From: a virus
Taxonomy: Duplodnaviria; Caudoviricetes
Strand: one strand, 5' to 3'
IMG/VR virus record: IMGVR_UViG_3300028048_000038
Coordinates: 320,001 to 384,000 of that record
Length of the DNA: 64,000 bases
Of this stretch, positions 1 to 64,000 are shown in pieces. Within the stretch, counting starts at the first letter, position 1, and every line of letters starts with the position of its first letter. Below the pieces are notes generated by a model. It was not told the origin of the DNA, did not search any database, and was given only the letters and a program-made list of their open reading frames with translations. Both the position numbers and the translations under genes were made by a program.

Positions 1-737
1 GGTATTCTATTGTTAATAATATTACTGAATGATTGAGAAATGGCACCAGCATCGAACATGTTATTACCACTCTTACTCTCAAGAGATTTAAATGACTGTA
101 TAGAACCAATTGAGTCCCAAATAAAACATAATGGCTGATTAATCTCACCTCTTTCTTGTGCATCTAACAAGTCGTTAATTGAATAAGCAATATCTTCAAG
201 AACTGCTTCCTTACGTTTTGTCTTACACTCCTTACCAGTTGAATAATCACGGTTTCCATACATTTCAGCTAGAATCTTATTATCGAAATACATAAATTCA
301 CCATCGTAATTAATGATTCTATTTTCAGTATGATAAGTAACTTCACCAGTTTCTATATCGACATCTTCAACCTCAACATCGTCATATATAGGTGTTGCTT
401 TCATACCGCAATCAATTGCATATTTGAAGTCGAAGTTATTCTCTGTTTCATATATAACTGGAATAATTCCATTGTTAATACAACTAGCAATAAGGCAATT
501 CTTAATGGTTGACTTACCAGTGTTTGACCATCCAGTTACAATTGTAAGATAACCCTTTGGTATACCTGGAAGTTTAATCGCATCAGCAAATGCCTCTGGA
601 AGTGGAATGAAATCTGTTGGTTTATCAGCAACAGACTTCACCAAATCCTTATCTGATTTCATTGTCAAACCATATTTTTCCTTAAAACTAGCAATACTTG
701 GCTTCTTAAATTCTTTTTTCTTAATTGGTTGCTTCAT
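1..737 (-). CDS. uvsX: RecA/UvsX-like recombinase (3' end runs off window)
   Basis: Manually translated from ATG at 737: MKQPIKKKEFKKPSIASF...GIPKGYLTIVTGWSNTGKST (Walker A)...VIYETENNFD...CFIWDSIGS (Walker B-like). Lies near the SSB gene. Confidence 0.8.
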   Translation of the reverse strand, partial: MKQPIKKKEFKKPSIASFKEKYGLTMKSDKDLVKSVADKPTDFIPLPEAFADAIKLPGIPKGYLTIVTGWSNTGKSTIKNCLIASCINNGIIPVIYETENNFDFKYAIDCGMKATPIYDDVEVEDVDIETGEVTYHTENRIINYDGEFMYFDNKILAEMYGNRDYSTGKECKTKRKEAVLEDIAYSINDLLDAQERGEINQPLCFIWDSIGSIQSFKSLESKSGNNMFDAGAISQSFSNIINNRI

Positions 738-740
738 AAC

Positions 741-950
741 TTAAAATTCTTTAACAATATTTTCAGTTGGGACTGAATAATACTTATTTTCATTTCTATT
801 AAAAACTATAACGTCATTTAAAAATGTGTTTGAATCTACAACACCTTCTATAATCTCAAATCTATTTGGATTTTCATATTTATCTTTCCAATCATAATAC
901 CATTTAAATTGAATTGGTGTTCCAATCTTATATTCACGCTTTAGTCTCAT
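741..950 (-). CDS. hypothetical protein (69 aa)
   Basis: ORF tightly packed in the operon, overlapping the upstream stop. Confidence 0.6.
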   Translation of the reverse strand: MRLKREYKIGTPIQFKWYYDWKDKYENPNRFEIIEGVVDSNTFLNDVIVFNRNENKYYSVPTENIVKEF

Positions 951-2011
951 AAAACATTATTATTCAACATTTTATTTCTATCCTTATATTCTTTCAATTC
1001 ATTTTCTATTTCTTCTTCATCCCAAGTAATTATTTTTTTGAATACATTTCGATTTTCACCAACAACATATCGTTTGAAGTCCTTAAATGCTTTTGCAAGT
1101 GTTCTTTTATAATTTCTTTCAGCAAACATAACACCATATATTAGTCTAGTTCTGAATTTAAGAAGTGACCTTGATGGTGTACTTTGTATATCACCCATTA
1201 CAACTTTACAGATATTACCACATTCATTGACGAAATCAATATCCTTCAAATTACTATCAATTATTTTTATACCATTTTTCAAATTGATAATCAAATTATA
1301 TAAAGGCAATTCATTCTCTACATCGTGATATGAAAAACTATCAATTTCTTTGTGACTTCTCAGATACTCATATAATCTATTTGTTTCTGAAGATATTTCA
1401 TTTTTTTCAGATAAGTAATAAAGAGTGTTTATCTTATTTTGAATGGTATCTTCACCTTCTGAGTTCATAACTTTAGTCGCATTCCTATTCCTCCACATTT
1501 TCTTTTTTTCCTCGTCTTCGTAATTTGAATTATCAGATAATAATATACAATAAAACCTATAAATGTGTTGAAGTTCATGCGCCATTTCACTGTAGAATTC
1601 TTCTTTTCCTTTACTTGATTTTAGGTCAATATCTTGTATTCCAATTACAATAATGAAGTTTGATAGTTTATTTAGTTCTTTGTTGATTTTAGCATCTTGT
1701 CCATAAAAGTAGCTATTAACTTTACTTTTAGTTAAAACTGTTAATGATAAACTATCTATAAAACAATTTTGTTTCATTTTATAACCAGAGATATAATAGC
1801 TTGTATAGAATTTTTCACTATTAAATGGAACTTGTGCTGTATTCGATATTACATCATATAACTCATCTATAATTTGGACATAATCATCAATGATACCTTT
1901 TGTTTCATCAATCCTATTGAACTTAAAGAAATCTTCACCTTCAATAATTATTCCGCTTCCAAAATCATTAAAGTGGGCATAATCATCTATTGTATACTTA
2001 ACTGCTTCCAT
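947..2011 (-). CDS. hypothetical protein with HExxH zinc-metallopeptidase motif
   Basis: 354-aa ORF with EMAHELQH and a downstream EKNEISS acidic residue. Confidence 0.55.
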   Translation of the reverse strand: MEAVKYTIDDYAHFNDFGSGIIIEGEDFFKFNRIDETKGIIDDYVQIIDELYDVISNTAQVPFNSEKFYTSYYISGYKMKQNCFIDSLSLTVLTKSKVNSYFYGQDAKINKELNKLSNFIIVIGIQDIDLKSSKGKEEFYSEMAHELQHIYRFYCILLSDNSNYEDEEKKKMWRNRNATKVMNSEGEDTIQNKINTLYYLSEKNEISSETNRLYEYLRSHKEIDSFSYHDVENELPLYNLIINLKNGIKIIDSNLKDIDFVNECGNICKVVMGDIQSTPSRSLLKFRTRLIYGVMFAERNYKRTLAKAFKDFKRYVVGENRNVFKKIITWDEEEIENELKEYKDRNKMLNNNVL

Positions 2012-2621
2012 TTTCCTTTAACAATTTATCTCTAACCTTATCCTTCCAACATTTTCTGCAAATGGCTCTGTATTTCTCATTACCACCAATCTCCACTTGA
2101 CTACCCTCAGTAATAATCTCACCATTTTCATCGAATCTAGCATTGATTGAGGTCTTCCTATCACCACATTCACAAGTTGACTTTATTTCTTCTATATCAT
2201 CAGCTAGCTCAAAGAGTCGTTTGGAACCTGGAAACAGTCTTGATTGAAAATCTGTTCTAAGTCCGAAACACATCACATTGATACCTAAGAAATCAACAAC
2301 ATCTGAAAGCTGTTCCACTTGTTCTTCAGTAAGGAATTGACATTCATCTATTAAGACCCATTTAAGTGTTTCCAATTGTGCGTCTAAGACGTTCTTATAT
2401 GCCTTGATAGCCTTGTATAAGTTAATCTCATTGTCAATCATGATACACTTACGTTCAAGGCCAGCACGTGAACGAATAACTCCTTCACCGTCCCTTGTAT
2501 CTAATGATGGTTTAAGAACCATTATCTGCACACCTTTTTCCTCAAAGTTGTAAGCTGTTGTAAGGAGTCTAAGGGATTTTGCACTCCCCATAGACCCCCA
2601 AAAATAAAAAAGTTTGTTCAT
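1998..2621 (-). CDS. tdk: thymidine kinase
   Basis: WGSMGSAKS P-loop, LIDECQFL, FGLRTDF, FPGS..L..LAD, C-terminal Zn motifs CECG and CRKC. Confidence 0.95.
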   Translation of the reverse strand: MNKLFYFWGSMGSAKSLRLLTTAYNFEEKGVQIMVLKPSLDTRDGEGVIRSRAGLERKCIMIDNEINLYKAIKAYKNVLDAQLETLKWVLIDECQFLTEEQVEQLSDVVDFLGINVMCFGLRTDFQSRLFPGSKRLFELADDIEEIKSTCECGDRKTSINARFDENGEIITEGSQVEIGGNEKYRAICRKCWKDKVRDKLLKENGSS

Positions 2622-2641
2622 ATTAATCGTAACATTGCCTA

Positions 2642-3637
2642 CTAGAATGGTAAATCATCATCGTCATCTTTGACATCATTACCATCGATTATATTTACAC
2701 CGCTAGATTCTGCTATATCAGAGAAATCCTTTGTTGGCTCTGTTAGAGCTTCATCGATTCTCTGTTTCTCAGCCTCTTCTTTAATTTTATCAAGTTCTTC
2801 CTTATCAATATACTTATTCTGTTCCTTGCTAAACATTGGAACACCACCCATTGCGATGATTGCCATGTACTCATAAGGCTTAACGGTGTATACCTCATCC
2901 CATTGTTTGCTATCGTGAATCCACTTCTCGCCAAGTTCGAAGTCATCTGAAAGCGGAGAAGGTAGACCTGCGTCAATAATCTGAATTGCTGTCTTATTAT
3001 CTGAGGTTCTTGAGAGGGTTACAACCAAATCAAGTCCATTGTTAAGGTCGAAAATGCTGTAGGTGTTTCCCTTCTTTGCTGCTGCTTCAGAACGAATCTT
3101 TGCCAAGTTCATAATCTTGTCATAAACTCCATCCTTCTTCTTTGAACTGTTGAAGAGCCAAAACTTAACCCCATCTTCCTCATGGTCACGCTCAATACAG
3201 CGCACAATCCACATTTCCTTAACACGATTAAGGAATTCAACATCACCGTACTTCTTCTTTGTAGGCTCATCAAGTGACTTGGACTTAAGTTCACGTGCCT
3301 TTGCAGATGTCTCACAGAATGGGCATTTATCACCCATTACAGAGCCATCTTTTTTGTTGTGTGTAGGGCACACGAAAGTCTTCCACCCACTAGGTGAAAC
3401 CTCCTTATTTACCTTAACGGTATGCATAAAAACTTTCTTGAATGGACTACCACCTTCTGGGGAGAATGGCAACAGTCTGATTGTAAGTGTCTTTGTGTCT
3501 TCGTTTGACCCAAGCCTAGCTTGTAAATAATTCTTAGTGTCAAACTGAGTCTTCTTAACAGGTTGTTTCTGTTCTTGTTCATACTGATTCTTTACTGCGT
3601 CATCATCAATGTTAACGCTAAAATTTTTGTTACTCAT
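2642..3637 (-). CDS. single-stranded DNA-binding protein (T4 gp32-like)
   Basis: IRLLP, CP...CPFC Zn motif, GVKFWLF, acidic C-terminal tail DDDDDLPF. Confidence 0.8.
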   Translation of the reverse strand: MSNKNFSVNIDDDAVKNQYEQEQKQPVKKTQFDTKNYLQARLGSNEDTKTLTIRLLPFSPEGGSPFKKVFMHTVKVNKEVSPSGWKTFVCPTHNKKDGSVMGDKCPFCETSAKARELKSKSLDEPTKKKYGDVEFLNRVKEMWIVRCIERDHEEDGVKFWLFNSSKKKDGVYDKIMNLAKIRSEAAAKKGNTYSIFDLNNGLDLVVTLSRTSDNKTAIQIIDAGLPSPLSDDFELGEKWIHDSKQWDEVYTVKPYEYMAIIAMGGVPMFSKEQNKYIDKEELDKIKEEAEKQRIDEALTEPTKDFSDIAESSGVNIIDGNDVKDDDDDLPF

Positions 3638-3700
3638 AAATTGAATTGTTATTAAAAAAAATTATTTAAAATGCATGCCTAATACATGCTTAAAGTATAT

Positions 3701-3734
3701 TGCAAATATATAAAAAAAAATTGAAAAAACCAAA
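3701..3734 (-). promoter_or_regulatory. Bacteroidota housekeeping-sigma type promoter upstream of SSB
   Basis: Minus strand TTTG ... TATATTTGCA matches the -33 TTTG / -7 TAnnTTTG consensus. Confidence 0.7.
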
Positions 3735-3772
3735 TTTTTCCACAGGTATCTTTCATAATATCTGTGGAAAAA
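3735..3772 (-). terminator. intrinsic terminator hairpin
   Basis: Inverted repeat TTTTTCCACAG..CTGTGGAAAAA just after the stop at 3778. Confidence 0.55.
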
Positions 3773-3777
3773 TGTAT

Positions 3778-4023
3778 TTAAATTGCGTTAGAAGAATCAA
3801 CTAGGTTTTTAATGGCATTAAGGTGCTCATTTATCTGTATAACAATGCTGTTTGGTTCTTGTCCCAATCTATTGCACATTATCATATGGTCTCTAACAAC
3901 TTGAATTGCATCATCAATACTATATCCAATCTCATTGAATAAGTTTGATAAATCATCATTACCATATCCAATTTCTTTGATTAGCTTTTTATATGCTTCC
4001 TCTTTTAAATTAATCGTTTTCAT
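3778..4023 (-). CDS. small putative head-internal protein (LxE-motif family)
   Basis: N-terminus MKTINLKEEAYKKLIKE resembles the MKKVIRLTE family. Confidence 0.55.
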   Translation of the reverse strand: MKTINLKEEAYKKLIKEIGYGNDDLSNLFNEIGYSIDDAIQVVRDHMIMCNRLGQEPNSIVIQINEHLNAIKNLVDSSNAI

Positions 4024-4889
4024 TAGAAATTGAACAATTTATCAAGTGTCTGGACATCATCATCGTCAATCTTGAAGAATGTCTTTGCGATGTCATCAGA
4101 TGGGTTATCTACATCATCGTTTGTGATTGTATATTCCTTGGTTGTAGGCTCTGCATTGTCTGAGTATGCCTCATACCCACCTTGCTTTGCCTTTTCATCC
4201 CAATACTCGTTTGGTTTAATGTTAAATGGATATGAATCTAGTGAACGCAAATTAAGCTTCTCAGTTTGAGTTGGATTTCTCTTCTCAAACTCAGCCTTTA
4301 AAGCTTCAATCTCACTATTGTTACTGTCAACCTTAGACAAAAGGTTATTGATAGTATCAATCAACGATGTAATTCTTGTATCGACCTTTGACAAATCTCT
4401 TCCGATATGGTTCTGCTTAACATTAAGTTTATCTTGTGCCTTTGTCAAACCATCGATGTCAATTGTCTCACCATCGTCCTCACTCATATCGCCACTAGCA
4501 TCAGCCAAAGGGTCTTCTCCACCCATGTTTGTACCTCCAATTGGGTCTGCCATTGGGTCAACTCCTGCATTTGGGTCTGCACCACCCATAGGGTCTGCGT
4601 CACCCATTGCATTTGGGTCTCCTACCATAGCGTTAGGGCCTTGAGGCATTCCTCCACCCATTGCATTTGGGTCTTGAGGCATACCGCCCCCCATTTGGTC
4701 AGCACCACCGCCCATCATTGGGTCTTGACCACCCATTGCATTTGGGTCTTGATTTGGGTCAGCACCAGCTTCCTCCAAGTCTTCCTCTGGGAACTGTGTT
4801 GGTATATATGCTTCGCTGAGACGCATAAAATGCTTATGTGCCTCATACAAATTATTTTCCTTAAGATACTTAACATTAGTCTTTGCCAT
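4023..4889 (-). CDS. putative head/scaffold-associated protein with Gly/Met/Pro/Asp low-complexity repeats
   Basis: 288 aa with LKE/LYE/LSE motifs, repeated (Q)DPNAMGG units and a coiled coil. Confidence 0.6.
   Translation of the reverse strand: MAKTNVKYLKENNLYEAHKHFMRLSEAYIPTQFPEEDLEEAGADPNQDPNAMGGQDPMMGGGADQMGGGMPQDPNAMGGGMPQGPNAMVGDPNAMGDADPMGGADPNAGVDPMADPIGGTNMGGEDPLADASGDMSEDDGETIDIDGLTKAQDKLNVKQNHIGRDLSKVDTRITSLIDTINNLLSKVDSNNSEIEALKAEFEKRNPTQTEKLNLRSLDSYPFNIKPNEYWDEKAKQGGYEAYSDNAEPTTKEYTITNDDVDNPSDDIAKTFFKIDDDDVQTLDKLFNF
4540..4765 (-). repeat. imperfect coding repeats (DPNAMG units)
   Basis: CCCATTGCATTTGGGTCT recurs near 4603, 4657 and 4732, with several degenerate copies. Confidence 0.7.
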
Positions 4890-4896
4890 TGTTATA

Positions 4897-5142
4897 TCAA
4901 TCGTTCAAAAGTTCCTTATTATCCTCAGTCAAAATGGTCTTAGAACTCTCAGTTCTCTCGATAAGACCCTTGTCCTTCTTTACTCTCTTCACATGTGCTG
5001 ATGGTTCTGTACCATTAAGTACACTCTGTGCCATTGCTATCTTTTCGCTTGTAGTCATAACTTGCTTATTCTCTTCAATCTTATTTTCCACCCTCTTCTG
5101 AGGCTTCATACTGTTTATGTGTTTTATAATAAACTTTCCCAT
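4897..5142 (-). CDS. hypothetical protein (81 aa)
   Basis: ORF preceded by the late-promoter motif at 5162-5170. Confidence 0.65.
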   Translation of the reverse strand: MGKFIIKHINSMKPQKRVENKIEENKQVMTTSEKIAMAQSVLNGTEPSAHVKRVKKDKGLIERTESSKTILTEDNKELLND

Positions 5143-5174
5143 ACTCTATGAATTTATTTACTATAAATATCTCT

Positions 5175-5582
5175 TTAGTTGAAAAACAACGACTTATCCT
5201 CTATTTTGGATAGATTTGATATTGAAAGTTCCCCATTTGTTATGATTATAAGTTTGTCCTTATATTTGTCCCAATCGACAACAAATTCATTATTTGGTAA
5301 TTCAGAACCTTCATTGTCTTTCTCAATTAATTTATTGAGGGCATTGATGGAAAATAAACAACCATTCTTAACGTGCATAACAGTTGCATTCTCAAGATTC
5401 TTGATAAACCTATCCTTATCAAAAGTCTTGAATGTAACCAAATATTCACGCTTATTGGTATCAATTGAATAAATAAATAATTTATCAAGTCTTATACCAA
5501 AACCATTCTTGAGAGTTTCTATAAATGATAAAATTCTGTTTTTCTTTACAAATGTTCCAATTATTATTCCACGTTCTGCCAT
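5175..5582 (-). CDS. hypothetical protein (135 aa)
   Basis: Clean ORF in the operon. Confidence 0.65.
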   Translation of the reverse strand: MAERGIIIGTFVKKNRILSFIETLKNGFGIRLDKLFIYSIDTNKREYLVTFKTFDKDRFIKNLENATVMHVKNGCLFSINALNKLIEKDNEGSELPNNEFVVDWDKYKDKLIIITNGELSISNLSKIEDKSLFFN

Positions 5583-5594
5583 TATTAACTATTC

Positions 5595-6182
5595 CTAACT
5601 AGATATAAAGTATGGAAGTGCATACTTCTTATTTCCAAGCTGTTTTGATAACTTGAAGATAAACTTCTTGTTATCCTCAATGATTTTGATTCCCTTAGAT
5701 TTAATCCTATCAAGAACCTTTACCATTGGTATACCACAATATTCCAACACAGTTAAAGATAATCCTAAGATTCTTCCCTCATGCGGAATATATAATATAT
5801 TCTTATTTAAATAAATATTTTTAATTTCTTTAGAATTTAATATAATATTATATAATTTCTTTATATTATTATATTTTAATTTAAATATATTAATATAATA
5901 ATATTTTATATTATTTAATATATTATTATATATTATATTATAGAAAATTTTCAAATCTTCTTCAAAGTCAGAACGACTCTCAGTTTTACTAAAAGTCCAA
6001 TATATGTTTTCATCAAGCTGTTTCTCCAAAATAGATGTGTACCTTGGGTCTTCCTTTGCTTTCTTCCAACCTACAATAAGTATAGGCTTCGTGGAGTCTG
6101 CCAATGAAATGTCATTAACTTGCTCCACAAAGCCATCAATGTTTGTAAGTTTCCTTTCCGTAACAATATAGCCTAAAATCAT
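5595..6182 (-). CDS. hypothetical protein (start revised to ATG 6182)
   Basis: MILGYIVTERK start lies just downstream of a Bacteroidota-type promoter; contains an extremely AT-rich tract. Confidence 0.6.
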   Translation of the reverse strand: MILGYIVTERKLTNIDGFVEQVNDISLADSTKPILIVGWKKAKEDPRYTSILEKQLDENIYWTFSKTESRSDFEEDLKIFYNIIYNNILNNIKYYYINIFKLKYNNIKKLYNIILNSKEIKNIYLNKNILYIPHEGRILGLSLTVLEYCGIPMVKVLDRIKSKGIKIIEDNKKFIFKLSKQLGNKKYALPYFISS

Positions 6183-6201
6183 AACACTTTTTACCAATTT
6201 A

Positions 6202-6235
6202 TGCAAAGATATATAAAAAATGTTAAAATTCCAAA
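6202..6235 (-). promoter_or_regulatory. Bacteroidota-type promoter
   Basis: Minus strand TTTGGAATTTTAACATTTTTTATATATCTTTGCA. Confidence 0.75.
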
Positions 6236-6237
6236 CT

Positions 6238-9200
6238 TTAAGCTTTTTGTTTATTATGGAATCTATAAATAGCATAAGGCAAGCTTGAATCGTATGGACT
6301 CATGTGTTTTTGTTTAAAGTCTGAAATCCAACCTTGTGATGAGAACATACAAGCATGATATTTTCCACCCTCTGTAAGTGCATCCTTACCAATAATAGCA
6401 ACATCGCCAGATTGTAATGGTATCTTTGCGTCTCCATAAGGTTTAACTATACCGCTATCAATCATTACGAATCCATTTTCTTTAAGAATTCCTCTATATC
6501 TTAAATTAGTTGCATATTTTCCATCGCCACAATTCATTCTCGGACCTCCACCTGCTTTTATTGCATATTCAACATAAGCTGCACAATTTCCGCATTGTCC
6601 TTTTATGTATTTTGGTTTCGCTCTTCTAATAAGTGTATCACATGCTACGCCAACATTCCATCCATCAATAAAGCCAGCATCTCCCTTACTTATTTCGCTG
6701 CCCATCGCAATGATATCATTGCCAACACTTGCACAATCACTTATATCTATTTCAGAAAGATTTTCTGGGTCTTTCAATTCTGGGACTAAACGTCTTAAGT
6801 TCTTTTCTCCATATGAGTCATAATATTTCTTCAATGACTTTTTACAATCTTCACTTAAATCGCTCACAGTTGCATTAATTTTTGAAGCATTACCACTACT
6901 GTCTCTTGAGCCAGTATCATAGAAGAAAACATATTGGTTATTGGTTGGAACATCCTTTGGTAAAAGCTTAACATCAATTCTGATAAGATTAGTTAGCATA
7001 TTATCATAAACCCAATAAAGTTTATTTACATATCTAAAGTACTCATGAGTATTTAATATACAATCAAATAACTTTGCCAATTTTGCATTATTTTGAGAAT
7101 TAGCAGCACTAACCATCATAACCTTATTGCTATCGTTCTTATTTGGATAATAACTGTTCTTCAATTCGAACCTCATTGACTCTGTATTCTGTACTGTCTT
7201 GTTAATTGCGCTAAAGAATAACTCATAGATATCCTCATTCATCTTCGATAATTCCTTATCACTATCATTTTGTTGTGAACCGCCAGTAAATACATTATAA
7301 ATATCCATTGCAAACTTCTCTCTTTGAGCTTGATGAGCTTCTGCTGTTCCAGGTCTTTCATAACCCCATAGCCAAATTCCAACAGCCTCTCCAACAGTAG
7401 TAGCAGCAGTTAACTTATTATATACATTCTTAAAATCATTATGATTATTATTCTTAACAGATTCTATTGCAAATCTTATTTGGGCTTCAAAACTTTTATT
7501 TTTAATAAGTTCATAAACATCAGATTTTTTACTTAAACCAGTTTCATTGCCACCTGACCAATGTCCATATTCTGAAGTTCTGTTATTATACATGTCAGCG
7601 AATAAGTGAAATGCTGGCATCCATTGACATAGACCAGCTGCAAAACTAGACTTATTAACTGCAAACTCATTAAATCCACTTTCTTGCATTATATTACCAC
7701 AGATACCAGCAGCAGCTATAGCAGAAAGATTATAACGGTCTTCAGTTAATATAGTCATTGCAGATTGTGCCCTTGGACTAGCTGATGCACCATTTGTATT
7801 TGTGCTGAATATTGGGAACACTGCATATGGGCAATCATTGTCGTTATTTGCCATTGCATTATTGAATGTAACTGCATCATTTGGTATATATTCTGTATCA
7901 TCACCTTCTGGACTAATGAATACATCCTTAACCAATCTATTGCCAACATTAGGCATACGACTACCTATGAATTTGGTGGTCATATTTCCAGGTGTTATAT
8001 TATGACTAACCTTATAAATCTGATAAGAACCTCTAAACATTGGCACATTAAGAAGTACGAAATACATCATTGGTTGTACCCATGCGCATCCCATCATTTC
8101 AACTGTACAAGTGAATGATTGACCAGCATAGATATCGAACATATCTTGACCTTGTGTTGCATTCTTGTTTTTATCACTTTTCTCATTCAAGATTGAGAAC
8201 TTAGCCATGATACTCTGTTCAGTCTGAATTGCTCCCCTTGTATTCACAGACACTTTCTTGAAGAAGCTTTGATACTGTTTTCCATATGTTACACCAAATG
8301 CAGGTATTGTATAGAAATCACCTTTTGCACCTCTTGTCCTAATTGACATAGGGGTCTTTGACTCATTATTAAGCATGAAACTGTCATCCTCATATTCAGC
8401 ACCTTGTATATCCAAGTGTTTCGATGGCTCATATGTGTAGCATACAACGAAGTCTTGCCCATTCCTTATATTCTTAGGGTCAAACGCATTTGAATATGGT
8501 AATGGTTTGAACATATTCTCCATTGATTCTCTCTTTGACAAGTCAATGAAGTTCTGTATGCATTTAAACATACATCTGTTATCAGTATAAACGTAGCTTA
8601 AGAATGAAAGTACGTTTGACTTGATATCACTATAGCTTGTTAAGGTATCTATTCTCTCAAACAGTTTTTGTGGGTTCAATAATAACTTATCGCCAATTTT
8701 GTTGTAATAAGAATCGATGAAATAGAACTGATAGTCAGCCCCACTCTTGTCAAAGAAGTTCTGATAGTTCCAATCCTTTTCAGTTGAAGAAGGAATCCAT
8801 TTGTCATATATCTGCTTTAGATATCTGTATAATTCCATCCTCATCTCGTCTGAGGTGTTATTGGCATCCTTAGACCTTCTTACCATGTTACCGTTCTCAT
8901 CAGCCTTATAATCAACTCCCAACAACTGATTCAATTCATCAATGAAACCATCCAAATAGTCTTGATAAACAGTGTCATTTTCAACCTTATATAATTTTGC
9001 TTCGAGACAATATCTATTATCATCAACAAAATGGTTAACATTACCATTTACAAGCAGTATGGGTAACATCATCTTATTTGTTAAATTTTTAATGTCTTCA
9101 CTATTTTGATTAAGTAATACCCTACCTTTTTCAACATCAGCTACTGCAACATTTCTCTTTGAATTTTCACCACTTAATTTATTTTTTATGTCATTGAATT

Positions 9201-12200
9201 CCTTTGAAACCCAATCTTGATAATATTGCATTAAAATCATCCTAGAGTATATACTAATCTGATTTAAATAGGTACTTGCAAAGTCTCTTAATTCTTTTTG
9301 CATTTTAAGGTCATCCCCAATTGTCAACGGAGCGTTTATACCACTAGATTTACCAACAGAATCTTGAAGTATTGCTCCAAGTTGGAGAACAAGGAATCTA
9401 GGAAGATAAATAAACGTTTTATCCCCCTTTGTTTTTCTTTTTAATAAATAAGATAGAGTATTATAATTGGCACAATCAATACCCATCAAGAACTCATAAG
9501 GTGAAAAATCATTGTTTAGAACCGATGACTTATGGTTTATCTTACCATCATTACCATAATTGAAAACCTCACTTAAGAAGCAACTATTGATATATTTTCC
9601 ATTGATTTCAGTCTTGAAATAGTCCTCAAGGTCTTGTTTTGAACTAGTGTATTTTTTCTTGTTTCCATCTTTGTCTTTCAATATATTCCTATCTTTTCCG
9701 AAGACATAGAATGCATCTGTATTGAAAATCTTTGTACTTATTTTTTCACTTATGTTAAAGTCTTTGTCCTTTTTGCAGAATGACGAAACGCCTTCATCCT
9801 TGAATAAATTCTTATAATACCCCTCCAATGCATTATCTAGACTGCAAGAGTTTGAAATATTCTCTGAAATACCACTATAAGAGTTAAATGTTTCGGATAT
9901 TGCCACATCCATCATATTCTTGACCTTTGTATAATCATCAACAATTATCAAGTTATAATGTCCATTATAATCATCAGTAAGTGACTTGAAATCAAGGGAA
10001 TCTATTTGTTTTGTCTTCATGGCTAGAATGACATCACTATTTGAGAAATTCTCATTAGGACCATTAAACAAGTTATAGTTTTCCCTCATTGTATCAAATG
10101 ATATGTTCTGCACTTGATACATATAAGATTCACCGTTATAACCAGCTTGATTTGTAAACTTATATCTTCTCAACCATTTATCATCTGAAAATAGAGCCTT
10201 TGCTTCTTTACTTCCACTATCGAATGACCAAGGATATTTACCTTCTTTAGATTTCATTACACTTGTTATATAGTTGGAGTCAAATACACCATTATCAAGT
10301 TTAATCCATTCTCTAATGTCACTATTAGAAGTGGTATCAACACTCTTATAGAAGTTATGTGCTTCTACTCTACCCAAATTTTTAGCATATTTATGCCAAT
10401 CTTTGTTAAACTCATTTGCAAAGAAGTTAATGGATAGAATATCAAACATTCTAACAGCCACAGCACCTGCGAATTTATCCATAGTTTCTATGACATCATC
10501 GCCATATACATTTGACTTTAGGAAAAAGTCATAAGATGTCAACGGATACCTCACGACACCATGTTCAATACCCTTCTCAGCATCCATTCTATCTTTCTTC
10601 TTTTGCTCTATTTTTTCAGCCATTTGATGTCTCAACTGCATGAATTTCTCAGCAGCATTGAAGAACGTCTCAACAAGGTCAACCTCCTTAAATTGGTCTT
10701 TATCAAATTCGCCAATCCATACGTCTTGTTGCTTCTGCGTACCATCATCCTCTGTTATTGACTTTGTAACCCTAGGGAATGGCGGTATTAAAGTATCTTG
10801 AGAATCATCTTTTACGTCAGATAGGTTTCCTTCCTTACCAGTAGTCAATCCAAGACCATTAGCCGTTCTAGTTGCATCAGCCTTGATTTCATCTGTAACG
10901 GTGTAAATCATATGCATCAATGTCTCAACATGAGCCATTATAATCTTGGTGAAATTTTCAATGGTTGGTTTAAAACCCAATTGTCTTACAAGCTCTATGT
11001 TTCTATTGTGTATATCCTTGTTTCTCTTCTTCTCATTATAAGATTTGTTGGCATCGGCAGTTAGCTTGTTTATCCTAATCTGAATGCTTGTATAATCTAC
11101 ATCTATATGGAAACAATTTGTCTTCTGTACACTTCCATCATTGTATACAGTCTTCAATGTCTTTTGATGTCTTGCTGAACTTCCAAGGTTTTGTTCTCCA
11201 TCAATTCCAATACGGTTCATTACCATTTCATCGGCAATGTCCTTTGAAATTGGTGTGCTTTCATCATAACCATTGAATATGAACCTATTCTTGTCATTTA
11301 TGGTTACAGCATTAAATAAAGGCACATTAAGGTACTTGGAGAAATCTTGCGATAATTTCTCCAATGGATTTATATTAGCAAAAGTACTATTATATTCCTC
11401 AATCAACGCATATAAATCATTGTTTATTTTCTGCATTTCATTTGAGAACTGTTTTGCATCGTCAGATAGATTTTCAGATGTGTTATTACCATCTATCAAT
11501 ACAATAATTCTATCATATTCACCACTATTCAAAACCCTTATGAAGCAGTTGTCCTTACCATACTTCTTAACCACTTCCTTCCATAGTTGCTCATACCATG
11601 CCGTATAAGTGTTTTTAATGGCTTCTAGCTGTCTTCTTTCTTCGTCATGGGTGTCATCCTCACGAGTCATCGTTGTGCCGTTAGAACCGTCCCCTCCGTT
11701 TGTTATGATATCACTAATGCTACTCCATATCTCAAGCAATCTTGGCATCTCTTTTTCTTGTCCATATGCATCAGTAACCACAAAGTGATGATTCTGTTTC
11801 TGTTCCTCCCAATACTGTTCTCCTAGATAATCAGTATATGGCGCAAGCAAAAGCATTTCAGTGGTTATATCAGATAGGAATGAATACTTATAACCAATAA
11901 ACCTTACAGTCACATCGAAATTACCGTTTTCAGCATTGAAATCTGTCTCGAACTTATCACATGTAACCTCATAAGACACTGGTTTTCCGTAAAATCCTTT
12001 AACCGTTATATTGAACTTTGGATAAGGGAATTTGAAGAAACATTGGAAGAAACACTGTGCGACATCACTTGCATCAACAACCCCATTTGCAGTCAATTTA
12101 TCTAGACCACTAAACTCTCTTGGTGTAAATAAAGACATACCCCTAACGTCAGTGAACTGAACTGTAATGACTGGCAATACTGCGTTCTCGAAGTCGATGT

Positions 12201-12591
12201 TAACTGACTTTATACCAATCATTTCAGTAGTACCGTAATGTTTTATATCAGTAACATACATATCAGCATAGTTGGTTGTCAAATATGGTATGTTAAGGTT
12301 ATCTTTGATACTGTCATTTTTGGTTGAAGAAACTAGTGTACCACTCATGAAATTCACCTTTGTATTCTCCTTTGTGTTCTCCCAAGAAAGTGTTAGAAGC
12401 TGATTACCATCAGCCAATGATTGCCCTCTATTGCAAAGAACAGTTGAAATAGAAAGACCAATACAATAGTCTTCAGGGTCTATGACCTTATCATAAACCC
12501 TTCCATCTGTTGTCAAATATTCGCTATAATTGCTGATATTTTCTAAATCACTATTTGGTTCTACATATTGTACACTTGAATGTGCAGCCAT
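6238..12591 (-). CDS. baseplate hub / tail-associated peptidoglycan hydrolase (tail lysozyme + CHAP-like amidase)
   Basis: 2117 aa in the baseplate block. AAAGICGNIMQESGFN..GLCQW..WGYERPG fits phage tail lysozyme; C-terminal CAAYV..GDVAII..HACMF is a Cys/His papain-like motif; the N-terminus looks hub-like. Confidence 0.75.
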   Translation of the reverse strand: MAAHSSVQYVEPNSDLENISNYSEYLTTDGRVYDKVIDPEDYCIGLSISTVLCNRGQSLADGNQLLTLSWENTKENTKVNFMSGTLVSSTKNDSIKDNLNIPYLTTNYADMYVTDIKHYGTTEMIGIKSVNIDFENAVLPVITVQFTDVRGMSLFTPREFSGLDKLTANGVVDASDVAQCFFQCFFKFPYPKFNITVKGFYGKPVSYEVTCDKFETDFNAENGNFDVTVRFIGYKYSFLSDITTEMLLLAPYTDYLGEQYWEEQKQNHHFVVTDAYGQEKEMPRLLEIWSSISDIITNGGDGSNGTTMTREDDTHDEERRQLEAIKNTYTAWYEQLWKEVVKKYGKDNCFIRVLNSGEYDRIIVLIDGNNTSENLSDDAKQFSNEMQKINNDLYALIEEYNSTFANINPLEKLSQDFSKYLNVPLFNAVTINDKNRFIFNGYDESTPISKDIADEMVMNRIGIDGEQNLGSSARHQKTLKTVYNDGSVQKTNCFHIDVDYTSIQIRINKLTADANKSYNEKKRNKDIHNRNIELVRQLGFKPTIENFTKIIMAHVETLMHMIYTVTDEIKADATRTANGLGLTTGKEGNLSDVKDDSQDTLIPPFPRVTKSITEDDGTQKQQDVWIGEFDKDQFKEVDLVETFFNAAEKFMQLRHQMAEKIEQKKKDRMDAEKGIEHGVVRYPLTSYDFFLKSNVYGDDVIETMDKFAGAVAVRMFDILSINFFANEFNKDWHKYAKNLGRVEAHNFYKSVDTTSNSDIREWIKLDNGVFDSNYITSVMKSKEGKYPWSFDSGSKEAKALFSDDKWLRRYKFTNQAGYNGESYMYQVQNISFDTMRENYNLFNGPNENFSNSDVILAMKTKQIDSLDFKSLTDDYNGHYNLIIVDDYTKVKNMMDVAISETFNSYSGISENISNSCSLDNALEGYYKNLFKDEGVSSFCKKDKDFNISEKISTKIFNTDAFYVFGKDRNILKDKDGNKKKYTSSKQDLEDYFKTEINGKYINSCFLSEVFNYGNDGKINHKSSVLNNDFSPYEFLMGIDCANYNTLSYLLKRKTKGDKTFIYLPRFLVLQLGAILQDSVGKSSGINAPLTIGDDLKMQKELRDFASTYLNQISIYSRMILMQYYQDWVSKEFNDIKNKLSGENSKRNVAVADVEKGRVLLNQNSEDIKNLTNKMMLPILLVNGNVNHFVDDNRYCLEAKLYKVENDTVYQDYLDGFIDELNQLLGVDYKADENGNMVRRSKDANNTSDEMRMELYRYLKQIYDKWIPSSTEKDWNYQNFFDKSGADYQFYFIDSYYNKIGDKLLLNPQKLFERIDTLTSYSDIKSNVLSFLSYVYTDNRCMFKCIQNFIDLSKRESMENMFKPLPYSNAFDPKNIRNGQDFVVCYTYEPSKHLDIQGAEYEDDSFMLNNESKTPMSIRTRGAKGDFYTIPAFGVTYGKQYQSFFKKVSVNTRGAIQTEQSIMAKFSILNEKSDKNKNATQGQDMFDIYAGQSFTCTVEMMGCAWVQPMMYFVLLNVPMFRGSYQIYKVSHNITPGNMTTKFIGSRMPNVGNRLVKDVFISPEGDDTEYIPNDAVTFNNAMANNDNDCPYAVFPIFSTNTNGASASPRAQSAMTILTEDRYNLSAIAAAGICGNIMQESGFNEFAVNKSSFAAGLCQWMPAFHLFADMYNNRTSEYGHWSGGNETGLSKKSDVYELIKNKSFEAQIRFAIESVKNNNHNDFKNVYNKLTAATTVGEAVGIWLWGYERPGTAEAHQAQREKFAMDIYNVFTGGSQQNDSDKELSKMNEDIYELFFSAINKTVQNTESMRFELKNSYYPNKNDSNKVMMVSAANSQNNAKLAKLFDCILNTHEYFRYVNKLYWVYDNMLTNLIRIDVKLLPKDVPTNNQYVFFYDTGSRDSSGNASKINATVSDLSEDCKKSLKKYYDSYGEKNLRRLVPELKDPENLSEIDISDCASVGNDIIAMGSEISKGDAGFIDGWNVGVACDTLIRRAKPKYIKGQCGNCAAYVEYAIKAGGGPRMNCGDGKYATNLRYRGILKENGFVMIDSGIVKPYGDAKIPLQSGDVAIIGKDALTEGGKYHACMFSSQGWISDFKQKHMSPYDSSLPYAIYRFHNKQKA

Positions 12592-12601
12592 CTATTCTTG
12601 T

Positions 12602-12919
12602 TTAATTTAAACCGTATAATTTTATATAATTGTTTATGCTATCTTCATAACCTTGTATTGCAATATCCAATGGATAAGGAATACGTATTTTTGAATTGTT
12701 TTCTATTCTATATTCCAAAGAGCCTAAACTTGGATTGGCTTGTAATATAAGCCAACCGAAATTAGGGTCATTGTAGTACTGATAAGATAATAAATCCAAT
12801 CTAGTCTTACCAACCTCATAGTATGTATAACAGTCAGTACCTCTTACTGGAATCCCAATAAAAGGTACATTCTTATAACTACCATTTGAAACAAATGATT
12901 TATATCTGCTGTAATTCAT
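12602..12919 (-). CDS. baseplate wedge protein (gp53/LysM-like, tail-X type)
   Basis: RLDLLSYQYYNDPNFGWLILQANP...IRIP pattern; position in the baseplate block. Confidence 0.7.
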   Translation of the reverse strand: MNYSRYKSFVSNGSYKNVPFIGIPVRGTDCYTYYEVGKTRLDLLSYQYYNDPNFGWLILQANPSLGSLEYRIENNSKIRIPYPLDIAIQGYEDSINNYIKLYGLN

Positions 12920-12924
12920 AAAAA

Positions 12925-15900
12925 TTATTTAGTATTACCATTTTTAGTTATCTTTTGTCCATTGTCTCCATACACCTCAGATACATCTACTGTGCCTTTC
13001 TTAGTTAAATTAGGATATACATATCCCTTAAATTTAACTGGTCTTCCACTACCATTAGGGTCATATTCAACCATTTCAGCACGATTATCATATACTCCAG
13101 CATTCGCATAATAATTAAATGAAACTGCATTTTGAAGACGTGCAATAGGTCCAGCAAGGTCACTACCACCAAGGAATGTGAATGTTATTGACACCTTTGC
13201 GAACATCGGCATTACACCAATACCCTCTGGGTTCAAATCCCATTGTGTATTATCATACTGAATATTCAAACTGTTAATGATAATCTTTGTATTATAGAAA
13301 TCACCAACTCTCAACACACAAACTGGAGGTCTACCAAATGCCAAGTTATAGGCTGTAATCTGATTTGGATTACCATTCTCAATGGTTGAGCCTTGTCTTG
13401 TACATTGCTGCAAGAATGTCAGCCTAGAGTTGAAACCCTCTGGCGATATCGAATGGAATGCTGGGTCAAAGTATCTAATCTTTTCACTAATCAAGTGATG
13501 CAAGAATGGAGCTTCTTTATCAAGTAACTCAAAGAATTCACCCTCATTATCATATCTTTGTACAACACTAGTTTCAGCAGTATCTGATGGTTGTGGCTCT
13601 TTATAAATGAACTTCCCACTCTTAGGGTCAAACCTATAATTCATCATATCATTCTTTGGGTCTGAAAGTACACTATATGGACTTACTTTAAGACCACTAA
13701 CAGAAAGATTGTTTAACTTATTGGAAGTTATACCATTTGGAATCTCCACCTTATCAATATTCTGCTTTGCGAGAGTTTCAACCGCCTTTGATACTGATAA
13801 CTCATTATATTCAATGATTACAGAAGCACTTCTCCATAACTTAGTGTTAAGTTCACTGTTTCCTCCAACATTTGTTACTGGTTTTTCTCTTTGATTCTTA
13901 ATAATAGGTTCTTCTGATTGAACACCCTTAAATTGGTCAAATGATTCAAGCCATTTTTTAAGTGTGTTTGCTCTATTCTTAGCTAGGTCATTATTTGATG
14001 ATTTATAACCTTGATATGATGCATGACCAAAATATTTAAGGTTAGTTATTTCATATCTATTTTTATCAGTTAAAATCTTTTTAAGTTCCTTTGATTTATC
14101 AGTGTTTGGCACTACTTTATTTGAAGTTTCCAATGCTGCGAACAAGTCGCTGAAACTATATAATGATTCTTTCTCTAATTGGAATTCTGTAACGGCTGTT
14201 GCAGAAGCATATCCAGTTGAATTAAGTTTAAAAGACTGTGTATCCAAGTAGCTGTCGCTATTTGAAAAGTCTTGATTTTCATATGCTTTATCAACTCTGT
14301 AGTAGTAACGCTTACGATACCAAAGATGGTCTTCACCAGTTAAGTTATTACCATATGCACTACCAAGACCCATTGCTTGAGAACCTATAATCTTAGCTAA
14401 TTTATAATTCTTGGTCGTAGAACTGCTAATCTCTCTTTCTTCATCATTTAAAACAGTAGTAGGATATGTGTATGTAACTGTAATTGTATTACCATTTTCG
14501 TCAGTTAAATATTGCGCTTTTCTTTCTTTAGATGTTTTATCAGCATATGACATAACTATTGTGCTATGCTTCGAAGCATCAGGAACATTCCAAGCTATTT
14601 GTTCATCTACTATTGAAATACCCTTAGAACCATTCATTTCATATCCTGTATTTGTTGATGCTGATAAAAAATTAATTGTTGTTGGAATATCAATTGCATT
14701 TTTAGTACCTTTACCTTCATCATCAATATCAACATATTTTTGTGTACCGACACCAGCCATCAAATACCACACTGGATTAACAGTACCACCATCATCCTTA
14801 CCACTATAGTTGTTAGGATAGAATAATAATACTTGTATCTTCTTAGGAGTTCTAGTTGGTGTTTCATCTGGAGCAAGAATCTCTAGTTTAGGTGTTGGGT
14901 CTTTCTTTTCTTCAACCTTTGGCTCTTCCTTTGCCTTATAGAAAGTCTGAGGAGTTGCTGTAAGGATATCACAACCAGCGAAGAAACGAAGTAATGTATT
15001 CTCTTGATTATACTTGTTGTCAACACCGCCACTATTTCCTTCGGCTAGTTCCCTACCATTATTCTTCATTCCATTGCGCTTGTGACCAGTCCAATAATCA
15101 ATTACTGAAGGATGGTCAATTATAAGAGTGAATGATAGATTACCTCTTCTCTCTGTATTTGTGTATGTATATAACCCCTCACCTCTACCGATGAATTGGT
15201 TATTATTCCAATTAACAGATACATCCTCATTAAATGTTAAATCATATGGTGGAAACCACATAATTCGACCTCCAAGTGGTCCTCTCTGCTCTGCTGAAAG
15301 ACCTTGTTGTTCATATTCCTTAACCTTTGCCTTATCATCTCTCCAAGCAAGGTTTTCGATTGAGAACATGCATCTCTTTATAGAAATTGAATCCTCACTA
15401 TCTTGTTTACTATCAAAATAATCCTTAATCTTTGCTGTTGGTGCAATATTAACGAACCCATTCTTATAATTAAGAACTCCATATTTATCCAAACGTCTGC
15501 TTCCACCATCGAAATCTTCATCACCAATTGTTCTGAAGCCAACGCTTGAACCAAGACTTGTCTCATTCTTCTCAAGATTTTCAGCACTATCAACATAACT
15601 GAAAGGTCTTATTAACCTTTGAATTTGATTATATTGATGATGATAAGTCCACACTCTACAATATGGGTTATCATACCCATTCTCTGTTGTAGGTGTAATC
15701 TTTAACAAGTTCCTACCATGAGACATTCCATATGTCTTTGATATAGCCGTTTGTGTTGAATTTGTACTACTCTTAGAATCGTCCGAATTGGTATGAAATC
15801 TAGCTACAAGCGTCTTGTATTTTCCGTGATTGAAGTTATCATTTGTCTTCTTAATCAAATCACAAGTAGATAATTCTGGACCGTAGCTGTATATTGAATT

Positions 15901-16368
15901 TGTATATGTTCCAGGATTACCACTATCCAAATCGCCTCTATATCCAATCTTCTTATTGTTTGTGACACCATCGTTTGACTCTGAATAGTGTATTGATGTG
16001 CCACCACCGTCACTTGATATTGATGTGGATTCGAATTTCATGTTAGGAAACCATCTATCCAATAACATAAGAGGGTCATGATATGGGTCTGCAAATCTAA
16101 CACTTGGTACTTCTTTATAGAATGTAAACTTAGGACAACCTTCGTTTATTGTACTAGGCACACTTACACCTTGTTGGAAATTCCTTCTCACATGGTCAAA
16201 TATGAATGGATAGTCTTTTCCCAACAAACTAATAGGCTCACGTCCAAGTGCTTGCACAATAAACATGATGTCATCATAAGAAGCAGTCATTCCAATCGTT
16301 CTAGATATGAAATCACTGTTTGTCAATAAATCTGTAGCTGCATTCTTTATAGAATCACCTATACTCAT
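12925..16368 (-). CDS. baseplate/tube-initiator protein with OmpA-like peptidoglycan-binding domain
   Basis: YTYTNTERRGNLSFTL and PPVCVLRVGDFYNTKIIINSLNIQYD are tube-initiator-like; GHAS..NNDLAKNRANTLKKWL..WRSASV is OmpA-like. Confidence 0.6.
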   Translation of the reverse strand: MSIGDSIKNAATDLLTNSDFISRTIGMTASYDDIMFIVQALGREPISLLGKDYPFIFDHVRRNFQQGVSVPSTINEGCPKFTFYKEVPSVRFADPYHDPLMLLDRWFPNMKFESTSISSDGGGTSIHYSESNDGVTNNKKIGYRGDLDSGNPGTYTNSIYSYGPELSTCDLIKKTNDNFNHGKYKTLVARFHTNSDDSKSSTNSTQTAISKTYGMSHGRNLLKITPTTENGYDNPYCRVWTYHHQYNQIQRLIRPFSYVDSAENLEKNETSLGSSVGFRTIGDEDFDGGSRRLDKYGVLNYKNGFVNIAPTAKIKDYFDSKQDSEDSISIKRCMFSIENLAWRDDKAKVKEYEQQGLSAEQRGPLGGRIMWFPPYDLTFNEDVSVNWNNNQFIGRGEGLYTYTNTERRGNLSFTLIIDHPSVIDYWTGHKRNGMKNNGRELAEGNSGGVDNKYNQENTLLRFFAGCDILTATPQTFYKAKEEPKVEEKKDPTPKLEILAPDETPTRTPKKIQVLLFYPNNYSGKDDGGTVNPVWYLMAGVGTQKYVDIDDEGKGTKNAIDIPTTINFLSASTNTGYEMNGSKGISIVDEQIAWNVPDASKHSTIVMSYADKTSKERKAQYLTDENGNTITVTYTYPTTVLNDEEREISSSTTKNYKLAKIIGSQAMGLGSAYGNNLTGEDHLWYRKRYYYRVDKAYENQDFSNSDSYLDTQSFKLNSTGYASATAVTEFQLEKESLYSFSDLFAALETSNKVVPNTDKSKELKKILTDKNRYEITNLKYFGHASYQGYKSSNNDLAKNRANTLKKWLESFDQFKGVQSEEPIIKNQREKPVTNVGGNSELNTKLWRSASVIIEYNELSVSKAVETLAKQNIDKVEIPNGITSNKLNNLSVSGLKVSPYSVLSDPKNDMMNYRFDPKSGKFIYKEPQPSDTAETSVVQRYDNEGEFFELLDKEAPFLHHLISEKIRYFDPAFHSISPEGFNSRLTFLQQCTRQGSTIENGNPNQITAYNLAFGRPPVCVLRVGDFYNTKIIINSLNIQYDNTQWDLNPEGIGVMPMFAKVSITFTFLGGSDLAGPIARLQNAVSFNYYANAGVYDNRAEMVEYDPNGSGRPVKFKGYVYPNLTKKGTVDVSEVYGDNGQKITKNGNTK

Positions 16369-16407
16369 ATTATAAAAAATAATCTATATATTGTTTTATT
16401 TAAACGC

Positions 16408-18993
16408 TTAATGTTTTATCTTACCATACATACTTGTTTGTGACGGATAGCCATTAACTGTTGCCAAGTCATTGTTTAACATACCTCCATTGATGTCCCT
16501 ATTGATAGACTCTCTAATCATATTTTTAATCTGAGTCATAAATGCATAGTCATTAAGTAAGTCACGACCATTGAGAGACTTAGAGTAATTTCCCGCTTCA
16601 AGACGTAATGTTCCATTTATATTGATATTGAAGTCCTTAACTGTTACTGTGTTGCCATTTACATTTGATGTCTCAGTTCTATTTGGTTTGTAAATATATT
16701 CAGCCTCACCAAGAGAGTTCTTTGGCTTAACTGGTGTTTCACCAAATACAGCATTGAACTGTTGTGGAGTGATTACAGCCTCGCCACTATTTGCCAATAT
16801 TGGCACTTTATCACCACTGTATGAGTTTCCTCCAATAACACCACCTTCAGCATGTTTTTCGCTACTGCTAAACATATCACCAATGAGTTTTGTTGGAGAC
16901 CAATCTTTACCAAATAATTCGCCTATGCCTCTAACCATCCAAGATATTGGATTATTATCAACAAGCCATTTAACGCCATTTAGAACTGTTTTCCCAAAGC
17001 TCTTCAAGCCATCCAATATTGGGTCCCAATATTTACCAATGAATTCACCAGCAAATTTTCCAACTGCTCCACCAATCATGCCGCCAAGAGGTCCAAAGAA
17101 AAATGTGCCTAAAACAGTACCAACTCCTTGTCCAACAGCGCCACCAACTTCTGAATTCCTATCAATTCTAGCTTGCTCCAATGCCTTTGTTTTATCAGCT
17201 TGAGACATGTTAGAATTGTTAATTTCATTTATTCTATCATTGTATTTACCTTGAGCACTAAATCCTTGATATGCTGATAATCCAAGTCCTAACGCAGCAC
17301 CTCCAACATTAGCTAATTTTTGTCCACTAGATAGCCACTTAAAGCCACTAAAAGGTGCTTTTAACATTGATGCAAATCTTCCACTTCCCCCCATTCGAGA
17401 GTCTTGATAGCCAATTCGCAATGCATCAAATGAGTCTTTTCCAGCATTCCAAAGCCATTTACCGCCACGTCCAATACCATTTGCCGCACCACTAGCTGCT
17501 TTTCCACCAAGTCCTTTAGTTCCTCCAAATAAAGTGTTACCTATACTAAGGATTTTACTACCTATTATTGCTCCAAGTGTAACTGGCCAGTTTTCAATTA
17601 ACCATTTTGAAACCTTTACAATGCCACTAGCAATTGTTTTAAGGGTATCCCTATTATTCTTAATCCAATTATATATTTCCTTGGCAGATTTACCGAATTC
17701 TTGTGCAAGTGGTAACAACTTAGCTTTCGCTGCTTCTCCAAACTTCTTCAAGTCTCCTTGGAATGTTGGGAACATTCCTTCAATGAATTTACCAAACATT
17801 GCCATGATGGAATTCTTGATACCAGTTAATATCTCATTGATTGATGAAAGACTTCTAGCATTTTCTTCCATGATGTCACGGTCAGACATGCCTTGGTATT
17901 TCATCATTTCCTCAAGAACAGCTTTATCAATAGTTCCACCACTACTTAAGTCAACTTCCTTACCTCCAGTTGTTGTAAACATAACTTTACCATTTGCAAC
18001 ATTTGACTTATTAATTAAGAAGTCTTGTTGTTCTTTGGTAAGTCCATTCATTATGCTTGAACTTATATTTCTTTCCTTATATGCGTTTGATGCTTGTTTC
18101 TTTGCGCTACCAACCAATTCATCTGGATTCAAATTCATTGCCTTTGCAGCATTCCTCAACATATCCATCATCATTGGGTCAACTGTTGCGATTCCCTTTT
18201 GAGCATCGAACTTGGCAGCACCTTGAGCCATTCCTATAAGTCTCTTTTGGAATGCTTCTGGGTCAGCATTTGCTTCGTATGCCATATCAAGTGGATTTCC
18301 ACCAAGCATTGCGAATTGTCCACCAAGCATATTCAATTTCGCTGATGCTTGTATTGCATCGTCAATTTCCATGAATGCATTGGCTGCTGATTCAACAGAG
18401 TTAAGGCTTAATCCAACCTTCTCAGCTTGCATTGCCATACGAGTAAGTCCTTCAATACCAGTACGGAATGAAAGTTTGTTTGCCATGCTCAAGTTATTAG
18501 CAATCTTTTCACTAACCTTCTGAGCATTAAGACCACTCTTTGCAGCAGTAGCATAAGCCTTAGACACAGCACCTTGAACGGTATCGAGTTGTCCACCCAT
18601 ACCATTCATCATCTGTTCAGTGAACTTGGTTACTGTACTAGAACCAACAAGCTTGTTTAACTGTAGGAAACCTTCAGCTTGAGACTCATTGAGCATCAAC
18701 TGTCTGCTTGTGGCTATGGATATGTTTCTCTGTAACTCCTTTACTTGTTCGGCAGCGACACCATACTTCATCGCAAGCTTTTCGGTACGGTCTGTTAATA
18801 CCTCCGTATAAGCTTGCGCTTCCTTGGCGTTCATACCCATTTCACGTGCAAATGCAATACCTTCTTGATGGAACTGCATAGCACTATTAGTACCACTCTT
18901 TATGAGGGTATTAAGGTATGAAAAGGCACTTGCAAGTGTACCACGTATAATACCAGCTGTGGCTATTAAAGTCTGTGCTAATAATTTATTCAT
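16408..18993 (-). CDS. tail tape measure protein
   Basis: 861 aa, Ala/Gly-rich helical, glycine-zipper GGAVGQGVGTVLG..GGMIGGAVG, C-terminal HAEGGVIGG..GDKVPILANSGEAVIT; lies between chaperone and baseplate genes. Confidence 0.8.
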   Translation of the reverse strand: MNKLLAQTLIATAGIIRGTLASAFSYLNTLIKSGTNSAMQFHQEGIAFAREMGMNAKEAQAYTEVLTDRTEKLAMKYGVAAEQVKELQRNISIATSRQLMLNESQAEGFLQLNKLVGSSTVTKFTEQMMNGMGGQLDTVQGAVSKAYATAAKSGLNAQKVSEKIANNLSMANKLSFRTGIEGLTRMAMQAEKVGLSLNSVESAANAFMEIDDAIQASAKLNMLGGQFAMLGGNPLDMAYEANADPEAFQKRLIGMAQGAAKFDAQKGIATVDPMMMDMLRNAAKAMNLNPDELVGSAKKQASNAYKERNISSSIMNGLTKEQQDFLINKSNVANGKVMFTTTGGKEVDLSSGGTIDKAVLEEMMKYQGMSDRDIMEENARSLSSINEILTGIKNSIMAMFGKFIEGMFPTFQGDLKKFGEAAKAKLLPLAQEFGKSAKEIYNWIKNNRDTLKTIASGIVKVSKWLIENWPVTLGAIIGSKILSIGNTLFGGTKGLGGKAASGAANGIGRGGKWLWNAGKDSFDALRIGYQDSRMGGSGRFASMLKAPFSGFKWLSSGQKLANVGGAALGLGLSAYQGFSAQGKYNDRINEINNSNMSQADKTKALEQARIDRNSEVGGAVGQGVGTVLGTFFFGPLGGMIGGAVGKFAGEFIGKYWDPILDGLKSFGKTVLNGVKWLVDNNPISWMVRGIGELFGKDWSPTKLIGDMFSSSEKHAEGGVIGGNSYSGDKVPILANSGEAVITPQQFNAVFGETPVKPKNSLGEAEYIYKPNRTETSNVNGNTVTVKDFNININGTLRLEAGNYSKSLNGRDLLNDYAFMTQIKNMIRESINRDINGGMLNNDLATVNGYPSQTSMYGKIKH

Positions 18994-19020
18994 TTAAGAT
19001 ATATACCTATTTAAATTATC

Positions 19021-19029
19021 TATAAATAT
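19021..19029 (-). promoter_or_regulatory. putative late promoter motif ATATTTATA (tape measure operon)
   Basis: Sense-strand ATATTTATA about 28 nt upstream of the ATG; recurs before most structural genes. Confidence 0.6.
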
Positions 19030-19058
19030 GATATTTATCATTTTTTAACATTTATTTC

Positions 19059-19091
19059 TTTGTCAATTCAAAATAATTTCGTATCTTTGCA
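19059..19091 (+). promoter_or_regulatory. Bacteroidota-type promoter
   Basis: TTTG (19059) ... TATCTTTGCA (19082-19091). Confidence 0.7.
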
Positions 19092-19114
19092 TCACAATTA
19101 AAAAAATAAATGAC

Positions 19115-19264
19115 ATGAGATTTTACGAAGATTGGGGAGGTTTTATTTGGGAGTACAATTCATTTGGTGAGTTTATCAAGTGCTTCATTGCAAGAACACT
19201 CAGTGCAATTGTTACATTTGGGCTTATGCTTGTAGTACTTTATTTAATAGGTAAATACTGTTGA
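19115..19264 (+). CDS. small membrane protein (49 aa, not in ORF track)
   Basis: MRFYEDWGGFIWEYNSFGEFIKCFIARTLSAIVTFGLMLVVLYLIGKYC, directly after a promoter; C-terminal hydrophobic helix. Confidence 0.55.
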   Translation: MRFYEDWGGFIWEYNSFGEFIKCFIARTLSAIVTFGLMLVVLYLIGKYC

Positions 19265-19269
19265 TTATC

Positions 19270-19686
19270 ATGGAGATTACTAGAGATACGATTTATATAT
19301 CTTTTCATCTTTATAATTTTGAATACTTTGGCAATAAGTTGCCAGCACCGAATTTCAAGGTTAGACATTCATACAGAACATTGGGATTTTTCTCTTGCGA
19401 GTATGACGAGGATGGATATATGTTCAATCAAACCATTGAGATAAGTGATAGTTATGATTACACTGAGTCTCAGTTAAGGGACATTCTTGTACACGAAATG
19501 ATTCATTATTATCTCGCTTATATGGGAATCGACCCACAATGTAGTCATGGAACTGAATTCAAGAGGATGACTAATGATTTTAATAGAAAATATGGCATGA
19601 ATATTACATCAACGATTGACCTCACACCATATGAAATTAAAAAGGGAAATTCAAAGTTAATGTTCACACTTTCAACGCTTTTCTGA
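19270..19686 (+). CDS. SprT-like zinc metalloprotease
   Basis: YF..KLP, TLGFF, ILVHEMIHYY, HGTEFK match the SprT family pattern. Confidence 0.8.
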   Translation: MEITRDTIYISFHLYNFEYFGNKLPAPNFKVRHSYRTLGFFSCEYDEDGYMFNQTIEISDSYDYTESQLRDILVHEMIHYYLAYMGIDPQCSHGTEFKRMTNDFNRKYGMNITSTIDLTPYEIKKGNSKLMFTLSTLF

Positions 19687-19714
19687 TATTTATATTGGAA
19701 AAGCGTTTTTGTTT

Positions 19715-20353
19715 ATGAATAATATCTATAAAAGAATAATAAGAGAAGAAATAAACAGATTAATACTTTCTGAAGCAATAGATGTTTCTCCATTATCAAA
19801 ATACATTCAACCATTGCAGAAATGTGTTTCTGACTTAAGAAACATGGGGTATTCGAATAATAAGGAAGTTGATGCATTCTTAAAGGACATATGTGAATAT
19901 ATCCTTCAAGTTATCTTCGGAATTGACAGATGTGTTAAGGCAAATAGTTTGAATGAGGATTTCAGACTATCTGACTATGGTGTGCAGTATCCAGCGGAAT
20001 TGGGTGGCAATCTATGGAATGACTTTGAGAATGGTCTTTATAAGGGTGCTAATTGGGCTAGAAGAAATCTATACAAGAGGGGATATGTTGGCAATGGTGT
20101 AAACGGTAAATCAAATGGTAACACAAACGGCAATACCAATACTAATAACCCCAATAATGTGCCAAGTGTTAAGTTAGCAGATTCACTTAGAAACTTATCA
20201 CAGATATCGCTTAGATATCAAGACCTAACAAATAAACACCCAAATGAAATGTCCCAATATAGCAACATAATATATGATGCATTAGGAAATTATATAAGCA
20301 ACTTAAATAGAGAATATAATCAGATAAAAGCAAACGCCCAAGGAAACCCTTGA
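19715..20353 (+). CDS. putative head-internal protein (LxE-motif family)
   Basis: KRIIREEINRLILSE N-terminus, internal SLNE; ATATTTATA at 19686-19694 upstream. Confidence 0.55.
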   Translation: MNNIYKRIIREEINRLILSEAIDVSPLSKYIQPLQKCVSDLRNMGYSNNKEVDAFLKDICEYILQVIFGIDRCVKANSLNEDFRLSDYGVQYPAELGGNLWNDFENGLYKGANWARRNLYKRGYVGNGVNGKSNGNTNGNTNTNNPNNVPSVKLADSLRNLSQISLRYQDLTNKHPNEMSQYSNIIYDALGNYISNLNREYNQIKANAQGNP

Positions 20354-20368
20354 GCGTTTTTCTTTTTT
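20332..20368. terminator. bidirectional intrinsic terminator
   Basis: AAACGCCCAAGG-AAAC-CCTTGAGCGTTTTT hairpin between convergent genes. Confidence 0.7.
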
Positions 20369-20620
20369 TTATAGCCCCATTTCTTCTGCAATATCATCGC
20401 CATCGAGTCCTTGACTCATGCTTGTATATTTGGAAATGTCATGTGAGGATGACCCACCTTCATTTCCACTCATTGCCTCATTTCTAGCCTCCATGTATTC
20501 ATTGTACTTATGTATGTAATATTTTCTATCCATCACTGGCATCTTCATCAATGCCTCATATGGTATTTTTACATACATGTGACAAGCGAATAACTCATCT
20601 TTAAGATTCCTCTCTGCCAT
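20369..20620 (-). CDS. small tail-assembly-associated protein (possible chaperone extension ORF)
   Basis: MAERNLKDELFACH..IPYEALMKMPVMDRKYYI; overlaps the 3' end of the upstream chaperone gene. Confidence 0.55.
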   Translation of the reverse strand: MAERNLKDELFACHMYVKIPYEALMKMPVMDRKYYIHKYNEYMEARNEAMSGNEGGSSSHDISKYTSMSQGLDGDDIAEEMGL

Positions 20621-21926
20621 CGGAGATATTGAGGAAAACAGAATCGTCCCAGTTAAGAAAGGTCTTAAATGAGCCACCTCCAAGACTCTCTGGTCTCTGA
20701 ACCTCGATATTAAAGTCAATTCCTGGTCTATTGTCATTTATATATTTTCTCAACATCAATGAATCCCTAGCTGGCATCATATTAATATACTTTCTGATGA
20801 ATTCCCTATCAGTGTTTCCATTAACAGCCACAATCTGCAACTGCATTGCGTTTGTCATAATCTTTGTAAACCTTGATTCATTAACCTTCTTAAGCTTTTC
20901 AGCCCATTTCTCAATGACAGATGTTGCAGCCTTAATTACCTTCTTATCATTTTCACCAATATATTCATCACCAACCAATGCAGCTAGAAGGGTTTCCTTT
21001 TCCTCGTTAAGCATAAATGCCTTTGTTCCTATGCTTTCAAGCTCAGTGACCTTCTTAAGCTGTTTTTCTTGTTTTCTAGTGAGATATCGGAACTTAATGG
21101 TATCCTTCTTAATTGGGGTTACATATTCGAACCAACCATTCTCATCACCAACAAGGGTAAACTCCTTTGGTTTCAATGTTGTAAGGTCAACGGTAGTTTC
21201 AATCTGTTCTCCAGTTTCTGGGTCAGCCACAACAATTGGAAAATCTGGACCGTAGCTAGTTGCTCTAAGATAAAGGACAATTGCGTCAATATCACCGCTA
21301 ACAAGGTCATCAACATTGATTTCCTTGTTCATAATCTTATTCTTAAGCAAATAATCAATTACAAGTCCATCCTTATATAAGTTTGGTGACATGATGATGT
21401 TTTCATCATATGCTGTCAAATAAGAAACTGGCACCCTATCCATCTTGTTTCTGTAACATTGTCCATTGCTAGGCAATTGAATAACATCATATTGTATCGA
21501 TGGGTCAATATCATTGAATGTTGTTTCTGTAGCAATTGTTGTCTCACTTGGAACTAAATTATCTGCACTCCAAGCAACCTCTTGTTGCGTCTCTTCCTTG
21601 ATTTGACTTTCAATAATATCTTGTTTGTTCTTCTCGTTTTCTTCCAAGATATCGAAAATTGACATATCCGTATCAAATAAATTGTCTTGGTTAATAACCT
21701 TCTTATTTGAAGCCAAAGATGTCTTGCGTGGAGCATTTGATACTGCACTTGGGTCAATTGTTTTAATATGGTCGATAACCTCTTGTTGTGCCCTCTCAAT
21801 CTGTTTCACTGAGTTCTTATTACCTCTCTCTTCAGCTTCCTTCTTGGTCTTCTCAAGCATTTCATTGTTTGCAAGAAGAGTCTTAATTTCATTCTCTTGC
21901 TCTTGTGTTAATTTCTTCTTTGCCAT
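20601..21926 (-). CDS. baseplate hub assembly / tail assembly chaperone (T4 gp26-like)
   Basis: DVIQLPSNG..Y, LTAYDENII, LVSGDIDAIVLYLRATSYG, IKFRYLT, FIRKYI..MPARDS..PGID; upstream of tape measure. Confidence 0.7.
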   Translation of the reverse strand: MAKKKLTQEQENEIKTLLANNEMLEKTKKEAEERGNKNSVKQIERAQQEVIDHIKTIDPSAVSNAPRKTSLASNKKVINQDNLFDTDMSIFDILEENEKNKQDIIESQIKEETQQEVAWSADNLVPSETTIATETTFNDIDPSIQYDVIQLPSNGQCYRNKMDRVPVSYLTAYDENIIMSPNLYKDGLVIDYLLKNKIMNKEINVDDLVSGDIDAIVLYLRATSYGPDFPIVVADPETGEQIETTVDLTTLKPKEFTLVGDENGWFEYVTPIKKDTIKFRYLTRKQEKQLKKVTELESIGTKAFMLNEEKETLLAALVGDEYIGENDKKVIKAATSVIEKWAEKLKKVNESRFTKIMTNAMQLQIVAVNGNTDREFIRKYINMMPARDSLMLRKYINDNRPGIDFNIEVQRPESLGGGSFKTFLNWDDSVFLNISDGREES

Positions 21927-21930
21927 TCTA

Positions 21931-22548
21931 TTATATTTTATCTACCAATGTTATTCTCTCAATAAACAACACAAATGTATTACCATCAATAATATCCATG
22001 ATTCTACAGTCTTCCAAGATAGCGTATGTATCTTGGTTCGCATTGTTCTTAAACTGTACTTTAAGATTCCTCTTTGGTTCTTTTGCCAATACCCAATCTT
22101 CACCTAATTGGTCTTTATACTTGTTAATGCTAGCATGTTCTCTAGTCCATAAGGATAATTCAGTCTCGAACTCTTCCTCAGAGGTATCTAAATTGAATTC
22201 AACAATCTCTAGGAATTGTTTCTGTTGCGCAAACTTGGTTATGAAGCCATCAACGGTATCACTATTACCATCAATGTCCAATAATTCACCAATACAGCTC
22301 GAAAAAGCCACTTTATCTTCGCTCTGAGAGGTTTTCTGCCCAAATTTATATGTGTGTCCATCTGTACCTTGAATAAGGCTTCCTGTGCCCTCTTTTGCAG
22401 CTAGGACAGAATTATAAACAATGTCCTTACTTTTATTGAAATCCTTAGACATGGCATCTGAATATTCGTTCTCATTGTAATAATCATTGCTCACGTCAAA
22501 GTTTCCATCATTATAATCATAGTAAGGTAAATATAACGTAACTTCCAT
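21931..22548 (-). CDS. hypothetical protein (205 aa)
   Basis: ORF in the tail operon with a late motif at 22567-22575. Confidence 0.65.
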   Translation of the reverse strand: MEVTLYLPYYDYNDGNFDVSNDYYNENEYSDAMSKDFNKSKDIVYNSVLAAKEGTGSLIQGTDGHTYKFGQKTSQSEDKVAFSSCIGELLDIDGNSDTVDGFITKFAQQKQFLEIVEFNLDTSEEEFETELSLWTREHASINKYKDQLGEDWVLAKEPKRNLKVQFKNNANQDTYAILEDCRIMDIIDGNTFVLFIERITLVDKI

Positions 22549-22589
22549 AAATTCAATTTTTTTGAAAATAAATATACAAAAATATATTT

Positions 22590-23135
22590 TTACTTAATTT
22601 TATTGATATGCCTTTTATTTTTCTTTTCAGTGATTGTAATTTTTTTATCCTCGATATATAACCTTTTCTTAAGTTCTTCCATTACCATCTTTGGATTCTC
22701 ACGAATATCTTTCTCCCAAATCCTAATAAGAGGGATTCCATGAAGCAATGCCCATTTATCCTTATGTTCGTCAACTCTCTTATTATGTTTTTGCATTGGA
22801 TTAAGTTTATCCTCCTTAACAACCCTTGGGTCTGAATGATAATATCCACCATCAATCTCAAGGAGAATCATATTTCCAGTGGTCATATTATCATTAAGAA
22901 TAATTGCAAAGTCATAGAATCTTCCAATATCCTTTGCTTCAAATTGATAGATATACTTTACACCAAGTTTATCAAGAAAATCTCTTGCAAAGTCTTCCTC
23001 AAGTTTTGACGTTCCATATTTCTGGTGATGAGGATGACGTACAGCCCCTCTAGCCGTTTTTGCCTTTGGGGTTGTACGCTTCTTTGATTTATTCTTGTTT
23101 ATGGAAGTTTTACTCTTTTTAATGACTTGTTTCAT
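22590..23135 (-). CDS. Vsr/DUF559-like PD-(D/E)XK endonuclease
   Basis: SKLEEDF, YDF, LEIDGGYYH, KD..A..GIPLIRIWE; basic N-terminus. Confidence 0.75.
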   Translation of the reverse strand: MKQVIKKSKTSINKNKSKKRTTPKAKTARGAVRHPHHQKYGTSKLEEDFARDFLDKLGVKYIYQFEAKDIGRFYDFAIILNDNMTTGNMILLEIDGGYYHSDPRVVKEDKLNPMQKHNKRVDEHKDKWALLHGIPLIRIWEKDIRENPKMVMEELKKRLYIEDKKITITEKKNKRHINKIK

Positions 23136-23901
23136 AAGTTACATCAGAATATGATACTGTCAATAATATTTTATTAAAATCGTCTCTAGTATAATCCACG
23201 CTATCTCTTTCAACACTTAGCAAATGACAATGGTGATAACGCTCTGTGTAAAGAGTAACACCAGTTGGGTCAAGATAATCAATCGAAATGCTGAATTCAA
23301 ATGTCATGTCACGTTTAAACTCTTTTGCCAAAAGCTCTGCAATAATTGGATGTTTATTCTCTTTTATGAAATTAAATACACTAATTAAAAGCTCTCCACC
23401 ACCACACAAGAAGTTAACACTCCTTACATAATACTCTGGTATCTCCAATGGTGTTCCAAATCTTACCAAGAATCTGTTACTACTGATAACATTTTCATAA
23501 GGTAGTTTGTTGCTACTAGATTTCTTATATACATCTTCATAGTTAAGATTATTACAATCATTTGAAATGTCCTTTTTAATATTCTCATCCAACTTCTTTG
23601 AGTTTGCGCCCTTCTTAATGCCATCAAAGAAGCTCTTGGAATTCTTAATAGACTTTGGCTTCTTTATCTCATCATAGAAAGAATAATCAGCCTTATTAGT
23701 CATGCCATCAATACACTCCCTTAATCTCTTGATATTCTCTTCAACATCATTAATTGCACTCTTAATAGCATCAATTGTAACCTCGCTAGAGCCTCTTTCC
23801 ATCGCCTCTACAAGCGTATTATTAAGCATCTCAAACTCTGCCATTCTTGTCTTTAATGAAGACTTTAAATCGTCTAGGGAATAACTTCTACTTGTTGCCA
23901 T
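23119..23901 (-). CDS. tail tube paralogue with N-terminal coiled-coil extension
   Basis: C-terminal half aligns by eye with the tube protein: NRFLVRF/NRWLLRF, YLDPTGV/MLDPTGV, VDYTRDD/LDYSSDD. Confidence 0.6.
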   Translation of the reverse strand: MATSRSYSLDDLKSSLKTRMAEFEMLNNTLVEAMERGSSEVTIDAIKSAINDVEENIKRLRECIDGMTNKADYSFYDEIKKPKSIKNSKSFFDGIKKGANSKKLDENIKKDISNDCNNLNYEDVYKKSSSNKLPYENVISSNRFLVRFGTPLEIPEYYVRSVNFLCGGGELLISVFNFIKENKHPIIAELLAKEFKRDMTFEFSISIDYLDPTGVTLYTERYHHCHLLSVERDSVDYTRDDFNKILLTVSYSDVTYETSH

Positions 23902-23947
23902 ATTTTTATTAATTTAAATTATTTATTCATTTTTTAAAAAATAAAAA

Positions 23948-23986
23948 AATAAGTGCAAGAAACAAATAGTTTCTCACACTTATTAT
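23948..23986 (-). terminator. intrinsic terminator
   Basis: AATAAGTGCAAGAAAC..GTTTCTCACACTTATT hairpin with a flanking A-run. Confidence 0.5.
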
Positions 23987-24008
23987 TGATTGCTTTAAAA
24001 CCTCTTTT

Positions 24009-25097
24009 TTATAAAATACTTTCTGTCAATAAAGTCTTTACACTATCAATATCTCTATTATAATCAGATTCCCAAATTTCAATTAATATTATTCCATTAT
24101 CTTTACAATATTTCCTCAATATCTCATCCTTTTCTACTTTTTCAAGTTGGAACTTGGACAATTCTTCTTTTGAGTATTTCTTTGGATTTCCGTGCCAATA
24201 GTCACCTTGAAACTCCACTATTGTATTCTTACTTGGAATATATACATCACAATAATGATGAATGTCTTTTATGTAATGTTGAGTATCAAACTCTATATTA
24301 AGTGGTTTAATACAAGTTTCAATAAATTCCTTTTCAACTTTTGATGATAAAGAAAATTCTCCACTAGTTAAAGCTTTATACATTTTTAATCTATTTGCAA
24401 TAATAGACTTTTCACTTCTCCCATTTTCTCTACATTTTTCAGCGTGTTTTTTAGACTTTGGTACATTTTTTAAAGCTTTACTAATTTTTTCATTTCTTTC
24501 CTTATCAGAGTACTTTTCCATTAATTCTTGAATTTTTTCCTCAGAAAATGTCTCGCTCCATTTTTTACCTTTATTCCACTGAACTCTCTCGCCACTTGCA
24601 TATTGTTTTCTTCTTGTTTTGGCAGAATTGAGTTTTGCTTTTTCATTGTGACCCCAGTTATTGTGTACTCTATTATGATGCCCAATTATGTATTCTTGGA
24701 AATGAGCACCACCATTATAACACATTTCAGTGTATCCACCACACCCACACTTACAAGTTGGTCTAATACCGTTATACTTGGAATCTGTTAACAGTTTTTC
24801 TTTGGTTATGTTACTTCCGTGAGTCTTATATGCAAACACATGCATACACAATCCATTGTAGGTTTCAAAACGCTCATCACAATACGGACATTTATAATCG
24901 CCATTATGTTCAACCTTATTGGTATATTCCCCAGTATATTTGAAGGTGTATCCATTCACTTGTTTTACTTTACCATTGCAACACTTAGATATAGTGGCAT
25001 TTATGCTTCCAACTGCTTTAGCTGCTTCTGTTGCTGATTCGTAGATGGCAATTTGTTTTCCATCTTTAAACTGAATAATCTGTTTCTTTAATCCCAT
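24009..25097 (-). mobile_element. free-standing homing-type endonuclease (NUMOD1 + zinc finger + Vsr-like nuclease)
   Basis: YESATEAAKAVG..ISKCCNG..GYTFKY (NUMOD1), CPYC..H..H, CKCGCG, C-terminal D..VEFQGDYWH..IEIWESD. Has its own host-type promoter near 25127-25160 and lies just downstream of the tube gene. Confidence 0.75.
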
Positions 25098-25236
25098 AAA
25101 AAAAAGATATTTACCTATATTATTTTGCGCAAATATATAGATAAATATCTTAATTTCCAAGAAATTGCAACAATTTCTTTAACTTTCCTATTCAACTATG
25201 CTATGTAAATTTTGTAACTTGCTGATTATCAAATAA

Positions 25237-25725
25237 TTAGTAACAAAGTATTGCATAGTCCATCTGCAATGTTAATGTAATCTCTGCCAAGTCATCTGAA
25301 GAATAGTCAAGGTTTCCGAAATCTGCGTCAGTAACCATTACGTTCTTCAAAATCCACTTAGATACAACAACACCAGTTGGGTCAAGCATTTCAAGCTCAA
25401 CATCACGCTTATAACCTGCAGCGTAGCCTTGACGACCAGTTACAGACTCAGAGTGAAGACGAATCCACTCCATAACTGCTTGTGAAGCAGAAGGTCCAAT
25501 TGGGTCTCTCAACGTCACTTGAATTGTAGCCCACTTGTATCTGCCAACAACGTATGTCTCTGTATTTAAGAACTCAATTGCCTTTCCTTCTTGCTGAATA
25601 TGTGGACGTGCTGCACTCTTGCACCACCACTCTTGAATACCCAAGTCGCTTGGAAATCTTAACAACCATCTATTTTTTCTCAATGGTTCATAGTTAAGAG
25701 GCATTTTCAAAAGTAAATCACTCAT
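25237..25725 (-). CDS. tail tube protein (T4 gp19-like)
   Basis: EPLRKNRWLLRF, W..IQVTLRDPI, GYAAGYKRD..LEMLDPTG..W.L; near the sheath gene. Confidence 0.85.
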   Translation of the reverse strand: MSDLLLKMPLNYEPLRKNRWLLRFPSDLGIQEWWCKSAARPHIQQEGKAIEFLNTETYVVGRYKWATIQVTLRDPIGPSASQAVMEWIRLHSESVTGRQGYAAGYKRDVELEMLDPTGVVVSKWILKNVMVTDADFGNLDYSSDDLAEITLTLQMDYAILCY

Positions 25726-25778
25726 TTTTACAAATATTTTAATCTAGATTATTTTATTATTCTTACTCTATTTTTATT

Positions 25779-25787
25779 AATAAATAT
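25779..25787 (-). promoter_or_regulatory. putative late promoter motif (tube)
   Basis: Sense-strand ATATTTATT. Confidence 0.55.
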
Positions 25788-25867
25788 AAAATACCTAGTT
25801 TTTTTCACATATTTTTTGGAATTCTTAATTATTTTCTATATATTTGCCATTACAATACGTAATATCT

Positions 25868-26248
25868 ATGATGGTAAAACTACTTTTATTGATGATTCTA
25901 GCCCACATTGCGGATGATTTCTACCTCCAAGGTAACTTGGCAAAGATGAAACAGAAGGTATGGTGGGAAAAATTATTTGAATATAAGTCATTGTATAAAT
26001 ATGACTATAAAATGGCATTATTAATACATTCAATGTCTTGGTCTATAATGATATTGGTTCCAGCAATGATATTGTTGCCCACAATATCTTCATATATACT
26101 ATTTAGTATATTTATCTTCAATGCTATAATACATTATATAGTCGATAATGAAAAGTGTAATAAACTAAGAATAAACCTTATGGCTGACCAAACAATACAC
26201 CTTCTACAAGTGATTGTAACATGGGTGTTGTTATGCCAAATGTGGTAA
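25868..26248 (+). CDS. DUF3307-like membrane protein
   Basis: AHIADDFYLQ..LAKMK, IHS, IHYIVD..K, DQTIHLL; hydrophobic; host-type promoter at about 25815-25848. Confidence 0.75.
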   Translation: MMVKLLLLMILAHIADDFYLQGNLAKMKQKVWWEKLFEYKSLYKYDYKMALLIHSMSWSIMILVPAMILLPTISSYILFSIFIFNAIIHYIVDNEKCNKLRINLMADQTIHLLQVIVTWVLLCQMW

Positions 26249-26314
26249 ATATATGTTAAATTGAGTTACAAAGGAATTGCTCATTAACAAAAACATTGAC
26301 TCTGAATACGGATT

Positions 26315-26848
26315 ATGAACGAAAAGGAATTAATATCAAAAGGTAAACATCTTGCTTTCCTTCTAAGGCACGATAAGGAAGCGTTTGAGAATGGTCTCAT
26401 TGACCATAACGGCTGGAGAAGTGTTTCAGAACTCATCAAGAATCAAGGTTATACAAAAGAACTTCTTGATGGAATTGTTGAGACAAATAATAAACAACGT
26501 TATGAATATAATGGGGACAAAACCAAGATAAGGGCAAGGCAAGGTCATTCAATTAATGTTGATGTTGGATTAACTGAAACAATACCGCCAAATACATTGT
26601 ATCACGGAACTTCAACAAAGGCATTAGAATCGATTTACAAGCAAGGAATTCTCAAAGGTGAGAGATTGTACGTCCACTTGTCAAAAGACGAAGAGACAGC
26701 CTTAAAAGTGGGTTCTAGGCACGGTACACCATATGTGCTTGAAATTAATTCTGAACAAATGTATAAGGATGGGATAAAATTCTATCTTTCAAGCAATGGA
26801 GTTTGGCTTACAGATTATGTGGATACTAAATACATAAAAAAAGCGTAG
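26315..26848 (+). CDS. kptA: RNA 2'-phosphotransferase (Tpt1/KptA family)
   Basis: LAFLLRH, KQRY, IRARQGHS, LYHGT, YVHLS, SNGVWL motifs. Confidence 0.93.
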   Translation: MNEKELISKGKHLAFLLRHDKEAFENGLIDHNGWRSVSELIKNQGYTKELLDGIVETNNKQRYEYNGDKTKIRARQGHSINVDVGLTETIPPNTLYHGTSTKALESIYKQGILKGERLYVHLSKDEETALKVGSRHGTPYVLEINSEQMYKDGIKFYLSSNGVWLTDYVDTKYIKKA

Positions 26849-26872
26849 GGAATTAAATCTCTACGCTTTTTA
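26837..26872. terminator. bidirectional intrinsic terminator
   Basis: AAAAAAGCGTAG..CTACGCTTTTT between convergent kptA and sheath genes. Confidence 0.7.
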
Positions 26873-26885
26873 TTTATAGTGTTAT

Positions 26886-29800
26886 TTAAATGTCATCAAA
26901 TGAAACTCCTTCTGGAGTGATGATGAAGTCGATTGTAATGTACTCTAATGCATTGTAAGGTTTTATGTAAATCTTACATGGAAGCTCTCTTCTCTCCCTT
27001 GACTCGATTGTATCGTTAACTTCAATTCTGTAATCAGAGATACCTCTATTGCTTCTGATGCTATCCAAGATTGGGGTTACAGTAGAAATGAATGACTGCT
27101 TAACAGTTGAATCATTTGGTTCAAAGATAAGACCAATACAAGAGATTGCAATCAACTTTCTCAATCTAAGAAGCAATCTACGAACTGCGATTCTGTTGAG
27201 CTGAGACTCGTTAATCTGTAAGTTCTTCTGGCCCCAAATCTTAGGACCGTCTTGAGCAAATGTCTTAATTGGGTTGATTCTACCCTCATAAAGAACGTCC
27301 TCATCTCCAAGCTTGGTAATGAAGTGTGCTCTCACACAATCAACGTTACCTCTTGAAATACCTGCAGGTGCGAACCAAGGATATGCTGTATTATCAGTCT
27401 GTGCAAAGTTTCTAACTGCATCCTTTGTTGCTGGAAGATAGATGTACTGATTGTTATCTTGGTCAAGATACTTAACCCAAGGATAATATGTACAACTATA
27501 GTTAGAATCAATCTCAGAATCCTCAAGATTACCAACTGCCTCATCTGGAGTGAACATTTCATCAACGTAGTCGCCAGCACCACTTGGTTTATCAGGAGTT
27601 GTAACCACATATATTGAATCAGCTCTCTCTTCCTCAATCATTTCGATTGCCTCCTCTACAAGAAGCCTATTGTTTACATAGTCTATACCTGGAGTAGCGA
27701 ATACGTTAATATCTGTTGCCTCTGGGTTAGAGAACTGTCTGATACCACTAAGGTAAGCATACCAGTCAGAGGTAATACCATTCTGATTCAATTGTAGAAG
27801 GTCTGGATTCTTAATTCTATTGAATGCATAACCCTCACCACTACCTTGGTTGATGAAGCCTCTGTACTGAGACATCTTGTAGCCATCAGTGTTGGTTCTC
27901 TGGTCTCTGTAATCATCCCATCCATCGAATCCTCCATAGAAGAATACTGTGAACTTACGAAGATTTACATACTCATAGATTGAACCGAACATATCGTCTT
28001 CAGTACCAATGATTGGTGGTTCAGACAATGTAGAAGTTCTAGAGTTTGTAGAAACGCAATCGAACTTATATCCACTTTCACCATCAACGGTGTATGCTGA
28101 GATGCCTCCATTATCAGCATCAAGTCTTGAATCAAGGTGGAAACCTCTAGTCATGAATTGTGGATTGTCAATATACGCCTTATTACCCTTGAAGGTAAAG
28201 TTGTCAATGTCTACACCAACCCAAGAAGAAAGACCGAAGTATTGTTTTCTATTCTTAATATCTGGGTCGAAGAATCTATTGTACTTTAATGTTGGGAATG
28301 CAACACTGTTTCTATCACCGTCAATTGGGAGACCGTTATACTGAGGTATAGGATAACCCAAGAAACCAGCAGGCACTGACATCTTAGCTGCTGTGGTCTC
28401 ATTTACTTCAACTGTGATGTACTTAGACTTAGATTCATATACGCCATCGAATGAGCCAATCTTATACGCAATATAGTTACTATCGCCTGGAATCATTGAG
28501 CATCTTCCAAATCTCTCAAGTGGCATAATCTGTTCATCAGCATCATCCACTCTGCGAACAATGACATCGAACAAGCCATCATCTGGTCTGATGTTCTCAA
28601 TTGATACCTTAACCTCATAGTTGGCATTGTTACCATCTGTAATTGTATGGAATCTGAACAACTTGTTAACTTCAACATGGTCAAAGTCACCCTTCAAGTT
28701 AGATACAATCCAAGGTGTAGAAGCATATCTGTATGCTGACTTGTAGTCATTCATGTCAAGCTCAACATATGCAACATCACTAGCATCCTCATTCATTCTG
28801 TAATAAAGACCGTCATAGGTGTTGAGAACCAACTTAGATGCTTTCCAATTAGTTGTATTATCGTTGTTCTTTGTTCCACCACTGAGAAGATTACCATAGA
28901 CATTGGTCAATTCAGCGCCACTAGCAATGATTTCCTCAAATCCCTCAGAATAATAACCATATTGATAAACCCTCTTACCATCAGCATTTGTATATTGCCT
29001 TACAGTGTAAATCTGTCCTGCAATAGCATCTTCACTCTTTATTTGGGTTTTTCCATTAACAACTTCAGTCAATGGCTTATTGGTCTTGTAGTTATAAGGA
29101 ACAACCTTAATGCCTAATTCATTTGATTCTTTATCAGCTAAAAATCTCATACCAACATGCTTTCTTCTAAGCGTTGTCTCAGCCATTCTCAAAAGTCCAC
29201 CAACTGGCTCATGATGACAATAATCAGCAGTATAATATACGTTAAACTGCTTCAAACTATCGTCAATCACATTAACTCTATCCTCAATGATTGCTTGGTC
29301 AAGAGCAACATCATAAAGAGACTCAACGAATATTGGAGCATCACCATCATAAGGTTTTGAGCCAAGAACGTTAAGAATGTACTCCTTATCATATGGATTA
29401 AGCGTTACTGGATACTCGAAATAACCCTTTGCAATTGCCTCTTCTCTTTCCTCAGTAGTTCCACTATATCCTTTGTTGATAATATCCCTTACCTCTGGAT
29501 TCTCTTCCGTATCACTGTATACACCTTTTACGCCAACAAGCTTGAATCTGCCGTGATTGTTCTGAGAAATATAGAAATTGGTTGAAGCGGTATCACCACT
29601 CATTCCATAACCACTACATTCATTACCATTGCTGTCCATTGGGACATAAGGCTTAATCTGAAGAGCATTCATATTATAACCGTTCTTGTCACAAATATTG
29701 GTTGCGTCACCGCTATTTGGTTTCTCACCAACAAAGTACTTAAGAACATCATATTTTGATTCCTCACAAACACAATCAGTGGTAGAACCAGTCTCATATG

Positions 29801-30227
29801 GGTTATAAGTACCTCTTGAACGGATTACAGCAACAGCAGTAGTGCCACTTGTTTGTGTGTTACCACTTTCATCTTTATATTCTTTTGAAGCTGTAACAAT
29901 CCAAGCTGGACCTGCATTATAGCCACTAAGACCGAGAACACGAACAACCTTAAGCTGCTCTGACTCGCTCAAGTAAGACTTAGCGATATAAGGCAACTCG
30001 TATTTAGGATATTGACTTCCTTTGAATTTCTCCGTACTTGTTCCACCAAACACCTCTTGGAACTCACGCCAATTAGAAATATCCATTGGCTGAAAAGCTG
30101 GACCCTTCAAGGTCTCACCAACAACACCAAGTGTTGTGATTCCAAGGCTACGAACAGCGTAGTTGATGTCTATCTCACGAGTATAGATACCCGGTGAAAC
30201 ATGTATTCCTCTTGCATTATCTGCCAT
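26886..30227 (-). CDS. tail sheath protein (T4 gp18-like)
   Basis: SPGIYTREID N-terminus, YYPWV, PWFAPAG..RG, LYEGRINPI, WGQKNL, RIAVRRLL, FEPND. Confidence 0.93.
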   Translation of the reverse strand: MADNARGIHVSPGIYTREIDINYAVRSLGITTLGVVGETLKGPAFQPMDISNWREFQEVFGGTSTEKFKGSQYPKYELPYIAKSYLSESEQLKVVRVLGLSGYNAGPAWIVTASKEYKDESGNTQTSGTTAVAVIRSRGTYNPYETGSTTDCVCEESKYDVLKYFVGEKPNSGDATNICDKNGYNMNALQIKPYVPMDSNGNECSGYGMSGDTASTNFYISQNNHGRFKLVGVKGVYSDTEENPEVRDIINKGYSGTTEEREEAIAKGYFEYPVTLNPYDKEYILNVLGSKPYDGDAPIFVESLYDVALDQAIIEDRVNVIDDSLKQFNVYYTADYCHHEPVGGLLRMAETTLRRKHVGMRFLADKESNELGIKVVPYNYKTNKPLTEVVNGKTQIKSEDAIAGQIYTVRQYTNADGKRVYQYGYYSEGFEEIIASGAELTNVYGNLLSGGTKNNDNTTNWKASKLVLNTYDGLYYRMNEDASDVAYVELDMNDYKSAYRYASTPWIVSNLKGDFDHVEVNKLFRFHTITDGNNANYEVKVSIENIRPDDGLFDVIVRRVDDADEQIMPLERFGRCSMIPGDSNYIAYKIGSFDGVYESKSKYITVEVNETTAAKMSVPAGFLGYPIPQYNGLPIDGDRNSVAFPTLKYNRFFDPDIKNRKQYFGLSSWVGVDIDNFTFKGNKAYIDNPQFMTRGFHLDSRLDADNGGISAYTVDGESGYKFDCVSTNSRTSTLSEPPIIGTEDDMFGSIYEYVNLRKFTVFFYGGFDGWDDYRDQRTNTDGYKMSQYRGFINQGSGEGYAFNRIKNPDLLQLNQNGITSDWYAYLSGIRQFSNPEATDINVFATPGIDYVNNRLLVEEAIEMIEEERADSIYVVTTPDKPSGAGDYVDEMFTPDEAVGNLEDSEIDSNYSCTYYPWVKYLDQDNNQYIYLPATKDAVRNFAQTDNTAYPWFAPAGISRGNVDCVRAHFITKLGDEDVLYEGRINPIKTFAQDGPKIWGQKNLQINESQLNRIAVRRLLLRLRKLIAISCIGLIFEPNDSTVKQSFISTVTPILDSIRSNRGISDYRIEVNDTIESRERRELPCKIYIKPYNALEYITIDFIITPEGVSFDDI

Positions 30228-30268
30228 AATTCTTGAAATATTTTAATTTTATTAGTTATTTTCTTTTA

Positions 30269-30277
30269 TATAAATAT
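30269..30277 (-). promoter_or_regulatory. putative late promoter motif (sheath)
   Basis: Sense-strand ATATTTATA about 42 nt upstream of the ATG. Confidence 0.6.
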
Positions 30278-30307
30278 TTACTCACTTTCATTAATTCATA
30301 AGGACAT

Positions 30308-30340
30308 AAAAAAAGCAGTCAAAAAACTTGACTGCTTGAT
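30308..30340 (-). terminator. intrinsic terminator
   Basis: AAGCAGTCAA..TTGACTGCTT hairpin with an A-run (U-tract on the minus strand). Confidence 0.65.
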
Positions 30341-30369
30341 ATTTAATTGTTTTATTTTTTGCCGCACCG

Positions 30370-30681
30370 TTATTGTTTATCTTTATAATCAGATTTCCTA
30401 AATCTTGAGTAACCTCTTGTTAATGTAGTTCCACTAGATTCACCATTTAACCAAGTAATGAGACTCCACTCAAAGTTTACCATTTTTTCCGTTTCCCATA
30501 TATTCCACATCCTAATAGTATATTCTTTCCCATCTATCGTCAGATAGATTCTATCCAAATCCCAATCATCTATTGTTATTGTTTCAGTCTTGATATTACT
30601 TCTTTTTAAAACATTCTCTGTGAATGGAATTAATAAAATGTTGTCCTTAAATTCTGAATTGTTAATAAAATTGTACTTCAT
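30370..30681 (-). CDS. hypothetical protein (103 aa)
   Basis: ORF with a late motif at 30734-30742. Confidence 0.6.
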   Translation of the reverse strand: MKYNFINNSEFKDNILLIPFTENVLKRSNIKTETITIDDWDLDRIYLTIDGKEYTIRMWNIWETEKMVNFEWSLITWLNGESSGTTLTRGYSRFRKSDYKDKQ

Positions 30682-30756
30682 AAAGTATAAAAATTAAAAA
30701 TAGTTATTAGTAAAAAATCATATAAAACTTATATATAAATATTAAAAATTTTACTT

Positions 30757-32436
30757 TTATTTTAAAGACTTTCTCCATACATATTTGAATAATCCACAAT
30801 CCCAAATCCTATCATACCCAAGTTCCTTTGCCATTTCGAGTTCTGTCATCGTCATTGGAAAACCATATTTTTTACTTAATATTGACTTGCACATTGACAT
30901 TTTATGTACTCTTTTATATCTATCTATTTTTTCGTTATAATATCTATAATCTGGTTTTGTTATGTTTTCCAATTCAAACCCAAGTTTTGTATAAAGATTA
31001 TTATCACTCCAAGGTGTCCATCTTCTATCAGCAAATGATACAACTGCACTTGGTTCATAACCTCTAATAAAATAAGTAAACATTTTGCTTGCAACGCCTT
31101 GATATATATAATTGTAATCCGTAGCAAAACGCACAAGTTCCCAATCTTTATTTTTTACATTTCCATTCTTAAATGCCATTACAGCAACGAGTTTGTCTTC
31201 ATAAAAGCCTCCAAGATAAACACTACTTTTATAGAACCCTTGTATATGATATTTCTCTAAAAATTCTTTTGCATCGTTGCTTAATATTTCACGAACTTGA
31301 ATTTTACGCCCAGCTATACGTGGTAAATCATAATCTTTTTTAAGTATATGTTTTAATTTAGTTAAAACTACTTCCTTTTTATTGACATATTCATCTTCAA
31401 AAATATGAATTAACCCATAACCTTTTTCATTACATTGCTCTGTCTTTTCTGAATGATATTTATGATTTTTCTTACCAAAAAATTCTGTATGCCACTTTAA
31501 TCCGTCAAACTCAATTCCAATCCTAGCATGTGGAATAAGAATATCAATTTCTCTACCTATTAGAATTTGCCTATTAGCATCATGTTCGACACCAAGACTT
31601 GAAATATATTCACTTATTTCCCTTTCATATGAGGAAATAAATCTACTTTTAGAAACTACAAGATTTCCAAGTTTCATGTCTCTTTTTGCTTGTTCAAGCA
31701 TGTCCTTTGACATAATTGTAACATTTGGATATGCTTTTTTGAACTCAACCATGCCAATATTGTGTACATTTCTAAGATGACTATATGTTATCTTTGGCAT
31801 TTTCTTACCGCATATTGGACATATGACATAGTTATTAGGGTTTTCAAGATGTTTTTGTTTTTCTATTTCTTTTGCTTGTTTTTTGAAGTATACATAATCT
31901 TCTGGGTGATTTTTTAGATGACTTTCCACACTCATTTTATGAACTGACGTTAAATGGTGAGTAAATGCCCCACTTAAATTATTTTCATCGTTTGTTCCCC
32001 AATCGCAATATGGACATTTTACCTTATATTCAATGTCTTTCTCCTCTTTTATATAAAACCATTGTTCCCACCAATAGTTTCCAGTTTCCATATAATATTT
32101 CCTTCTATCATACAATGATGGTATTTCAACATTATAAACATTCTTAATATGTGATGTAAGAAATCCACCATTATTCATATAATCATTATATGCGATACCA
32201 TTTTGTTTATCAACTGCAATATAATGGAAACCATCATGCTTTTTATATTTTTCAATACTATAGTCAGCAATAACAAATGAACTCTTATCTATAGGCTGTT
32301 TACCTTTTTTCCTAAGTTCAACGCCATTTTCAGATAAAATGTTCTTTAATCTTATTTTTCCAATATGATATTTTGCACAAACATCATATATCCCCATTCC
32401 ACCTTGGTAGTCTTTTATAATTTCTTCGTTATTCAT
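30757..32436 (-). mobile_element. free-standing homing-type endonuclease (zinc fingers + PD-(D/E)XK, Hef-like)
   Basis: CPYC..H..H, CPICG..HL..H, EIDILIP..IGIEFDGLKWH..LIHIFEDE, C-terminal SFADRRW..RIWDCG. Has its own host-type promoter at 32456-32490 and lies just downstream of the MCP gene. Confidence 0.75.
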
Positions 32437-32550
32437 ACCTATTATATTTTTATAGCGCAAAGATATATAAAAAAAATTAAAATTCCAAACTTTAATTCAC
32501 TTTTTTTATATAAATATTAGGTACAAACATAAAAGGATTGAGTATGAAAT

Positions 32551-32588
32551 AAAAAAAACTTGAGCAGTTTACACCACTCAAGTTTTTA
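32551..32588 (-). terminator. intrinsic terminator after the major capsid gene
   Basis: AAAAACTTGAG..CTCAAGTTTTT hairpin. Confidence 0.7.
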
Positions 32589-32612
32589 TATAAGTTATTG
32601 ATTTTCAGTGAT

Positions 32613-34631
32613 TTATCTGAATTCATTAATGCTCCAATGAACAAGTCCATCGACTCTCACGTGGCCATAGTACCTATTATTCACCATCTTCTTCGCATAA
32701 CGTGTCATGATACCCTTTACTGGTGCGAAGTTGAATGGGTTGTACATAGTAGGAGTCAACTGCATTGGCACATATGGTGCATAAATGTAACCTGTGTCAA
32801 GAAGTGACTTACCCTTATGACCGATAATCATTGACCAGTGTGGAGAATATGGGTCACGGTAAACTTGGTAACGTCCACCAAGAGCACCAATCTTCTCAAT
32901 ACCCATGTTGTATTGGTCGCTTTCTGCACTTGCGTCTGAAACGTGGAAGTACTCAAGGTTATCGAACAATGCAGAAATCTCTGAAGATACTACAATGAAG
33001 TTAGCGCCACCACGAAGTGTAGACTTGTGAATCTGTGCAGAAATCTGGTTAATCTTAGTCATCAACTCTTGATTCCAATCCTTCTGAGTGTAGTTGGTTG
33101 AGAATGCAGCCATACGTCTCCAACCATTAACATCCCAACGAGCCTGCCAAGGTGCACCCTTACGCAAGTCACGAAGAATCTCACGGTCAATTTCTGCTGC
33201 AATCTGCTCTGAAAGGATAGCTGTCAACTCAGCCTCTGCGTCAATGTTGTGGAATGCAGAAACGTCTTGTGCAAGCTCTGGAGACCATGTTGCACGAAGT
33301 TTTCTCTCCTCAACTGATACAGTTACTGAATCAAGCTTGAAGCTAACCTCACCGATTTCGGTCTCAAGCTCAAGAGAATCATACTGTGCCCAAGCAATCT
33401 TGAAGAGAGCCTTCAAAGCATCCTTAGTTGCTTGTGGGTCATCTGGAGTGATTGCTGCATCAAGAGCTGCTGCGTCAACACCAACATAACCATCGATTGT
33501 ACCTGCTTGCTGAACTACTGGTTTAGCGAGGTCAAGTTCGATATACATCTTACCTTCTGCATCGCAAGCTGCACCGTACTCTACGATACCCTTACCATAC
33601 TTCTGAGTAACAACTCTGAATGGAACAGACTCGAACTTACGGAAAGCTGCGGTCTGAACGCTCTCTGAGCCAGGAACGGTTGCTGCTGCAATTTCCTTCT
33701 GAGTGATAACCTTAAGAGAAGCAAGGAATCCTTCAGTGTCCATTTCGTTTCCATCAGGACCAGTCAACTTACTTGCGTTGAATGAAGAGAAACCATCAAT
33801 CTCAAGGATGACGTTACGGATAGTACCATCGAATCCACTCTTGAAGTACTGATTAAGGTTGTCAGCACCGAATGGGCGAACACCACTAGGAGCCAAGAAT
33901 ACTGGAATAGCCTCACCAACCTTAATAGTTACCTTACCCTTTGAGTTGTCATACAAGAAGTCGTTGTAGAACAAGTCATACAAACTCTTCTGGAAGTACT
34001 GAGTTACCTCAGGACCAACTCTACGGATAGCAGTTGGGTTAAGACCTGCTGCCTCTGCTGCTGCTTTAGCTGCATCGAAGGTTGCATAAGTAGTCTCATC
34101 GCTAAGAACTGGAATATACCATGCATCTTGAAGCTCATTGATTGTCTCATCTGGGAGATAGTATCTTGGCTCAACACGACCTTCCTTATTACGGTTTACA
34201 CGGTCATAGCCCATAAGTCCCTTATGACGACCAGTTGTACCATCGATGATATCACCTGGTTCTGCTTGTGCATCTGCTGGAACTTCCCACTCTCTCTCTG
34301 AAGTAACAGGGAGGATGAAGAACAACTTACCAACAGGAAGGTTCATAGCTTGAACTGATACGATGTCATTAGCAAGAAGCTTGCTGAACACACGTCTAAT
34401 AATAGGGAAAACAACGGTCTCAAAAGAACCACTGTTATCAGAAGCAGTAGCCTCGTAAATCAAGTGCTTTGCCTCATTCTCATACAATGTAGCAACATTC
34501 TCCTTGATACCCTCTGGAAGACCCTCAGTGAAACCGAGATTGTCCCAACGGTTCTGAATGCTCTCACGTATCTGTTTTTGTGCGTTGTACTCAATATTTC
34601 CAACTACACCACTTGATAGAAATTCTTTCAT
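32613..34631 (-). CDS. major capsid protein (T4 gp23-like)
   Basis: PIIRRVF..LLANDIVSVQAM..PVG, RKLRATWSPELAQD..AFHNIDAEAELT..EIDREI, YAPYVP, GIMTRYA. Confidence 0.96.
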   Translation of the reverse strand: MKEFLSSGVVGNIEYNAQKQIRESIQNRWDNLGFTEGLPEGIKENVATLYENEAKHLIYEATASDNSGSFETVVFPIIRRVFSKLLANDIVSVQAMNLPVGKLFFILPVTSEREWEVPADAQAEPGDIIDGTTGRHKGLMGYDRVNRNKEGRVEPRYYLPDETINELQDAWYIPVLSDETTYATFDAAKAAAEAAGLNPTAIRRVGPEVTQYFQKSLYDLFYNDFLYDNSKGKVTIKVGEAIPVFLAPSGVRPFGADNLNQYFKSGFDGTIRNVILEIDGFSSFNASKLTGPDGNEMDTEGFLASLKVITQKEIAAATVPGSESVQTAAFRKFESVPFRVVTQKYGKGIVEYGAACDAEGKMYIELDLAKPVVQQAGTIDGYVGVDAAALDAAITPDDPQATKDALKALFKIAWAQYDSLELETEIGEVSFKLDSVTVSVEERKLRATWSPELAQDVSAFHNIDAEAELTAILSEQIAAEIDREILRDLRKGAPWQARWDVNGWRRMAAFSTNYTQKDWNQELMTKINQISAQIHKSTLRGGANFIVVSSEISALFDNLEYFHVSDASAESDQYNMGIEKIGALGGRYQVYRDPYSPHWSMIIGHKGKSLLDTGYIYAPYVPMQLTPTMYNPFNFAPVKGIMTRYAKKMVNNRYYGHVRVDGLVHWSINEFR

Positions 34632-34671
34632 ATAGATAAATGAAGTTTTATTTTACTTAGTTATTTTTTTT

Positions 34672-34680
34672 TATAAATAT
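34672..34680 (-). promoter_or_regulatory. putative late promoter motif (MCP)
   Basis: Sense-strand ATATTTATA about 41 nt upstream of the ATG. Confidence 0.65.
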
Positions 34681-34702
34681 ACACGAAATCAGAAAAGTTC
34701 AA

Positions 34703-36181
34703 TTATCTCATCATTCTGTGCATTAAATCAAGAGAATCTAACAAGTCTTTTGACTTATAGATAGGTGTCTCGTTGATTTTCTGTGAACCCTCAACTGTAA
34801 GACTCTTCTCCTCAGTGATGTTCATTTTGTTGGTTTTCTGAAGTTCACGGCTAATAGTTTCATAAAGTGCTTTTGATGACTCGATGGTCTTACCTTCATT
34901 CTTGAATCTATTAATGATTTCCTTCTTCTCATCTTGAGAAGTTGTGTTCTCAGAAACCAACTTAATAATCTGTGCAAGATTGTGGTTAGTTACAGATACC
35001 TTCTTCAACTGCTCCATAAGGTCAGTCAATGTAGCCTTAAGCTCTTTGTTTTCTTCAAGAACAGTATTTGCCCTCTTAATGAAGCTCTCATTAGTAGGGT
35101 TGCCATCGTATTCACCAGCGGTTGAAACGTGATGTTGGTTCATTGGAGAATTCTTCTTTGCCTTAATAGGGTTATGAGATTTTGTTCCCATCATTCTACC
35201 ATGAGCACCCATTCTACCACCGCACTCTGCTGCTGATTCCTCAAGGTTTTCCTCTTCTTCAAGTTGCTTGCCCTTTTCAGCGTTGAATGGTTTATCTGCC
35301 TTATTTTTCTTACTTGGGTATCCAGACCAAGGCTTTGAGTCACCCTTTGGTACACCTGCATCCCAATCGTTTACATTTTTGCCTGGCTCTGACATACCTG
35401 GATTTGTCATTACATCCTTCTTCTGATAATTGTCAGTGTAGCCTACGTTTGAATCATACTCTAGTACAAGTTCAAACATTCTCTCTGTTGATTCATTCAT
35501 ATCATCCATGTTATTTTCAAAATCATCTTCTGCACTGTCATCAGTAATTACTTCATCGTCACTTGGTTCAGATGCAGCAACACCAGCTGCCTCACCCTCA
35601 TCGTCAAGCTTGATTAGGTACTCAGCTCCAGTCTCATTGTCTTGAATATTCACATTTCCATTGTCATCTTTATGTACAAGGATTTGGTCATCATTCTTCA
35701 TTAATTTGTAAACCTTTACGATTTCCTCGTCTTCCGCATTTGTAAAGTCATACTCATCGTCTGATACCTTATATTTATCAAACTCTGCCCATTCATCGCC
35801 TCCTTCGCCTTCAACAGCTCCGTCATCAGTTGGTTCACCCTCTACAGCAGCATCATCAATAACTGAATCGCCACCTTCAAGTTCTCCACCTTCTACATCA
35901 CCACCTTCAGCGTCCATACCAGCGTCTGCGTCTGCTTGACCATCGTCAACCACATCGCTAGATTTTGCATCGTTTGTAATATCAGAACTAGTATCTTCCA
36001 CTTCACCCTCTTCGTAGTCCTTGTCATCGTCCTCAGACAATAACTTGGCATATGTATCACGTACAGTCTCACTCAAGAGAGCTTTAACTGCACTCTCCGT
36101 ATTTTCCTTCAAAGAATTTGCGAGTGTGTTGTAATCCAATAAAGATTCTCTAACTACTTTGCTTCTAATATTTTTGCTCAT
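34703..36181 (-). CDS. prohead core/scaffold protein
   Basis: Highly acidic with a coiled-coil C-terminus and many (L/I/V)xE sites; immediately upstream of MCP. Confidence 0.75.
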   Translation of the reverse strand: MSKNIRSKVVRESLLDYNTLANSLKENTESAVKALLSETVRDTYAKLLSEDDDKDYEEGEVEDTSSDITNDAKSSDVVDDGQADADAGMDAEGGDVEGGELEGGDSVIDDAAVEGEPTDDGAVEGEGGDEWAEFDKYKVSDDEYDFTNAEDEEIVKVYKLMKNDDQILVHKDDNGNVNIQDNETGAEYLIKLDDEGEAAGVAASEPSDDEVITDDSAEDDFENNMDDMNESTERMFELVLEYDSNVGYTDNYQKKDVMTNPGMSEPGKNVNDWDAGVPKGDSKPWSGYPSKKNKADKPFNAEKGKQLEEEENLEESAAECGGRMGAHGRMMGTKSHNPIKAKKNSPMNQHHVSTAGEYDGNPTNESFIKRANTVLEENKELKATLTDLMEQLKKVSVTNHNLAQIIKLVSENTTSQDEKKEIINRFKNEGKTIESSKALYETISRELQKTNKMNITEEKSLTVEGSQKINETPIYKSKDLLDSLDLMHRMMR

Positions 36182-36353
36182 TTAGAAAATAGATTTAATA
36201 CATTATTTTAATTATAAATATACCAAAAATACCAAAAAAATTCTATATACCCCTAAAAATAATGGAAATATAGATATTTTACTATTTGGTTTTATTGACT
36301 AATATATAAATATTTAGAAAAAGACAAATATTTATTAATAAAAAATATTAGTG

Positions 36354-37055
36354 ATGAAAAAAGCTGAATTAGAGATAATAAAGGAAGGTAAGACTGGACA
36401 TGGTATCCTTATCGAGAATGATGGATACATATCATTAGACTTTGGCAACAATAAACAGTTAAAGGAAGATATTAATAATGGTGGGTGGAATGTACCAAAT
36501 CCATTTATTGTGGATTGTATTCTGCAAAAATTTGACACTAAAAACGCAAATGGTAGAATATACCCAGAACATGTCCTAAAAAGGGAAGTTGAGAAATACC
36601 AAAAAATGGTAGCTGAAAAGATGGCTTTAGGGGAACTTAATCATCCTGCTGAAAGTACAATTGACCTTGGAAGAATTTCCCATAACATTGTTGAAATGCA
36701 TTGGGAAGGAAAAACTTTGGTTGGTAAGATAGAATTAAACGTTACTGAAGGCTTTAGAAAATATGGGATAGTATCGACTTGTGGAGACCATGCAGCACAA
36801 TTGCTTCTAATGGGATTCCGTATAGGGGTATCTTCAAGGGGTGTTGGTTCGGTTGAACAACGCCTAGGACAATACTATGTTGGTGATGATTTTGAGTTAA
36901 TAAGTGTCGATATTGTGTCAAGTCCTTCAACTCCTGGAGCTTATATTGGAAGTCCAGAATATCTACAACAATTCGTTGAAAATAACGAAACAAATAATTC
37001 AAAACCTTCTTTAAACGAAAAGATTTTAAAGATTAAAGAAGTACTTTCCTCGTAA
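36354..37055 (+). CDS. prohead core protease (T4 gp21-like)
   Basis: NANGRIYP, ALGELNHP (His), RISHNI, GVSSRGVGS (Ser), DIVSSPSTPGA. Confidence 0.93.
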   Translation: MKKAELEIIKEGKTGHGILIENDGYISLDFGNNKQLKEDINNGGWNVPNPFIVDCILQKFDTKNANGRIYPEHVLKREVEKYQKMVAEKMALGELNHPAESTIDLGRISHNIVEMHWEGKTLVGKIELNVTEGFRKYGIVSTCGDHAAQLLLMGFRIGVSSRGVGSVEQRLGQYYVGDDFELISVDIVSSPSTPGAYIGSPEYLQQFVENNETNNSKPSLNEKILKIKEVLSS

Positions 37056-37095
37056 AGTACTTGTTTTTTTAATATTTTTTCCATATATTTGCATT

Positions 37096-38109
37096 ATGGG
37101 TAAAAAGAAAACAACAAATGAATTTATAAAGGAAGCCACATCCAAGCATAATGGAAAATATGACTATTCTTTAGTAGAATATAAAGGAAATAAAACAAAT
37201 GTTAGCATCATTTGTCCAATTCACGGAGAATTTCAACAAACACCAGACAGGCACTTACATAGTGGTGGATGTTTAAAATGCGCAGCAGAAAAAAGAGGGC
37301 TTAAACGTAGAATGACATTTGATGAATTCTTAGAAAAAGCTAAAAAGATACATGGAGAAAAATACTCTTATGTTAAGGAAACATTCTCTAAAGGCGGTGC
37401 TGAAACTACAATAATATGTCCTAAACATGGGGAGTTCCAACAAACACCAGATAGTCATTTACAAGGACATGGTTGTCCAAAATGTAAAAGTGAAAAACTT
37501 GCTAAACTAAGAAAAGAAGAATTTGGAGACTTTATAGAAAAAGCTAAGAAGGTTCATGGTGATAAATATGATTATTCAAAAGTTGAATATATACGTTCAA
37601 ATAAGAATGTTTATATAACTTGTCCAATACACGGTGTTTTTCCACAAACGCCAAATAGTCATTTAATGGGCGCAGGTTGCCCTTTTTGTAAAAATAGTCA
37701 CTTAGAAGAAAAAATAGCTAAAATTCTAGATAAATTAGGCGTTAATTACGTAAGAGAACAAAGATATGAATGGCTTTTTAACGACAAAAAAATGTCTTTA
37801 GACTTTTATCTACCTAAGTACAATATTGCGATAGAATGCCAAGGAGACCAACATGTTTTTTATAGAGATACATATTACAATGTCGAAGGTAAATTTGAAA
37901 AAAGAGTTGCTCTAGATAAACTTAAAAATAAGTTATGCAAAGAACATAACATACCAATAATTTACATTTTTAACAAACTTCATTCCTCTAGCAGATTAAA
38001 TGAACTGTTTGAACACATGTATGACGATGCAATATTTATTGAAGACATAAATAACGATAATAACACTTTATTAAAAGCAATAAATGAAAAAAGTAATAAG
38101 ATTAACTGA
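37096..38109 (+). mobile_element. free-standing homing-type endonuclease (DUF723-like zinc-ribbon repeats + PD-(D/E)XK)
   Basis: Three repeats of KY.YS..Y..I.CP.HG.F.QTP..HL.G.GCP.C, then LDFYLP..IAIECQG.QH. Promoter TATATTTGCA at 37084-37093. Confidence 0.75.
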
Positions 38110-38482
38110 AGGTGACTTACATGGTTTGATAACAGAATCAGTTACTAGAATTATAAATGAGATTGGTGTTTATCCAAACGGACAAACTGACCTATTCTTC
38201 GACCAAGACCAAGTTGATGAATATCGTTCATCTGCAAATGGTAGAGCTATTGAAGCTCTATTAAGGGCTGAAAGGGAATGCGGATGGAGGCATATGAATT
38301 CAAAGGATATGGGGCGTTATACAGAGTATATCTGCTATCCTATGAGTGATTATACATCAAAAGATAGAAAAACATTCATGGAGAGAATCAAGGCATATGC
38401 TCCAATAAAAGACAATATAGAATTCATCTGCTTGAGAAACCCATACATCAAGAGCTTTACAGTAAGAATTAAGAATATTTAA
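38084..38482 (+). CDS. putative head-internal protein (LTE-motif family)
   Basis: MKKVIRLTEGDLHGLITESVTRIINE; late motif at 38032-38040. Confidence 0.65.
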   Translation: MKKVIRLTEGDLHGLITESVTRIINEIGVYPNGQTDLFFDQDQVDEYRSSANGRAIEALLRAERECGWRHMNSKDMGRYTEYICYPMSDYTSKDRKTFMERIKAYAPIKDNIEFICLRNPYIKSFTVRIKNI

Positions 38483-38494
38483 AAATAAAGGAAA

Positions 38495-38740
38495 ATGAAT
38501 AAAACAATTATAAAACTTACTGAATCTGATTTGCATAGAATTGTAGAAGATTCTGTTAATCGTGTCGTAAAGGATTATATGCAAAATGATTTTAATAGAT
38601 ATAATGAAGAACTTGAAATATACAACAAAGAACTTCAGCTTTTCAAAGAAACTGGAAATGTAAGTAGAGAATATCTTGAAGAACTTTTAAGGAATCAAAA
38701 AAACATGTTGAATATGCTTATTAGTTGTTGTTATAAATAA
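38495..38740 (+). CDS. putative head-internal protein (LTE-motif family)
   Basis: MNKTIIKLTESDLHRIVEDSVNRVV. Confidence 0.65.
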   Translation: MNKTIIKLTESDLHRIVEDSVNRVVKDYMQNDFNRYNEELEIYNKELQLFKETGNVSREYLEELLRNQKNMLNMLISCCYK

Positions 38741-38745
38741 TACAT

Positions 38746-38782
38746 AAAAAAGCGAGGCTAAATTTAGTCTCGCTTTCTTTTT
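38746..38782. terminator. bidirectional intrinsic terminator
   Basis: AAAAAAGCGAGGCTAAATTTAGTCTCGCTTTCTTTT between convergent genes. Confidence 0.7.
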
Positions 38783-38805
38783 GCCAAAACACCATCCAAA
38801 AAAAA

Positions 38806-39135
38806 TTATCCCATTGGTGGAAAATCATCGTAATTGGCTTCAAGGTCAATTCTATCTTGTGCCCATTCATCCTCATCGCCATTCACAATATCATCTTGGT
38901 TAATGTCATTATGAGTTTTGTCAAGAGGTTCACCAGTTATGCCAAAATCATGGTCATTTGTCATACCGTCAAATGGTGTGGAATGTTCCTCACCCTCGAA
39001 TGGTTCATAATTATTCAATACATTGTCGTTCTCACGCCAATCATTTCCCAATATATCTTCCCTCAATATCTTATCAACTGAATTCTTTATGATATTTCTC
39101 AATTCTGATTCTGTTAGTCTTATTACCTTTTTCAT
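38806..39135 (-). CDS. putative head-internal protein (LTE-motif family)
   Basis: MKKVIRLTESELRNIIKNSVDKILRE; late motif at 39152-39160. Confidence 0.65.
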   Translation of the reverse strand: MKKVIRLTESELRNIIKNSVDKILREDILGNDWRENDNVLNNYEPFEGEEHSTPFDGMTNDHDFGITGEPLDKTHNDINQDDIVNGDEDEWAQDRIDLEANYDDFPPMG

Positions 39136-39170
39136 AATATCTAATTTTTATAATAAATATTTCTAAGAGG

Positions 39171-39605
39171 TTATTTCTTCTTATTTATCGTGAAATCATT
39201 TTCCTTAAAAGAATATACTAGGTTATTGGCAATTGTACTAACCTTTCTCTTAAACAAATCATTTAAGTCTTGTAATTGCTTTTTATTCTTCTCATTTTGA
39301 CGCAAATAGAAGTCGAATGAGAGGAATTTTTTCTCCCTTGGGGCAAGTCCATCAATATTGATATCAAAGTCCAATATAAAGCGATTATCGAAGTTTATCC
39401 CATCAATTAGGAATGACTTTATATTTCTCTTCATATTCTTCTCAATGTTGTCAATAACATCGGCATAATTCATTTCCCTTTGGGGTGACACCCAACACTT
39501 TCCACTCACGTATACAACTTGTGGGTTATTTCTGTTTACCGTGCCATATTTCAAGGAAATATGATTGCACACATCTAACTTATATTCCTTGTTTAGTCGT
39601 TTCAT
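39171..39605 (-). CDS. hypothetical protein (144 aa)
   Basis: Clean ORF in the head region. Confidence 0.65.
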   Translation of the reverse strand: MKRLNKEYKLDVCNHISLKYGTVNRNNPQVVYVSGKCWVSPQREMNYADVIDNIEKNMKRNIKSFLIDGINFDNRFILDFDINIDGLAPREKKFLSFDFYLRQNEKNKKQLQDLNDLFKRKVSTIANNLVYSFKENDFTINKKK

Positions 39606-39666
39606 TTGCTATATCATTTACATTTAAAATATAGCAAAAAATTTCATAAAAATCAAGAGGGAAATA

Positions 39667-39700
39667 TAAAAAAAATGCAGCCATTTCTAGCTGCATTTGT
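39667..39700 (-). terminator. intrinsic terminator
   Basis: AAATGCAGC..GCTGCATTT hairpin with an A-run. Confidence 0.6.
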
Positions 39701-39705
39701 TATGA

Positions 39706-42015
39706 TTAATCATCCATCAAAATATCTCTTATTTCAAGTAACTTTGCAATGTCCTTAACAATGGTTTCCTTATTAAAAGACATTTCATTAATCTGGTCAC
39801 TTAATCCCTTAAGTTCAACATTTTCTGCATCTTCTTTCAACATTTCGTTAATCTTATCGATGCATTCATTTTTGAACTTATTGAATAGCTTCTCCTTTCT
39901 CTGTTCTGCAATTGGAGTTCTGAAGTCAGTGATTTGTTGAACAAATGACATTTCAGACTCATTAAGGTTGTTCTTAAGTTTTTCCTCAAACTCACTAATC
40001 AATTCGTCTGGAGTCTTACCTTCATTAATTTTATCTGACTTATGAGCATCCATCCATTTACAAACGGCATCGTAACTTTCAACAAGAGGAATCATGTTAT
40101 TTGTGTTTCTCTTTGTTGTAAGGATTACATCACCATTTTCATAAAGTTTTCTTGATTCTTCATCAACAAACTCAGTTGGTTTCACACCGTTTTCAATCAT
40201 CACCTTTCTAAGCTTTCTATTTGAAGCTTTAATTGTCTTAAGGTCGATATTCTCGCACACAATCTTTGCAAGTTTTTCAAGTACAACCTCAGAGGTAACA
40301 ATCTCTGCATGTTTGCTATTATATTGTTCCTTGATTACATTATAGAAATCAAATTCACTCTTCAAGTTCTTATCTTCTCTGATTGTATTGATAACGTCCT
40401 TAACTGCCTTTTTGTTCGTCTTGATGAGCGTTGGAAGTTCATTCTCGAAGATATGGTTCAAGATACCGAAATTGGTCGTATTCATTTCTTCCATGAGTTC
40501 TTTCTCATGTTTGCTGTCTTCAATAGCCTCATCGAGCATTTCCTTAACATATTCATACGCCTTGTAGTCATCCTTCTGTAATGCCTCAGACATTATGTTA
40601 ATATAGTTTGAAAACTCTTCTTGATATTTGTTGTTTTTCATATTTATATTGTTTTCTTTTATTGTTTGTTTAGGTTCTTTTTCTTCTTGATGTATTAATG
40701 AATTATATTGTGCAATCGTCATATTGCCCAACTTGGCTGTTTTAGCTGCCAATGTTGAATTAGGTTCATTATATTTTTTAATCGTATCTAGAATCCATCC
40801 ATCAACTAGTGGTTTAAAATCCCTTTCCATCTGGTGCTCATCTCTTGATTCATCGGCAGTGATTCCTTGTTCGATATAATCAACCACATTAATGTTCTTT
40901 TGTGATAAGGAATCATTTTCCCAAGTAATTTTATTATACCAATTAGGGACAATATACGTTAAATGTTTCCACTTCTCAACACCGCCCATTAGGTTAAGTA
41001 GTTTTTCAAGTGTATTTGAAGATACTCTATACCATGTTGTGATTACATCAGCATCTAGAAATATACGTCCATTATAAGCTGTTGTTGCGTATATTGAAGA
41101 GGCAATATCCTTAACTTCCATGTCTTCAATGTCCTCACAATTAATCGCCTTACCAATTATATTTTCTGCAATGCCCATACAGATATCACGATGACAGATA
41201 TCAGTTTTATATATGAATTCCTTTTTACCATCCAATGACGTTTGAAAGAAACCAAATGATATCACATTCTTATCTTTGTAGGATATACTGTTTAGATATA
41301 CTCCGTCATCATCGTCAAATTCATCAATCGTGTCTGGGTCTCCTTGAAAATATTCATCAATTCTTTGCCTATTCTCTTGATACAGTGTTGCATTCCTCTG
41401 CGCAAGTGATTTCCAACCTTCCTTTTCCTTTTGAGTCTGCCAAGTCTTTTGGGTATCGTTATAACTTCTTATAATCTCAATAACCCTCTTATCAATGGCA
41501 AATGGCTCGTTAATTTCATCAAAACCATCATCACCATTACTATTTGACTCTATGTATTCGGCTACTGTTGGATTTTCCTCAAATGCATTCTGAGAGTCTT
41601 CCACTACCAATATATAGTTGTATGGGTCTATATTAAGTTCCTTGACAATCTTTCTAACCATTCTAGAGCTTGGAAGATACCAAAATGCCATGATGCTAGG
41701 ATACTTATCAGTATCAAATGTCCATATCCTTCCACGACAATATGACTTTCCATAACACTGTCTTTCAATCCAAGGAATGTAAGTATCCTTTATATGGCTG
41801 ATTGCCTTTCCCATTAATTTCTTTGCTGCTTGCGCTGCAATCATAAGATGAGTTGTTGAACCAGTCATAAATATGTACTCGTTGTCTAATGAAACAGGGA
41901 AATATCCGAAAGATATTGCCATTTCATTATCCCACTTCCAAGTTACTTGATTAGTTATATCGTATACTGTATCTGGAGTGCCTTCAAAATACTCTAGTAT
42001 CCTTTTACTTTCCAT
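39706..42015 (-). CDS. head-associated protein with duplicated N-terminal domain (769 aa)
   Basis: Two related modules (EYFEGTPDT..ISFGYF.VSLD and EYFQGDPDT..ISFGFF.TSLD) followed by a helical C-terminal domain; downstream of portal. Confidence 0.6.
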   Translation of the reverse strand: MESKRILEYFEGTPDTVYDITNQVTWKWDNEMAISFGYFPVSLDNEYIFMTGSTTHLMIAAQAAKKLMGKAISHIKDTYIPWIERQCYGKSYCRGRIWTFDTDKYPSIMAFWYLPSSRMVRKIVKELNIDPYNYILVVEDSQNAFEENPTVAEYIESNSNGDDGFDEINEPFAIDKRVIEIIRSYNDTQKTWQTQKEKEGWKSLAQRNATLYQENRQRIDEYFQGDPDTIDEFDDDDGVYLNSISYKDKNVISFGFFQTSLDGKKEFIYKTDICHRDICMGIAENIIGKAINCEDIEDMEVKDIASSIYATTAYNGRIFLDADVITTWYRVSSNTLEKLLNLMGGVEKWKHLTYIVPNWYNKITWENDSLSQKNINVVDYIEQGITADESRDEHQMERDFKPLVDGWILDTIKKYNEPNSTLAAKTAKLGNMTIAQYNSLIHQEEKEPKQTIKENNINMKNNKYQEEFSNYINIMSEALQKDDYKAYEYVKEMLDEAIEDSKHEKELMEEMNTTNFGILNHIFENELPTLIKTNKKAVKDVINTIREDKNLKSEFDFYNVIKEQYNSKHAEIVTSEVVLEKLAKIVCENIDLKTIKASNRKLRKVMIENGVKPTEFVDEESRKLYENGDVILTTKRNTNNMIPLVESYDAVCKWMDAHKSDKINEGKTPDELISEFEEKLKNNLNESEMSFVQQITDFRTPIAEQRKEKLFNKFKNECIDKINEMLKEDAENVELKGLSDQINEMSFNKETIVKDIAKLLEIRDILMDD

Positions 42016-42084
42016 TCAAACATTATTTCATATAAATATCATGTTTAACAGAAAAAGCGTGACAGTTACTGCCACGCCCTTATC

Positions 42085-44130
42085 TTATTTGTCATCAACA
42101 AACTTACCAAGTTCATCAATCATCTTATCAAATTCTTCATTAATCAACAATGAATCCTCATCATAAACATCTGCACGCTTGTACTCAGTTTCTCTATGCT
42201 TCTCATTGCGTTCCTTCAAAGTTGAAAGATACTTATTGAACATTTCATCAAGCTTATTGTTCTTCTGCTCATTTATCAGTGGCTTGTTTGAATATCTAGA
42301 CTCCATTGGCGCATTTGGGTCACTTCCCATATCGGCTGTTGGCATTGAACCCTCTTGGGCTGGTGCCGTTCCACTACCATCATCCATTGGTGCTCCCATA
42401 TCTCCACCCATATCAGGTGCGTCTCCCATTGGAGGAGGTGGTGCTCCCATTCCACCGCCCATTCCTCCAGAGCCACCATCCATGCCACTTTGGCCGCCTT
42501 GCATATCATCCATGTATTCTGCTCCTGGTTCACCATAGATTCTATCAACGGTATCGAAGATACCAGTCTTCTTGATAATCTGTGTGGTTTTCTCAAGTTC
42601 AGCGGCAATACCCTTTTCAAGACGTATCTCTTCAAGGTTCTCCTTAATCTCCTTTTCAGACCATTTCATAATCTGCTTAAGAGCACGAGTTTGTGACATA
42701 ACTGGAAGACCATTACCTGGGTCTGATACTGCGTCTCTAACAGCATCAATCTTCTTCTGCATGTTCTCAATCTCCAATCCTTCAGCTTGTGTTGATGGAT
42801 TATTCATCGTCAATGAGAAATTGGTCAACTCATCATTGAAACCTAACAAGAACAAGTGGATTGAAGCCACTTTTGTAAGTTCCATCAAGAATGCTTGCTG
42901 TATTCTGTTTACTGTTCTAGTGAAACGAATATCCATAAGTGCAAGATTCTTACCGTCACCAACACCTTCCTCGAAATTCAAGAATGACTTAGGTATTCTA
43001 AGTGAAGTCAACACCTTATTCTGCACAAACTTGATATCATCAAGAGCTGTCATGTTCTGACCAGCTGAAAGCGTATCAATTGGAGTTGGTGCATTCTCAT
43101 CACGTACTGGAATAAATATATCATTGTCAATTCCAAGAATATTCTTACGAAGGTCAACTTGACCAGTTACTGGGTCAATAATCGGTGTTCTCTTAAACTC
43201 ATTGGCAATTCTCTCTACATATGCTTCAACATCAGCATCATCAATAGCTCCAACGAAAATCTTATACACACGTCTTTCAACTGAACGCTCAAGACGATAG
43301 ATAAGCATCATATCTTCCATCAATGAAAGCATCCTCCAATGCCTACGTGCGCCATTAAGGTAACTCACACCATAAGGTAAATACAATGAGTTTGTGAGCA
43401 ATCTAAAATGAGCAATCTGCCAATCTCTGAATGGTACTTGTGAATTATTATCATCCAACCAAATAAACTGAGTTGATAGGTCTGCATCATCCTTTGTTAC
43501 ACCGTTAACAGCGATTGATGAGCCAGCACCATAAGGATTTTGAACCCCATTTTCAATTCTCTCCATATTGAATACTGGAAGCTGTTTCCAACCCTTAACA
43601 CCATTTTTATGGTCAATATCCAATAACATAAATTGATTACCATACTTACACATAGCACGGATAATCATCTGACCAGTTAATTGGATGTTAAGTCTATTCA
43701 CGAACAAATCCTCAAGAATGCTCTTGATTCTATCTGACTTGGAATAAACATTAACAACCATTCCCTTGTCATTAACAATCGTACTTTCCTCAGAAACAAT
43801 ATCAAGTGCTGCACTAATCTCTGGAAATGCATCCATCAAATCACCATCACGATACATTAACTTGACATTGTTCAAACCACTATATGCGGTTACAGCTAGG
43901 TTAACATTAGTCTTAACCCATCTATCCTTCAAGTACTTATCTTGCTGAAGCTCTAGTTTCTTCTGTAAATAGTCATCCCTATCTGTTGTCCTATATATTA
44001 CATTCTTACCATCACTAGGAGTCAAATCATATGAATTAATATGTGGCTCTGCTATTGATGTAGATGAAGAAGTCCAACGTCCAGTTATGGCTTTATCTAG
44101 GGCTTGAAAAACTGTATTCTTTTTTGCCAT
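42085..44130 (-). CDS. portal protein (T4 gp20-like)
   Basis: PEISAALDIVSEE, IAHFRL, LMEDMMLIYRLERSVERRVYKI.VG, IDTL..G.N..DDIKF, D.RF.R.V.RIQ. Confidence 0.93.
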   Translation of the reverse strand: MAKKNTVFQALDKAITGRWTSSSTSIAEPHINSYDLTPSDGKNVIYRTTDRDDYLQKKLELQQDKYLKDRWVKTNVNLAVTAYSGLNNVKLMYRDGDLMDAFPEISAALDIVSEESTIVNDKGMVVNVYSKSDRIKSILEDLFVNRLNIQLTGQMIIRAMCKYGNQFMLLDIDHKNGVKGWKQLPVFNMERIENGVQNPYGAGSSIAVNGVTKDDADLSTQFIWLDDNNSQVPFRDWQIAHFRLLTNSLYLPYGVSYLNGARRHWRMLSLMEDMMLIYRLERSVERRVYKIFVGAIDDADVEAYVERIANEFKRTPIIDPVTGQVDLRKNILGIDNDIFIPVRDENAPTPIDTLSAGQNMTALDDIKFVQNKVLTSLRIPKSFLNFEEGVGDGKNLALMDIRFTRTVNRIQQAFLMELTKVASIHLFLLGFNDELTNFSLTMNNPSTQAEGLEIENMQKKIDAVRDAVSDPGNGLPVMSQTRALKQIMKWSEKEIKENLEEIRLEKGIAAELEKTTQIIKKTGIFDTVDRIYGEPGAEYMDDMQGGQSGMDGGSGGMGGGMGAPPPPMGDAPDMGGDMGAPMDDGSGTAPAQEGSMPTADMGSDPNAPMESRYSNKPLINEQKNNKLDEMFNKYLSTLKERNEKHRETEYKRADVYDEDSLLINEEFDKMIDELGKFVDDK

Positions 44131-44178
44131 TTTTATAAAAAATAATAAATTTATTTATAAATATAAATATTTGTTACT

Positions 44179-46056
44179 TTACTTAACTCCTCCAAATAGC
44201 CACATACAACTTCCACCTATATTACTATATTTCTCAATACGTTTCTTTGAACTGTAGAAAGGTAAACCAGTCTTAGGTGCAATAGTCTCTCCACTCTTCA
44301 TCTTTGGTTTATTCATACTGATTGCACGATTCATCATATACGCATTAAGAATAGCCTTATCCTTATTGGCTGTATTTTGTATCCTATTAACAGTGTACTG
44401 CATAACGAACAATCCCATAGCCAATGCTGTAAGAGTATCGTCATGAGCACCGTCTTGGTGGTCAATTCTAGCTGTCTCACCCTTGAATATCCAAGTCTCA
44501 AGTTCGTTGATTACCCTAGCTGAACGAATCTTGAACTCATTGTTACGGACAAGACCTGCGAAGTTTGCAAGTACTGGATAACGGTTTCCTTGGAAGTGGA
44601 AACCTGGAAGTTTATCCGTATATCCATCATAGTTCTTTGTTGACCTCTGAACCATATATGTCTTTTGGTTTGAATCCTCATAATACATGTTTTTATAACC
44701 CATGTTTATAAGTGTTAATATGGCAGCATCTCCTTGACCACCAGTACAGTCAACGACAATGAATGCATCATTATACATTGTTGCATATTGATAACATAAT
44801 GCTCCAATATCATCACCCAATTTCTTTCCAACATATTCTCCAACTTGCTCGATAATCGGTAGTCCATTCTCGTCCCTACCATCCATATCAATAATCTCAA
44901 TGGCTGTTCTATCGGCAGATACGCCTCTTGATGGGTCACATGCAAGAATATAACGGTGTCCCTCAATAGGACGTTTCCAAAACCAAGTCTCTTCAACTAA
45001 TGGGTCATGAAAATCATCAAGTGGCTCTCTTGTGTTAAGCTTCTCTTGCATTTCAATGAACTCTGGAGCAACAACGTTGTCGGCAGAACCCATGAACGAT
45101 ACATCAAGCTCTTGGGCAATCTTCATTGAGTCATTGTTGAACTGCTTGCACATTTCATCATACCAAGGCGCTGTAGGTTTCCAACCATTGTGTTCAAGTC
45201 TAGCCCATCTTTCCTCATCATACTTCACTCCTCCCTCACTGTCGATTATTGGGTCTTGGTCAAACTCCCATTCACCAGTATCTTCATTTTTCTTCTTCCA
45301 CACAAGATACTTGTTGAATCTTGGGTCTTGATACCAACGGAACTGTACTGCCACGAAGTTATTCTCATGGCTTAATGCTTGCCTATATGTGTTATAGTAA
45401 AGCTCGTCTCTACCGTTAGGGGTAGATACCATAACAGTCTTAGAATTAGGGTTAGATGCCATAGTTGCAGCAGCAGTGGTAAACGCAGCCACACCTTCCT
45501 CAATAAACGCTGCCTCGTCAAGAATCAAGACGGATACAGCAGAGATACCACGAGAAGCATTAGGACCAGATGCACGTGCAATGATTCTACAACCATTGAA
45601 CAACTTCAGCTCACCTTTTGCATCCTTTAAAAAAATTGATTTTAGATTTTTTTCTGAATTAGGGTCAACTGAGAAATATTCATTACCCCAATACCATCTA
45701 GGAACTTGCTCAAGGAAATCTCTTACCTTTATGATAATTTCTTGCGCTTGTTCAAGCTTATTGGCAATACACAAAACAGTCTCAGGTGCCTCTGCTGATG
45801 CAAATGCACACTGGGCTGCTGCCCAAGCACTTGATAGTGTTGTAATACCACACTGTCTTGGCTTAATTGCAACAACGTTTCTGTTTTCCGCAAGAGCCTT
45901 GAGGAACGCTCTCTGACGTGGAAAACAGTGGAATTGTGTTTTCTTACCCTTAGTTGCATTAAAGGTAGAGAAATACTTTTCTATAAATGTAATTCTTGAT
46001 TTGTCGGCATAGCATTGAGCATAATCGCTTGCCATTTGTTGTCTATCGTAAATCAT
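44179..46056 (-). CDS. terminase large subunit (T4 gp17-like)
   Basis: KPRQCGITT, LILDEAAFI (Walker B), VSTPNG, AQEL..SF, ACDPSRG, HDDTLTAL nuclease motifs. Confidence 0.95.
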   Translation of the reverse strand: MIYDRQQMASDYAQCYADKSRITFIEKYFSTFNATKGKKTQFHCFPRQRAFLKALAENRNVVAIKPRQCGITTLSSAWAAAQCAFASAEAPETVLCIANKLEQAQEIIIKVRDFLEQVPRWYWGNEYFSVDPNSEKNLKSIFLKDAKGELKLFNGCRIIARASGPNASRGISAVSVLILDEAAFIEEGVAAFTTAAATMASNPNSKTVMVSTPNGRDELYYNTYRQALSHENNFVAVQFRWYQDPRFNKYLVWKKKNEDTGEWEFDQDPIIDSEGGVKYDEERWARLEHNGWKPTAPWYDEMCKQFNNDSMKIAQELDVSFMGSADNVVAPEFIEMQEKLNTREPLDDFHDPLVEETWFWKRPIEGHRYILACDPSRGVSADRTAIEIIDMDGRDENGLPIIEQVGEYVGKKLGDDIGALCYQYATMYNDAFIVVDCTGGQGDAAILTLINMGYKNMYYEDSNQKTYMVQRSTKNYDGYTDKLPGFHFQGNRYPVLANFAGLVRNNEFKIRSARVINELETWIFKGETARIDHQDGAHDDTLTALAMGLFVMQYTVNRIQNTANKDKAILNAYMMNRAISMNKPKMKSGETIAPKTGLPFYSSKKRIEKYSNIGGSCMWLFGGVK

Positions 46057-46129
46057 AGTTGTAACAGTATAAATTTAAATAAATATAACAATGTTTCGAA
46101 AAGTTATTCATTTATAAATATTTACAAAC

Positions 46130-46166
46130 AAAAAAAGAGCAACCACAACTGTGATTACTCTTTTTG
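46130..46166 (-). terminator. intrinsic terminator
   Basis: AAAAAAGAGCAACCAC..GTGATTACTCTTTTT hairpin. Confidence 0.5.
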
Positions 46167-47831
46167 TCTTAGCATTGCCATATAGCACATATCATCATGA
46201 TATACATAGATGTTTGGGTTTTGAGCTAGTTTAGCATAAACCTTTGCTATATGTTCCTTATTTATTCTTCTTCCCTCTCCGCTATAGATTGCACCGAACT
46301 CATAGATAAGCTTTGTGTATATCTTTGGTGCTAAACCTAAACGTTGGATTCCTTCATTCAATATAATGTGTATCTGAAGCATTGGTACTCTCTCCTCCTC
46401 ACTGATTCTAATCTTAACGCTCTGTGCCATAAGGAGAATCATCTGTCTTGGCATTATCTCGCCATTGATAGTTACAATCAAGTCCTCAGTGACACCATTA
46501 ACGTTTCCCTCAAGGAAATCAATGTTATCTACGGTTGCAGATTGTACCAATTGTTGATAATATTCAATAGGCTTCTGAGGTTCTGCCTCATATTGCCCCA
46601 TTACATCTGCATCCTCGCCCTCTTCAATTACATCACCCTCTGATTCATCTGAATCTATCTCATATCCATTTGTCTCAGCTCCAGTGAAATAAGAATCCTT
46701 AATCAATGATTTATCAATATTCTTCGCATTTATCCTATTGGTAAACTGTTGATAACCATTATCATATTCAGCATTCTTCATTAATTGGTCGATTATCTCA
46801 TTTCCCCTATTGGTATTTGAAAGGATTTCCTTCACGCTTGCGCTGAACTCTTCATTTGGCTGCTTAATGAGGCTTGTAAACATGTATGGTATCATATTGG
46901 TGTCTTCCACCCTACCAAATATCTTGTTCCATAGCGTAACACCAAATCTCAAGTCCCAAGGCTCTGCAAGCACAAAATCAGCCTTTTTAACGACAAACAT
47001 CGCCTTATCCTTATTACTTGGTAGCCCATGTGCTGAAAACAGCTCAAACAAGCCTTTAATGGTCTCTTGGAGCAACAATGGGAATATAATACCTTGTGCC
47101 TTTATTGTGGTTCTCTCACCAACACCACCAAGATGCACTTCAACATATGAGCCTTGCATTGGTTTTTCATCACTCATTTCCTCTTTCTTGGTAAAAAGAA
47201 GATAATCATTGATTGCGATAATCTTCATATACAATGGAATGAGGTCTCTATTAATTCTATCAATATCCTCTATATACAAGCCCAATATTTTTGAATAAGT
47301 ATATGCTGCGCCTTGAATTAATGAATCAATGAAACGTCTCTTTTCAACAGCCTTATCAAACAACTCAATATCATTCACATCATCGAATGTGTATGTAATC
47401 TTATCATCCGATTCTGGTTTCAACCTTATTGCATTTTTGAACTTTATCTTATCTACAAGCTTGCACTTTAGGTTAAGCATTTCCTCTGGGATTGCAAACA
47501 ACCTATTAACGGCATTCTCGCAAATCTTCTCAAGTGTATCTCTAATTGGAAGCTCCATATCTCTACACATCTTGAGAGCATTGCTTAACTCACTCATAAG
47601 ATAGTCTTCATCAAGGCTTTCCAAGCCCAATTTCTCTATTGCATCACACACTTCACCGAATCTAACCTTTAGCAAAGTATAGTCAAAAGGATAGTCACCA
47701 CCACTAGGGAACATACTATTGTCTCCCAATGATGTCTCATGTGCCTTAACGCTTTTGAATAGAAATTGAGGCAAAAGCCTCTTATTCAAAACATTGGCAA
47801 TTGTATTTTCTTTTAGATATATCTTCTTCAT
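46155..47831 (-). CDS. head-associated protein with C-terminal GNAT-like domain
   Basis: MKKIYLKE N-terminus; C-terminal IHIILNEGIQRLGLAPKIY..IYSG resembles the acetyl-CoA motif QxxGxA. Confidence 0.5.
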   Translation of the reverse strand: MKKIYLKENTIANVLNKRLLPQFLFKSVKAHETSLGDNSMFPSGGDYPFDYTLLKVRFGEVCDAIEKLGLESLDEDYLMSELSNALKMCRDMELPIRDTLEKICENAVNRLFAIPEEMLNLKCKLVDKIKFKNAIRLKPESDDKITYTFDDVNDIELFDKAVEKRRFIDSLIQGAAYTYSKILGLYIEDIDRINRDLIPLYMKIIAINDYLLFTKKEEMSDEKPMQGSYVEVHLGGVGERTTIKAQGIIFPLLLQETIKGLFELFSAHGLPSNKDKAMFVVKKADFVLAEPWDLRFGVTLWNKIFGRVEDTNMIPYMFTSLIKQPNEEFSASVKEILSNTNRGNEIIDQLMKNAEYDNGYQQFTNRINAKNIDKSLIKDSYFTGAETNGYEIDSDESEGDVIEEGEDADVMGQYEAEPQKPIEYYQQLVQSATVDNIDFLEGNVNGVTEDLIVTINGEIMPRQMILLMAQSVKIRISEEERVPMLQIHIILNEGIQRLGLAPKIYTKLIYEFGAIYSGEGRRINKEHIAKVYAKLAQNPNIYVYHDDMCYMAMLRQKE

Positions 47832-48301
47832 TATAAGGTACTTAGGAAATCACTTAACTCTTTCTTTGAAAATGGAATCGAGTTCTTCCTCATTTCAATA
47901 ATTCTTGATTCACCTAAACCATTATTATCTACTGAAGATTGTGTTTGTGGTTTTGTGAACGTAATTTGTGCATCATCAGCAGATTGGTCTTTAACCATAT
48001 TCTGTGCTTGAGCAAGCTGTTTTCCAGTTGCATTAATTGGAATTTGAAGTTTCAATCCTTCTCCGTTAGTCACATCTGACTGCCCATCAAGTTTACCTGC
48101 GTCTGCTGATGCTGACACTACACCTGGGTTTCTATTCATCAGTTGTTTTGCCATCATCTGAGCTTGTTGAATACCGTTAGCTGAACCAATATTGGCATCT
48201 ATGCCATTCATTGCCTCATTGAGTCTTAATTGGCTCTTTGAATAGATTCTACCCTCACCAAGTGGTTTCAAATTATTATCTTTCTTAACGAATATTTTCA
48301 T
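47831..48301 (-). CDS. hypothetical head-associated protein (start revised to 48301)
   Basis: MKIFVKK..LGE..LNE; late motif at 48316-48324. Confidence 0.55.
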   Translation of the reverse strand: MKIFVKKDNNLKPLGEGRIYSKSQLRLNEAMNGIDANIGSANGIQQAQMMAKQLMNRNPGVVSASADAGKLDGQSDVTNGEGLKLQIPINATGKQLAQAQNMVKDQSADDAQITFTKPQTQSSVDNNGLGESRIIEMRKNSIPFSKKELSDFLSTL

Positions 48302-48335
48302 ATTACAAATTTTTATATAAATATCTGTACAAAAC

Positions 48336-48368
48336 AAAAAAGGGACACTCTAAAGTATCCCTTTTTAT
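48336..48368 (-). terminator. intrinsic terminator
   Basis: AAAAAGGGACAC..GTATCCCTTTTT hairpin. Confidence 0.6.
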
Positions 48369-48369
48369 A

Positions 48370-48867
48370 TTATTTAAAGTATGGAGATTGGAATGGTGTC
48401 ATTGGTTGATTCCTATATTCTTTTGGCATCTTCTTTTCGGGTCTCTTTGTACCCTCATGGTCATCCAAAACATCATTTATGACCTCATCAATTACACCCT
48501 TGTAGTTGAAGGTTGATTCCATTGGCATTCCACCGTCTTGAGGCATGGCATCTGAATCATCAGCAATGCTCTTCGCATACTTTACGACTGCTGCCTTATC
48601 CTCTGCTGACATGTTATTAACAATGCTGTCTAGTTCATTATCTTCCATGTTTCCACCTTCCATTGGAGGTTGTTGGTCATCCATTGGAGGTTCGCCTCCA
48701 CCCATAGGGTCATTCATCCCCATATCATCAGCACCCATTGGTGGCATTGGAGCATTATCTAAATCACCCATGCCATCCACACTACCACCTAGAGGGTTGC
48801 TGTTTGGTATTTCCAATTTTGTTGGTCTCTCCTCAAAAGCAATTTCGTTTAGTTTATGTTTTTTTTT
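48370..48867 (-). CDS. probable -1 frameshift extension of the 560-aa head protein
   Basis: Frame is open from the A9 run at 48859-48867 and has no ATG near the junction; it is the -1 frame of the upstream ORF. Confidence 0.6.
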   Translation of the reverse strand, partial: KKKHKLNEIAFEERPTKLEIPNSNPLGGSVDGMGDLDNAPMPPMGADDMGMNDPMGGGEPPMDDQQPPMEGGNMEDNELDSIVNNMSAEDKAAVVKYAKSIADDSDAMPQDGGMPMESTFNYKGVIDEVINDVLDDHEGTKRPEKKMPKEYRNQPMTPFQSPYFK

Positions 48868-50531
48868 AAACGATTTAAAGCCTCTGCAATTGCGTTGTCA
48901 ATTGCTTGTGGGTCGATTTCGAATGGAGCACCATCACCAATCTTCTCACCGTAAGGAGTGTCATTCTTAACTGAATCGTCATTCATATCATAGTAACCTG
49001 GGAATTCCTTCATATCCTTTGGAGGTAAATCCATAACTACTTTCTGATATGCTGGGTGTTTACCAAAATCATCCAACTTGTTCATATTACCACTTGGAAC
49101 ACGACCTGCATCCTTGAATGGGGTCATACCTTCCTCGTTTACTTTCTGCTTGCCCATAGCTTTTCTATATGCAGCAGTTTCATAAATCTGAACACCGTTG
49201 TTTCTTTGTTTGCTTTCCATTGGCATTTCGTCATCGATTGGTTCTTCACCACCGAAGTCATCACCTTCACCCTCGTCACCGAAGATATCATCGTCTCCAT
49301 AAGCGCTAGCGTCTACACTTGGTTCACTAATACCCAACTTGTCAGCAATCTGTGAAAGGAGCTCTTCCATTGCACTAAGACGTGATTCAACATCATCCTC
49401 ATATACATCTTCTCCTTCGTCACCAATTGGCTCTTCACCGCCAAGGTCATCACCAAGTTCGTCATCAATTGGTTCGTCTTCAGCGTCTAAATCGTCACCG
49501 AGTTCATCACCCATTGGCTCACCTTCACCCTCTTCAGGAGCTGGAGCACCATCAACATCCTCGCCACCGAAGTCATCGAAAGCCTCGTCAATCTGTTTGC
49601 CCTTCTCACCATCGAAAGGTTTGTTGTTATCATCAGATGGTCCTTCACCAACGCCTACTTCTGGTTTGTTCTGGTCATCGGTATCATGCATAGAAGTACC
49701 ATGATTCTCAACAACACCATTCTTCATTTCACCAGTATTAGTTACCTTCTTGTCACCATCGTCAATATTACGTGCCTCTGGACCGTCAAAAGGTGCGCTA
49801 TCACCAATCTCAGTACCATGAGACTTATCCATGTAGTCATCGTTACCACGATTCCAACCAAGAACCTCTTCCTCATTTACAGTCTCGCACTGACATGGGT
49901 TTTTGCCACATTTAGGACAAGTCTTATCCTCAGTCATGCTAGTTGGAATCTCTGCGTTTGTATATCCAGCGTTTGCAGAAGCCGCATCACCGCATTCTTC
50001 TACACTGCTAGAGATATTGTCCTTCTGTGAATTCTTGATGTCCTTATCACAGATGCCATTTGCACACTCTTTCTTACCCTCTGCAATCTTCATTGCATTT
50101 TCCATGATTTGACGTGAACGATTGATTTCGTTTCTCATCTTATCAGTTGCCTCAACTACAACAGTCTCTTTCTTGTCCAAATCCCAAGAACTGATGTTAT
50201 AGTCTTGTTTGTTTGCAGCCTCTTTAAGAGACATCATCTTCATATCGAAGTTCTTCTGTGCGTCAGCAAAAGAATCATATTGATAATCCTTTCTGTTTCT
50301 GAAACCACCAATGTAGTTGAAATCTTCTTTTACAAGATTCTGTTTGTTAGAAGCAGACTTGATGTAATATTTAGTACCCTCACGTACAATACCATATACA
50401 TTACCATCAGCACCAAGCTTCTGGTTCTCTACTGAACTGTATGGAGCTTTCTTACTCTCAGTTTGAAGACCATATCCCATCAAAGCCTTCATTCTAGCAA
50501 TCTGCTCATTTGTATTCATTTTATTATCCAT
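48849..50531 (-). CDS. acidic scaffold-like head protein (560 aa)
   Basis: Acidic low-complexity sequence with many xxE sites, motifs shared with the scaffold, and a late motif at 50569-50577. Confidence 0.65.
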   Translation of the reverse strand: MDNKMNTNEQIARMKALMGYGLQTESKKAPYSSVENQKLGADGNVYGIVREGTKYYIKSASNKQNLVKEDFNYIGGFRNRKDYQYDSFADAQKNFDMKMMSLKEAANKQDYNISSWDLDKKETVVVEATDKMRNEINRSRQIMENAMKIAEGKKECANGICDKDIKNSQKDNISSSVEECGDAASANAGYTNAEIPTSMTEDKTCPKCGKNPCQCETVNEEEVLGWNRGNDDYMDKSHGTEIGDSAPFDGPEARNIDDGDKKVTNTGEMKNGVVENHGTSMHDTDDQNKPEVGVGEGPSDDNNKPFDGEKGKQIDEAFDDFGGEDVDGAPAPEEGEGEPMGDELGDDLDAEDEPIDDELGDDLGGEEPIGDEGEDVYEDDVESRLSAMEELLSQIADKLGISEPSVDASAYGDDDIFGDEGEGDDFGGEEPIDDEMPMESKQRNNGVQIYETAAYRKAMGKQKVNEEGMTPFKDAGRVPSGNMNKLDDFGKHPAYQKVVMDLPPKDMKEFPGYYDMNDDSVKNDTPYGEKIGDGAPFEIDPQAIDNAIAEALNRLKKNIN

Positions 50532-50600
50532 ATTAATATGTATTAATTTTTTTCAAACTTATTTTTATTATAAATATTTCATATTATCAAAAAATATCAA

Positions 50601-52778
50601 TTATTGGTATTGATACTGAGTTTGTTGTGGCATTGTACTAAAATTATCATCTACCGTACCCATTTGATTATCTTTTCCTCTTGTATCGAAATTGACTTGT
50701 TTAATATTTGGTGTGAACTTATCCAATGCCCTTATATAGAGAACACTCTTAGGTTTCATTTCAATGCTATCCCATTGTATGCAAATGCAGTAGTTATATC
50801 CAATCAACTGTGATAACACCTTATCATAATAACATTTATACAACTTACCATTTTCCTTTGATTGCATTAACTTACCATAATTAGAAACAAAGTCCTTGAG
50901 TGCCTTTCTTTCAGCATCCCAACGTTTCTTATATGGATTATGTTCACTGTTTCCATCACCAACCCATTCCTCATTTAATAAGGTAATAGCATTAGAATAC
51001 TTTCTGATTGATTCTGCAACATTTCCTACCAATTTAATAGTTTCACCATCAAAATATCTTACAACATCATTTATCACTCTTCTTGGGTTAGCTCCATCCC
51101 ATTCAGCATACTCGTATGAATTATCTCCATCACCAATCTCTACAGTTACATTACCCTTACTATATTGAATTAACCTTAACATTGGGTTAACTTGTTCCCT
51201 AGTAGGTTTCTTGAAGAGATTTATAGAACTCCAAGTGTTTGAACAATGGATTCTTATTGCACCCATTCTAATGAAGTCTGCCATATTGATGTTTAGACCG
51301 CTTTTAGTAGTCATATCGGCATCCCAATTAAGGTTTCCAATGTCTCTGTGGTCAACACCCCTTCTACCTCTAAGATGAGAGGTATCAGTATTTCCAGTTA
51401 CCATATGTCTTCCACTGAAGTCAAGCATACTACCATCTGGAAGTATATAACCACATTCCCTTATATCATTGGTGACACCGAATCTCTCTTTAGCCAACGC
51501 AAACACATCAACATTGTTATTACTCTCTACTGATTCAGTTATTGAATTGTTTCTATCATAAACAGTTGAGAACAATTTGAACAACTTATCAAGATATTGT
51601 GTCCTACGTAGAATCTTATAGACGATATTTCCAGCTCCACTCTCGCCATTGCTCTCAAGGCTTGACTTTCTCATTGCCTTAACCTTCTTCCAAAGATACT
51701 GAGCATCGTCACCGATTGTCTCAATCTTATGTGAATCGTCTGTAGCATTAAGAGCATTATACATGTCATCAATGATTGTCATGATTTCTGCTGCCTTATC
51801 CTTGATTGAGAACTTGTCAAGACCAATTGGTTTTATGCTGCCCATATCTGGTTTCTTAACCCAATCATTTTCCTCAAGGTCGTATATACCACCACTCTGA
51901 GGCATTTCACCTAGATTCTGAACATATAATTCAACTGGGAATCCCAATATCGTCAAGTCGCTATGTTCGTTGTTCCATTCATTCTTCTTGGCATCAAGAT
52001 AATCACGAACAAATTCTGTCTTCTCATCAATCTCATCGAAATCAACAATAAGGTGAAGGTCGATGTCAGAATACTTAGACCAATTGAAATTGCAGATTGA
52101 GCCAGTTAAGATAATTCCACTTGGTTTAACCCAAGTTAAATTAACAAATTCCCAAAAATCGTCTGCAATATCCAATAATCTTAGTCTAACTCTAGAATCC
52201 AAAGTATTATCATCTACCCATATTGGCGCTAATTCACTCTTTTTCTTAAAGGATGAAAGGTCAATATCAGAAGAATCTACCTCAAAATCAAGATTTTCAA
52301 TTATGTTCTTGATTTGGCTTTCATTGACAATAACACTTTTATTATTTTTCTTTGATTCATATTTATCCAAATTAACTATGACTGGTTTGTTGTTTTTATC
52401 AATCTTCAACCATTTGTAGTACTTATATGCCATACTTCTTTTTTCAAAATAACGTGGCATAATGTTAATATCAATAAGGTTGATTACTGCCCAGTTGCTC
52501 CATTCATTTGGTCTCAGTTTCTTTGCTCTATATATGAATTCTTGTGGTATTTTAGAATAATTTACACTTGTTTCTTCTACTGTGTGGCAATAATTACCTC
52601 CAATTGGTGGATTATTGCTTTCTTGTCCAAGTTCAAATTCATCAACCTCTGCTGAAACTTCTTCAACATTATGGGAAACACCATTATGGCTGACATCATC
52701 CATGCCAACCATAATTTCATTTATTCTATCCTTTAAAGTTAATAATCTATTCTCTCCGAATGTAATAGTTTTTCCCAT
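50601..52778 (-). CDS. multidomain protein with Pol-beta-type nucleotidyltransferase domain
   Basis: IILTGSICNFNWSKYSDIDLHLIVD..PVELYVQ fits hG[GS]x9-13DxD; second domain ECGYILPDGSMLDFSG..DHRDI; xxE linkers between modules. Confidence 0.7.
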   Translation of the reverse strand: MGKTITFGENRLLTLKDRINEIMVGMDDVSHNGVSHNVEEVSAEVDEFELGQESNNPPIGGNYCHTVEETSVNYSKIPQEFIYRAKKLRPNEWSNWAVINLIDINIMPRYFEKRSMAYKYYKWLKIDKNNKPVIVNLDKYESKKNNKSVIVNESQIKNIIENLDFEVDSSDIDLSSFKKKSELAPIWVDDNTLDSRVRLRLLDIADDFWEFVNLTWVKPSGIILTGSICNFNWSKYSDIDLHLIVDFDEIDEKTEFVRDYLDAKKNEWNNEHSDLTILGFPVELYVQNLGEMPQSGGIYDLEENDWVKKPDMGSIKPIGLDKFSIKDKAAEIMTIIDDMYNALNATDDSHKIETIGDDAQYLWKKVKAMRKSSLESNGESGAGNIVYKILRRTQYLDKLFKLFSTVYDRNNSITESVESNNNVDVFALAKERFGVTNDIRECGYILPDGSMLDFSGRHMVTGNTDTSHLRGRRGVDHRDIGNLNWDADMTTKSGLNINMADFIRMGAIRIHCSNTWSSINLFKKPTREQVNPMLRLIQYSKGNVTVEIGDGDNSYEYAEWDGANPRRVINDVVRYFDGETIKLVGNVAESIRKYSNAITLLNEEWVGDGNSEHNPYKKRWDAERKALKDFVSNYGKLMQSKENGKLYKCYYDKVLSQLIGYNYCICIQWDSIEMKPKSVLYIRALDKFTPNIKQVNFDTRGKDNQMGTVDDNFSTMPQQTQYQYQ

Positions 52779-52797
52779 CGAAACATTAAATGTGATA

Positions 52798-53115
52798 TTA
52801 TCCGTTATCTACAACTTCGCCAGCGCCAGTCTCACGACTACAATCGCAAATGCCTTGTCTAAGGTCTGTATACTTAGCACCACTCTCTGAGATAAATGAT
52901 ACAGTTTCAATATACTTGTTATCCTTCTCAGTTGGAATTGGAGCATCGTGCCCAATAGGTCCATCGTTATAAGCAAGGGTCTCCATACCACGAGTGGTCA
53001 TTTTTCCATTTTCACTGAGTGTTTCGTTATAGTTTTCAACATCAACGTAAAGAAGTGGGTTATCTGTATCATAACCATATCCTTCATACATATAATCCAA
53101 AATATTACTGTTCAT
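52798..53115 (-). CDS. hypothetical protein (start revised to 53115)
   Basis: MNSNILDYMYE; late motif at 53148-53156. Confidence 0.55.
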   Translation of the reverse strand: MNSNILDYMYEGYGYDTDNPLLYVDVENYNETLSENGKMTTRGMETLAYNDGPIGHDAPIPTEKDNKYIETVSFISESGAKYTDLRQGICDCSRETGAGEVVDNG

Positions 53116-53185
53116 ATTTTTTCTTTTATTTTTATAAATTATTTCTCTATAAATATTTGGTAATAACAAAAAAAAGGTACTGAAA

Positions 53186-54373
53186 TCAATCAGCACCTTC
53201 ATAATGAAGCACAAAATCAGATAATTTCTCCAAATCATCATTTAACACCATCACTGCAATATCTCTATCACGATTATATGGTATATAGCATTTTCTTGGA
53301 TTTTTAGTGACAACCTCTTTTCCTTTTACCATTTCCAAGACAAATTCTACTAATTTTTTCCACTTGACGAAAATCACCTTCTTCATCGCTCTAAACGCAA
53401 TATAATCAGCCTTAACGTAGAATCTATCTTCACGTCCTTGCTTATCTACCAAACGAACCCAATGGATTGTATCGTCATATCCATCATCAAATCTCCATAC
53501 TTTGTTTAGTCCCTTAACATCAATGCCGAATTTATTTCCATCAAGGGTATTCCACCAAAAGTCAATATGGTCTTTATAATCTTCATCCCTAGAAGCCCTT
53601 TTAACACTGCCACCCATCTGGCTTGATAGCAATTCCATTATAAGCTCTTCATCAGATTTTCCATCTTTAAGACACTTCTCTTTTTGGGCTTTGATATTTG
53701 TTGAGATTTTACCTTCATTTGCCGTAACTATTCCATGATATTCAGATAAGTCGATATAGATTTGTTTTTTCAATAATATATTAATTGGTCTTTCAGCGTA
53801 TTTCTCGCTATATCTGAATGATATCCCATTCACAAATTCCGATGTCTTCACACATCCCCTTTCCCTGATAGCCTCATCTTGTCTCGCAAGCATGTCTAAA
53901 GTCCAACCCTTACTCTCAAGAAAATCAGCAATCTTTTGCCTAGATACAAGACACCATTCAAATTCTTTAATATTGTCCCTTGTTATCGAATCTGTATTAT
54001 ATCGTCTTTTCTCCTTATTATACTCTATATCTGCTTTTAATATCCATCCAAAGAGATAGTATTGTGTTGACTTTGAACTATCTAGAAACCATCCACAAAC
54101 TTTAGTACCCCTTTTGGATATGAATGACAATTCCAATGCAAAACTATCAAGGTTTGTATTAGCGTATCTAGCAGCCACCTTCTCATCCACAATAACCCTA
54201 TCTATTTTCTTGTCATGCAAGCTTAAAATAAGGTCAGAGCCTCTCATTTGCTCGTCATAGCCATCAGTTCTAGCAAACTCAGTAAAAATCTCCTTATTCG
54301 AATATAAATGTTCATCTAGGAATGCTGCAATCTCACGTTCAACAGCCATATCATATTTTCTATTACTCTCCAT
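53186..54373 (-). CDS. protein with two tandem PD-(D/E)XK-like nuclease domains
   Basis: QMRGSDLIL..VDEK..ALEL in the N-half; DYKDHIDFW..GIDVK..ADYIAF in the C-half. Confidence 0.55.
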   Translation of the reverse strand: MESNRKYDMAVEREIAAFLDEHLYSNKEIFTEFARTDGYDEQMRGSDLILSLHDKKIDRVIVDEKVAARYANTNLDSFALELSFISKRGTKVCGWFLDSSKSTQYYLFGWILKADIEYNKEKRRYNTDSITRDNIKEFEWCLVSRQKIADFLESKGWTLDMLARQDEAIRERGCVKTSEFVNGISFRYSEKYAERPINILLKKQIYIDLSEYHGIVTANEGKISTNIKAQKEKCLKDGKSDEELIMELLSSQMGGSVKRASRDEDYKDHIDFWWNTLDGNKFGIDVKGLNKVWRFDDGYDDTIHWVRLVDKQGREDRFYVKADYIAFRAMKKVIFVKWKKLVEFVLEMVKGKEVVTKNPRKCYIPYNRDRDIAVMVLNDDLEKLSDFVLHYEGAD

Positions 54374-55617
54374 TAACCGACTAATAATGGTGCTTTGATT
54401 ATTGGGTCTGGCTCATAATCAATTATTTTAAAGTCTTCATATTTGAAATCTTCAATTGTTTTTTGATTTCCTTCTATTATCAATTGTGGTATCTTATCAG
54501 AACCTTTTCTAGATAATTGTTCGTTAACAGCATCAAAATGTGCCTCATATATATGACAATCTCCAAGTGAAGCTATTAACTCGTCTGGTATCATATTTAC
54601 TAATTTAGCTATCATGTGAGTTAGAATGGTATACGAAACCGTATTAAATGGTTGCCCTAAAAACTCGTCATTACTACGCATGCTATACATGCAACTCAGC
54701 CCATACTTGGGAATATCTGCAATATCATAATTACTGCCATCGTTAGGCATTGATATGTCTGCGCCATCCTTTGTATTCTTGGAATATTCTTTGAGCCAAT
54801 CGTAATACTTCTTTGGTATTTGGCATTTCATATATCTTTCGTTGAAAATCTTCATTCTCTCAACATTTGATAATTCCCTTGTATAGAATTGCATCATAAC
54901 ATGGCAAGGAGGTAATGCCATATCTTCAATTTGGTCTGGATTAAATGCCACACATAACATTCTCCTATCATTTGGATTTGTTTTCAATGTGTCAATAATA
55001 TTCTTGATTTGGTCTACATGATTACTTCCAAATGCTCTCCATTGCGTTCCATATACAGGACCTAAGTCACCAAATCTATATCTCGACATGAATGGTCCCT
55101 TTATTTCAACCTTCTGTAAGGTTAAGTCCAAGAACTCCTCCTTTGTAATGTTCTTAAGCCATTCGTCATCGTTTTGTCTAAGTTCATTCTCAATCCAATA
55201 TTCGAATATTGGTTGTCTACCCATCTCATCATCATTGGTACATACAAGATATTCTTTTGGAAATATACGCTTAACTTGATAACTGTTATTTGCTGTTTTA
55301 ATAAATCTACCACATATATTTGTTTTAAACCAACGATATGCATCATCGTCCCATATATGTACACCATTTCTAACAAGGTATTCAATATTCATACTACCAT
55401 GAGAGTTATATGGTCTTTGTAAGAACCAAAGTAATTCATGAATAACCCCTTTGGTAAACACTTTCTTGGTCGTTAAAATTGGAAATCCTTCCTTAAGATT
55501 AAATCTCAGTTGTCTCCCAAATACGGACTTAACACGTCCAGCTCTAGTGTCCTTTTCAACACCATTCTCCATTATATCTCGTAATAAAGATAGATATTGT
55601 TCGTCTGCTTTTGTCAT
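54373..55617 (-). CDS. thyA: thymidylate synthase with insertions
   Basis: FPILTTKK, ELLWFL, IWD, LGPVYG.QWR, LPPCH, RSND.FLG.PFN, GDCHIY..H. Confidence 0.95.
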   Translation of the reverse strand: MTKADEQYLSLLRDIMENGVEKDTRAGRVKSVFGRQLRFNLKEGFPILTTKKVFTKGVIHELLWFLQRPYNSHGSMNIEYLVRNGVHIWDDDAYRWFKTNICGRFIKTANNSYQVKRIFPKEYLVCTNDDEMGRQPIFEYWIENELRQNDDEWLKNITKEEFLDLTLQKVEIKGPFMSRYRFGDLGPVYGTQWRAFGSNHVDQIKNIIDTLKTNPNDRRMLCVAFNPDQIEDMALPPCHVMMQFYTRELSNVERMKIFNERYMKCQIPKKYYDWLKEYSKNTKDGADISMPNDGSNYDIADIPKYGLSCMYSMRSNDEFLGQPFNTVSYTILTHMIAKLVNMIPDELIASLGDCHIYEAHFDAVNEQLSRKGSDKIPQLIIEGNQKTIEDFKYEDFKIIDYEPDPIIKAPLLVG

Positions 55618-55758
55618 TTATTCTGAGTATTTAGGTTGGCAAATCTCTTGTTGTGCAAGTACCATTAGTTTATCAAGTTCCTTCATTTCCCTTTTCATTC
55701 TCTTCATAATGCTTCTAGCTTCATGAAGATTTCTCCATTCTCTAGTAATATTACGCAT
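55618..55758 (-). CDS. small hypothetical protein (46 aa, not in ORF track)
   Basis: MRNITREWRNLHEARSIMKRMKREMKELDKLMVLAQQEICQPKYSE exactly fills the gap between its neighbours. Confidence 0.55.
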   Translation of the reverse strand: MRNITREWRNLHEARSIMKRMKREMKELDKLMVLAQQEICQPKYSE

Positions 55759-56224
55759 TGTTTAAACCATTGATATAACTCATTATTGTTGGCTCATTGC
55801 CAATGAATTCACCTTGCTTATTAAGTTTATGTTTATAACAGTTAGGTGATTCGTCATCGTCTATTTCATTGACCCATTCTTCAAAATTCTTATCAAGTTT
55901 TCTAATCACATCAGGCTTCGTCCTCTTTCTAACTTGGTTTTCAATGAATTCATTTCTCCTTTCAACAGAAGGATAGAATATATCATAATCAACATTATGT
56001 TCATTGAACATTTCCCTTACATTCTTTGAAGATGGTATGAATACAATGTCGTAGTCATCGACAACAGACATAACCTTATTATAACATTCTTCCAATAAAT
56101 CTTGATTTGATGAGTCATTAATGCCCATTTCATCAGCCATATCGAATATCTTAGCTTTCTTGCCGTATATGTTCTTAAGATATTCTCGACCACATCCTAT
56201 AAAACTACTTATTATTATCCCCAT
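55751..56224 (-). CDS. hypothetical protein, degenerate P-loop kinase-like
   Basis: IISSFIGCGREYL resembles a GxGKT loop lacking the Lys. Confidence 0.45.
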   Translation of the reverse strand: MGIIISSFIGCGREYLKNIYGKKAKIFDMADEMGINDSSNQDLLEECYNKVMSVVDDYDIVFIPSSKNVREMFNEHNVDYDIFYPSVERRNEFIENQVRKRTKPDVIRKLDKNFEEWVNEIDDDESPNCYKHKLNKQGEFIGNEPTIMSYINGLNNA

Positions 56225-56501
56225 CGTTTAAATGCAATTTTTCGTCTCTTAATCTTATTAGTTTTCTATCTAGCTCTTTCTCATAATCATCGAAACCAAG
56301 AATATATGCCATTTGTTCACACATAATTGTGACATCAGCCAATTCTGTTAGAAGGTCTTCTGTTGTTGTTCTACCCCTATCGTCTCTTGCAAGGGCTGTA
56401 AGAAGCTCTCCAATCTCCTCATAAGCCATGTTCTTTTGTGCGCCAACACCCCATCTTGTTATGGCAGCATTATAAAGTTTCAAACGTTCACTTTTTTCCA
56501 T
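56205..56501 (-). CDS. MazG-like nucleotide pyrophosphohydrolase
   Basis: EEIGELLTAL ... TELADVTI (ExxE..ExxD). Confidence 0.75.
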   Translation of the reverse strand: MEKSERLKLYNAAITRWGVGAQKNMAYEEIGELLTALARDDRGRTTTEDLLTELADVTIMCEQMAYILGFDDYEKELDRKLIRLRDEKLHLNDGDNNK

Positions 56502-56688
56502 AATTTACTATAAATCCCAACATTATTGATATAAGAGCCAACACTAAAGGAATCCAAAATGGCATAAGAACATAAAACCAAGACCAATTAATGACGTTGG
56601 TTAGTTTGAAAACCACAAACACGGCTAGTACTGATTCCATTACAGTTCTAAATTCGTTACTATCCCTTATTCCGTAATTATTTCTCAT
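56488..56688 (-). CDS. small membrane protein
   Basis: VFVVFKLTNVINWSWFYVLMPFWIP hydrophobic pattern, common in phage small membrane proteins. Confidence 0.6.
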   Translation of the reverse strand: MRNNYGIRDSNEFRTVMESVLAVFVVFKLTNVINWSWFYVLMPFWIPLVLALISIMLGFIVNYGKK

Positions 56689-57175
56689 CTTCAAAACCCT
56701 TTCCTTCAGTGTATAATTGCTTACCAACTGCCTCAAGAGCAGCACAAACGGCATCAAATGCCTCTGGGGTCAATTTCACCTCCCTATCACATATGACATT
56801 ATCCTTATTATCCTTTATGGTAAGTTTGCCACCTTCATAGAAGACAAAGATGCCGCCATCCATACGGAATCCCAATTCACCATCCAAGTTTGCAAGGTCA
56901 GCATTTTCAAGTTTTTTGTATTCGTATCCCTTTGCTTTAATATATTCGTTTAAAGCCTTTCCTTGGCTTGGTGCGTCTCTGAATAATAAGAAATCATTGA
57001 CATCTACATTATTGTATTCATACTGAGTGCCGTTCTTGAACACAACTCTTAATGTCTTTGGTTTGTTATCATAGTCAACGCATTCACTGTAACGTATGTT
57101 CGTGGATTCATACCATGTTCTAGAAACATCGTTACCATCTTTGTCCTTTGTGTATAAATCAAATATTTTTGCCAT
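56678..57175 (-). CDS. KTSC-domain protein
   Basis: STNI...YD..KTLRVVFKNGTQYEY.NV......F..APSQGKALN..IK; host-type promoter at 57192-57235. Confidence 0.8.
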   Translation of the reverse strand: MAKIFDLYTKDKDGNDVSRTWYESTNIRYSECVDYDNKPKTLRVVFKNGTQYEYNNVDVNDFLLFRDAPSQGKALNEYIKAKGYEYKKLENADLANLDGELGFRMDGGIFVFYEGGKLTIKDNKDNVICDREVKLTPEAFDAVCAALEAVGKQLYTEGKGFEDEK

Positions 57176-57284
57176 AACTTTAACGTATTTTTGCAAAGAT
57201 ATTAAAAAAATGTTAAAATTCCAAATTATTGCTATTGAATTTTCATCAAAAAATCATTATTATTTAAATATAAAATTGAGAATT

Positions 57285-59789
57285 ATGAGTAAAAAGAACG
57301 AGACTAATTACACAATTGAGTTAAATGGAGTGTTGGATTACATGTCAACGGTTTTGTTGAATGAGTTTCCAACAGACGTACTAACACCAGAGTACTTGAT
57401 ACTTTCCATCTTGGATGTAAGAGATTGTCATGCAAACCTTATCTTGGACAATTGCTTAATGTCCAACAACCTAGATGAATTGAGAAAGGTTTATGTGGAG
57501 GTTATAGACGAACATACCAAACCACAGATGAAAGATGGTGATGTCAGATTTAATGATGAATTGGTGAGAATAATGGAGTGTGCTAAAACTGAGTCTGAGA
57601 AACTTAACAACTCCCAAATCGGTACAGAACACATATTATTAGCTGTATTGAACAAGGAGAATAATTTCAAAGAGGAAGCTATATTTGGAAGGTTTATGCT
57701 CCAATATGAGTTCATTTATAATAAATGTGATGTGAATACGGCACAAAAAGAAACTAATGTAAAACCAAATAGATTGAAGCCTAAGAAATTAAGTAAAGCC
57801 AAGAAAGATATCCCATTGAAAAGTCAAGTTAATATGAAAACAGTCACAACAGACAATTCATCTGATTCTGCCATTGAACAGTTTACAACTAGTCTTAACA
57901 AACTAGCTAGAAATGGTAAAATTGATGATATAATTGGGAGAAAGGATGAAATTGAGGAAATCATCCAAATTTTATCAAGACGCAAAAAAAACAATGCCGT
58001 ATTGGTTGGAAAAAGCGGTTGCGGGTGTACAGCCATAGTCTACGGCATCGCAAAGATGATTGAGGAAAACAAAGTCCCATCAGTTCTTGAAGGAAAGGAA
58101 ATTGTTATGCTTAATCCAATGGCTCTTGTAAGTGGTACACATTTTAGGGGTATGTTCGAGGAACGTATGAAGAACCTAATAGAAGCATTACAATCATCAG
58201 AAAGGTATATTCTATTCATTGATGATATTCATACTGTCCTAAGAAGCACCAATAAGGAAAGAGACGGAGATATTAGTGGAATGATTGGTAACTTGCTATC
58301 TGAAGGTACTGTTAAGGTTATTGCAACCACAAATTTCAAGGAATATAGAAATGCAATTGAATCAAATACACAGATTTCTAGGAAATTCCAAAAGATTGTG
58401 ATAGAACCAACAACAATTGACGAATCAATTAAAGTGTTAAACCAAAATAAGAGATATTATGAAGACTATCATAATGTGAGTTACAGCGAAAAAACAATTG
58501 AAAAGGCTGTAAAGCTTGCTGAGAGATATATTACGGATAGAAGTTTGCCAGACTCAGCATTTGACCTCATTGACTTGGCTGGAGCTAAGACAGCTCTTAT
58601 TGACAGAGAGCCAATCGAGATTCAAAACACCAAGAAGAGAATGAGGCAAATCGAAGATGAAAAAAATGAGGCACTCAATAATGGGGATTTTGAAAAGATT
58701 GACTCATTAACCATTGAAGAAAATGTTCTTGCATCAGACCTTGCGGATTATAAGAGAGACATTAAGAAGCTTAATCTTGCTAAGATTGATATTACAGAAA
58801 GCGACATTGCAGATGTGGTGTCTGAGATAACAAAGATTCCAGTAAGTAAATTGTCATTGAACGAAAAGGAAAAGATTGCCAATATTGATGACGTGCTGAA
58901 GAAAACAATTGTTGGTCAAGACGAGGCGATTGATGACATATGCAGAGTCATCAAGAGAAATAGGGTTGGTCTTAGCGATGGAAAGAAGTGTGCTGGCACT
59001 TATTTGCTTCTAGGTCGTTCTGGCACAGGAAAAACTCTTTTAGCAAAGACAATCGCAAAAGAAATATTCGGAGATGAAAAGGCGCTCATAAGACTTGATA
59101 TGTCTGAATATTCTGAGAAGAGTTCAGTGGCAAAACTTCATGGTTCAAGCCCTGGCTATATTGGTTATGATGATGGCGGTGTTCTGACGAATGCAATTAA
59201 GAATAAACCATATTCAGTAGTTTTACTTGATGAAATTGAAAAAGCTGATGAATCAATCTATAATTTATTCTTGCAAGTATTTGACGAAGGAAGACTTACA
59301 GAAAGCAATGGAAATGTGGTTGATTGTCATAACTGTATATTCATCATGACATCAAATATTGGCACAAGAAAGGCTTCAGAACTTGGAAATGGCGTTGGTT
59401 TTGTGTCAGATGAGAACAATAATAAGAAATCAATCATTGAGAAGGAACTTAAGAAGAAGTTTACTCCAGAATTCCTAAATAGAATAAATAAAATAGTTTA
59501 TTTTAATGATTTATCCAATGATAATTTAAAAGATATTGTTAAACTAGAAATAAATAATTTTAATAATAAATTAAATAATATAGAATATAATATAGTATAT
59601 ACTGATGACGTAGTAGATTATATACATGTAAAGGCAATAAAGAAAAAAGAATTTGGTGCAAGACCAATTATAAGGCTTATTCAAGATAACATCGAGGATA
59701 AAATCACAGAATTGATGCTTGAACACGACTATGAACCAAATTATACATTCAGTGCCTCTTGTGAAAATGGAGATATTGTTATTAAATAG
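57285..59789 (+). CDS. clpC: ClpC/ClpA-family AAA+ chaperone ATPase
   Basis: Clp-N repeat (TEHILLA), IIGR..EI..LSRRKKNN, LPDSAFDLID, NBD2 GRSGTGKT, DMSEY, LLDEIEKA, VGF ClpP loop, FGARP. Confidence 0.9.
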   Translation: MSKKNETNYTIELNGVLDYMSTVLLNEFPTDVLTPEYLILSILDVRDCHANLILDNCLMSNNLDELRKVYVEVIDEHTKPQMKDGDVRFNDELVRIMECAKTESEKLNNSQIGTEHILLAVLNKENNFKEEAIFGRFMLQYEFIYNKCDVNTAQKETNVKPNRLKPKKLSKAKKDIPLKSQVNMKTVTTDNSSDSAIEQFTTSLNKLARNGKIDDIIGRKDEIEEIIQILSRRKKNNAVLVGKSGCGCTAIVYGIAKMIEENKVPSVLEGKEIVMLNPMALVSGTHFRGMFEERMKNLIEALQSSERYILFIDDIHTVLRSTNKERDGDISGMIGNLLSEGTVKVIATTNFKEYRNAIESNTQISRKFQKIVIEPTTIDESIKVLNQNKRYYEDYHNVSYSEKTIEKAVKLAERYITDRSLPDSAFDLIDLAGAKTALIDREPIEIQNTKKRMRQIEDEKNEALNNGDFEKIDSLTIEENVLASDLADYKRDIKKLNLAKIDITESDIADVVSEITKIPVSKLSLNEKEKIANIDDVLKKTIVGQDEAIDDICRVIKRNRVGLSDGKKCAGTYLLLGRSGTGKTLLAKTIAKEIFGDEKALIRLDMSEYSEKSSVAKLHGSSPGYIGYDDGGVLTNAIKNKPYSVVLLDEIEKADESIYNLFLQVFDEGRLTESNGNVVDCHNCIFIMTSNIGTRKASELGNGVGFVSDENNNKKSIIEKELKKKFTPEFLNRINKIVYFNDLSNDNLKDIVKLEINNFNNKLNNIEYNIVYTDDVVDYIHVKAIKKKEFGARPIIRLIQDNIEDKITELMLEHDYEPNYTFSASCENGDIVIK

Positions 59790-59827
59790 GAAACGCTCAT
59801 AATTTTCAAATATTTTATAGTTAACAA

Positions 59828-59867
59828 TGGGGGAGGTTGAAACATTAATAAATCTCCCCCTTTTTTG
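59828..59867 (+). terminator. intrinsic terminator
   Basis: GGGGGAG..CTCCCCC followed by a T-run. Confidence 0.65.
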
Positions 59868-59894
59868 TAAAATAAGCAAAAATATCTTAAAAAA

Positions 59895-59928
59895 TTTGGT
59901 TTTCTCAAATATTTTTAGTATCTTTGCA
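59895..59928 (+). promoter_or_regulatory. Bacteroidota-type promoter
   Basis: TTTGG ... TATCTTTGCA. Confidence 0.7.
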
Positions 59929-59948
59929 TTTGTAAATCGTGTGCAGTC

Positions 59949-60521
59949 ATGCGTATAGATTTATGTAACAAGTTGGTTGATAACAATTTAACCAAAGAAG
60001 ACTTGTTAGAAAGGGTTGAAATAAGGAAGACCTCTACAGAAGATTTAGTCCAAATTTGCAAGACTTTGGCTAAAGCATTCGACTTATCATGTGATGCAGA
60101 GGCATATGGGCAACTTTGTCAATCCAAGGCATTATTGGAAGACTCAGTTAAGCTAGTTGATAAGGAAAGTGGGGAAATTTATAGTTTGCTTATGTTCTGT
60201 GAGTGCCCAATAAAGTTTGGCTCTCCAATCTCATTCGTTGAGAAGGAGCTTTCAGAATATTTGGATAGATATGTTCAAGTCAATGGGCATTCATTCATTA
60301 TTGATGAGAGACTTCGTGGGACAAATCTCGATAAACAGATGTTGTACTTCAACATCAAGTTCTTGAGAGATAATTATGACTTTATTTGGATGGGTGTCGA
60401 GAAAAGTTTACGAACTTTACCATATTGGCATAGACTAGGATTTGTAGATGTATTTGAGATACCAGAAGCTGTGTTTTGTCTTATACCATTAAGCAAAAAG
60501 ATGATTAAGGAATATTTATAA
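59949..60521 (+). CDS. GNAT-family acetyltransferase
   Basis: FIIDERLRGTNLDKQML and YWHRLGF motifs. Confidence 0.6.
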   Translation: MRIDLCNKLVDNNLTKEDLLERVEIRKTSTEDLVQICKTLAKAFDLSCDAEAYGQLCQSKALLEDSVKLVDKESGEIYSLLMFCECPIKFGSPISFVEKELSEYLDRYVQVNGHSFIIDERLRGTNLDKQMLYFNIKFLRDNYDFIWMGVEKSLRTLPYWHRLGFVDVFEIPEAVFCLIPLSKKMIKEYL

Positions 60522-60539
60522 TAATAAACAGAATTTATT

Positions 60540-60899
60540 ATGAAAAAATTCATATTATCTGAAAATGGTTTAGAGAGACTTAAACAGAATATAATAAAGG
60601 AAGCATGTTATGAAGACCATGTGAGTCATGGTTCTAAGTTCCTTACCGCAAACTATAAGGCAATTCCTTATGACAATGGTAAAGGTAAGATTGTTGGCGT
60701 GTTCATGAAATTGGATAATGGACAGCCTACAAAGATGACATGTTGGAAACAAGATGTGCTTGATGCACTAGATAAAGAATTTTATAATAGGATAACAAAC
60801 GATACCGAAAGAAAAGGCTTCATAAGCCAATTGCTAGACGATTGGTATAATGGTGGAATTAGTAAATATGGAAGTCTGACAAAGTATAATTTTAACTAA
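60540..60899 (+). CDS. putative head-internal protein (LxE-motif family)
   Basis: MKKFILSENGLERLKQNIIKE; late motif at 60512-60520. Confidence 0.55.
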   Translation: MKKFILSENGLERLKQNIIKEACYEDHVSHGSKFLTANYKAIPYDNGKGKIVGVFMKLDNGQPTKMTCWKQDVLDALDKEFYNRITNDTERKGFISQLLDDWYNGGISKYGSLTKYNFN

Positions 60900-60978
60900 G
60901 AGGAAAGCGTGACGTAACTCGCTCTCACATATCGTCACCATATCGGCATGTAGCATACTACAGCCGAGCCTCACATAA
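60898..60978 (+). other. candidate structured RNA leader
   Basis: GC-rich intergenic island with GTGACG/CGTCAC and CGGC-A-TGTAG/CTACA-GCCG stems. Confidence 0.35.
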
Positions 60979-60986
60979 AACTTTTA

Positions 60987-61424
60987 ATGATGAGACTAAA
61001 GAAATTATTTTTAATCGTGATGTTAATGCTTCCAATTAGCGTTAACGCACAACAAGGAAATGACTCATACGATTGGACTAAAGTAATTGATGCCATCGTG
61101 AAAGTCGAAAGCAAGGGAAATCCAAAGGCATATAATCAGAATGGTAATTGTGCAGGAATACTTCAGATTGTGCCTATATTGGTAAAGGAGTGCAACCAAA
61201 TTCTCAAGGAGAAAAAATCTACTAAACGTTATACCGTATCAGATAGATATGACGTTCAAAAATCAAAGGAAATGTTCATCTTGCTGCAAGAACATTTCAA
61301 TCCAGAACATAGTGTGGAAAAGGCAATTAAATGTTGGAATTGCGGATTCTATACTAAAAATTGGAAAAACAAAAGTATTGGATACTATAGGAAAGTTATG
61401 AAATATTACGATGGAGGCAATTAA
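60987..61424 (+). CDS. lytic transglycosylase / lysozyme-like protein with signal peptide (candidate endolysin)
   Basis: N-terminal signal peptide ending in VNA; AIVKVESKGN (catalytic Glu), GILQI, WN.G..YY.KV. Confidence 0.75.
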   Translation: MMRLKKLFLIVMLMLPISVNAQQGNDSYDWTKVIDAIVKVESKGNPKAYNQNGNCAGILQIVPILVKECNQILKEKKSTKRYTVSDRYDVQKSKEMFILLQEHFNPEHSVEKAIKCWNCGFYTKNWKNKSIGYYRKVMKYYDGGN

Positions 61425-61440
61425 GCCTCCATTTTTTTAT
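61410..61440 (+). terminator. intrinsic terminator
   Basis: ATGGAGGC-AATTAA-GCCTCCAT followed by a T-run. Confidence 0.8.
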
Positions 61441-61492
61441 TTTTTAACATTTTAATATTTGTATTTAGAAATATTTTCTATATCTTTGCTTT

Positions 61493-61822
61493 ATGGAAAT
61501 AAAACAGTTAGAACTATTCTCAGAAAATGATTTTGAGCCACAAAAGGTTTATTTGTGGAAAATTAAACATTGGGTTATAATCGACAATCTCGATAGAAGC
61601 AATTTTGAAGCCACTCGTAATAAGCATTATAAGATGATTATTGACACAATAGGTGGGTTTGTATATGATGAGAATAGTATTCAAACCACTCCCATGAGAG
61701 GAGATAAAGATGCTAGAACATTGAACATTAGCGAATACTTCATGCTAGCTAAAATGCTTAAGGAAAATGGAAAATACCTATATAATAAGAAATTAGGGAA
61801 AACCATATTAAAAAATAGGTGA
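61493..61822 (+). CDS. hypothetical protein (109 aa)
   Basis: ORF directly after TATCTTTG (61481). Confidence 0.6.
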   Translation: MEIKQLELFSENDFEPQKVYLWKIKHWVIIDNLDRSNFEATRNKHYKMIIDTIGGFVYDENSIQTTPMRGDKDARTLNISEYFMLAKMLKENGKYLYNKKLGKTILKNR

Positions 61823-61925
61823 TTTCCTAAACCTACTCAGAAAAGCCCTAAATGTGCCGTAACTGTTTGGAAAATAAAAAATAAACCAATATCTTTGCAA
61901 TAGTTATATTAAAATTGATTGGCTT

Positions 61926-62393
61926 ATGAAAAAGATTTTTGGATTTTTAGTAGCTTTAGCAATGTCAATAAGTCTTAGCTCTTGCGTAACAACTGCCGTA
62001 GCACAAGATGATGCGTTTGATGATGGAGTAAATACAACTGTCATTATTTCATATGGAACGCCATTCCTCAATGATGATGGTTTAATTATGTACTACTATT
62101 ACAGAGGATGGTATTATTATCCTTATTATATCGGTGATAGATATTGTTTCCATAGGTATAGAAGAGTATTACCGCCACAGCACTTCAGCAATTGGTACAG
62201 ACCTATGCCTAGAGGACATTTCCATCAAAGACCACACAGTCATCACCCTAGGCATGTAGCACCGTCAAGACCTATTCATCATGGTGGTGGCATGCATAGA
62301 CCGCATAATCCAAACATGAACGGTGGTGGACATAGACCTATGAACACACCTAGAAGCTCTACAAGAGGTGGTCATCTTGGTGGTAGAAGATAA
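61926..62393 (+). CDS. lipoprotein with Tyr-rich core and His/Pro/Arg/Gly tail
   Basis: Signal peptide with an LSSC lipobox; host-type promoter at 61890-61899. Confidence 0.7.
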   Translation: MKKIFGFLVALAMSISLSSCVTTAVAQDDAFDDGVNTTVIISYGTPFLNDDGLIMYYYYRGWYYYPYYIGDRYCFHRYRRVLPPQHFSNWYRPMPRGHFHQRPHSHHPRHVAPSRPIHHGGGMHRPHNPNMNGGGHRPMNTPRSSTRGGHLGGRR

Positions 62394-62517
62394 AATGTTA
62401 ACGAAATAAAAAAATAGTTGTGATAAAATTTGGAATTGCCAAATAAAAACTATATCTTTGCAATGTCAGACTTTTAAAATTTGACAGATTACTAAAAATA
62501 TAATTTTAATTAAAGTT

Positions 62518-63027
62518 ATGGAAAAAATTAATGTATTTATCGTTGCGTTGCCAACTTTTGAAAGTGTTGTGGAGAAGATTAAGGACGCAATCGAAGAAAA
62601 GTTCGAGAAGCCAAAGTGTAAGAAACCTCGTTTCTGTTGCGATGACTTCGAAGAGGATGAGGAGGATTTGACACCTCCAAGATTTAAAAATCACAGCTTT
62701 ATGCCACTAGCACCTATCCCACAGTGGGGTATTGGTGGAAAACCAGCAGATGAGAATCTAAGATTTGGTTACGGTCTTGAAGTAGATGAACCAAGGCGTT
62801 CAGACTATGACAACTTCGAGGACTTTGAATACGACCATCAGTTGTATGACGAATTTGTCGATGCTGGAGAATCTTGCCGTGAGCGTGGGCTTGATAGACG
62901 TAATAACGCACCAATCACAAAGTGTAATGCCATCCGTAAAAGACTGAACGAAGCACCTCCTATGAACTTACCGTTAATTGGAGAGACAGACTGGTGGAAC
63001 GAAGATGATTTAGATTGGGATTATTAA
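62518..63027 (+). CDS. hypothetical acidic protein
   Basis: ORF after a promoter at 62453-62462, followed by a hairpin at 63033-63066. Confidence 0.6.
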   Translation: MEKINVFIVALPTFESVVEKIKDAIEEKFEKPKCKKPRFCCDDFEEDEEDLTPPRFKNHSFMPLAPIPQWGIGGKPADENLRFGYGLEVDEPRRSDYDNFEDFEYDHQLYDEFVDAGESCRERGLDRRNNAPITKCNAIRKRLNEAPPMNLPLIGETDWWNEDDLDWDY

Positions 63028-63081
63028 TTAGAAAAGGTGGGTATAAAGATGATACTCACCTTTTTTAGACTTTTAGAGGTT

Positions 63082-63909
63082 ATGAGTAAGAGAGATAGTT
63101 TAGGAGATAGAATGAAGAGTTATTACGAGAATAGAGCTAAGACCTATCTCGTAAGAAGAATGCCAGTTATCATAAGATTGGATGGAAAGGCATTTCATAC
63201 TTTCACAAGAGGTTTTGCAAAACCTTTTGATAAAAGACTAATTAAGACAATGCAAGAAACCACTCTTGAACTTTGTAAAAATATTCAAGGTTGCGTATTT
63301 GGTTATACACAGTCAGATGAAATTACACTAGTGTTAGTTGATTATAACACATTAGATACAGACGCATGGTTTGACTATAGCGTTGAGAAAATGTGTTCAG
63401 TATCTGCTGCAATGGCTACATTATATTTCAATAGAATATTTCGCAACAAAATTCATGAGTTTGTTAATAAGCATCACAGTGTATTAACCGATGTAAAAAC
63501 ATATGGTGAAGAACTAGTGGGTTCTGTGAATAAATTATTAAAGTCATACAATAGAGCCGTTGAACAAGGTGCGTTATTTGACTCAAGATGCTTCAATATT
63601 CCAATTTCAGACGTTTGTAATTGTATCCTTTGGCGTGAAAAGGATGCTGAAAGAAATAGCATTAATAGTCTAGGACAATCAATGTTTTCTCACAAAGAAC
63701 TGCAAGGAAAGAGCACTAGCCAAGTTCAAGATATGCTAATGGAGAAATATGGCATCAATTGGAATAACTTATCAACTGTTGAAAAACGTGGAACTGCCGT
63801 TATTAAGAACGATAAGGGAGAATGGTTCATTGATGATGAAATGCCTATACTAACTGGAGAAGGACGTAATTACGTTGAATCTAGAATTATATTTGATGAT
63901 AAGAAATGA
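63082..63909 (+). CDS. tRNA-His guanylyltransferase Thg1-like 3'-5' polymerase
   Basis: RMKSYYE, IRLDGKAFHTFT, GYTQSDEI, FDSR, WREKDAERNSI. Confidence 0.92.
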   Translation: MSKRDSLGDRMKSYYENRAKTYLVRRMPVIIRLDGKAFHTFTRGFAKPFDKRLIKTMQETTLELCKNIQGCVFGYTQSDEITLVLVDYNTLDTDAWFDYSVEKMCSVSAAMATLYFNRIFRNKIHEFVNKHHSVLTDVKTYGEELVGSVNKLLKSYNRAVEQGALFDSRCFNIPISDVCNCILWREKDAERNSINSLGQSMFSHKELQGKSTSQVQDMLMEKYGINWNNLSTVEKRGTAVIKNDKGEWFIDDEMPILTGEGRNYVESRIIFDDKK

Positions 63910-64000
63910 AATATAAAGAGATAGATGGAATTGTTAATGTAATGGACGGTGATACTGTAGTTGCAAGGTATGAAGTGGATAGGCATTGGACTGAGAAAAA
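63906..64000 (+). CDS. hypothetical protein (partial, runs off window)
   Basis: ATGA overlap with the Thg1-like stop; frame open to the window end. Confidence 0.45.
   Translation, partial: MKYKEIDGIVNVMDGDTVVARYEVDRHWTEK

Follow-up and report, generated by a model that had tools for sequence, protein, structure and literature searches.

The window, a 64,000-nucleotide stretch of a 409,537-bp phage genome analysed here as a whole, contains a head module bounded by the genes for the portal protein (42085..44130, minus strand; phrog_213, E = 5e-65) and TerL (44179-46056; phrog_2, E = 3e-39). The 672-aa major capsid protein (MCP; 32613..34631, minus strand) is gp23-like and matches T4 gp23 in the PDB with the propeptide aligned (E = 3e-29). 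A T4 gp21-type prohead serine protease is encoded on the plus strand (36351..37055; Pfam PF03420, Peptidase_S77, E = 4.7e-23; phrog_207, E = 3e-39), as an earlier sequence-only reading of this DNA had correctly recognized. Between the MCP and protease genes lies the gene for an acidic 492-aa protein (34703..36181, minus strand) that gave no family match and that we denote as scaffold-like from its position and composition; it is probably a component of the prohead core.

About 1 kb from the protease gene, three neighbouring genes of the module encode proteins with a common 26-residue N-terminal peptide, MKKIIRLTESDLHxIVKESVxRILxE. Leader gene 1 (38084..38482, plus strand; 132 aa) carries this leader at aa 1-26 (38084-38161; HMM E = 5.7e-17), where it ends in IINE and is followed by IG. 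Leader gene 2 (38495..38740, plus strand; 81 aa) carries it at aa 2-27 (E = 2.2e-16), ending in VVKD, the sole copy in the genome to end in Asp and not Glu. Leader gene 3 (38806..39135, minus strand; 109 aa) carries it at 39058-39135 (E = 1.1e-15), ending in ILRE. All three had been proposed from the letters of the sequence, and all three are borne out by the profile. In the AF2 model of the leader gene 1 product, the leader is unpacked (pLDDT <50) beside a confident alpha/beta cargo domain (aa 41-132; pLDDT 83-94), and an amphipathic helix is predicted at leader aa 9-26.

A 26-residue leader on unrelated proteins

To find further copies, we ran a leader HMM of 28 positions against all 2,306 ORFs of at least 40 aa in the whole genome, a check that the sequence-only reading had itself called for. 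The scan identified 13 leader copies in 12 ORFs (E = 3e-7 to 7e-19), separated by a clean gap from the best non-family ORF (E = 0.36). The proposal that related N-termini sit on otherwise unrelated proteins, on both strands, is thereby confirmed: the regions behind the leader, from 144 unique proteins, form 81 unrelated BLAST clusters.

The genome is AT-rich and many of its N-termini begin MKK, as a likeness due to chance or composition would have it, and several looser examples of the sequence-only reading are not significant; those at 19715 and 52778 are supported neither by this HMM nor by the short-leader HMM described below. Against a chance likeness stand the E-values of the core family, which reach 7e-19 before the gap, and the 538 database clusters that match the leader at E ≤1e-10. 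A signal at the nucleotide level, acting in translation or in the mRNA, is contradicted by free synonymous codon use at invariant residues (four codons each at Leu7 and Leu12, TCN and AGY at Ser, AGA and CGT at Arg22), which argues that selection acts on the peptide. Both explanations, which we hold to be very improbable, are refuted for the core family.

The leader is found only in phages and, within these, in a single clade of huge phages of Bacteroidales. In complete related genomes of 349-413 kb there are 10-20 leader matches apiece, and 75 related viral loci contain 176 copies in 169 ORFs. In a library of 1.84 billion proteins, 6,769 clusters match. Among 185,579 species genomes we found 13 leader loci, every one in a MAG or other metagenome-assembled record; most are labelled Bacteroidales, and one is a 408-kb 'bacterial' scaffold. 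A tblastn search of 50,697 GenBank phage records returned three weak matches only (E = 0.4-2), none of them in a T4-like phage.

Position within the protein is nearly constant. In the related phage contigs, a Met stands at the motif start in 164 of 169 ORFs and is the first Met of the frame in 146. Internal copies do occur: one follows a DUF3008 domain (gene at genome positions 280820-281296), another is at residue 274 in an ORF of 484 aa, and two more are found in a 711-aa protein with a weak DUF5856/phrog_858 match in Pfam and PHROGs. In multi-copy proteins, module indels fall at the repeats. The tripeptide 'ESK' preceding internal copies was seen in a few proteins and is not a general feature.

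The cargo behind the leader has a median pI of 5.5 and in many cases is acidic or disordered; that of leader gene 3 is strongly acidic, with a pI of 4.1, and seems from its composition to be disordered. A Pfam search of 60 cargo cluster representatives gave one WG-repeat match, one weak match and no enzyme or anti-defence domain. For leader gene 1, Foldseek found nothing similar to the cargo model in the PDB or BFVD at E ≤1e-3, and a word-based homologue search with the 132-aa protein returned orthologues only. The proposed description of the cargo as 'diverse effectors' thus finds no support in the domain content of the 60 representatives or in the fold of the structured example. The leader itself has no match in Pfam or PHROGs on any of the 12 family proteins, an ESM Atlas search returned unnamed clusters only (scores <0.8), a literature search with the motif strings found nothing relevant, and the Jug-phage paper does not mention N-terminal or paralogous tags.

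Several tagged genes had been noted to follow a late motif directly, and this observation stands. The motif ATATTTAT occurs in the genome 10-fold above expectation and is found upstream of the MCP, scaffold-like (36214-36221), protease (36328-36335), portal and TerL genes. Among the 11 small family genes, 5 have it upstream, compared with about 10% of genes overall (Fisher p = 0.003); leader gene 1 (38032-38039) and leader gene 3 (39153-39160, minus strand) both do. A host-type TAnnTTTGC motif precedes none of the family genes. This pattern suggests that the family genes have late-type promoters.

Recurrent neighbours of leader genes are head-module genes and multi-copy HNH endonuclease genes. 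The census behind this result is skewed towards head-module copies, because the similarity ranking of the IMG/VR loci took the head-module gene as its reference, and its 25% figure was set aside. We used these data to weigh the reading that the leader serves as a common functional or recognition module unconnected with the capsid (a helix for a host target, a ribbon-helix-helix (RHH)-like regulatory strand and helix, or the site of a modifying enzyme) that spreads by recombination at conserved coding sequence. Of the genome's 11 small family genes, 3 lie beside HNH/DUF723 endonuclease genes, which could mobilise such cassettes, and the indels at the repeats of multi-copy proteins are as repeat-mediated recombination would give. 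The K-I-I-R-L-T-E-S-D-L start also resembles the strand-to-helix start of RHH proteins. However, the leader proteins gave no RHH or other Pfam match (E up to 0.1 for window genes, 0.01 for others), a profile search of the leader against PDB sequences returned designed helical repeats only and no RHH chain, and conservation ceases past residue 26, which leaves no second RHH helix. There is no recurrent enzyme among the neighbours and no modifying-enzyme gene beside the tagged genes, whose neighbours are head genes and HNH endonucleases; a radical-SAM partner was considered and rejected, the sole radical-SAM gene lying at about 171 kb, at least 73 kb from the small family genes. The late-promoter bias likewise suits structural genes over genes for host take-over. 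We consider a module unconnected with the capsid quite unlikely.

A shorter leader on orthologous cargo

In sister phages, orthologues of leader gene 1 share 65-73% identity in the cargo but begin with a 16-aa leader, MKRIVISESAYHRLLE followed by IGG, where leader gene 1 has the 26-aa form. The two leaders are unrelated in sequence, yet the short one also ends in L-[LF]-E and is followed by I/M-G. The leader is therefore detachable and exchangeable on one orthologous cargo.

We built a short-leader HMM from the 16-aa leaders of these orthologues, independent of the long-leader HMM, and used as a control 1,853 internal-Met windows, the best of which scored 7.9 bits. The gene at 3778..4023 (minus strand), which the sequence-only reading had grouped with the long-leader genes, falls short of significance with the long-leader HMM (E = 0.8) and is instead a convincing short-leader gene (22.6 bits); its leader of about 17 aa, MKTINLKEEAYKKLIKE, is followed by IGYG, and the gene has a close relative in locus L027. 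Two further genes from that reading score weakly, though above every control, and are suggestive at most. One, at 60540..60899 (plus strand), begins MKKFILSENGLERLKQNIIKE, scores 11.6 bits, has an orthologue in locus L025 and is preceded by ATATTTAT at 60512-60519. The other encodes a 558-aa head-module protein (46155..47831, minus strand; 9.0 bits) that starts with MKKIYLKEN and whose orthologues begin MKKIYISEN or MRKIYLTES.

The leader boundary and the head protease

Conservation of the long leader runs to its last residue, Glu26, and drops sharply after it. Positions 23-26 read [IV][LI]-x-E, with Glu in 91-94% of copies: in the logo, position 26 carries 3.7 bits with Glu in 91%, and from position 27 on the information is 0.3-0.6 bits; among the best 150 of the matching database representatives Glu26 is present in 258 of 274 copies. 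The residue after Glu26 (P1') is variable, which we count against cleavage.

The T4 prohead protease gp21 cuts after (L/I)-x-E, and the MCP suggests that the protease of this phage may keep the same rule. Its candidate maturation site L-I-Y-E/A-T-A-S (aa 57-64; the slash marks the putative cut) lies about at the T4 gp23 cut position, just before the mature core, and is kept as [IL]-x-E/AT in 9 of 10 distinct MCP N-termini of related contigs, the tenth ORF being divergent or truncated. Enrichment of [LI]xE in head proteins is weak and non-discriminating (z = 1.8-2.6 by shuffling). At the N-terminus of the protease, ELEIIKE/G was dropped as a cut site when its Glu proved not to be kept in relatives.

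All 4 complete relatives encode an S77 protease, as do 2 of the 5 incomplete contigs. In three of four lineages (the present genome and its near-twin G006 as one, then G008 and G009, but not G007), the protease has a leader gene no more than 2 kb away; the chance of such proximity is 10-19% per genome.

These data best fit a T4-style capsid-targeting propeptide that is removed by the protease, to which we assign a probability of about one half. The amphipathic leader helix would dock newly made late proteins on the assembling prohead core, either on the scaffold or on the inner shell, and the scaffold-like protein is a possible docking partner. After shell assembly, the S77 protease would cut behind Glu26 in [IV][LI]-x-E, and perhaps a second time after the invariant L-T-E at leader positions 7-9, freeing the variable C-terminal part within the head. 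The released cargo would stay in the virion until it is ejected into the host. Proteins with two or three leader copies would be polyproteins cut at each copy, an added assumption that the internal copies impose on the tag reading. The same leader, ending in a Glu that fits the head-protease rule on about 12 unrelated late proteins, is probably a tag for loading and then cutting.

Alternatively, the leader may be an uncleaved docking or assembly helix that tethers small variable proteins to a common partner (the capsid, the tail or another phage complex) or oligomerises them, with the terminal Glu simply part of the helix. Such a helix would account for a long, strongly conserved amphipathic segment (predicted at aa 9-26), for conservation that is high along all 26 positions and not at the cut site alone, and for the copy that ends in Asp. 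It would also sit well with the location of most copies outside the head module (9 of 12 family genes), and multi-copy proteins could act as multivalent binders. What a plain helix leaves unexpected is that conservation stops at a 91-94% invariant Glu in the context of a T4-type protease, that an unrelated 16-aa leader on orthologous cargo likewise ends L-x-E followed by I/M-G, and that the leader is N-terminal nearly everywhere. We therefore regard an uncleaved helix as unlikely, and the protease-removed propeptide as the better account of the boundary.

Relation to known systems and implications

The sequence-only reading had proposed a portable capsid-targeting tag released by the protease. 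The proposal is supported in part, in that all that can be tested on the sequence agrees with it: the leader is N-terminal, bounded by Glu and exchangeable, the S77 protease and the candidate MCP site are present, and the late motif precedes tagged genes. Kinship with the T4 capsid-targeting sequence (CTS) is not seen, as the leader does not resemble MKTYQEFIAE in sequence. In T4, propeptides of 10-19 residues direct the internal proteins (IP) to the core and are then cut off by gp21, and Asp at the cut position stops processing but not targeting (PMC9026906). A review of this work proposes the CTS as a general loading route for varied proteins in T4-like phages (PMC9026906).

As with the T4 CTS (on IPI, IPII, IPIII and Alt), the leader is a short N-terminal peptide on unrelated, non-conserved small proteins, with (L/I)-x-E at its end. 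As in T4, a gp21-family S77 protease is encoded, the MCP is gp23-like and has an equivalent site, and the tagged genes appear from their promoter motif to be late. The differences are considerable. The T4 sequence measures 10-19 aa and tags 3-4 genes, whereas the leader here has 26 aa (the short form about 16 aa), is found on 10-20 genes in each genome and also occurs internally and in tandem; many of its cargos are acidic or disordered where T4 IPs are basic. The present system also belongs to phages with a Bacteroidales host and genomes of 350-413 kb that are known from sequence alone. As the likeness, judged by eye, is one of format only, we consider the leader at most an analogue of the T4 CTS and not a homologue. 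Its conservation over 26 aa far exceeds what a 10-aa CTS needs, which hints at an interaction more demanding than a simple address.

Encapsulin targeting peptides are likewise short and portable and send diverse cargo inside an HK97-fold shell; they are C-terminal, are not removed by a protease and are unrelated in sequence to the leader. A further comparison is with phiKZ, 201phi2-1 and SPN3US, huge myoviruses in which a gp21-related protease strips internal head proteins of their N-terminal propeptides, of which some have 20-24 residues (PMC10052503). In these giant phages, long propeptides are cut at several sites and the cleavage rule is A/S/G-x-E, which differs from the (L/I)-x-E proposed here; the paper describes no propeptide sequence common to unrelated cargo (PMC10052503).

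Taken across the clade of 350-413-kb Bacteroidales phages from animal guts, the leader may belong to a greatly expanded plug-in cargo system in which a 26-aa helix and a 16-aa form address, in each genome, 10-20 rapidly evolving proteins to the prohead for release by the S77 protease. We hold this wider picture, with the leader as an undescribed family of targeting peptides, to be possible though tentative. Were the leader to be uncleaved, it would still be a very large undescribed phage peptide module, one without a Pfam model or a solved structure. As a cargo system, it would involve thousands of metagenome protein clusters, including polyproteins jointed by the leader helix, and a single short profile would yield a catalogue of the proteins that are packaged, and probably injected, by an abundant clade of uncultured huge gut and rumen phages. 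Running to 10-20 proteins in each genome and over 6,700 public clusters, this catalogue would point directly at the fastest-evolving host-interaction genes of these phages. The principle of the T4 CTS would then extend to a remote lineage whose tag is different and far longer, and a second natural means of packing foreign proteins into capsids would become available.

A conserved 26-residue leader on otherwise unrelated proteins

The source genome is a single record of 409,537 bp (35% G+C) rated complete, and the window covers its bases 320001-384000. Three genes in the window, 38084-38482 (+), 38495-38740 (+) and 38806-39135 (−), encode proteins with the same first 26 residues and complete divergence beyond them. 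The sequence-only reading had pointed to these N-termini, and the family proved larger than it saw. A leader HMM seeded from simple pattern matches and applied to the full set of 2,306 genome ORFs matched 12 of them (E = 3e-7 to 7e-19; next match, E = 0.36): the three in the window, eight small genes at genome 244-300 kb and a 711-aa protein near 21 kb with two internal copies. Nine of the 12 genes are sited outside the head module. The motif lies away from the ORF start in three ORFs, behind a DUF3008 domain, at residue 274 of a 484-aa ORF, and 39 residues into an ORF yet directly after a Met.

The DUF3008 gene (genome 280820-281296, −; locus L006), in which the domain (aa 4-57) runs straight into a leader copy (aa 58-83) without an intervening Met, is the only clear case in this genome of a known domain preceding the leader. 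The 711-aa protein (genome 20535-22670, −; locus L009) begins with a weakly Dps/ferritin-like region (DUF5856, phrog_858) and ends in a basic tail. Database homologues of 339-676 aa have an identical layout, and the protein may be a polyprotein.

The logo of 151 distinct copies reads M-K-K-I-I-R-L-T-E-S-D-L-H-R-I-V-K-E-S-V-K-R-I-L-K-E, with positions 4-13 partly imposed by the search pattern and positions 15-26 free of it. Glu26 (91% E) carries 3.7 bits of information, and positions from 27 on only 0.3-0.6 bits. Glu26 is present in 258 of 274 copies of an independent representative set; 12 of the 13 copies in the source genome end in Glu, and the 38495 gene ends V-K-D. Each leader contains two (L/I)-x-E motifs, an invariant L7-T8-E9 and [LI]24-x-E26, the latter precisely where conservation stops. 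Codon choice at invariant residues varies (four codons for Leu, both Ser families, AGA and CGT for Arg), so that the conserved item is the peptide and not a nucleic-acid signal. Codon variety, the HMM E-values and the database reach of the family exclude both chance resemblance and a DNA-level signal. AlphaFold2 models the leader of the 38084 protein as a helix (aa 9-26) at low confidence (pLDDT <50), unpacked against the cargo behind it. A ribbon-helix-helix reading of the leader fails, with no second helix and no family match.

Distribution and cargo of the family

A profile search of 1.84 billion cluster representatives matched 6,769 clusters at E ≤1e-3, of which 538 reached E ≤1e-10. Many top matches carry two or three leader copies separated by D/N/E/G/Y-rich linkers, a bias that comes partly from scores summed over copies. 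Across 75 loci, 176 copies lie in 169 stop-to-stop frames; in 164 of these frames the motif opens with a Met, which in 146 has no other Met before it. IMG/VR contigs with the motif range from 4 to 413 kb, and the five mid-sized ones tested are fragments (33-65% complete). A scan of the kind that the first reading had proposed gave 10-20 leader matches in each of four complete relatives (349-413 kb), all of which encode an S77 protease.

GenBank phages yielded no convincing copy, and among 185,579 prokaryote species (one genome each) we found 13 leader loci, all in MAGs or other metagenome-assembled records labeled mostly Bacteroidaceae, Prevotella or Bacteroidales, with a few others. Because of this distribution we conclude from the sequence searches that the leader is specific to a clade of huge animal-gut phages. 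One leader-bearing scaffold (ONBK01000001.1, 408,014 bp), deposited as 'uncultured Bacteroidales bacterium RUG153', is of a size that fits the phage clade and is apparently a phage genome that was assigned to a bacterial MAG in binning.

The 144 distinct leader proteins (median length 132 aa, median pI 5.5) fall into 81 clusters (BLASTP E <1e-5), and cargos in the source genome span very acidic (pI 4.1) to basic (pI 9.9). Essentially no Pfam domains were found in 60 cargo cluster representatives. The 38084 protein has a confidently predicted alpha/beta domain (residues 41-132), for which a fold search returned no significant neighbour. The label 'effectors' that the sequence-only reading gave to the cargos is therefore without basis so far. 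Two database proteins, P0037 and P0056, differ by one module and one leader-like helix inserted exactly at the joint, a difference that would fit a polyprotein and equally recombination at repeats.

A second, shorter leader

In sister phages (contigs 409-417 kb) the orthologues of this protein are 65-73% identical to the 38084 cargo and carry a different leader, the 16-residue MKRIVISESAYHRLLE, followed by I/M-G-G-V-Y-P as in the 38084 protein. A short-leader HMM built solely from the other genomes scored 22.6 bits on the gene at 3778-4023, whose leader MKTINLKEEAYKKLIKE is followed by IGYG, 11.6 bits at 60540 and 9.0 bits at 47831; among 1,853 control windows starting at internal Met residues, the top score was 7.9 bits. 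In related loci it recovers a range of N-terminal peptides of the form MK-I-x-[IL]-x-E...[LI][LIF]-x-E, nearly all from Met. The wider MKKxIxLxE family first proposed is thus partly real, in the form of a second, shorter leader class: the gene at 3778-4023 is a convincing member, 60540 and 47831 are suggestive, and 19715 and 52778 are unsupported. An uncleaved docking or oligomerisation helix would account for the strong conservation along the whole long leader but leaves unexplained why two unrelated leaders both end at L-x-E, and we consider it unlikely.

Promoters, the head module and a candidate capsid address

Two upstream motif classes occur genome-wide (window examples at 36328-36335, +; 34673-34680, −; 44157-44170, −). 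The first, the Bacteroidota-type TAnnTTTG, which indicates a Bacteroidota host, is extended here to TTTCGTATCTTTGCA and precedes 82 genes, mostly at 25-200 kb. The second, ATATTTAT(A), precedes 60 genes, including every head gene, and behaves as a late-type promoter; the two classes suggest a division between early promoters, read by the host RNA polymerase, and late ones. The late-type motif precedes 5 of the 11 small leader genes, where the genome-wide share of genes is ~10% (Fisher p = 0.003).

The head module is T4-like. It comprises a 672-aa gp23-like MCP (32613-34631, −; PDB T4 gp23 match E = 3e-29; ~40% identity to Flavobacterium and Microcystis myovirus MCPs), an acidic scaffold-like protein (34703-36181, −), a Peptidase_S77 prohead protease (36351-37055, +), a portal (42085-44130, −) and TerL (44179-46056, −). 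The MCP aligns to gp23 only at aa 24-109 and 385-646, the ~275 residues between being an insertion. In two distant relatives (G009, 267060-267536; G004, 125480-127138) the S77 match belongs to an open frame of 609 aa that shows two partial S77 matches, perhaps through duplication or fusion of the protease.

The three window leader genes lie between the protease and portal genes. A leader gene and the protease gene are no more than 2 kb apart in the source genome, its near-twin, G008 and G009, and not in G007; such proximity has a chance probability of 10-19% per genome. The third leader gene adjoins a 144-aa protein of the conserved head module (39171-39605, −), which is among the commonest leader-gene neighbours (21 of 75 loci). 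The genome also encodes nine or more paralogous homing endonucleases of the HNH/DUF723 type (37096-38109, +; 30757-32460, −; genome 268441-269835, 291587-293062 and others). Three abut leader genes, one of them overlapping the first 26 nt of the 38084 gene, and the late-type motif of the 38084 gene sits within the endonuclease ORF; these endonucleases may be a route for cassette mobility. We found no support for the leader as the recognition sequence of a modifying enzyme: the sole radical-SAM gene is at genome ~171 kb, and recurrent leader neighbours are only head genes and the multi-copy HNH endonucleases.

Internal proteins of T4 begin with propeptides of 10-19 residues, which direct them to the prohead core and which the gp21 protease cuts off; processing depends on residues 8 and 10 of this capsid targeting sequence, Asp at the cleavage position prevents it and leaves targeting intact, and T4-related phages encode further proteins with similar starts (PMC9026906). 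The N-terminal place of the leader, the loss of conservation right after [LI]-x-E, the S77 protease and the late-type promoter bias fit this logic. The gp23 propeptide can be aligned to the MCP N-terminus, where a candidate site, L-I-Y-E|A-T-A-S, lies 12 residues ahead of the conserved mature core and is kept as [IL]-x-E|A-T in 9 of 10 distinct MCP N-termini from related contigs, an indirect sign that the protease keeps T4 specificity. Enrichment of [LI]xE in head proteins is mild. A conserved-looking cut site at the protease N-terminus was dropped, as relatives do not conserve it. Fitting less well, a T4-kind address needs far less length and conservation than the leader has, most leader genes are outside the head module, and the internal and tandem copies call for a polyprotein reading; the leader is an analogue of the T4 sequence, not a homologue. 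The earlier proposal of a leader that loads proteins into the prohead and is released there by the protease is thus partly supported, and it is the best available reading, to which we assign a probability of about one half: the leader would target its protein to the prohead, where the S77 protease would cut after [LI]-x-E.

Follow-up and report, generated by a model that had tools for sequence, protein, structure and literature searches.

A modular, polyvalent-type protein of a rumen jumbo phage carries a Pol-β-superfamily nucleotidyltransferase between conserved candidate sites for prohead protease cleavage

A 409-kb jumbo phage genome from the rumen encodes a modular, polyvalent-type protein of 725 amino acids, P0001, in which a nucleotidyltransferase (NTase) of the Pol-β superfamily is one of several exchangeable cassettes and the cassette junctions carry near-invariant [I/V/L]-x-E sites. 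Since these conserved junction sites fit the cleavage rule of the phage's own head protease, P0001 is probably taken up into the capsid, cleaved and then injected into the host. The explanation that we favor, and consider reasonably probable, is that P0001 is a polyvalent protein of the phage type, that it is packaged and owes its processing to the prohead protease and not to an embedded peptidase, and that it delivers the NTase.

The gene, including its stop codon, occupies positions 50601..52778 on the minus strand of the window, by which we mean the whole stretch of DNA analyzed (64,000 nucleotides, positions 320,001 to 384,000 of IMG/VR record IMGVR_UViG_3300028048_000038). On translation, the frame at 50601-52778 is open over 725 amino acids on the minus strand, while the plus strand is full of stops; the 725-residue ORF proposed in an initial annotation of this DNA, which gave no strand, is therefore real. 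That annotation had divided the protein at leader-like linkers, and all of the strings that it quoted are present in the translation: RINE (aa 18-21), VEE (aa 38-40 and aa 67-69), IVNESQIKNIIE (aa 150-161), SITESVES (aa 412-419), VAES (aa 587-590) and LLNEE (aa 600-604), together with the motifs TGS..SDIDLH (aa 225-242; nt 52053-52106) and GYILPDGSMLDFSG..DHRDI (aa 443-480). The module borders guessed from the linkers coincide with true cassette breakpoints when P0001 is compared with its relatives by BLAST. Megablast of 12 kb of the region gave no match to cultured phages, and no paralogue of any P0001 module was found elsewhere in the 409-kb genome.

P0001 has 561 relatives at E ≤ 1e-3, ranging from 448 to 1237 amino acids. 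BLAST comparison with 120 relatives resolves discrete blocks (aa 1-70, 73-139, 157-420, 424-590 and 589-711) between which other cassettes are inserted. In the sequences collected, an N-terminal leader and a C-terminal module, D, are fixed, and the cassettes between them occur in at least 40 module orders, the repertoire comprising the NTase, a novel GYILPDG..DHR domain, ART-PolyVal and modules without assignment. Gain and loss of cassettes are seen between proteins that are 80-95% identical across their shared parts. By Pfam, ART-PolyVal is above cut-off in 7/36 relatives and is not found in P0001 itself. Relatives that consist of a single standalone cassette have leaders of 8-55 amino acids ending in ...[IV]xE|N or MDIKKITE|, and C-terminal tails of 7-13 amino acids after [IL]xE; to judge from these sequences, the single-cassette relatives look like CTS cargo. 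Distant NTase homologues of the cultured phages S-N03 and Colly_1 have no leader and are encoded among replication or unassigned genes, so that the NTase does not serve as cargo in every case.

The N-terminal leader of P0001 (aa 1-69; 52572..52778, minus strand) is a candidate capsid-targeting propeptide with potential cleavage sites at I-N-E21 and V-E-E69. Its signature, MGKT[IV]x[IF]N[EQ][DN]xL[IL]x[LI]KE ... E[YF]E[IL]GxExxNPP[VI]GGNYxH(T)VxE, is kept in 130 relatives irrespective of the cargo behind it, and in minimal forms the leader abuts the next cassette directly. By comparison with the CTS of T4 (PMC9026906), the leader may act in capsid targeting. The long leader motif (GGNYxHVxE) is absent from every other ORF of the genome and, being confined to one ORF, is therefore not a general targeting signal in this phage. 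Behind the leader lie a small module, M2 (aa 70-139), which is found in only 21 relatives, and a linker with several candidate sites (aa 140-161; KYE/S, VNE/S and IIE/N), which together span 52296..52571 on the minus strand.

The NTase cassette (aa 162-415; 51534..52295, minus strand) consists of a catalytic α/β domain and a C-terminal four-helix domain and belongs to PHROG 36119 (E 1e-41), a family with more than 1500 homologues. The catalytic motif, G226-S227-x10-D238-I-D240, is encoded at 52059..52103 (minus strand) and the third carboxylate, E283, at nt 51930-51932. The motif fits the pattern of the superfamily, hG[GS] and then [DE]h[DE]h on the next strand, and E283 supplies the third carboxylate from a neighboring β-strand. 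None of these five residues (G226, S227, D238, D240 and E283) varies among 36 family members of different architectures; in 64 diverse homologues, the first four are again invariant and E283 is conserved in at least 90%. In the AF2 model of the module (pLDDT 89.9), the catalytic strands are at the expected positions and E283 sits in a strand formed by aa 280-288 (model strand 131-139). Judged by these residues, the active site is complete, with the three-carboxylate set present.

Structural comparisons led to the same superfamily. At E ≤ 1e-3, Foldseek matched only NTases in the PDB (6wt9, 6xz0 and 6sxj); CdnE (6wt9; E 7e-5, 276 columns) is the best match over the full length, and AAD(9) (6xz0) has E 5.6e-4. 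For the catalytic domain, VIA gave Z scores of 6-7 to the MNT-type proteins 2rff and 1ylq, TENT5/FAM46, CdnD/E, AadA and OAS, with 87-125 residues superposed at an rmsd of 3.5-4.6 Å. These matches came from a second PDB comparison, the wide VIA-align search having been swamped by generic helical bundles (residues 168-268). Matches of the catalytic domain in Foldseek and VIA were to Pol-β NTases only. The GS/DxD region, on whose folding as an NTase the initial annotation had staked its reading, thus does fold as a Pol-β NTase according to the model, Foldseek and VIA.

By sequence, the NTase is nearest to the MNT/kanamycin-NTase (NTP_transf_2) clade, with which it shares equal GS-x(9-10)-SDIDL spacing. 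Its match to Pfam NTP_transf_2 (PF01909; 14.3 bits, E 0.054) is below the 21-bit gathering cut-off; a few homologues are flagged with PF01909 in precomputed tables, and 1/36 relatives matches it (E 2.6e-4). Searches of Pfam, NCBIfam and PADLOC gave no family above cut-off for P0001, and PDB sequence searches with the protein and both profiles returned nothing significant, a match to the DrrA AMPylase reaching only E 0.15. MNT antitoxins AMPylate HEPN toxins (PDB 7aer, 8xeo), and VIA superposes the P0001 NTase on MNT-type structures with Z scores of 6.3-7.0 (2rff, 1ylq and 8xeo). However, whereas an MNT antitoxin is a minimal NTase of about 100-140 amino acids beside a HEPN toxin, the P0001 module has 254 amino acids, falls below the Pfam cut-off and has an extra four-helix C-terminal domain, with a shape nearer to CD-NTases and ANT enzymes; no HEPN family was found in the ORFs neighboring P0001 using Pfam, PHROGs and NCBIfam. 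Like the CD-NTases of CBASS (CdnE, CdnD and CdnC), the P0001 NTase has a two-domain layout of NTase plus helical domain. It is, however, only 10-14% identical to them, with a Z score of about 6 on the catalytic domain, and its gene has no CBASS context and no PADLOC match. The matches to CD-NTase, ANT, MNT, TENT5 and OAS enzymes are about equally weak (Z 6-7), and fold searches did not discriminate among the three roles put forward initially, namely tRNA/RNA end repair, protein nucleotidylation and interference with nucleotide signals.

Module C (aa 416-589; 51012..51533, minus strand), which contains the GYILPDG..DHR motif, is an uncatalogued α/β domain in which a set of polar residues is conserved (E441, D448, D453, R473, D476, H477, R478, R509, N520 and Q529); the model of the domain has pLDDT >93. 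Fold-searched within a two-domain model, it had no significant match in the PDB, Pfam or Atlas. For modules C and D, the best Foldseek match in the PDB had E 0.17, matching to the Atlas by shape gave TM ≤0.37, an ESM Atlas feature search returned no usable match and BFVD gave only uncharacterised large phage proteins. Module C also occurs within MuF_C/LPD38 polyvalent proteins of 4000-6500 amino acids, encoded beside a portal gene. Module D (aa 590-725; 50604..51011, minus strand) is present in 214 proteins, nearly always at the C-terminal end, and comprises a helix and a small barrel resembling those of SH3, Tudor and KOW domains; the VIA Z score of about 5 to such barrels (model residues 219-278) is a weak match to a common fold.

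The argument for processing starts from the junctions. These are stretches in which model confidence is low (pLDDT 43-68 at aa 150-169, 50-61 at aa 410-425 and 52-62 at aa 586-615, the values of 43-68 being those of the M2-NTase linker), and the conserved junction Glu is for this reason not explained by the needs of the fold. In 36 relatives of different architectures, E161, E415, E603 and E604 never vary. At the start of the NTase, P1 is Glu in 184/184 unique contexts, with V/I/L/M at P3 in 159 and Asn at P1′ in 183 of the 184; at its end, where the motif is NS-[IL]-x-E, P3 is I/L in 186/186 and the Glu is present in 158/186. The ART-PolyVal cassette is likewise flanked by [I/V/L]-x-E-type sites. 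Conservation thus acts on an amino acid pattern, in which P3, P1 and P1′ are fixed and P2 is free, and no fixed stretch is seen. Some sites depart from the strict T4 rule: P3 is R or N at the start of many D modules (...YRNE|S), K in KYE141, and V or M at some other junction sites. The number of [LI]xE motifs in P0001 (8 observed versus 7.3 expected from composition) is at chance level, and the argument therefore depends only on conservation at module borders. Counting [LI]xE per protein revealed no enrichment in any head gene and was an uninformative test. BLAST breakpoints are near [ILVM]xE in 44% of cases versus 25% for random positions, a difference to which we give little weight, as the counts are non-independent and HSP ends are fuzzy.

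A processing enzyme may be supplied by the same genome. We propose for this role a T4 gp21-type prohead serine protease (Peptidase_S77) encoded at 36351..37055 on the plus strand, in which the PF03420 match (82 bits, above cut-off) lies at genome positions 356501-356953 (about 36501-36953 of the window). The cleavage rule of T4 gp21 is L/I-x-E (PMC9026906), and our assignment of sites borrows this specificity, assuming that it holds for the S77 protease of this phage. Peptidase_S77 is found on 21/23 NTase-bearing viral contigs and on 9/9 of those that are near-complete, a co-occurrence that is confounded by shared ancestry. The ORF at 37096-38109 was considered as a gp22-like scaffold and rejected, as its sequence resembles that of an inserted nuclease and contains three Zn-ribbon-like repeats.

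TerL (44179-46056) is found 4.5 kb downstream of the P0001 gene and is followed by a T4-type portal (42085-44130), so that the two lie 4.5-8.6 kb from the gene. Four unannotated genes separate P0001 from TerL, and their products have no family above cut-off in Pfam, PHROGs or NCBIfam. The order of polyvalent gene, 3-4 ORFs, TerL and T4-type portal is kept in related contigs of 364-393 kb. The initial placement of the gene in the head gene cluster was roughly right. The upstream neighbors encode ThyA and a ClpB-like ATPase. The P0001 unit contains a small ORF, the P0001 gene, an acidic 560-aa ORF and a 148-aa ORF, the gene next to P0001 encoding a very acidic, low-complexity protein. Two terminator-like hairpins, both on the minus strand and both identified by consensus match only, may delimit this unit: one at 53173..53200 (11-bp stem and T-run) lies upstream, between the ThyA unit and the P0001 unit, and the other at 48337..48366 (13-bp stem and T-run) would close the P0001 unit.

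How might such a protein be used? We infer a route of packaging, cleavage and injection, as well as a class of NTase substrate, as follows. The P0001 gene would be one of the late genes, expressed along with those for head and packaging, and the conserved leader, perhaps with the constant SH3-like module D, would draw the protein into the prohead core. There, the gp21-type protease would cleave behind Glu at the [I/V/L]-x-E junctions, for which the candidate sites are E21 and/or E69, E153/E161, E415, E589 and E603/604. The predicted products are the 254-aa Pol-β NTase, a 174-aa enzyme-like domain without an assigned fold and a small C-terminal domain. Kept inside the capsid, these products would accompany the DNA into the host, like T4 Alt and the internal proteins. 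As soon as infection begins, the NTase would most likely put NMP (AMP) on a small molecule or a macromolecule of the host.

Other explanations can be envisioned. P0001 could be packaged, lose only its leader and then act as one intact multidomain enzyme, the junctions being boundary or linker features, or only some of them being cut. We regard this as unlikely, although N4 vRNAP is transferred unprocessed, as are several plasmid polyvalent proteins (PMC5512222), and although the NTase and module D, which always co-occur in minimal forms and are inseparable there, could be one working unit. An intact enzyme would not account for a Glu at P1 and a hydrophobic residue at P3 at every junction, next to any neighboring cassette and in linkers of low pLDDT, and the equivalent linker of the other polyvalent lineage has a different motif, since in the giant MuF_C/LPD38 proteins module C has N[IV]RFS, not NVxE|S, at its flanks. 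It is also conceivable, with a similarly low probability, that P0001 is a non-virion, cytoplasmic multidomain enzyme of host takeover, RNA repair or nucleotide metabolism, the cassettes of which are shuffled by recombination at junctions that are recombination-prone linkers. Jumbo phages employ Pol-β NTases in RNA end repair (PMC7824862); however, no RNA-repair NTase family matched P0001 in Pfam at E ≤ 1. Upstream, ThyA and the ClpB-like ATPase are non-structural, but a terminator-like hairpin stands between the P0001 gene and the ThyA unit, and relatives keep the gene close to TerL and portal. While the leaderless homologues of cultured cyanophage and Maribacter phages, amid replication and unassigned genes, fit a cytoplasmic enzyme, ART-PolyVal and the domain common to MuF_C/LPD38 proteins indicate head-delivered cargo, and what is conserved at the junctions is a residue pattern, not a fixed stretch.

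We consider it very improbable that P0001 is a component of the prohead core or scaffold, like T4 gp22, gp67 and gp68, with pieces that are expelled before packaging and enzymes that have no role in the host. Across hundreds of sequences, neither the NTase catalytic residues nor the module C polar set varies; ART-PolyVal and cargo cassettes like it are effector enzymes; and high cassette turnover suits host conflict, not capsid geometry. These observations outweigh, in our view, the resemblance to T4 core proteins, which are cleaved at multiple L/I-x-E sites and mostly exit the head (PMC9026906), and the very acidic, low-complexity product of the next gene, which recalls core proteins.

If P0001 is a packaged and processed polyvalent protein, how does it compare with known systems? 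Like the phage-type polyvalent proteins (Iyer 2017; PMC5512222), it has several effector-type domains per chain and a highly variable architecture, its gene is near portal and terminase genes, some relatives contain ART-PolyVal, and module C is common to the giant MuF_C/LPD38 proteins. Unlike them, it has no zincin MPTase, MuF or LPD Pfam domain, and whereas Iyer 2017 proposes an embedded MPTase as the processing enzyme (PMC5512222), the P0001 junctions fit the prohead protease rule. In an incomplete coverage of the literature, we found nothing beyond Iyer 2017 that links polyvalent proteins with processing by a prohead protease.

In T4, 10-aa CTS leaders target cargo and Alt is trimmed at both termini (PMC9026906). 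As in the T4 system of Alt and IPI-III (PMC9026906), the phage has a T4-type portal and an S77 protease, the P0001 leader ends in [IL]-x-E, and standalone NTase relatives resemble Alt in having short propeptides at both ends; the cargo would likewise be an enzyme, and P0001 relatives even have an ART. However, T4 cargo proteins are single-domain and each has its own CTS, whereas P0001 has many domains, one leader, a constant C-terminal module and internal sites; the sequences of the T4 CTS and the P0001 leader are not alike, and for P0001 cleavage and injection are predictions. In the giant phages phiKZ, 201phi2-1 and SPN3US, many head-internal proteins are cut after Glu by a gp21-related protease, some at several sites (PMC5694885), and P0001 similarly derives from a giant phage and has several predicted cut sites after Glu. 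The proteases of these three phages (S80) differ in using S/A/G-x-E, and their substrates are not cassette-shuffled strings of enzymes; no sequence relationship was found between P0001 and their processed proteins.

More tentatively, and with somewhat less than even confidence, we suggest that P0001 represents a plug-and-play effector polyprotein system of jumbo phages with T4-type heads, in which any cassette flanked by [I/V/L]-x-E would be loaded, released by the protease and injected separately. The leader and the C-terminal anchor would stay constant while cassettes are spliced in between, and such a system would be to dsDNA phages what polyproteins are to RNA viruses. It would shift the processing of polyvalent proteins to the morphogenetic protease and away from an embedded metallopeptidase. 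The sequence rule that emerges (leader, [ILV]xE junctions and C-terminal SH3-like anchor) may be used to spot capsid cargo in metagenomic phages, and the same rule may be usable for loading foreign proteins into large capsids. Our analysis also nominates two large uncharacterised families, the two-domain NTase and module C, as early-acting effectors; if the proposal is correct, the PHROG 36119 NTase and the GYILPDG..DHR domain would each stand for an undescribed class of enzymes for host takeover or anti-defence in the first minutes of infection, and huge phages would diversify their injected enzymes by swapping protease-delimited cassettes, not by giving each protein its own targeting signal.

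The virus record is complete, at 409,537 bp with inverted terminal repeats, and the window corresponds to its bases 320001–384000. The minus strand of 50601–52778 holds a single ORF, which encodes the 725-amino-acid protein P0001; on translation, the plus strand of this interval is closed. All the peptide strings from which the initial annotation had read a modular protein occur in the minus-strand translation: RINE (aa 18–21), VEE (aa 38–40 and 67–69), IVNESQIKNIIE (aa 150–161), SITESVES (aa 412–419), VAES (aa 587–590), LLNEE (aa 600–604), TGS...SDIDLH (aa 225–242; nt 52053–52106) and GYILPDGSMLDFSG...DHRDI (aa 443–480).

A word-indexed search returned 561 relatives of P0001, ranging from 398 to 1269 aa and many of them on contigs of 200–420 kb. 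When P0001 was compared by BLAST with the 120 best of these, sharply bounded blocks emerged: a leader (aa 1–70), a small module, M2 (aa 73–139), a nucleotidyltransferase (NTase; aa 157–420), and two further modules, C (aa 424–590) and D (aa 589–711). Relatives that are 80–95% identical within the common blocks carry additional blocks of 200–300 aa in between or lack some blocks, and the minimal form of the family, at ~450 aa, consists of leader, NTase and D. Using phmmer models of the five blocks, we found at least 40 different module orders, with the leader first in every one and D last in nearly all. ART-PolyVal (PF18760), an ADP-ribosyltransferase domain typical of polyvalent proteins (PMC5512222), is present in 7 of 36 relatives, scoring 73–79 bits. 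The family matches what Iyer et al. (2017) defined as polyvalent proteins; these authors argued that polyvalent proteins of the phage type are packaged and injected (PMC5512222).

Downstream of the P0001 gene, and on the same minus strand, lie an acidic, low-complexity 560-aa ORF (48849–50531), two small ORFs, a 558-aa ORF (46155–47831) just upstream of the large terminase gene, TerL (44179–46056; PHROG 2), and a T4-type portal gene (42085–44130; Portal_T4, E 1e-87). The major head protein (32613–34631) is encoded beyond the portal, and tail sheath, tube and baseplate hub genes are found farther downstream. On the other side are a small ORF, a 395-aa ORF, a thymidylate synthase gene and, on the opposite strand, a gene for a ClpB-like ATPase. 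As related contigs of 364 and 393 kb keep the order of P0001-type gene, four ORFs (~560, 140, 160 and 560–716 aa), TerL and T4-type portal, the description of the gene as part of the head gene cluster is a fair one, its conserved position being the upstream edge of the packaging/head block. Two terminator-like hairpins, at 53173–53200 and 48337–48366, are consensus matches only; they would bracket a unit of the small ORF, the P0001 gene, the acidic ORF and a 148-aa ORF.

Several neighboring genes have features of their own. The 560-aa protein has an extreme content of D, E and G with a low-complexity middle, and matched no family; it may belong to the prohead core or be an internal protein. 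The 558-aa gene product is 41% identical over its first ~400 aa to a 716-aa orthologue on the contig of a related phage (L004:16158–18308), but the C-terminal part has been swapped, with an ART/PARP-like domain (ART-PolyVal, 29 bits; PARP, E 2.6e-4) at the end of the orthologue. The head block appears to contain, in 46155–47831, a second gene whose cargo can be exchanged. The listed start of the 147-aa ORF at 52798–53241 (minus strand) overlaps the hairpin at 53173–53200 and the end of the preceding gene, and its true start is probably further downstream. Residues 1–413 of the 414-aa thymidylate synthase (54373–55617, minus strand) align to only ~280 positions of the PHROG profile, and the protein therefore contains an insertion of ~100 extra residues.

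The genome encodes a T4-type prohead protease: Peptidase_S77 (Pfam; T4 gp21) matches genome positions 356501–356953 with 82 bits, above the cut-off, within a plus-strand ORF at 36351–37055 of the window. T4 gp21 cuts behind the Glu of the short motif L/I-x-E, and T4 internal proteins enter the prohead by means of a ten-residue N-terminal capsid-targeting sequence (CTS) that is afterwards removed by cleavage; Alt, the injected T4 ADP-ribosyltransferase, loses propeptide at both ends (PMC9026906). A Peptidase_S77 gene is present in 21 of 23 searchable NTase-bearing viral contigs, including all nine that are at least 90% complete, and the two contigs lacking it are 29% and 52% complete. This co-occurrence is compatible with a cargo model, although shared ancestry confounds it and the counts stand without a base rate. 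The plus-strand ORF directly after the protease gene (37096–38109) encodes three CPxHGxFQQTPxxHLxGxGCxxC repeats followed by a C-terminal region; the repeats led us to reject a scaffold identity, and the product looks, by its sequence, like an inserted (possibly homing) nuclease amid head genes.

The first 17–24 residues of the family follow the pattern M-G-K-T-[IV]-x-[IF]-N-[EQ]-[DN]-x-L-[IL]-x-[LI]-K-E. Most members have the [LI]-K-E site at residue 17, where P0001 has LKD, with I-N-E at residue 21. Within the genome, the longer motif ...E[YF]E[IL]GxE..NPPVGGNYxHVxE is confined to the P0001 gene. Four small ORFs, at genome positions 244704–245162 and 253138–253614 (both minus strand) and window positions 38084–38482 (plus strand) and 38806–39135 (minus strand), begin with a related leader that is almost the same in all of them, MKK[VI]IRLTE[SG][DE]LH..[IL][IV].[EN]SV.RI[LI].E, that includes [IL]-x-E sites. 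The latter two adjoin the portal and protease genes, and all four are candidates for CTS-bearing head cargo.

How strong is the case for protease sites between the modules? P0001 contains about as many [LI]xE motifs as chance predicts (8 observed, 7.3 expected), and the enrichment of BLAST breakpoints near such motifs (44% versus 25% of random positions) comes from counts that are non-independent. It is position-specific conservation that carries the argument. Across 36 aligned members that differ in architecture, E161, E415, E603 and E604 never vary, and S412 and I413 hardly do. Counting unique sequence contexts over all collected proteins, and marking the putative cut with a slash, we found before the NTase a P1 Glu in 184/184, V/I/L/M at P3 in 159/184 and Asn at P1′ in 183/184. 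The NTase ends in Y-D-[KR]-x-N-S-[IL]-x-E (I/L in 186/186, Glu in 158/186), followed by S/G/N; module C ends in G-N-[VIL]-x-E/S or ...YE/S; and module D starts at x-N-E/S-[IV]-K-K-Y, with Glu in 82 of 93. The residues preceding the NTase derive from five or more mutually unrelated contexts: the leader itself (...GGNYCHVEE/N), a C-like module (...YENKKGEKTIDE/N), the ART cassette (...SDVMGE/N), module M2 (...IKNIIE/N) and leaders of 8–10 residues (MSTKPIIE/N). The ART cassette is flanked alike, by VIIE/N or ITE/N ahead and [VL]M[GS]E/N behind. In both structure models the junctions are low-confidence stretches, with pLDDT of 43–68 (aa 150–169), 50–61 (aa 410–425) and 52–62 (aa 586–615). In other phages, module C copies inside the 4000–6500-aa MuF_C/LPD38 polyvalent proteins end ...GNVRF/S and are flanked by 'RFS' linkers; the junction Glu is therefore not required by the domain and is a trait of the linkers of the P0001 lineage.

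The only strong profile match to the NTase block was PHROG 36119 (function unknown; E 1e-41, aa 180–409), and Pfam NTP_transf_2 scored 14.3 bits, below its cut-off of 21. An AlphaFold2 model of aa 150–425, built from a 64-sequence alignment (mean pLDDT 89.9), consists of a helix, a mixed sheet carrying G226-S227, D238/D240 and E283 on its strands, and a C-terminal four-helix domain. In Foldseek searches of the PDB, the matches at E ≤ 1e-3 were exclusively Pol-beta NTases, namely CdnE (6wt9, 7e-5) and AAD(9) (6xz0/6sxj), followed in rank by CdnD/C, AadA, MNT, OAS1, DrrA, LinB and FAM46. VIA-align of the catalytic domain gave Z of 6.0–7.0 for 2rff and 1ylq (MNT-type), TENT5/FAM46, CdnD/E, 8xeo (MNT), OAS2 and AadA, and within this range no subfamily stood out. 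The GS/DxD region, taken for an NTase from its sequence, thus does fold as one. G226, S227, D238 and D240 are invariant in both the 36-member and 64-sequence alignments, and E283 is invariant in the former and nearly so (≥90%) in the latter; by this conservation the NTase is probably an active enzyme. The GS-x9-SDIDL spacing is, on our reading of the Pfam alignment, presumably that of the MNT/kanamycin-NTase clade.

A model of aa 416–725 from 79 sequences (pLDDT 86) shows two well-defined domains, with a flexible linker between them. Module C (aa ~425–580) is an alpha/beta domain whose near-invariant residues, E441, D448, D453, R473, D476, H477, R478, R509, N520 and Q529, form a polar pattern that suggests an enzyme or nucleotide-binding site. 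It had no significant match in PDB, Pfam, PHROGs, NCBIfam or the ESM Atlas, the fold query being the two-domain model only. An exhaustive HMMER search gave 1302 matches, including some at ~50% identity inside proteins of 4000–6500 aa; LPD38 was present in both of the giants scanned and MuF_C additionally in one. One giant, P0272 (locus in GCA_016648615.1), is encoded directly upstream of a P22-type portal gene and an SU10-type capsid gene. In these metagenomic giants (P0272–P0349), the module C copies are bracketed by recurring 'N[IV]RFS' or '[DN]IRFS', perhaps a processing or linker signal particular to that lineage. Module D (aa ~615–705) combines a helix with a small SH3/Tudor/KOW-like barrel (Z ~5; the fold is common and the match weak). 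The module forms the extreme C terminus of proteins of 83–1963 aa with many and varied cargos, and this constant terminal position suggests a role in anchoring or assembly.

The NTase also occurs as a single cassette. Searched alone, the block has 1538 homologues of 145–462 aa. Standalone proteins at 50–60% identity (275–305 aa) have leaders of 8–55 residues ending ...Y-x-H-[IV]-x-E/N and a ~12-residue tail behind NS-I-x-E. More distant ones (IMG/VR loci L035–L052 and others; 265–290 aa, ~40% identity) have an 8–9-residue leader, MDIKKITE/Q, and a 7–9-residue tail behind ...DKSLTLDE/, a propeptide-like extension at each end, as in T4 Alt. Relatives of this single-cassette kind resemble classical CTS cargo. 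In cultured phages (Synechococcus phage S-N03, 237 aa; Maribacter phages), the very distant homologues are leaderless and lie among replication or unknown genes, so the enzyme is not cargo everywhere.

Polyvalent proteins, CTS-targeted cargo processed by gp21 and multiply cleaved ejection proteins of giant phages are each already known (PMC5512222, PMC9026906, PMC5694885). Unlike the polyvalent proteins described earlier (PMC5512222), P0001 has cassettes bounded by prohead-protease-type sites in place of a zincin peptidase embedded in the chain; searches of P0001 found no MPTase, MuF or LPD domain. It also places a Pol-beta NTase within a phage-type polyvalent protein, whereas the 2017 survey found NTases only in those of the conjugative-element type, and of the minimal kind (PMC5512222). 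Further differences from known systems are constant ends around a shuffled middle and two uncatalogued domains. In a literature search of incomplete coverage, only the 2017 paper (PMC5512222) was relevant to polyvalent proteins and prohead protease together.

What might the NTase do? Transfer of NMP to a host protein or other macromolecule would be the most likely single activity, a tentative choice that we favor by analogy with ADP-ribosylation by Alt and AMPylation of HEPN nucleases by MNT, and one that agrees with the reading of polyvalent NTases as protein modifiers by Iyer et al. (PMC5512222). Tailing or repair of RNA 3′ ends appears unlikely, and the making of a nucleotide signal or decoy less likely still.

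The initial annotation had proposed a packaged polyprotein cut by the prohead protease, of which the NTase fold and a polyprotein design with protease sites have good support from comparative evidence; late timing, packaging, cutting, ejection and substrate are what we infer. P0001 would be expressed late, together with the head genes, and would enter the prohead via its leader, possibly with the help of module D. The S77 protease would then cut at E21 and/or E69, E153/E161, E415, E589 and perhaps E603/604, and three products would stay in the capsid until ejected along with the DNA: the NTase (254 aa), the module C product (174 aa) and a C-terminal fragment (~120–136 aa). With the architecture, fold, active site, conserved sites, protease gene and synteny as described, the best explanation of the whole, which we hold with somewhat more confidence than doubt, is that P0001 is a cargo polyprotein, cut by the prohead protease, that delivers an NTase.
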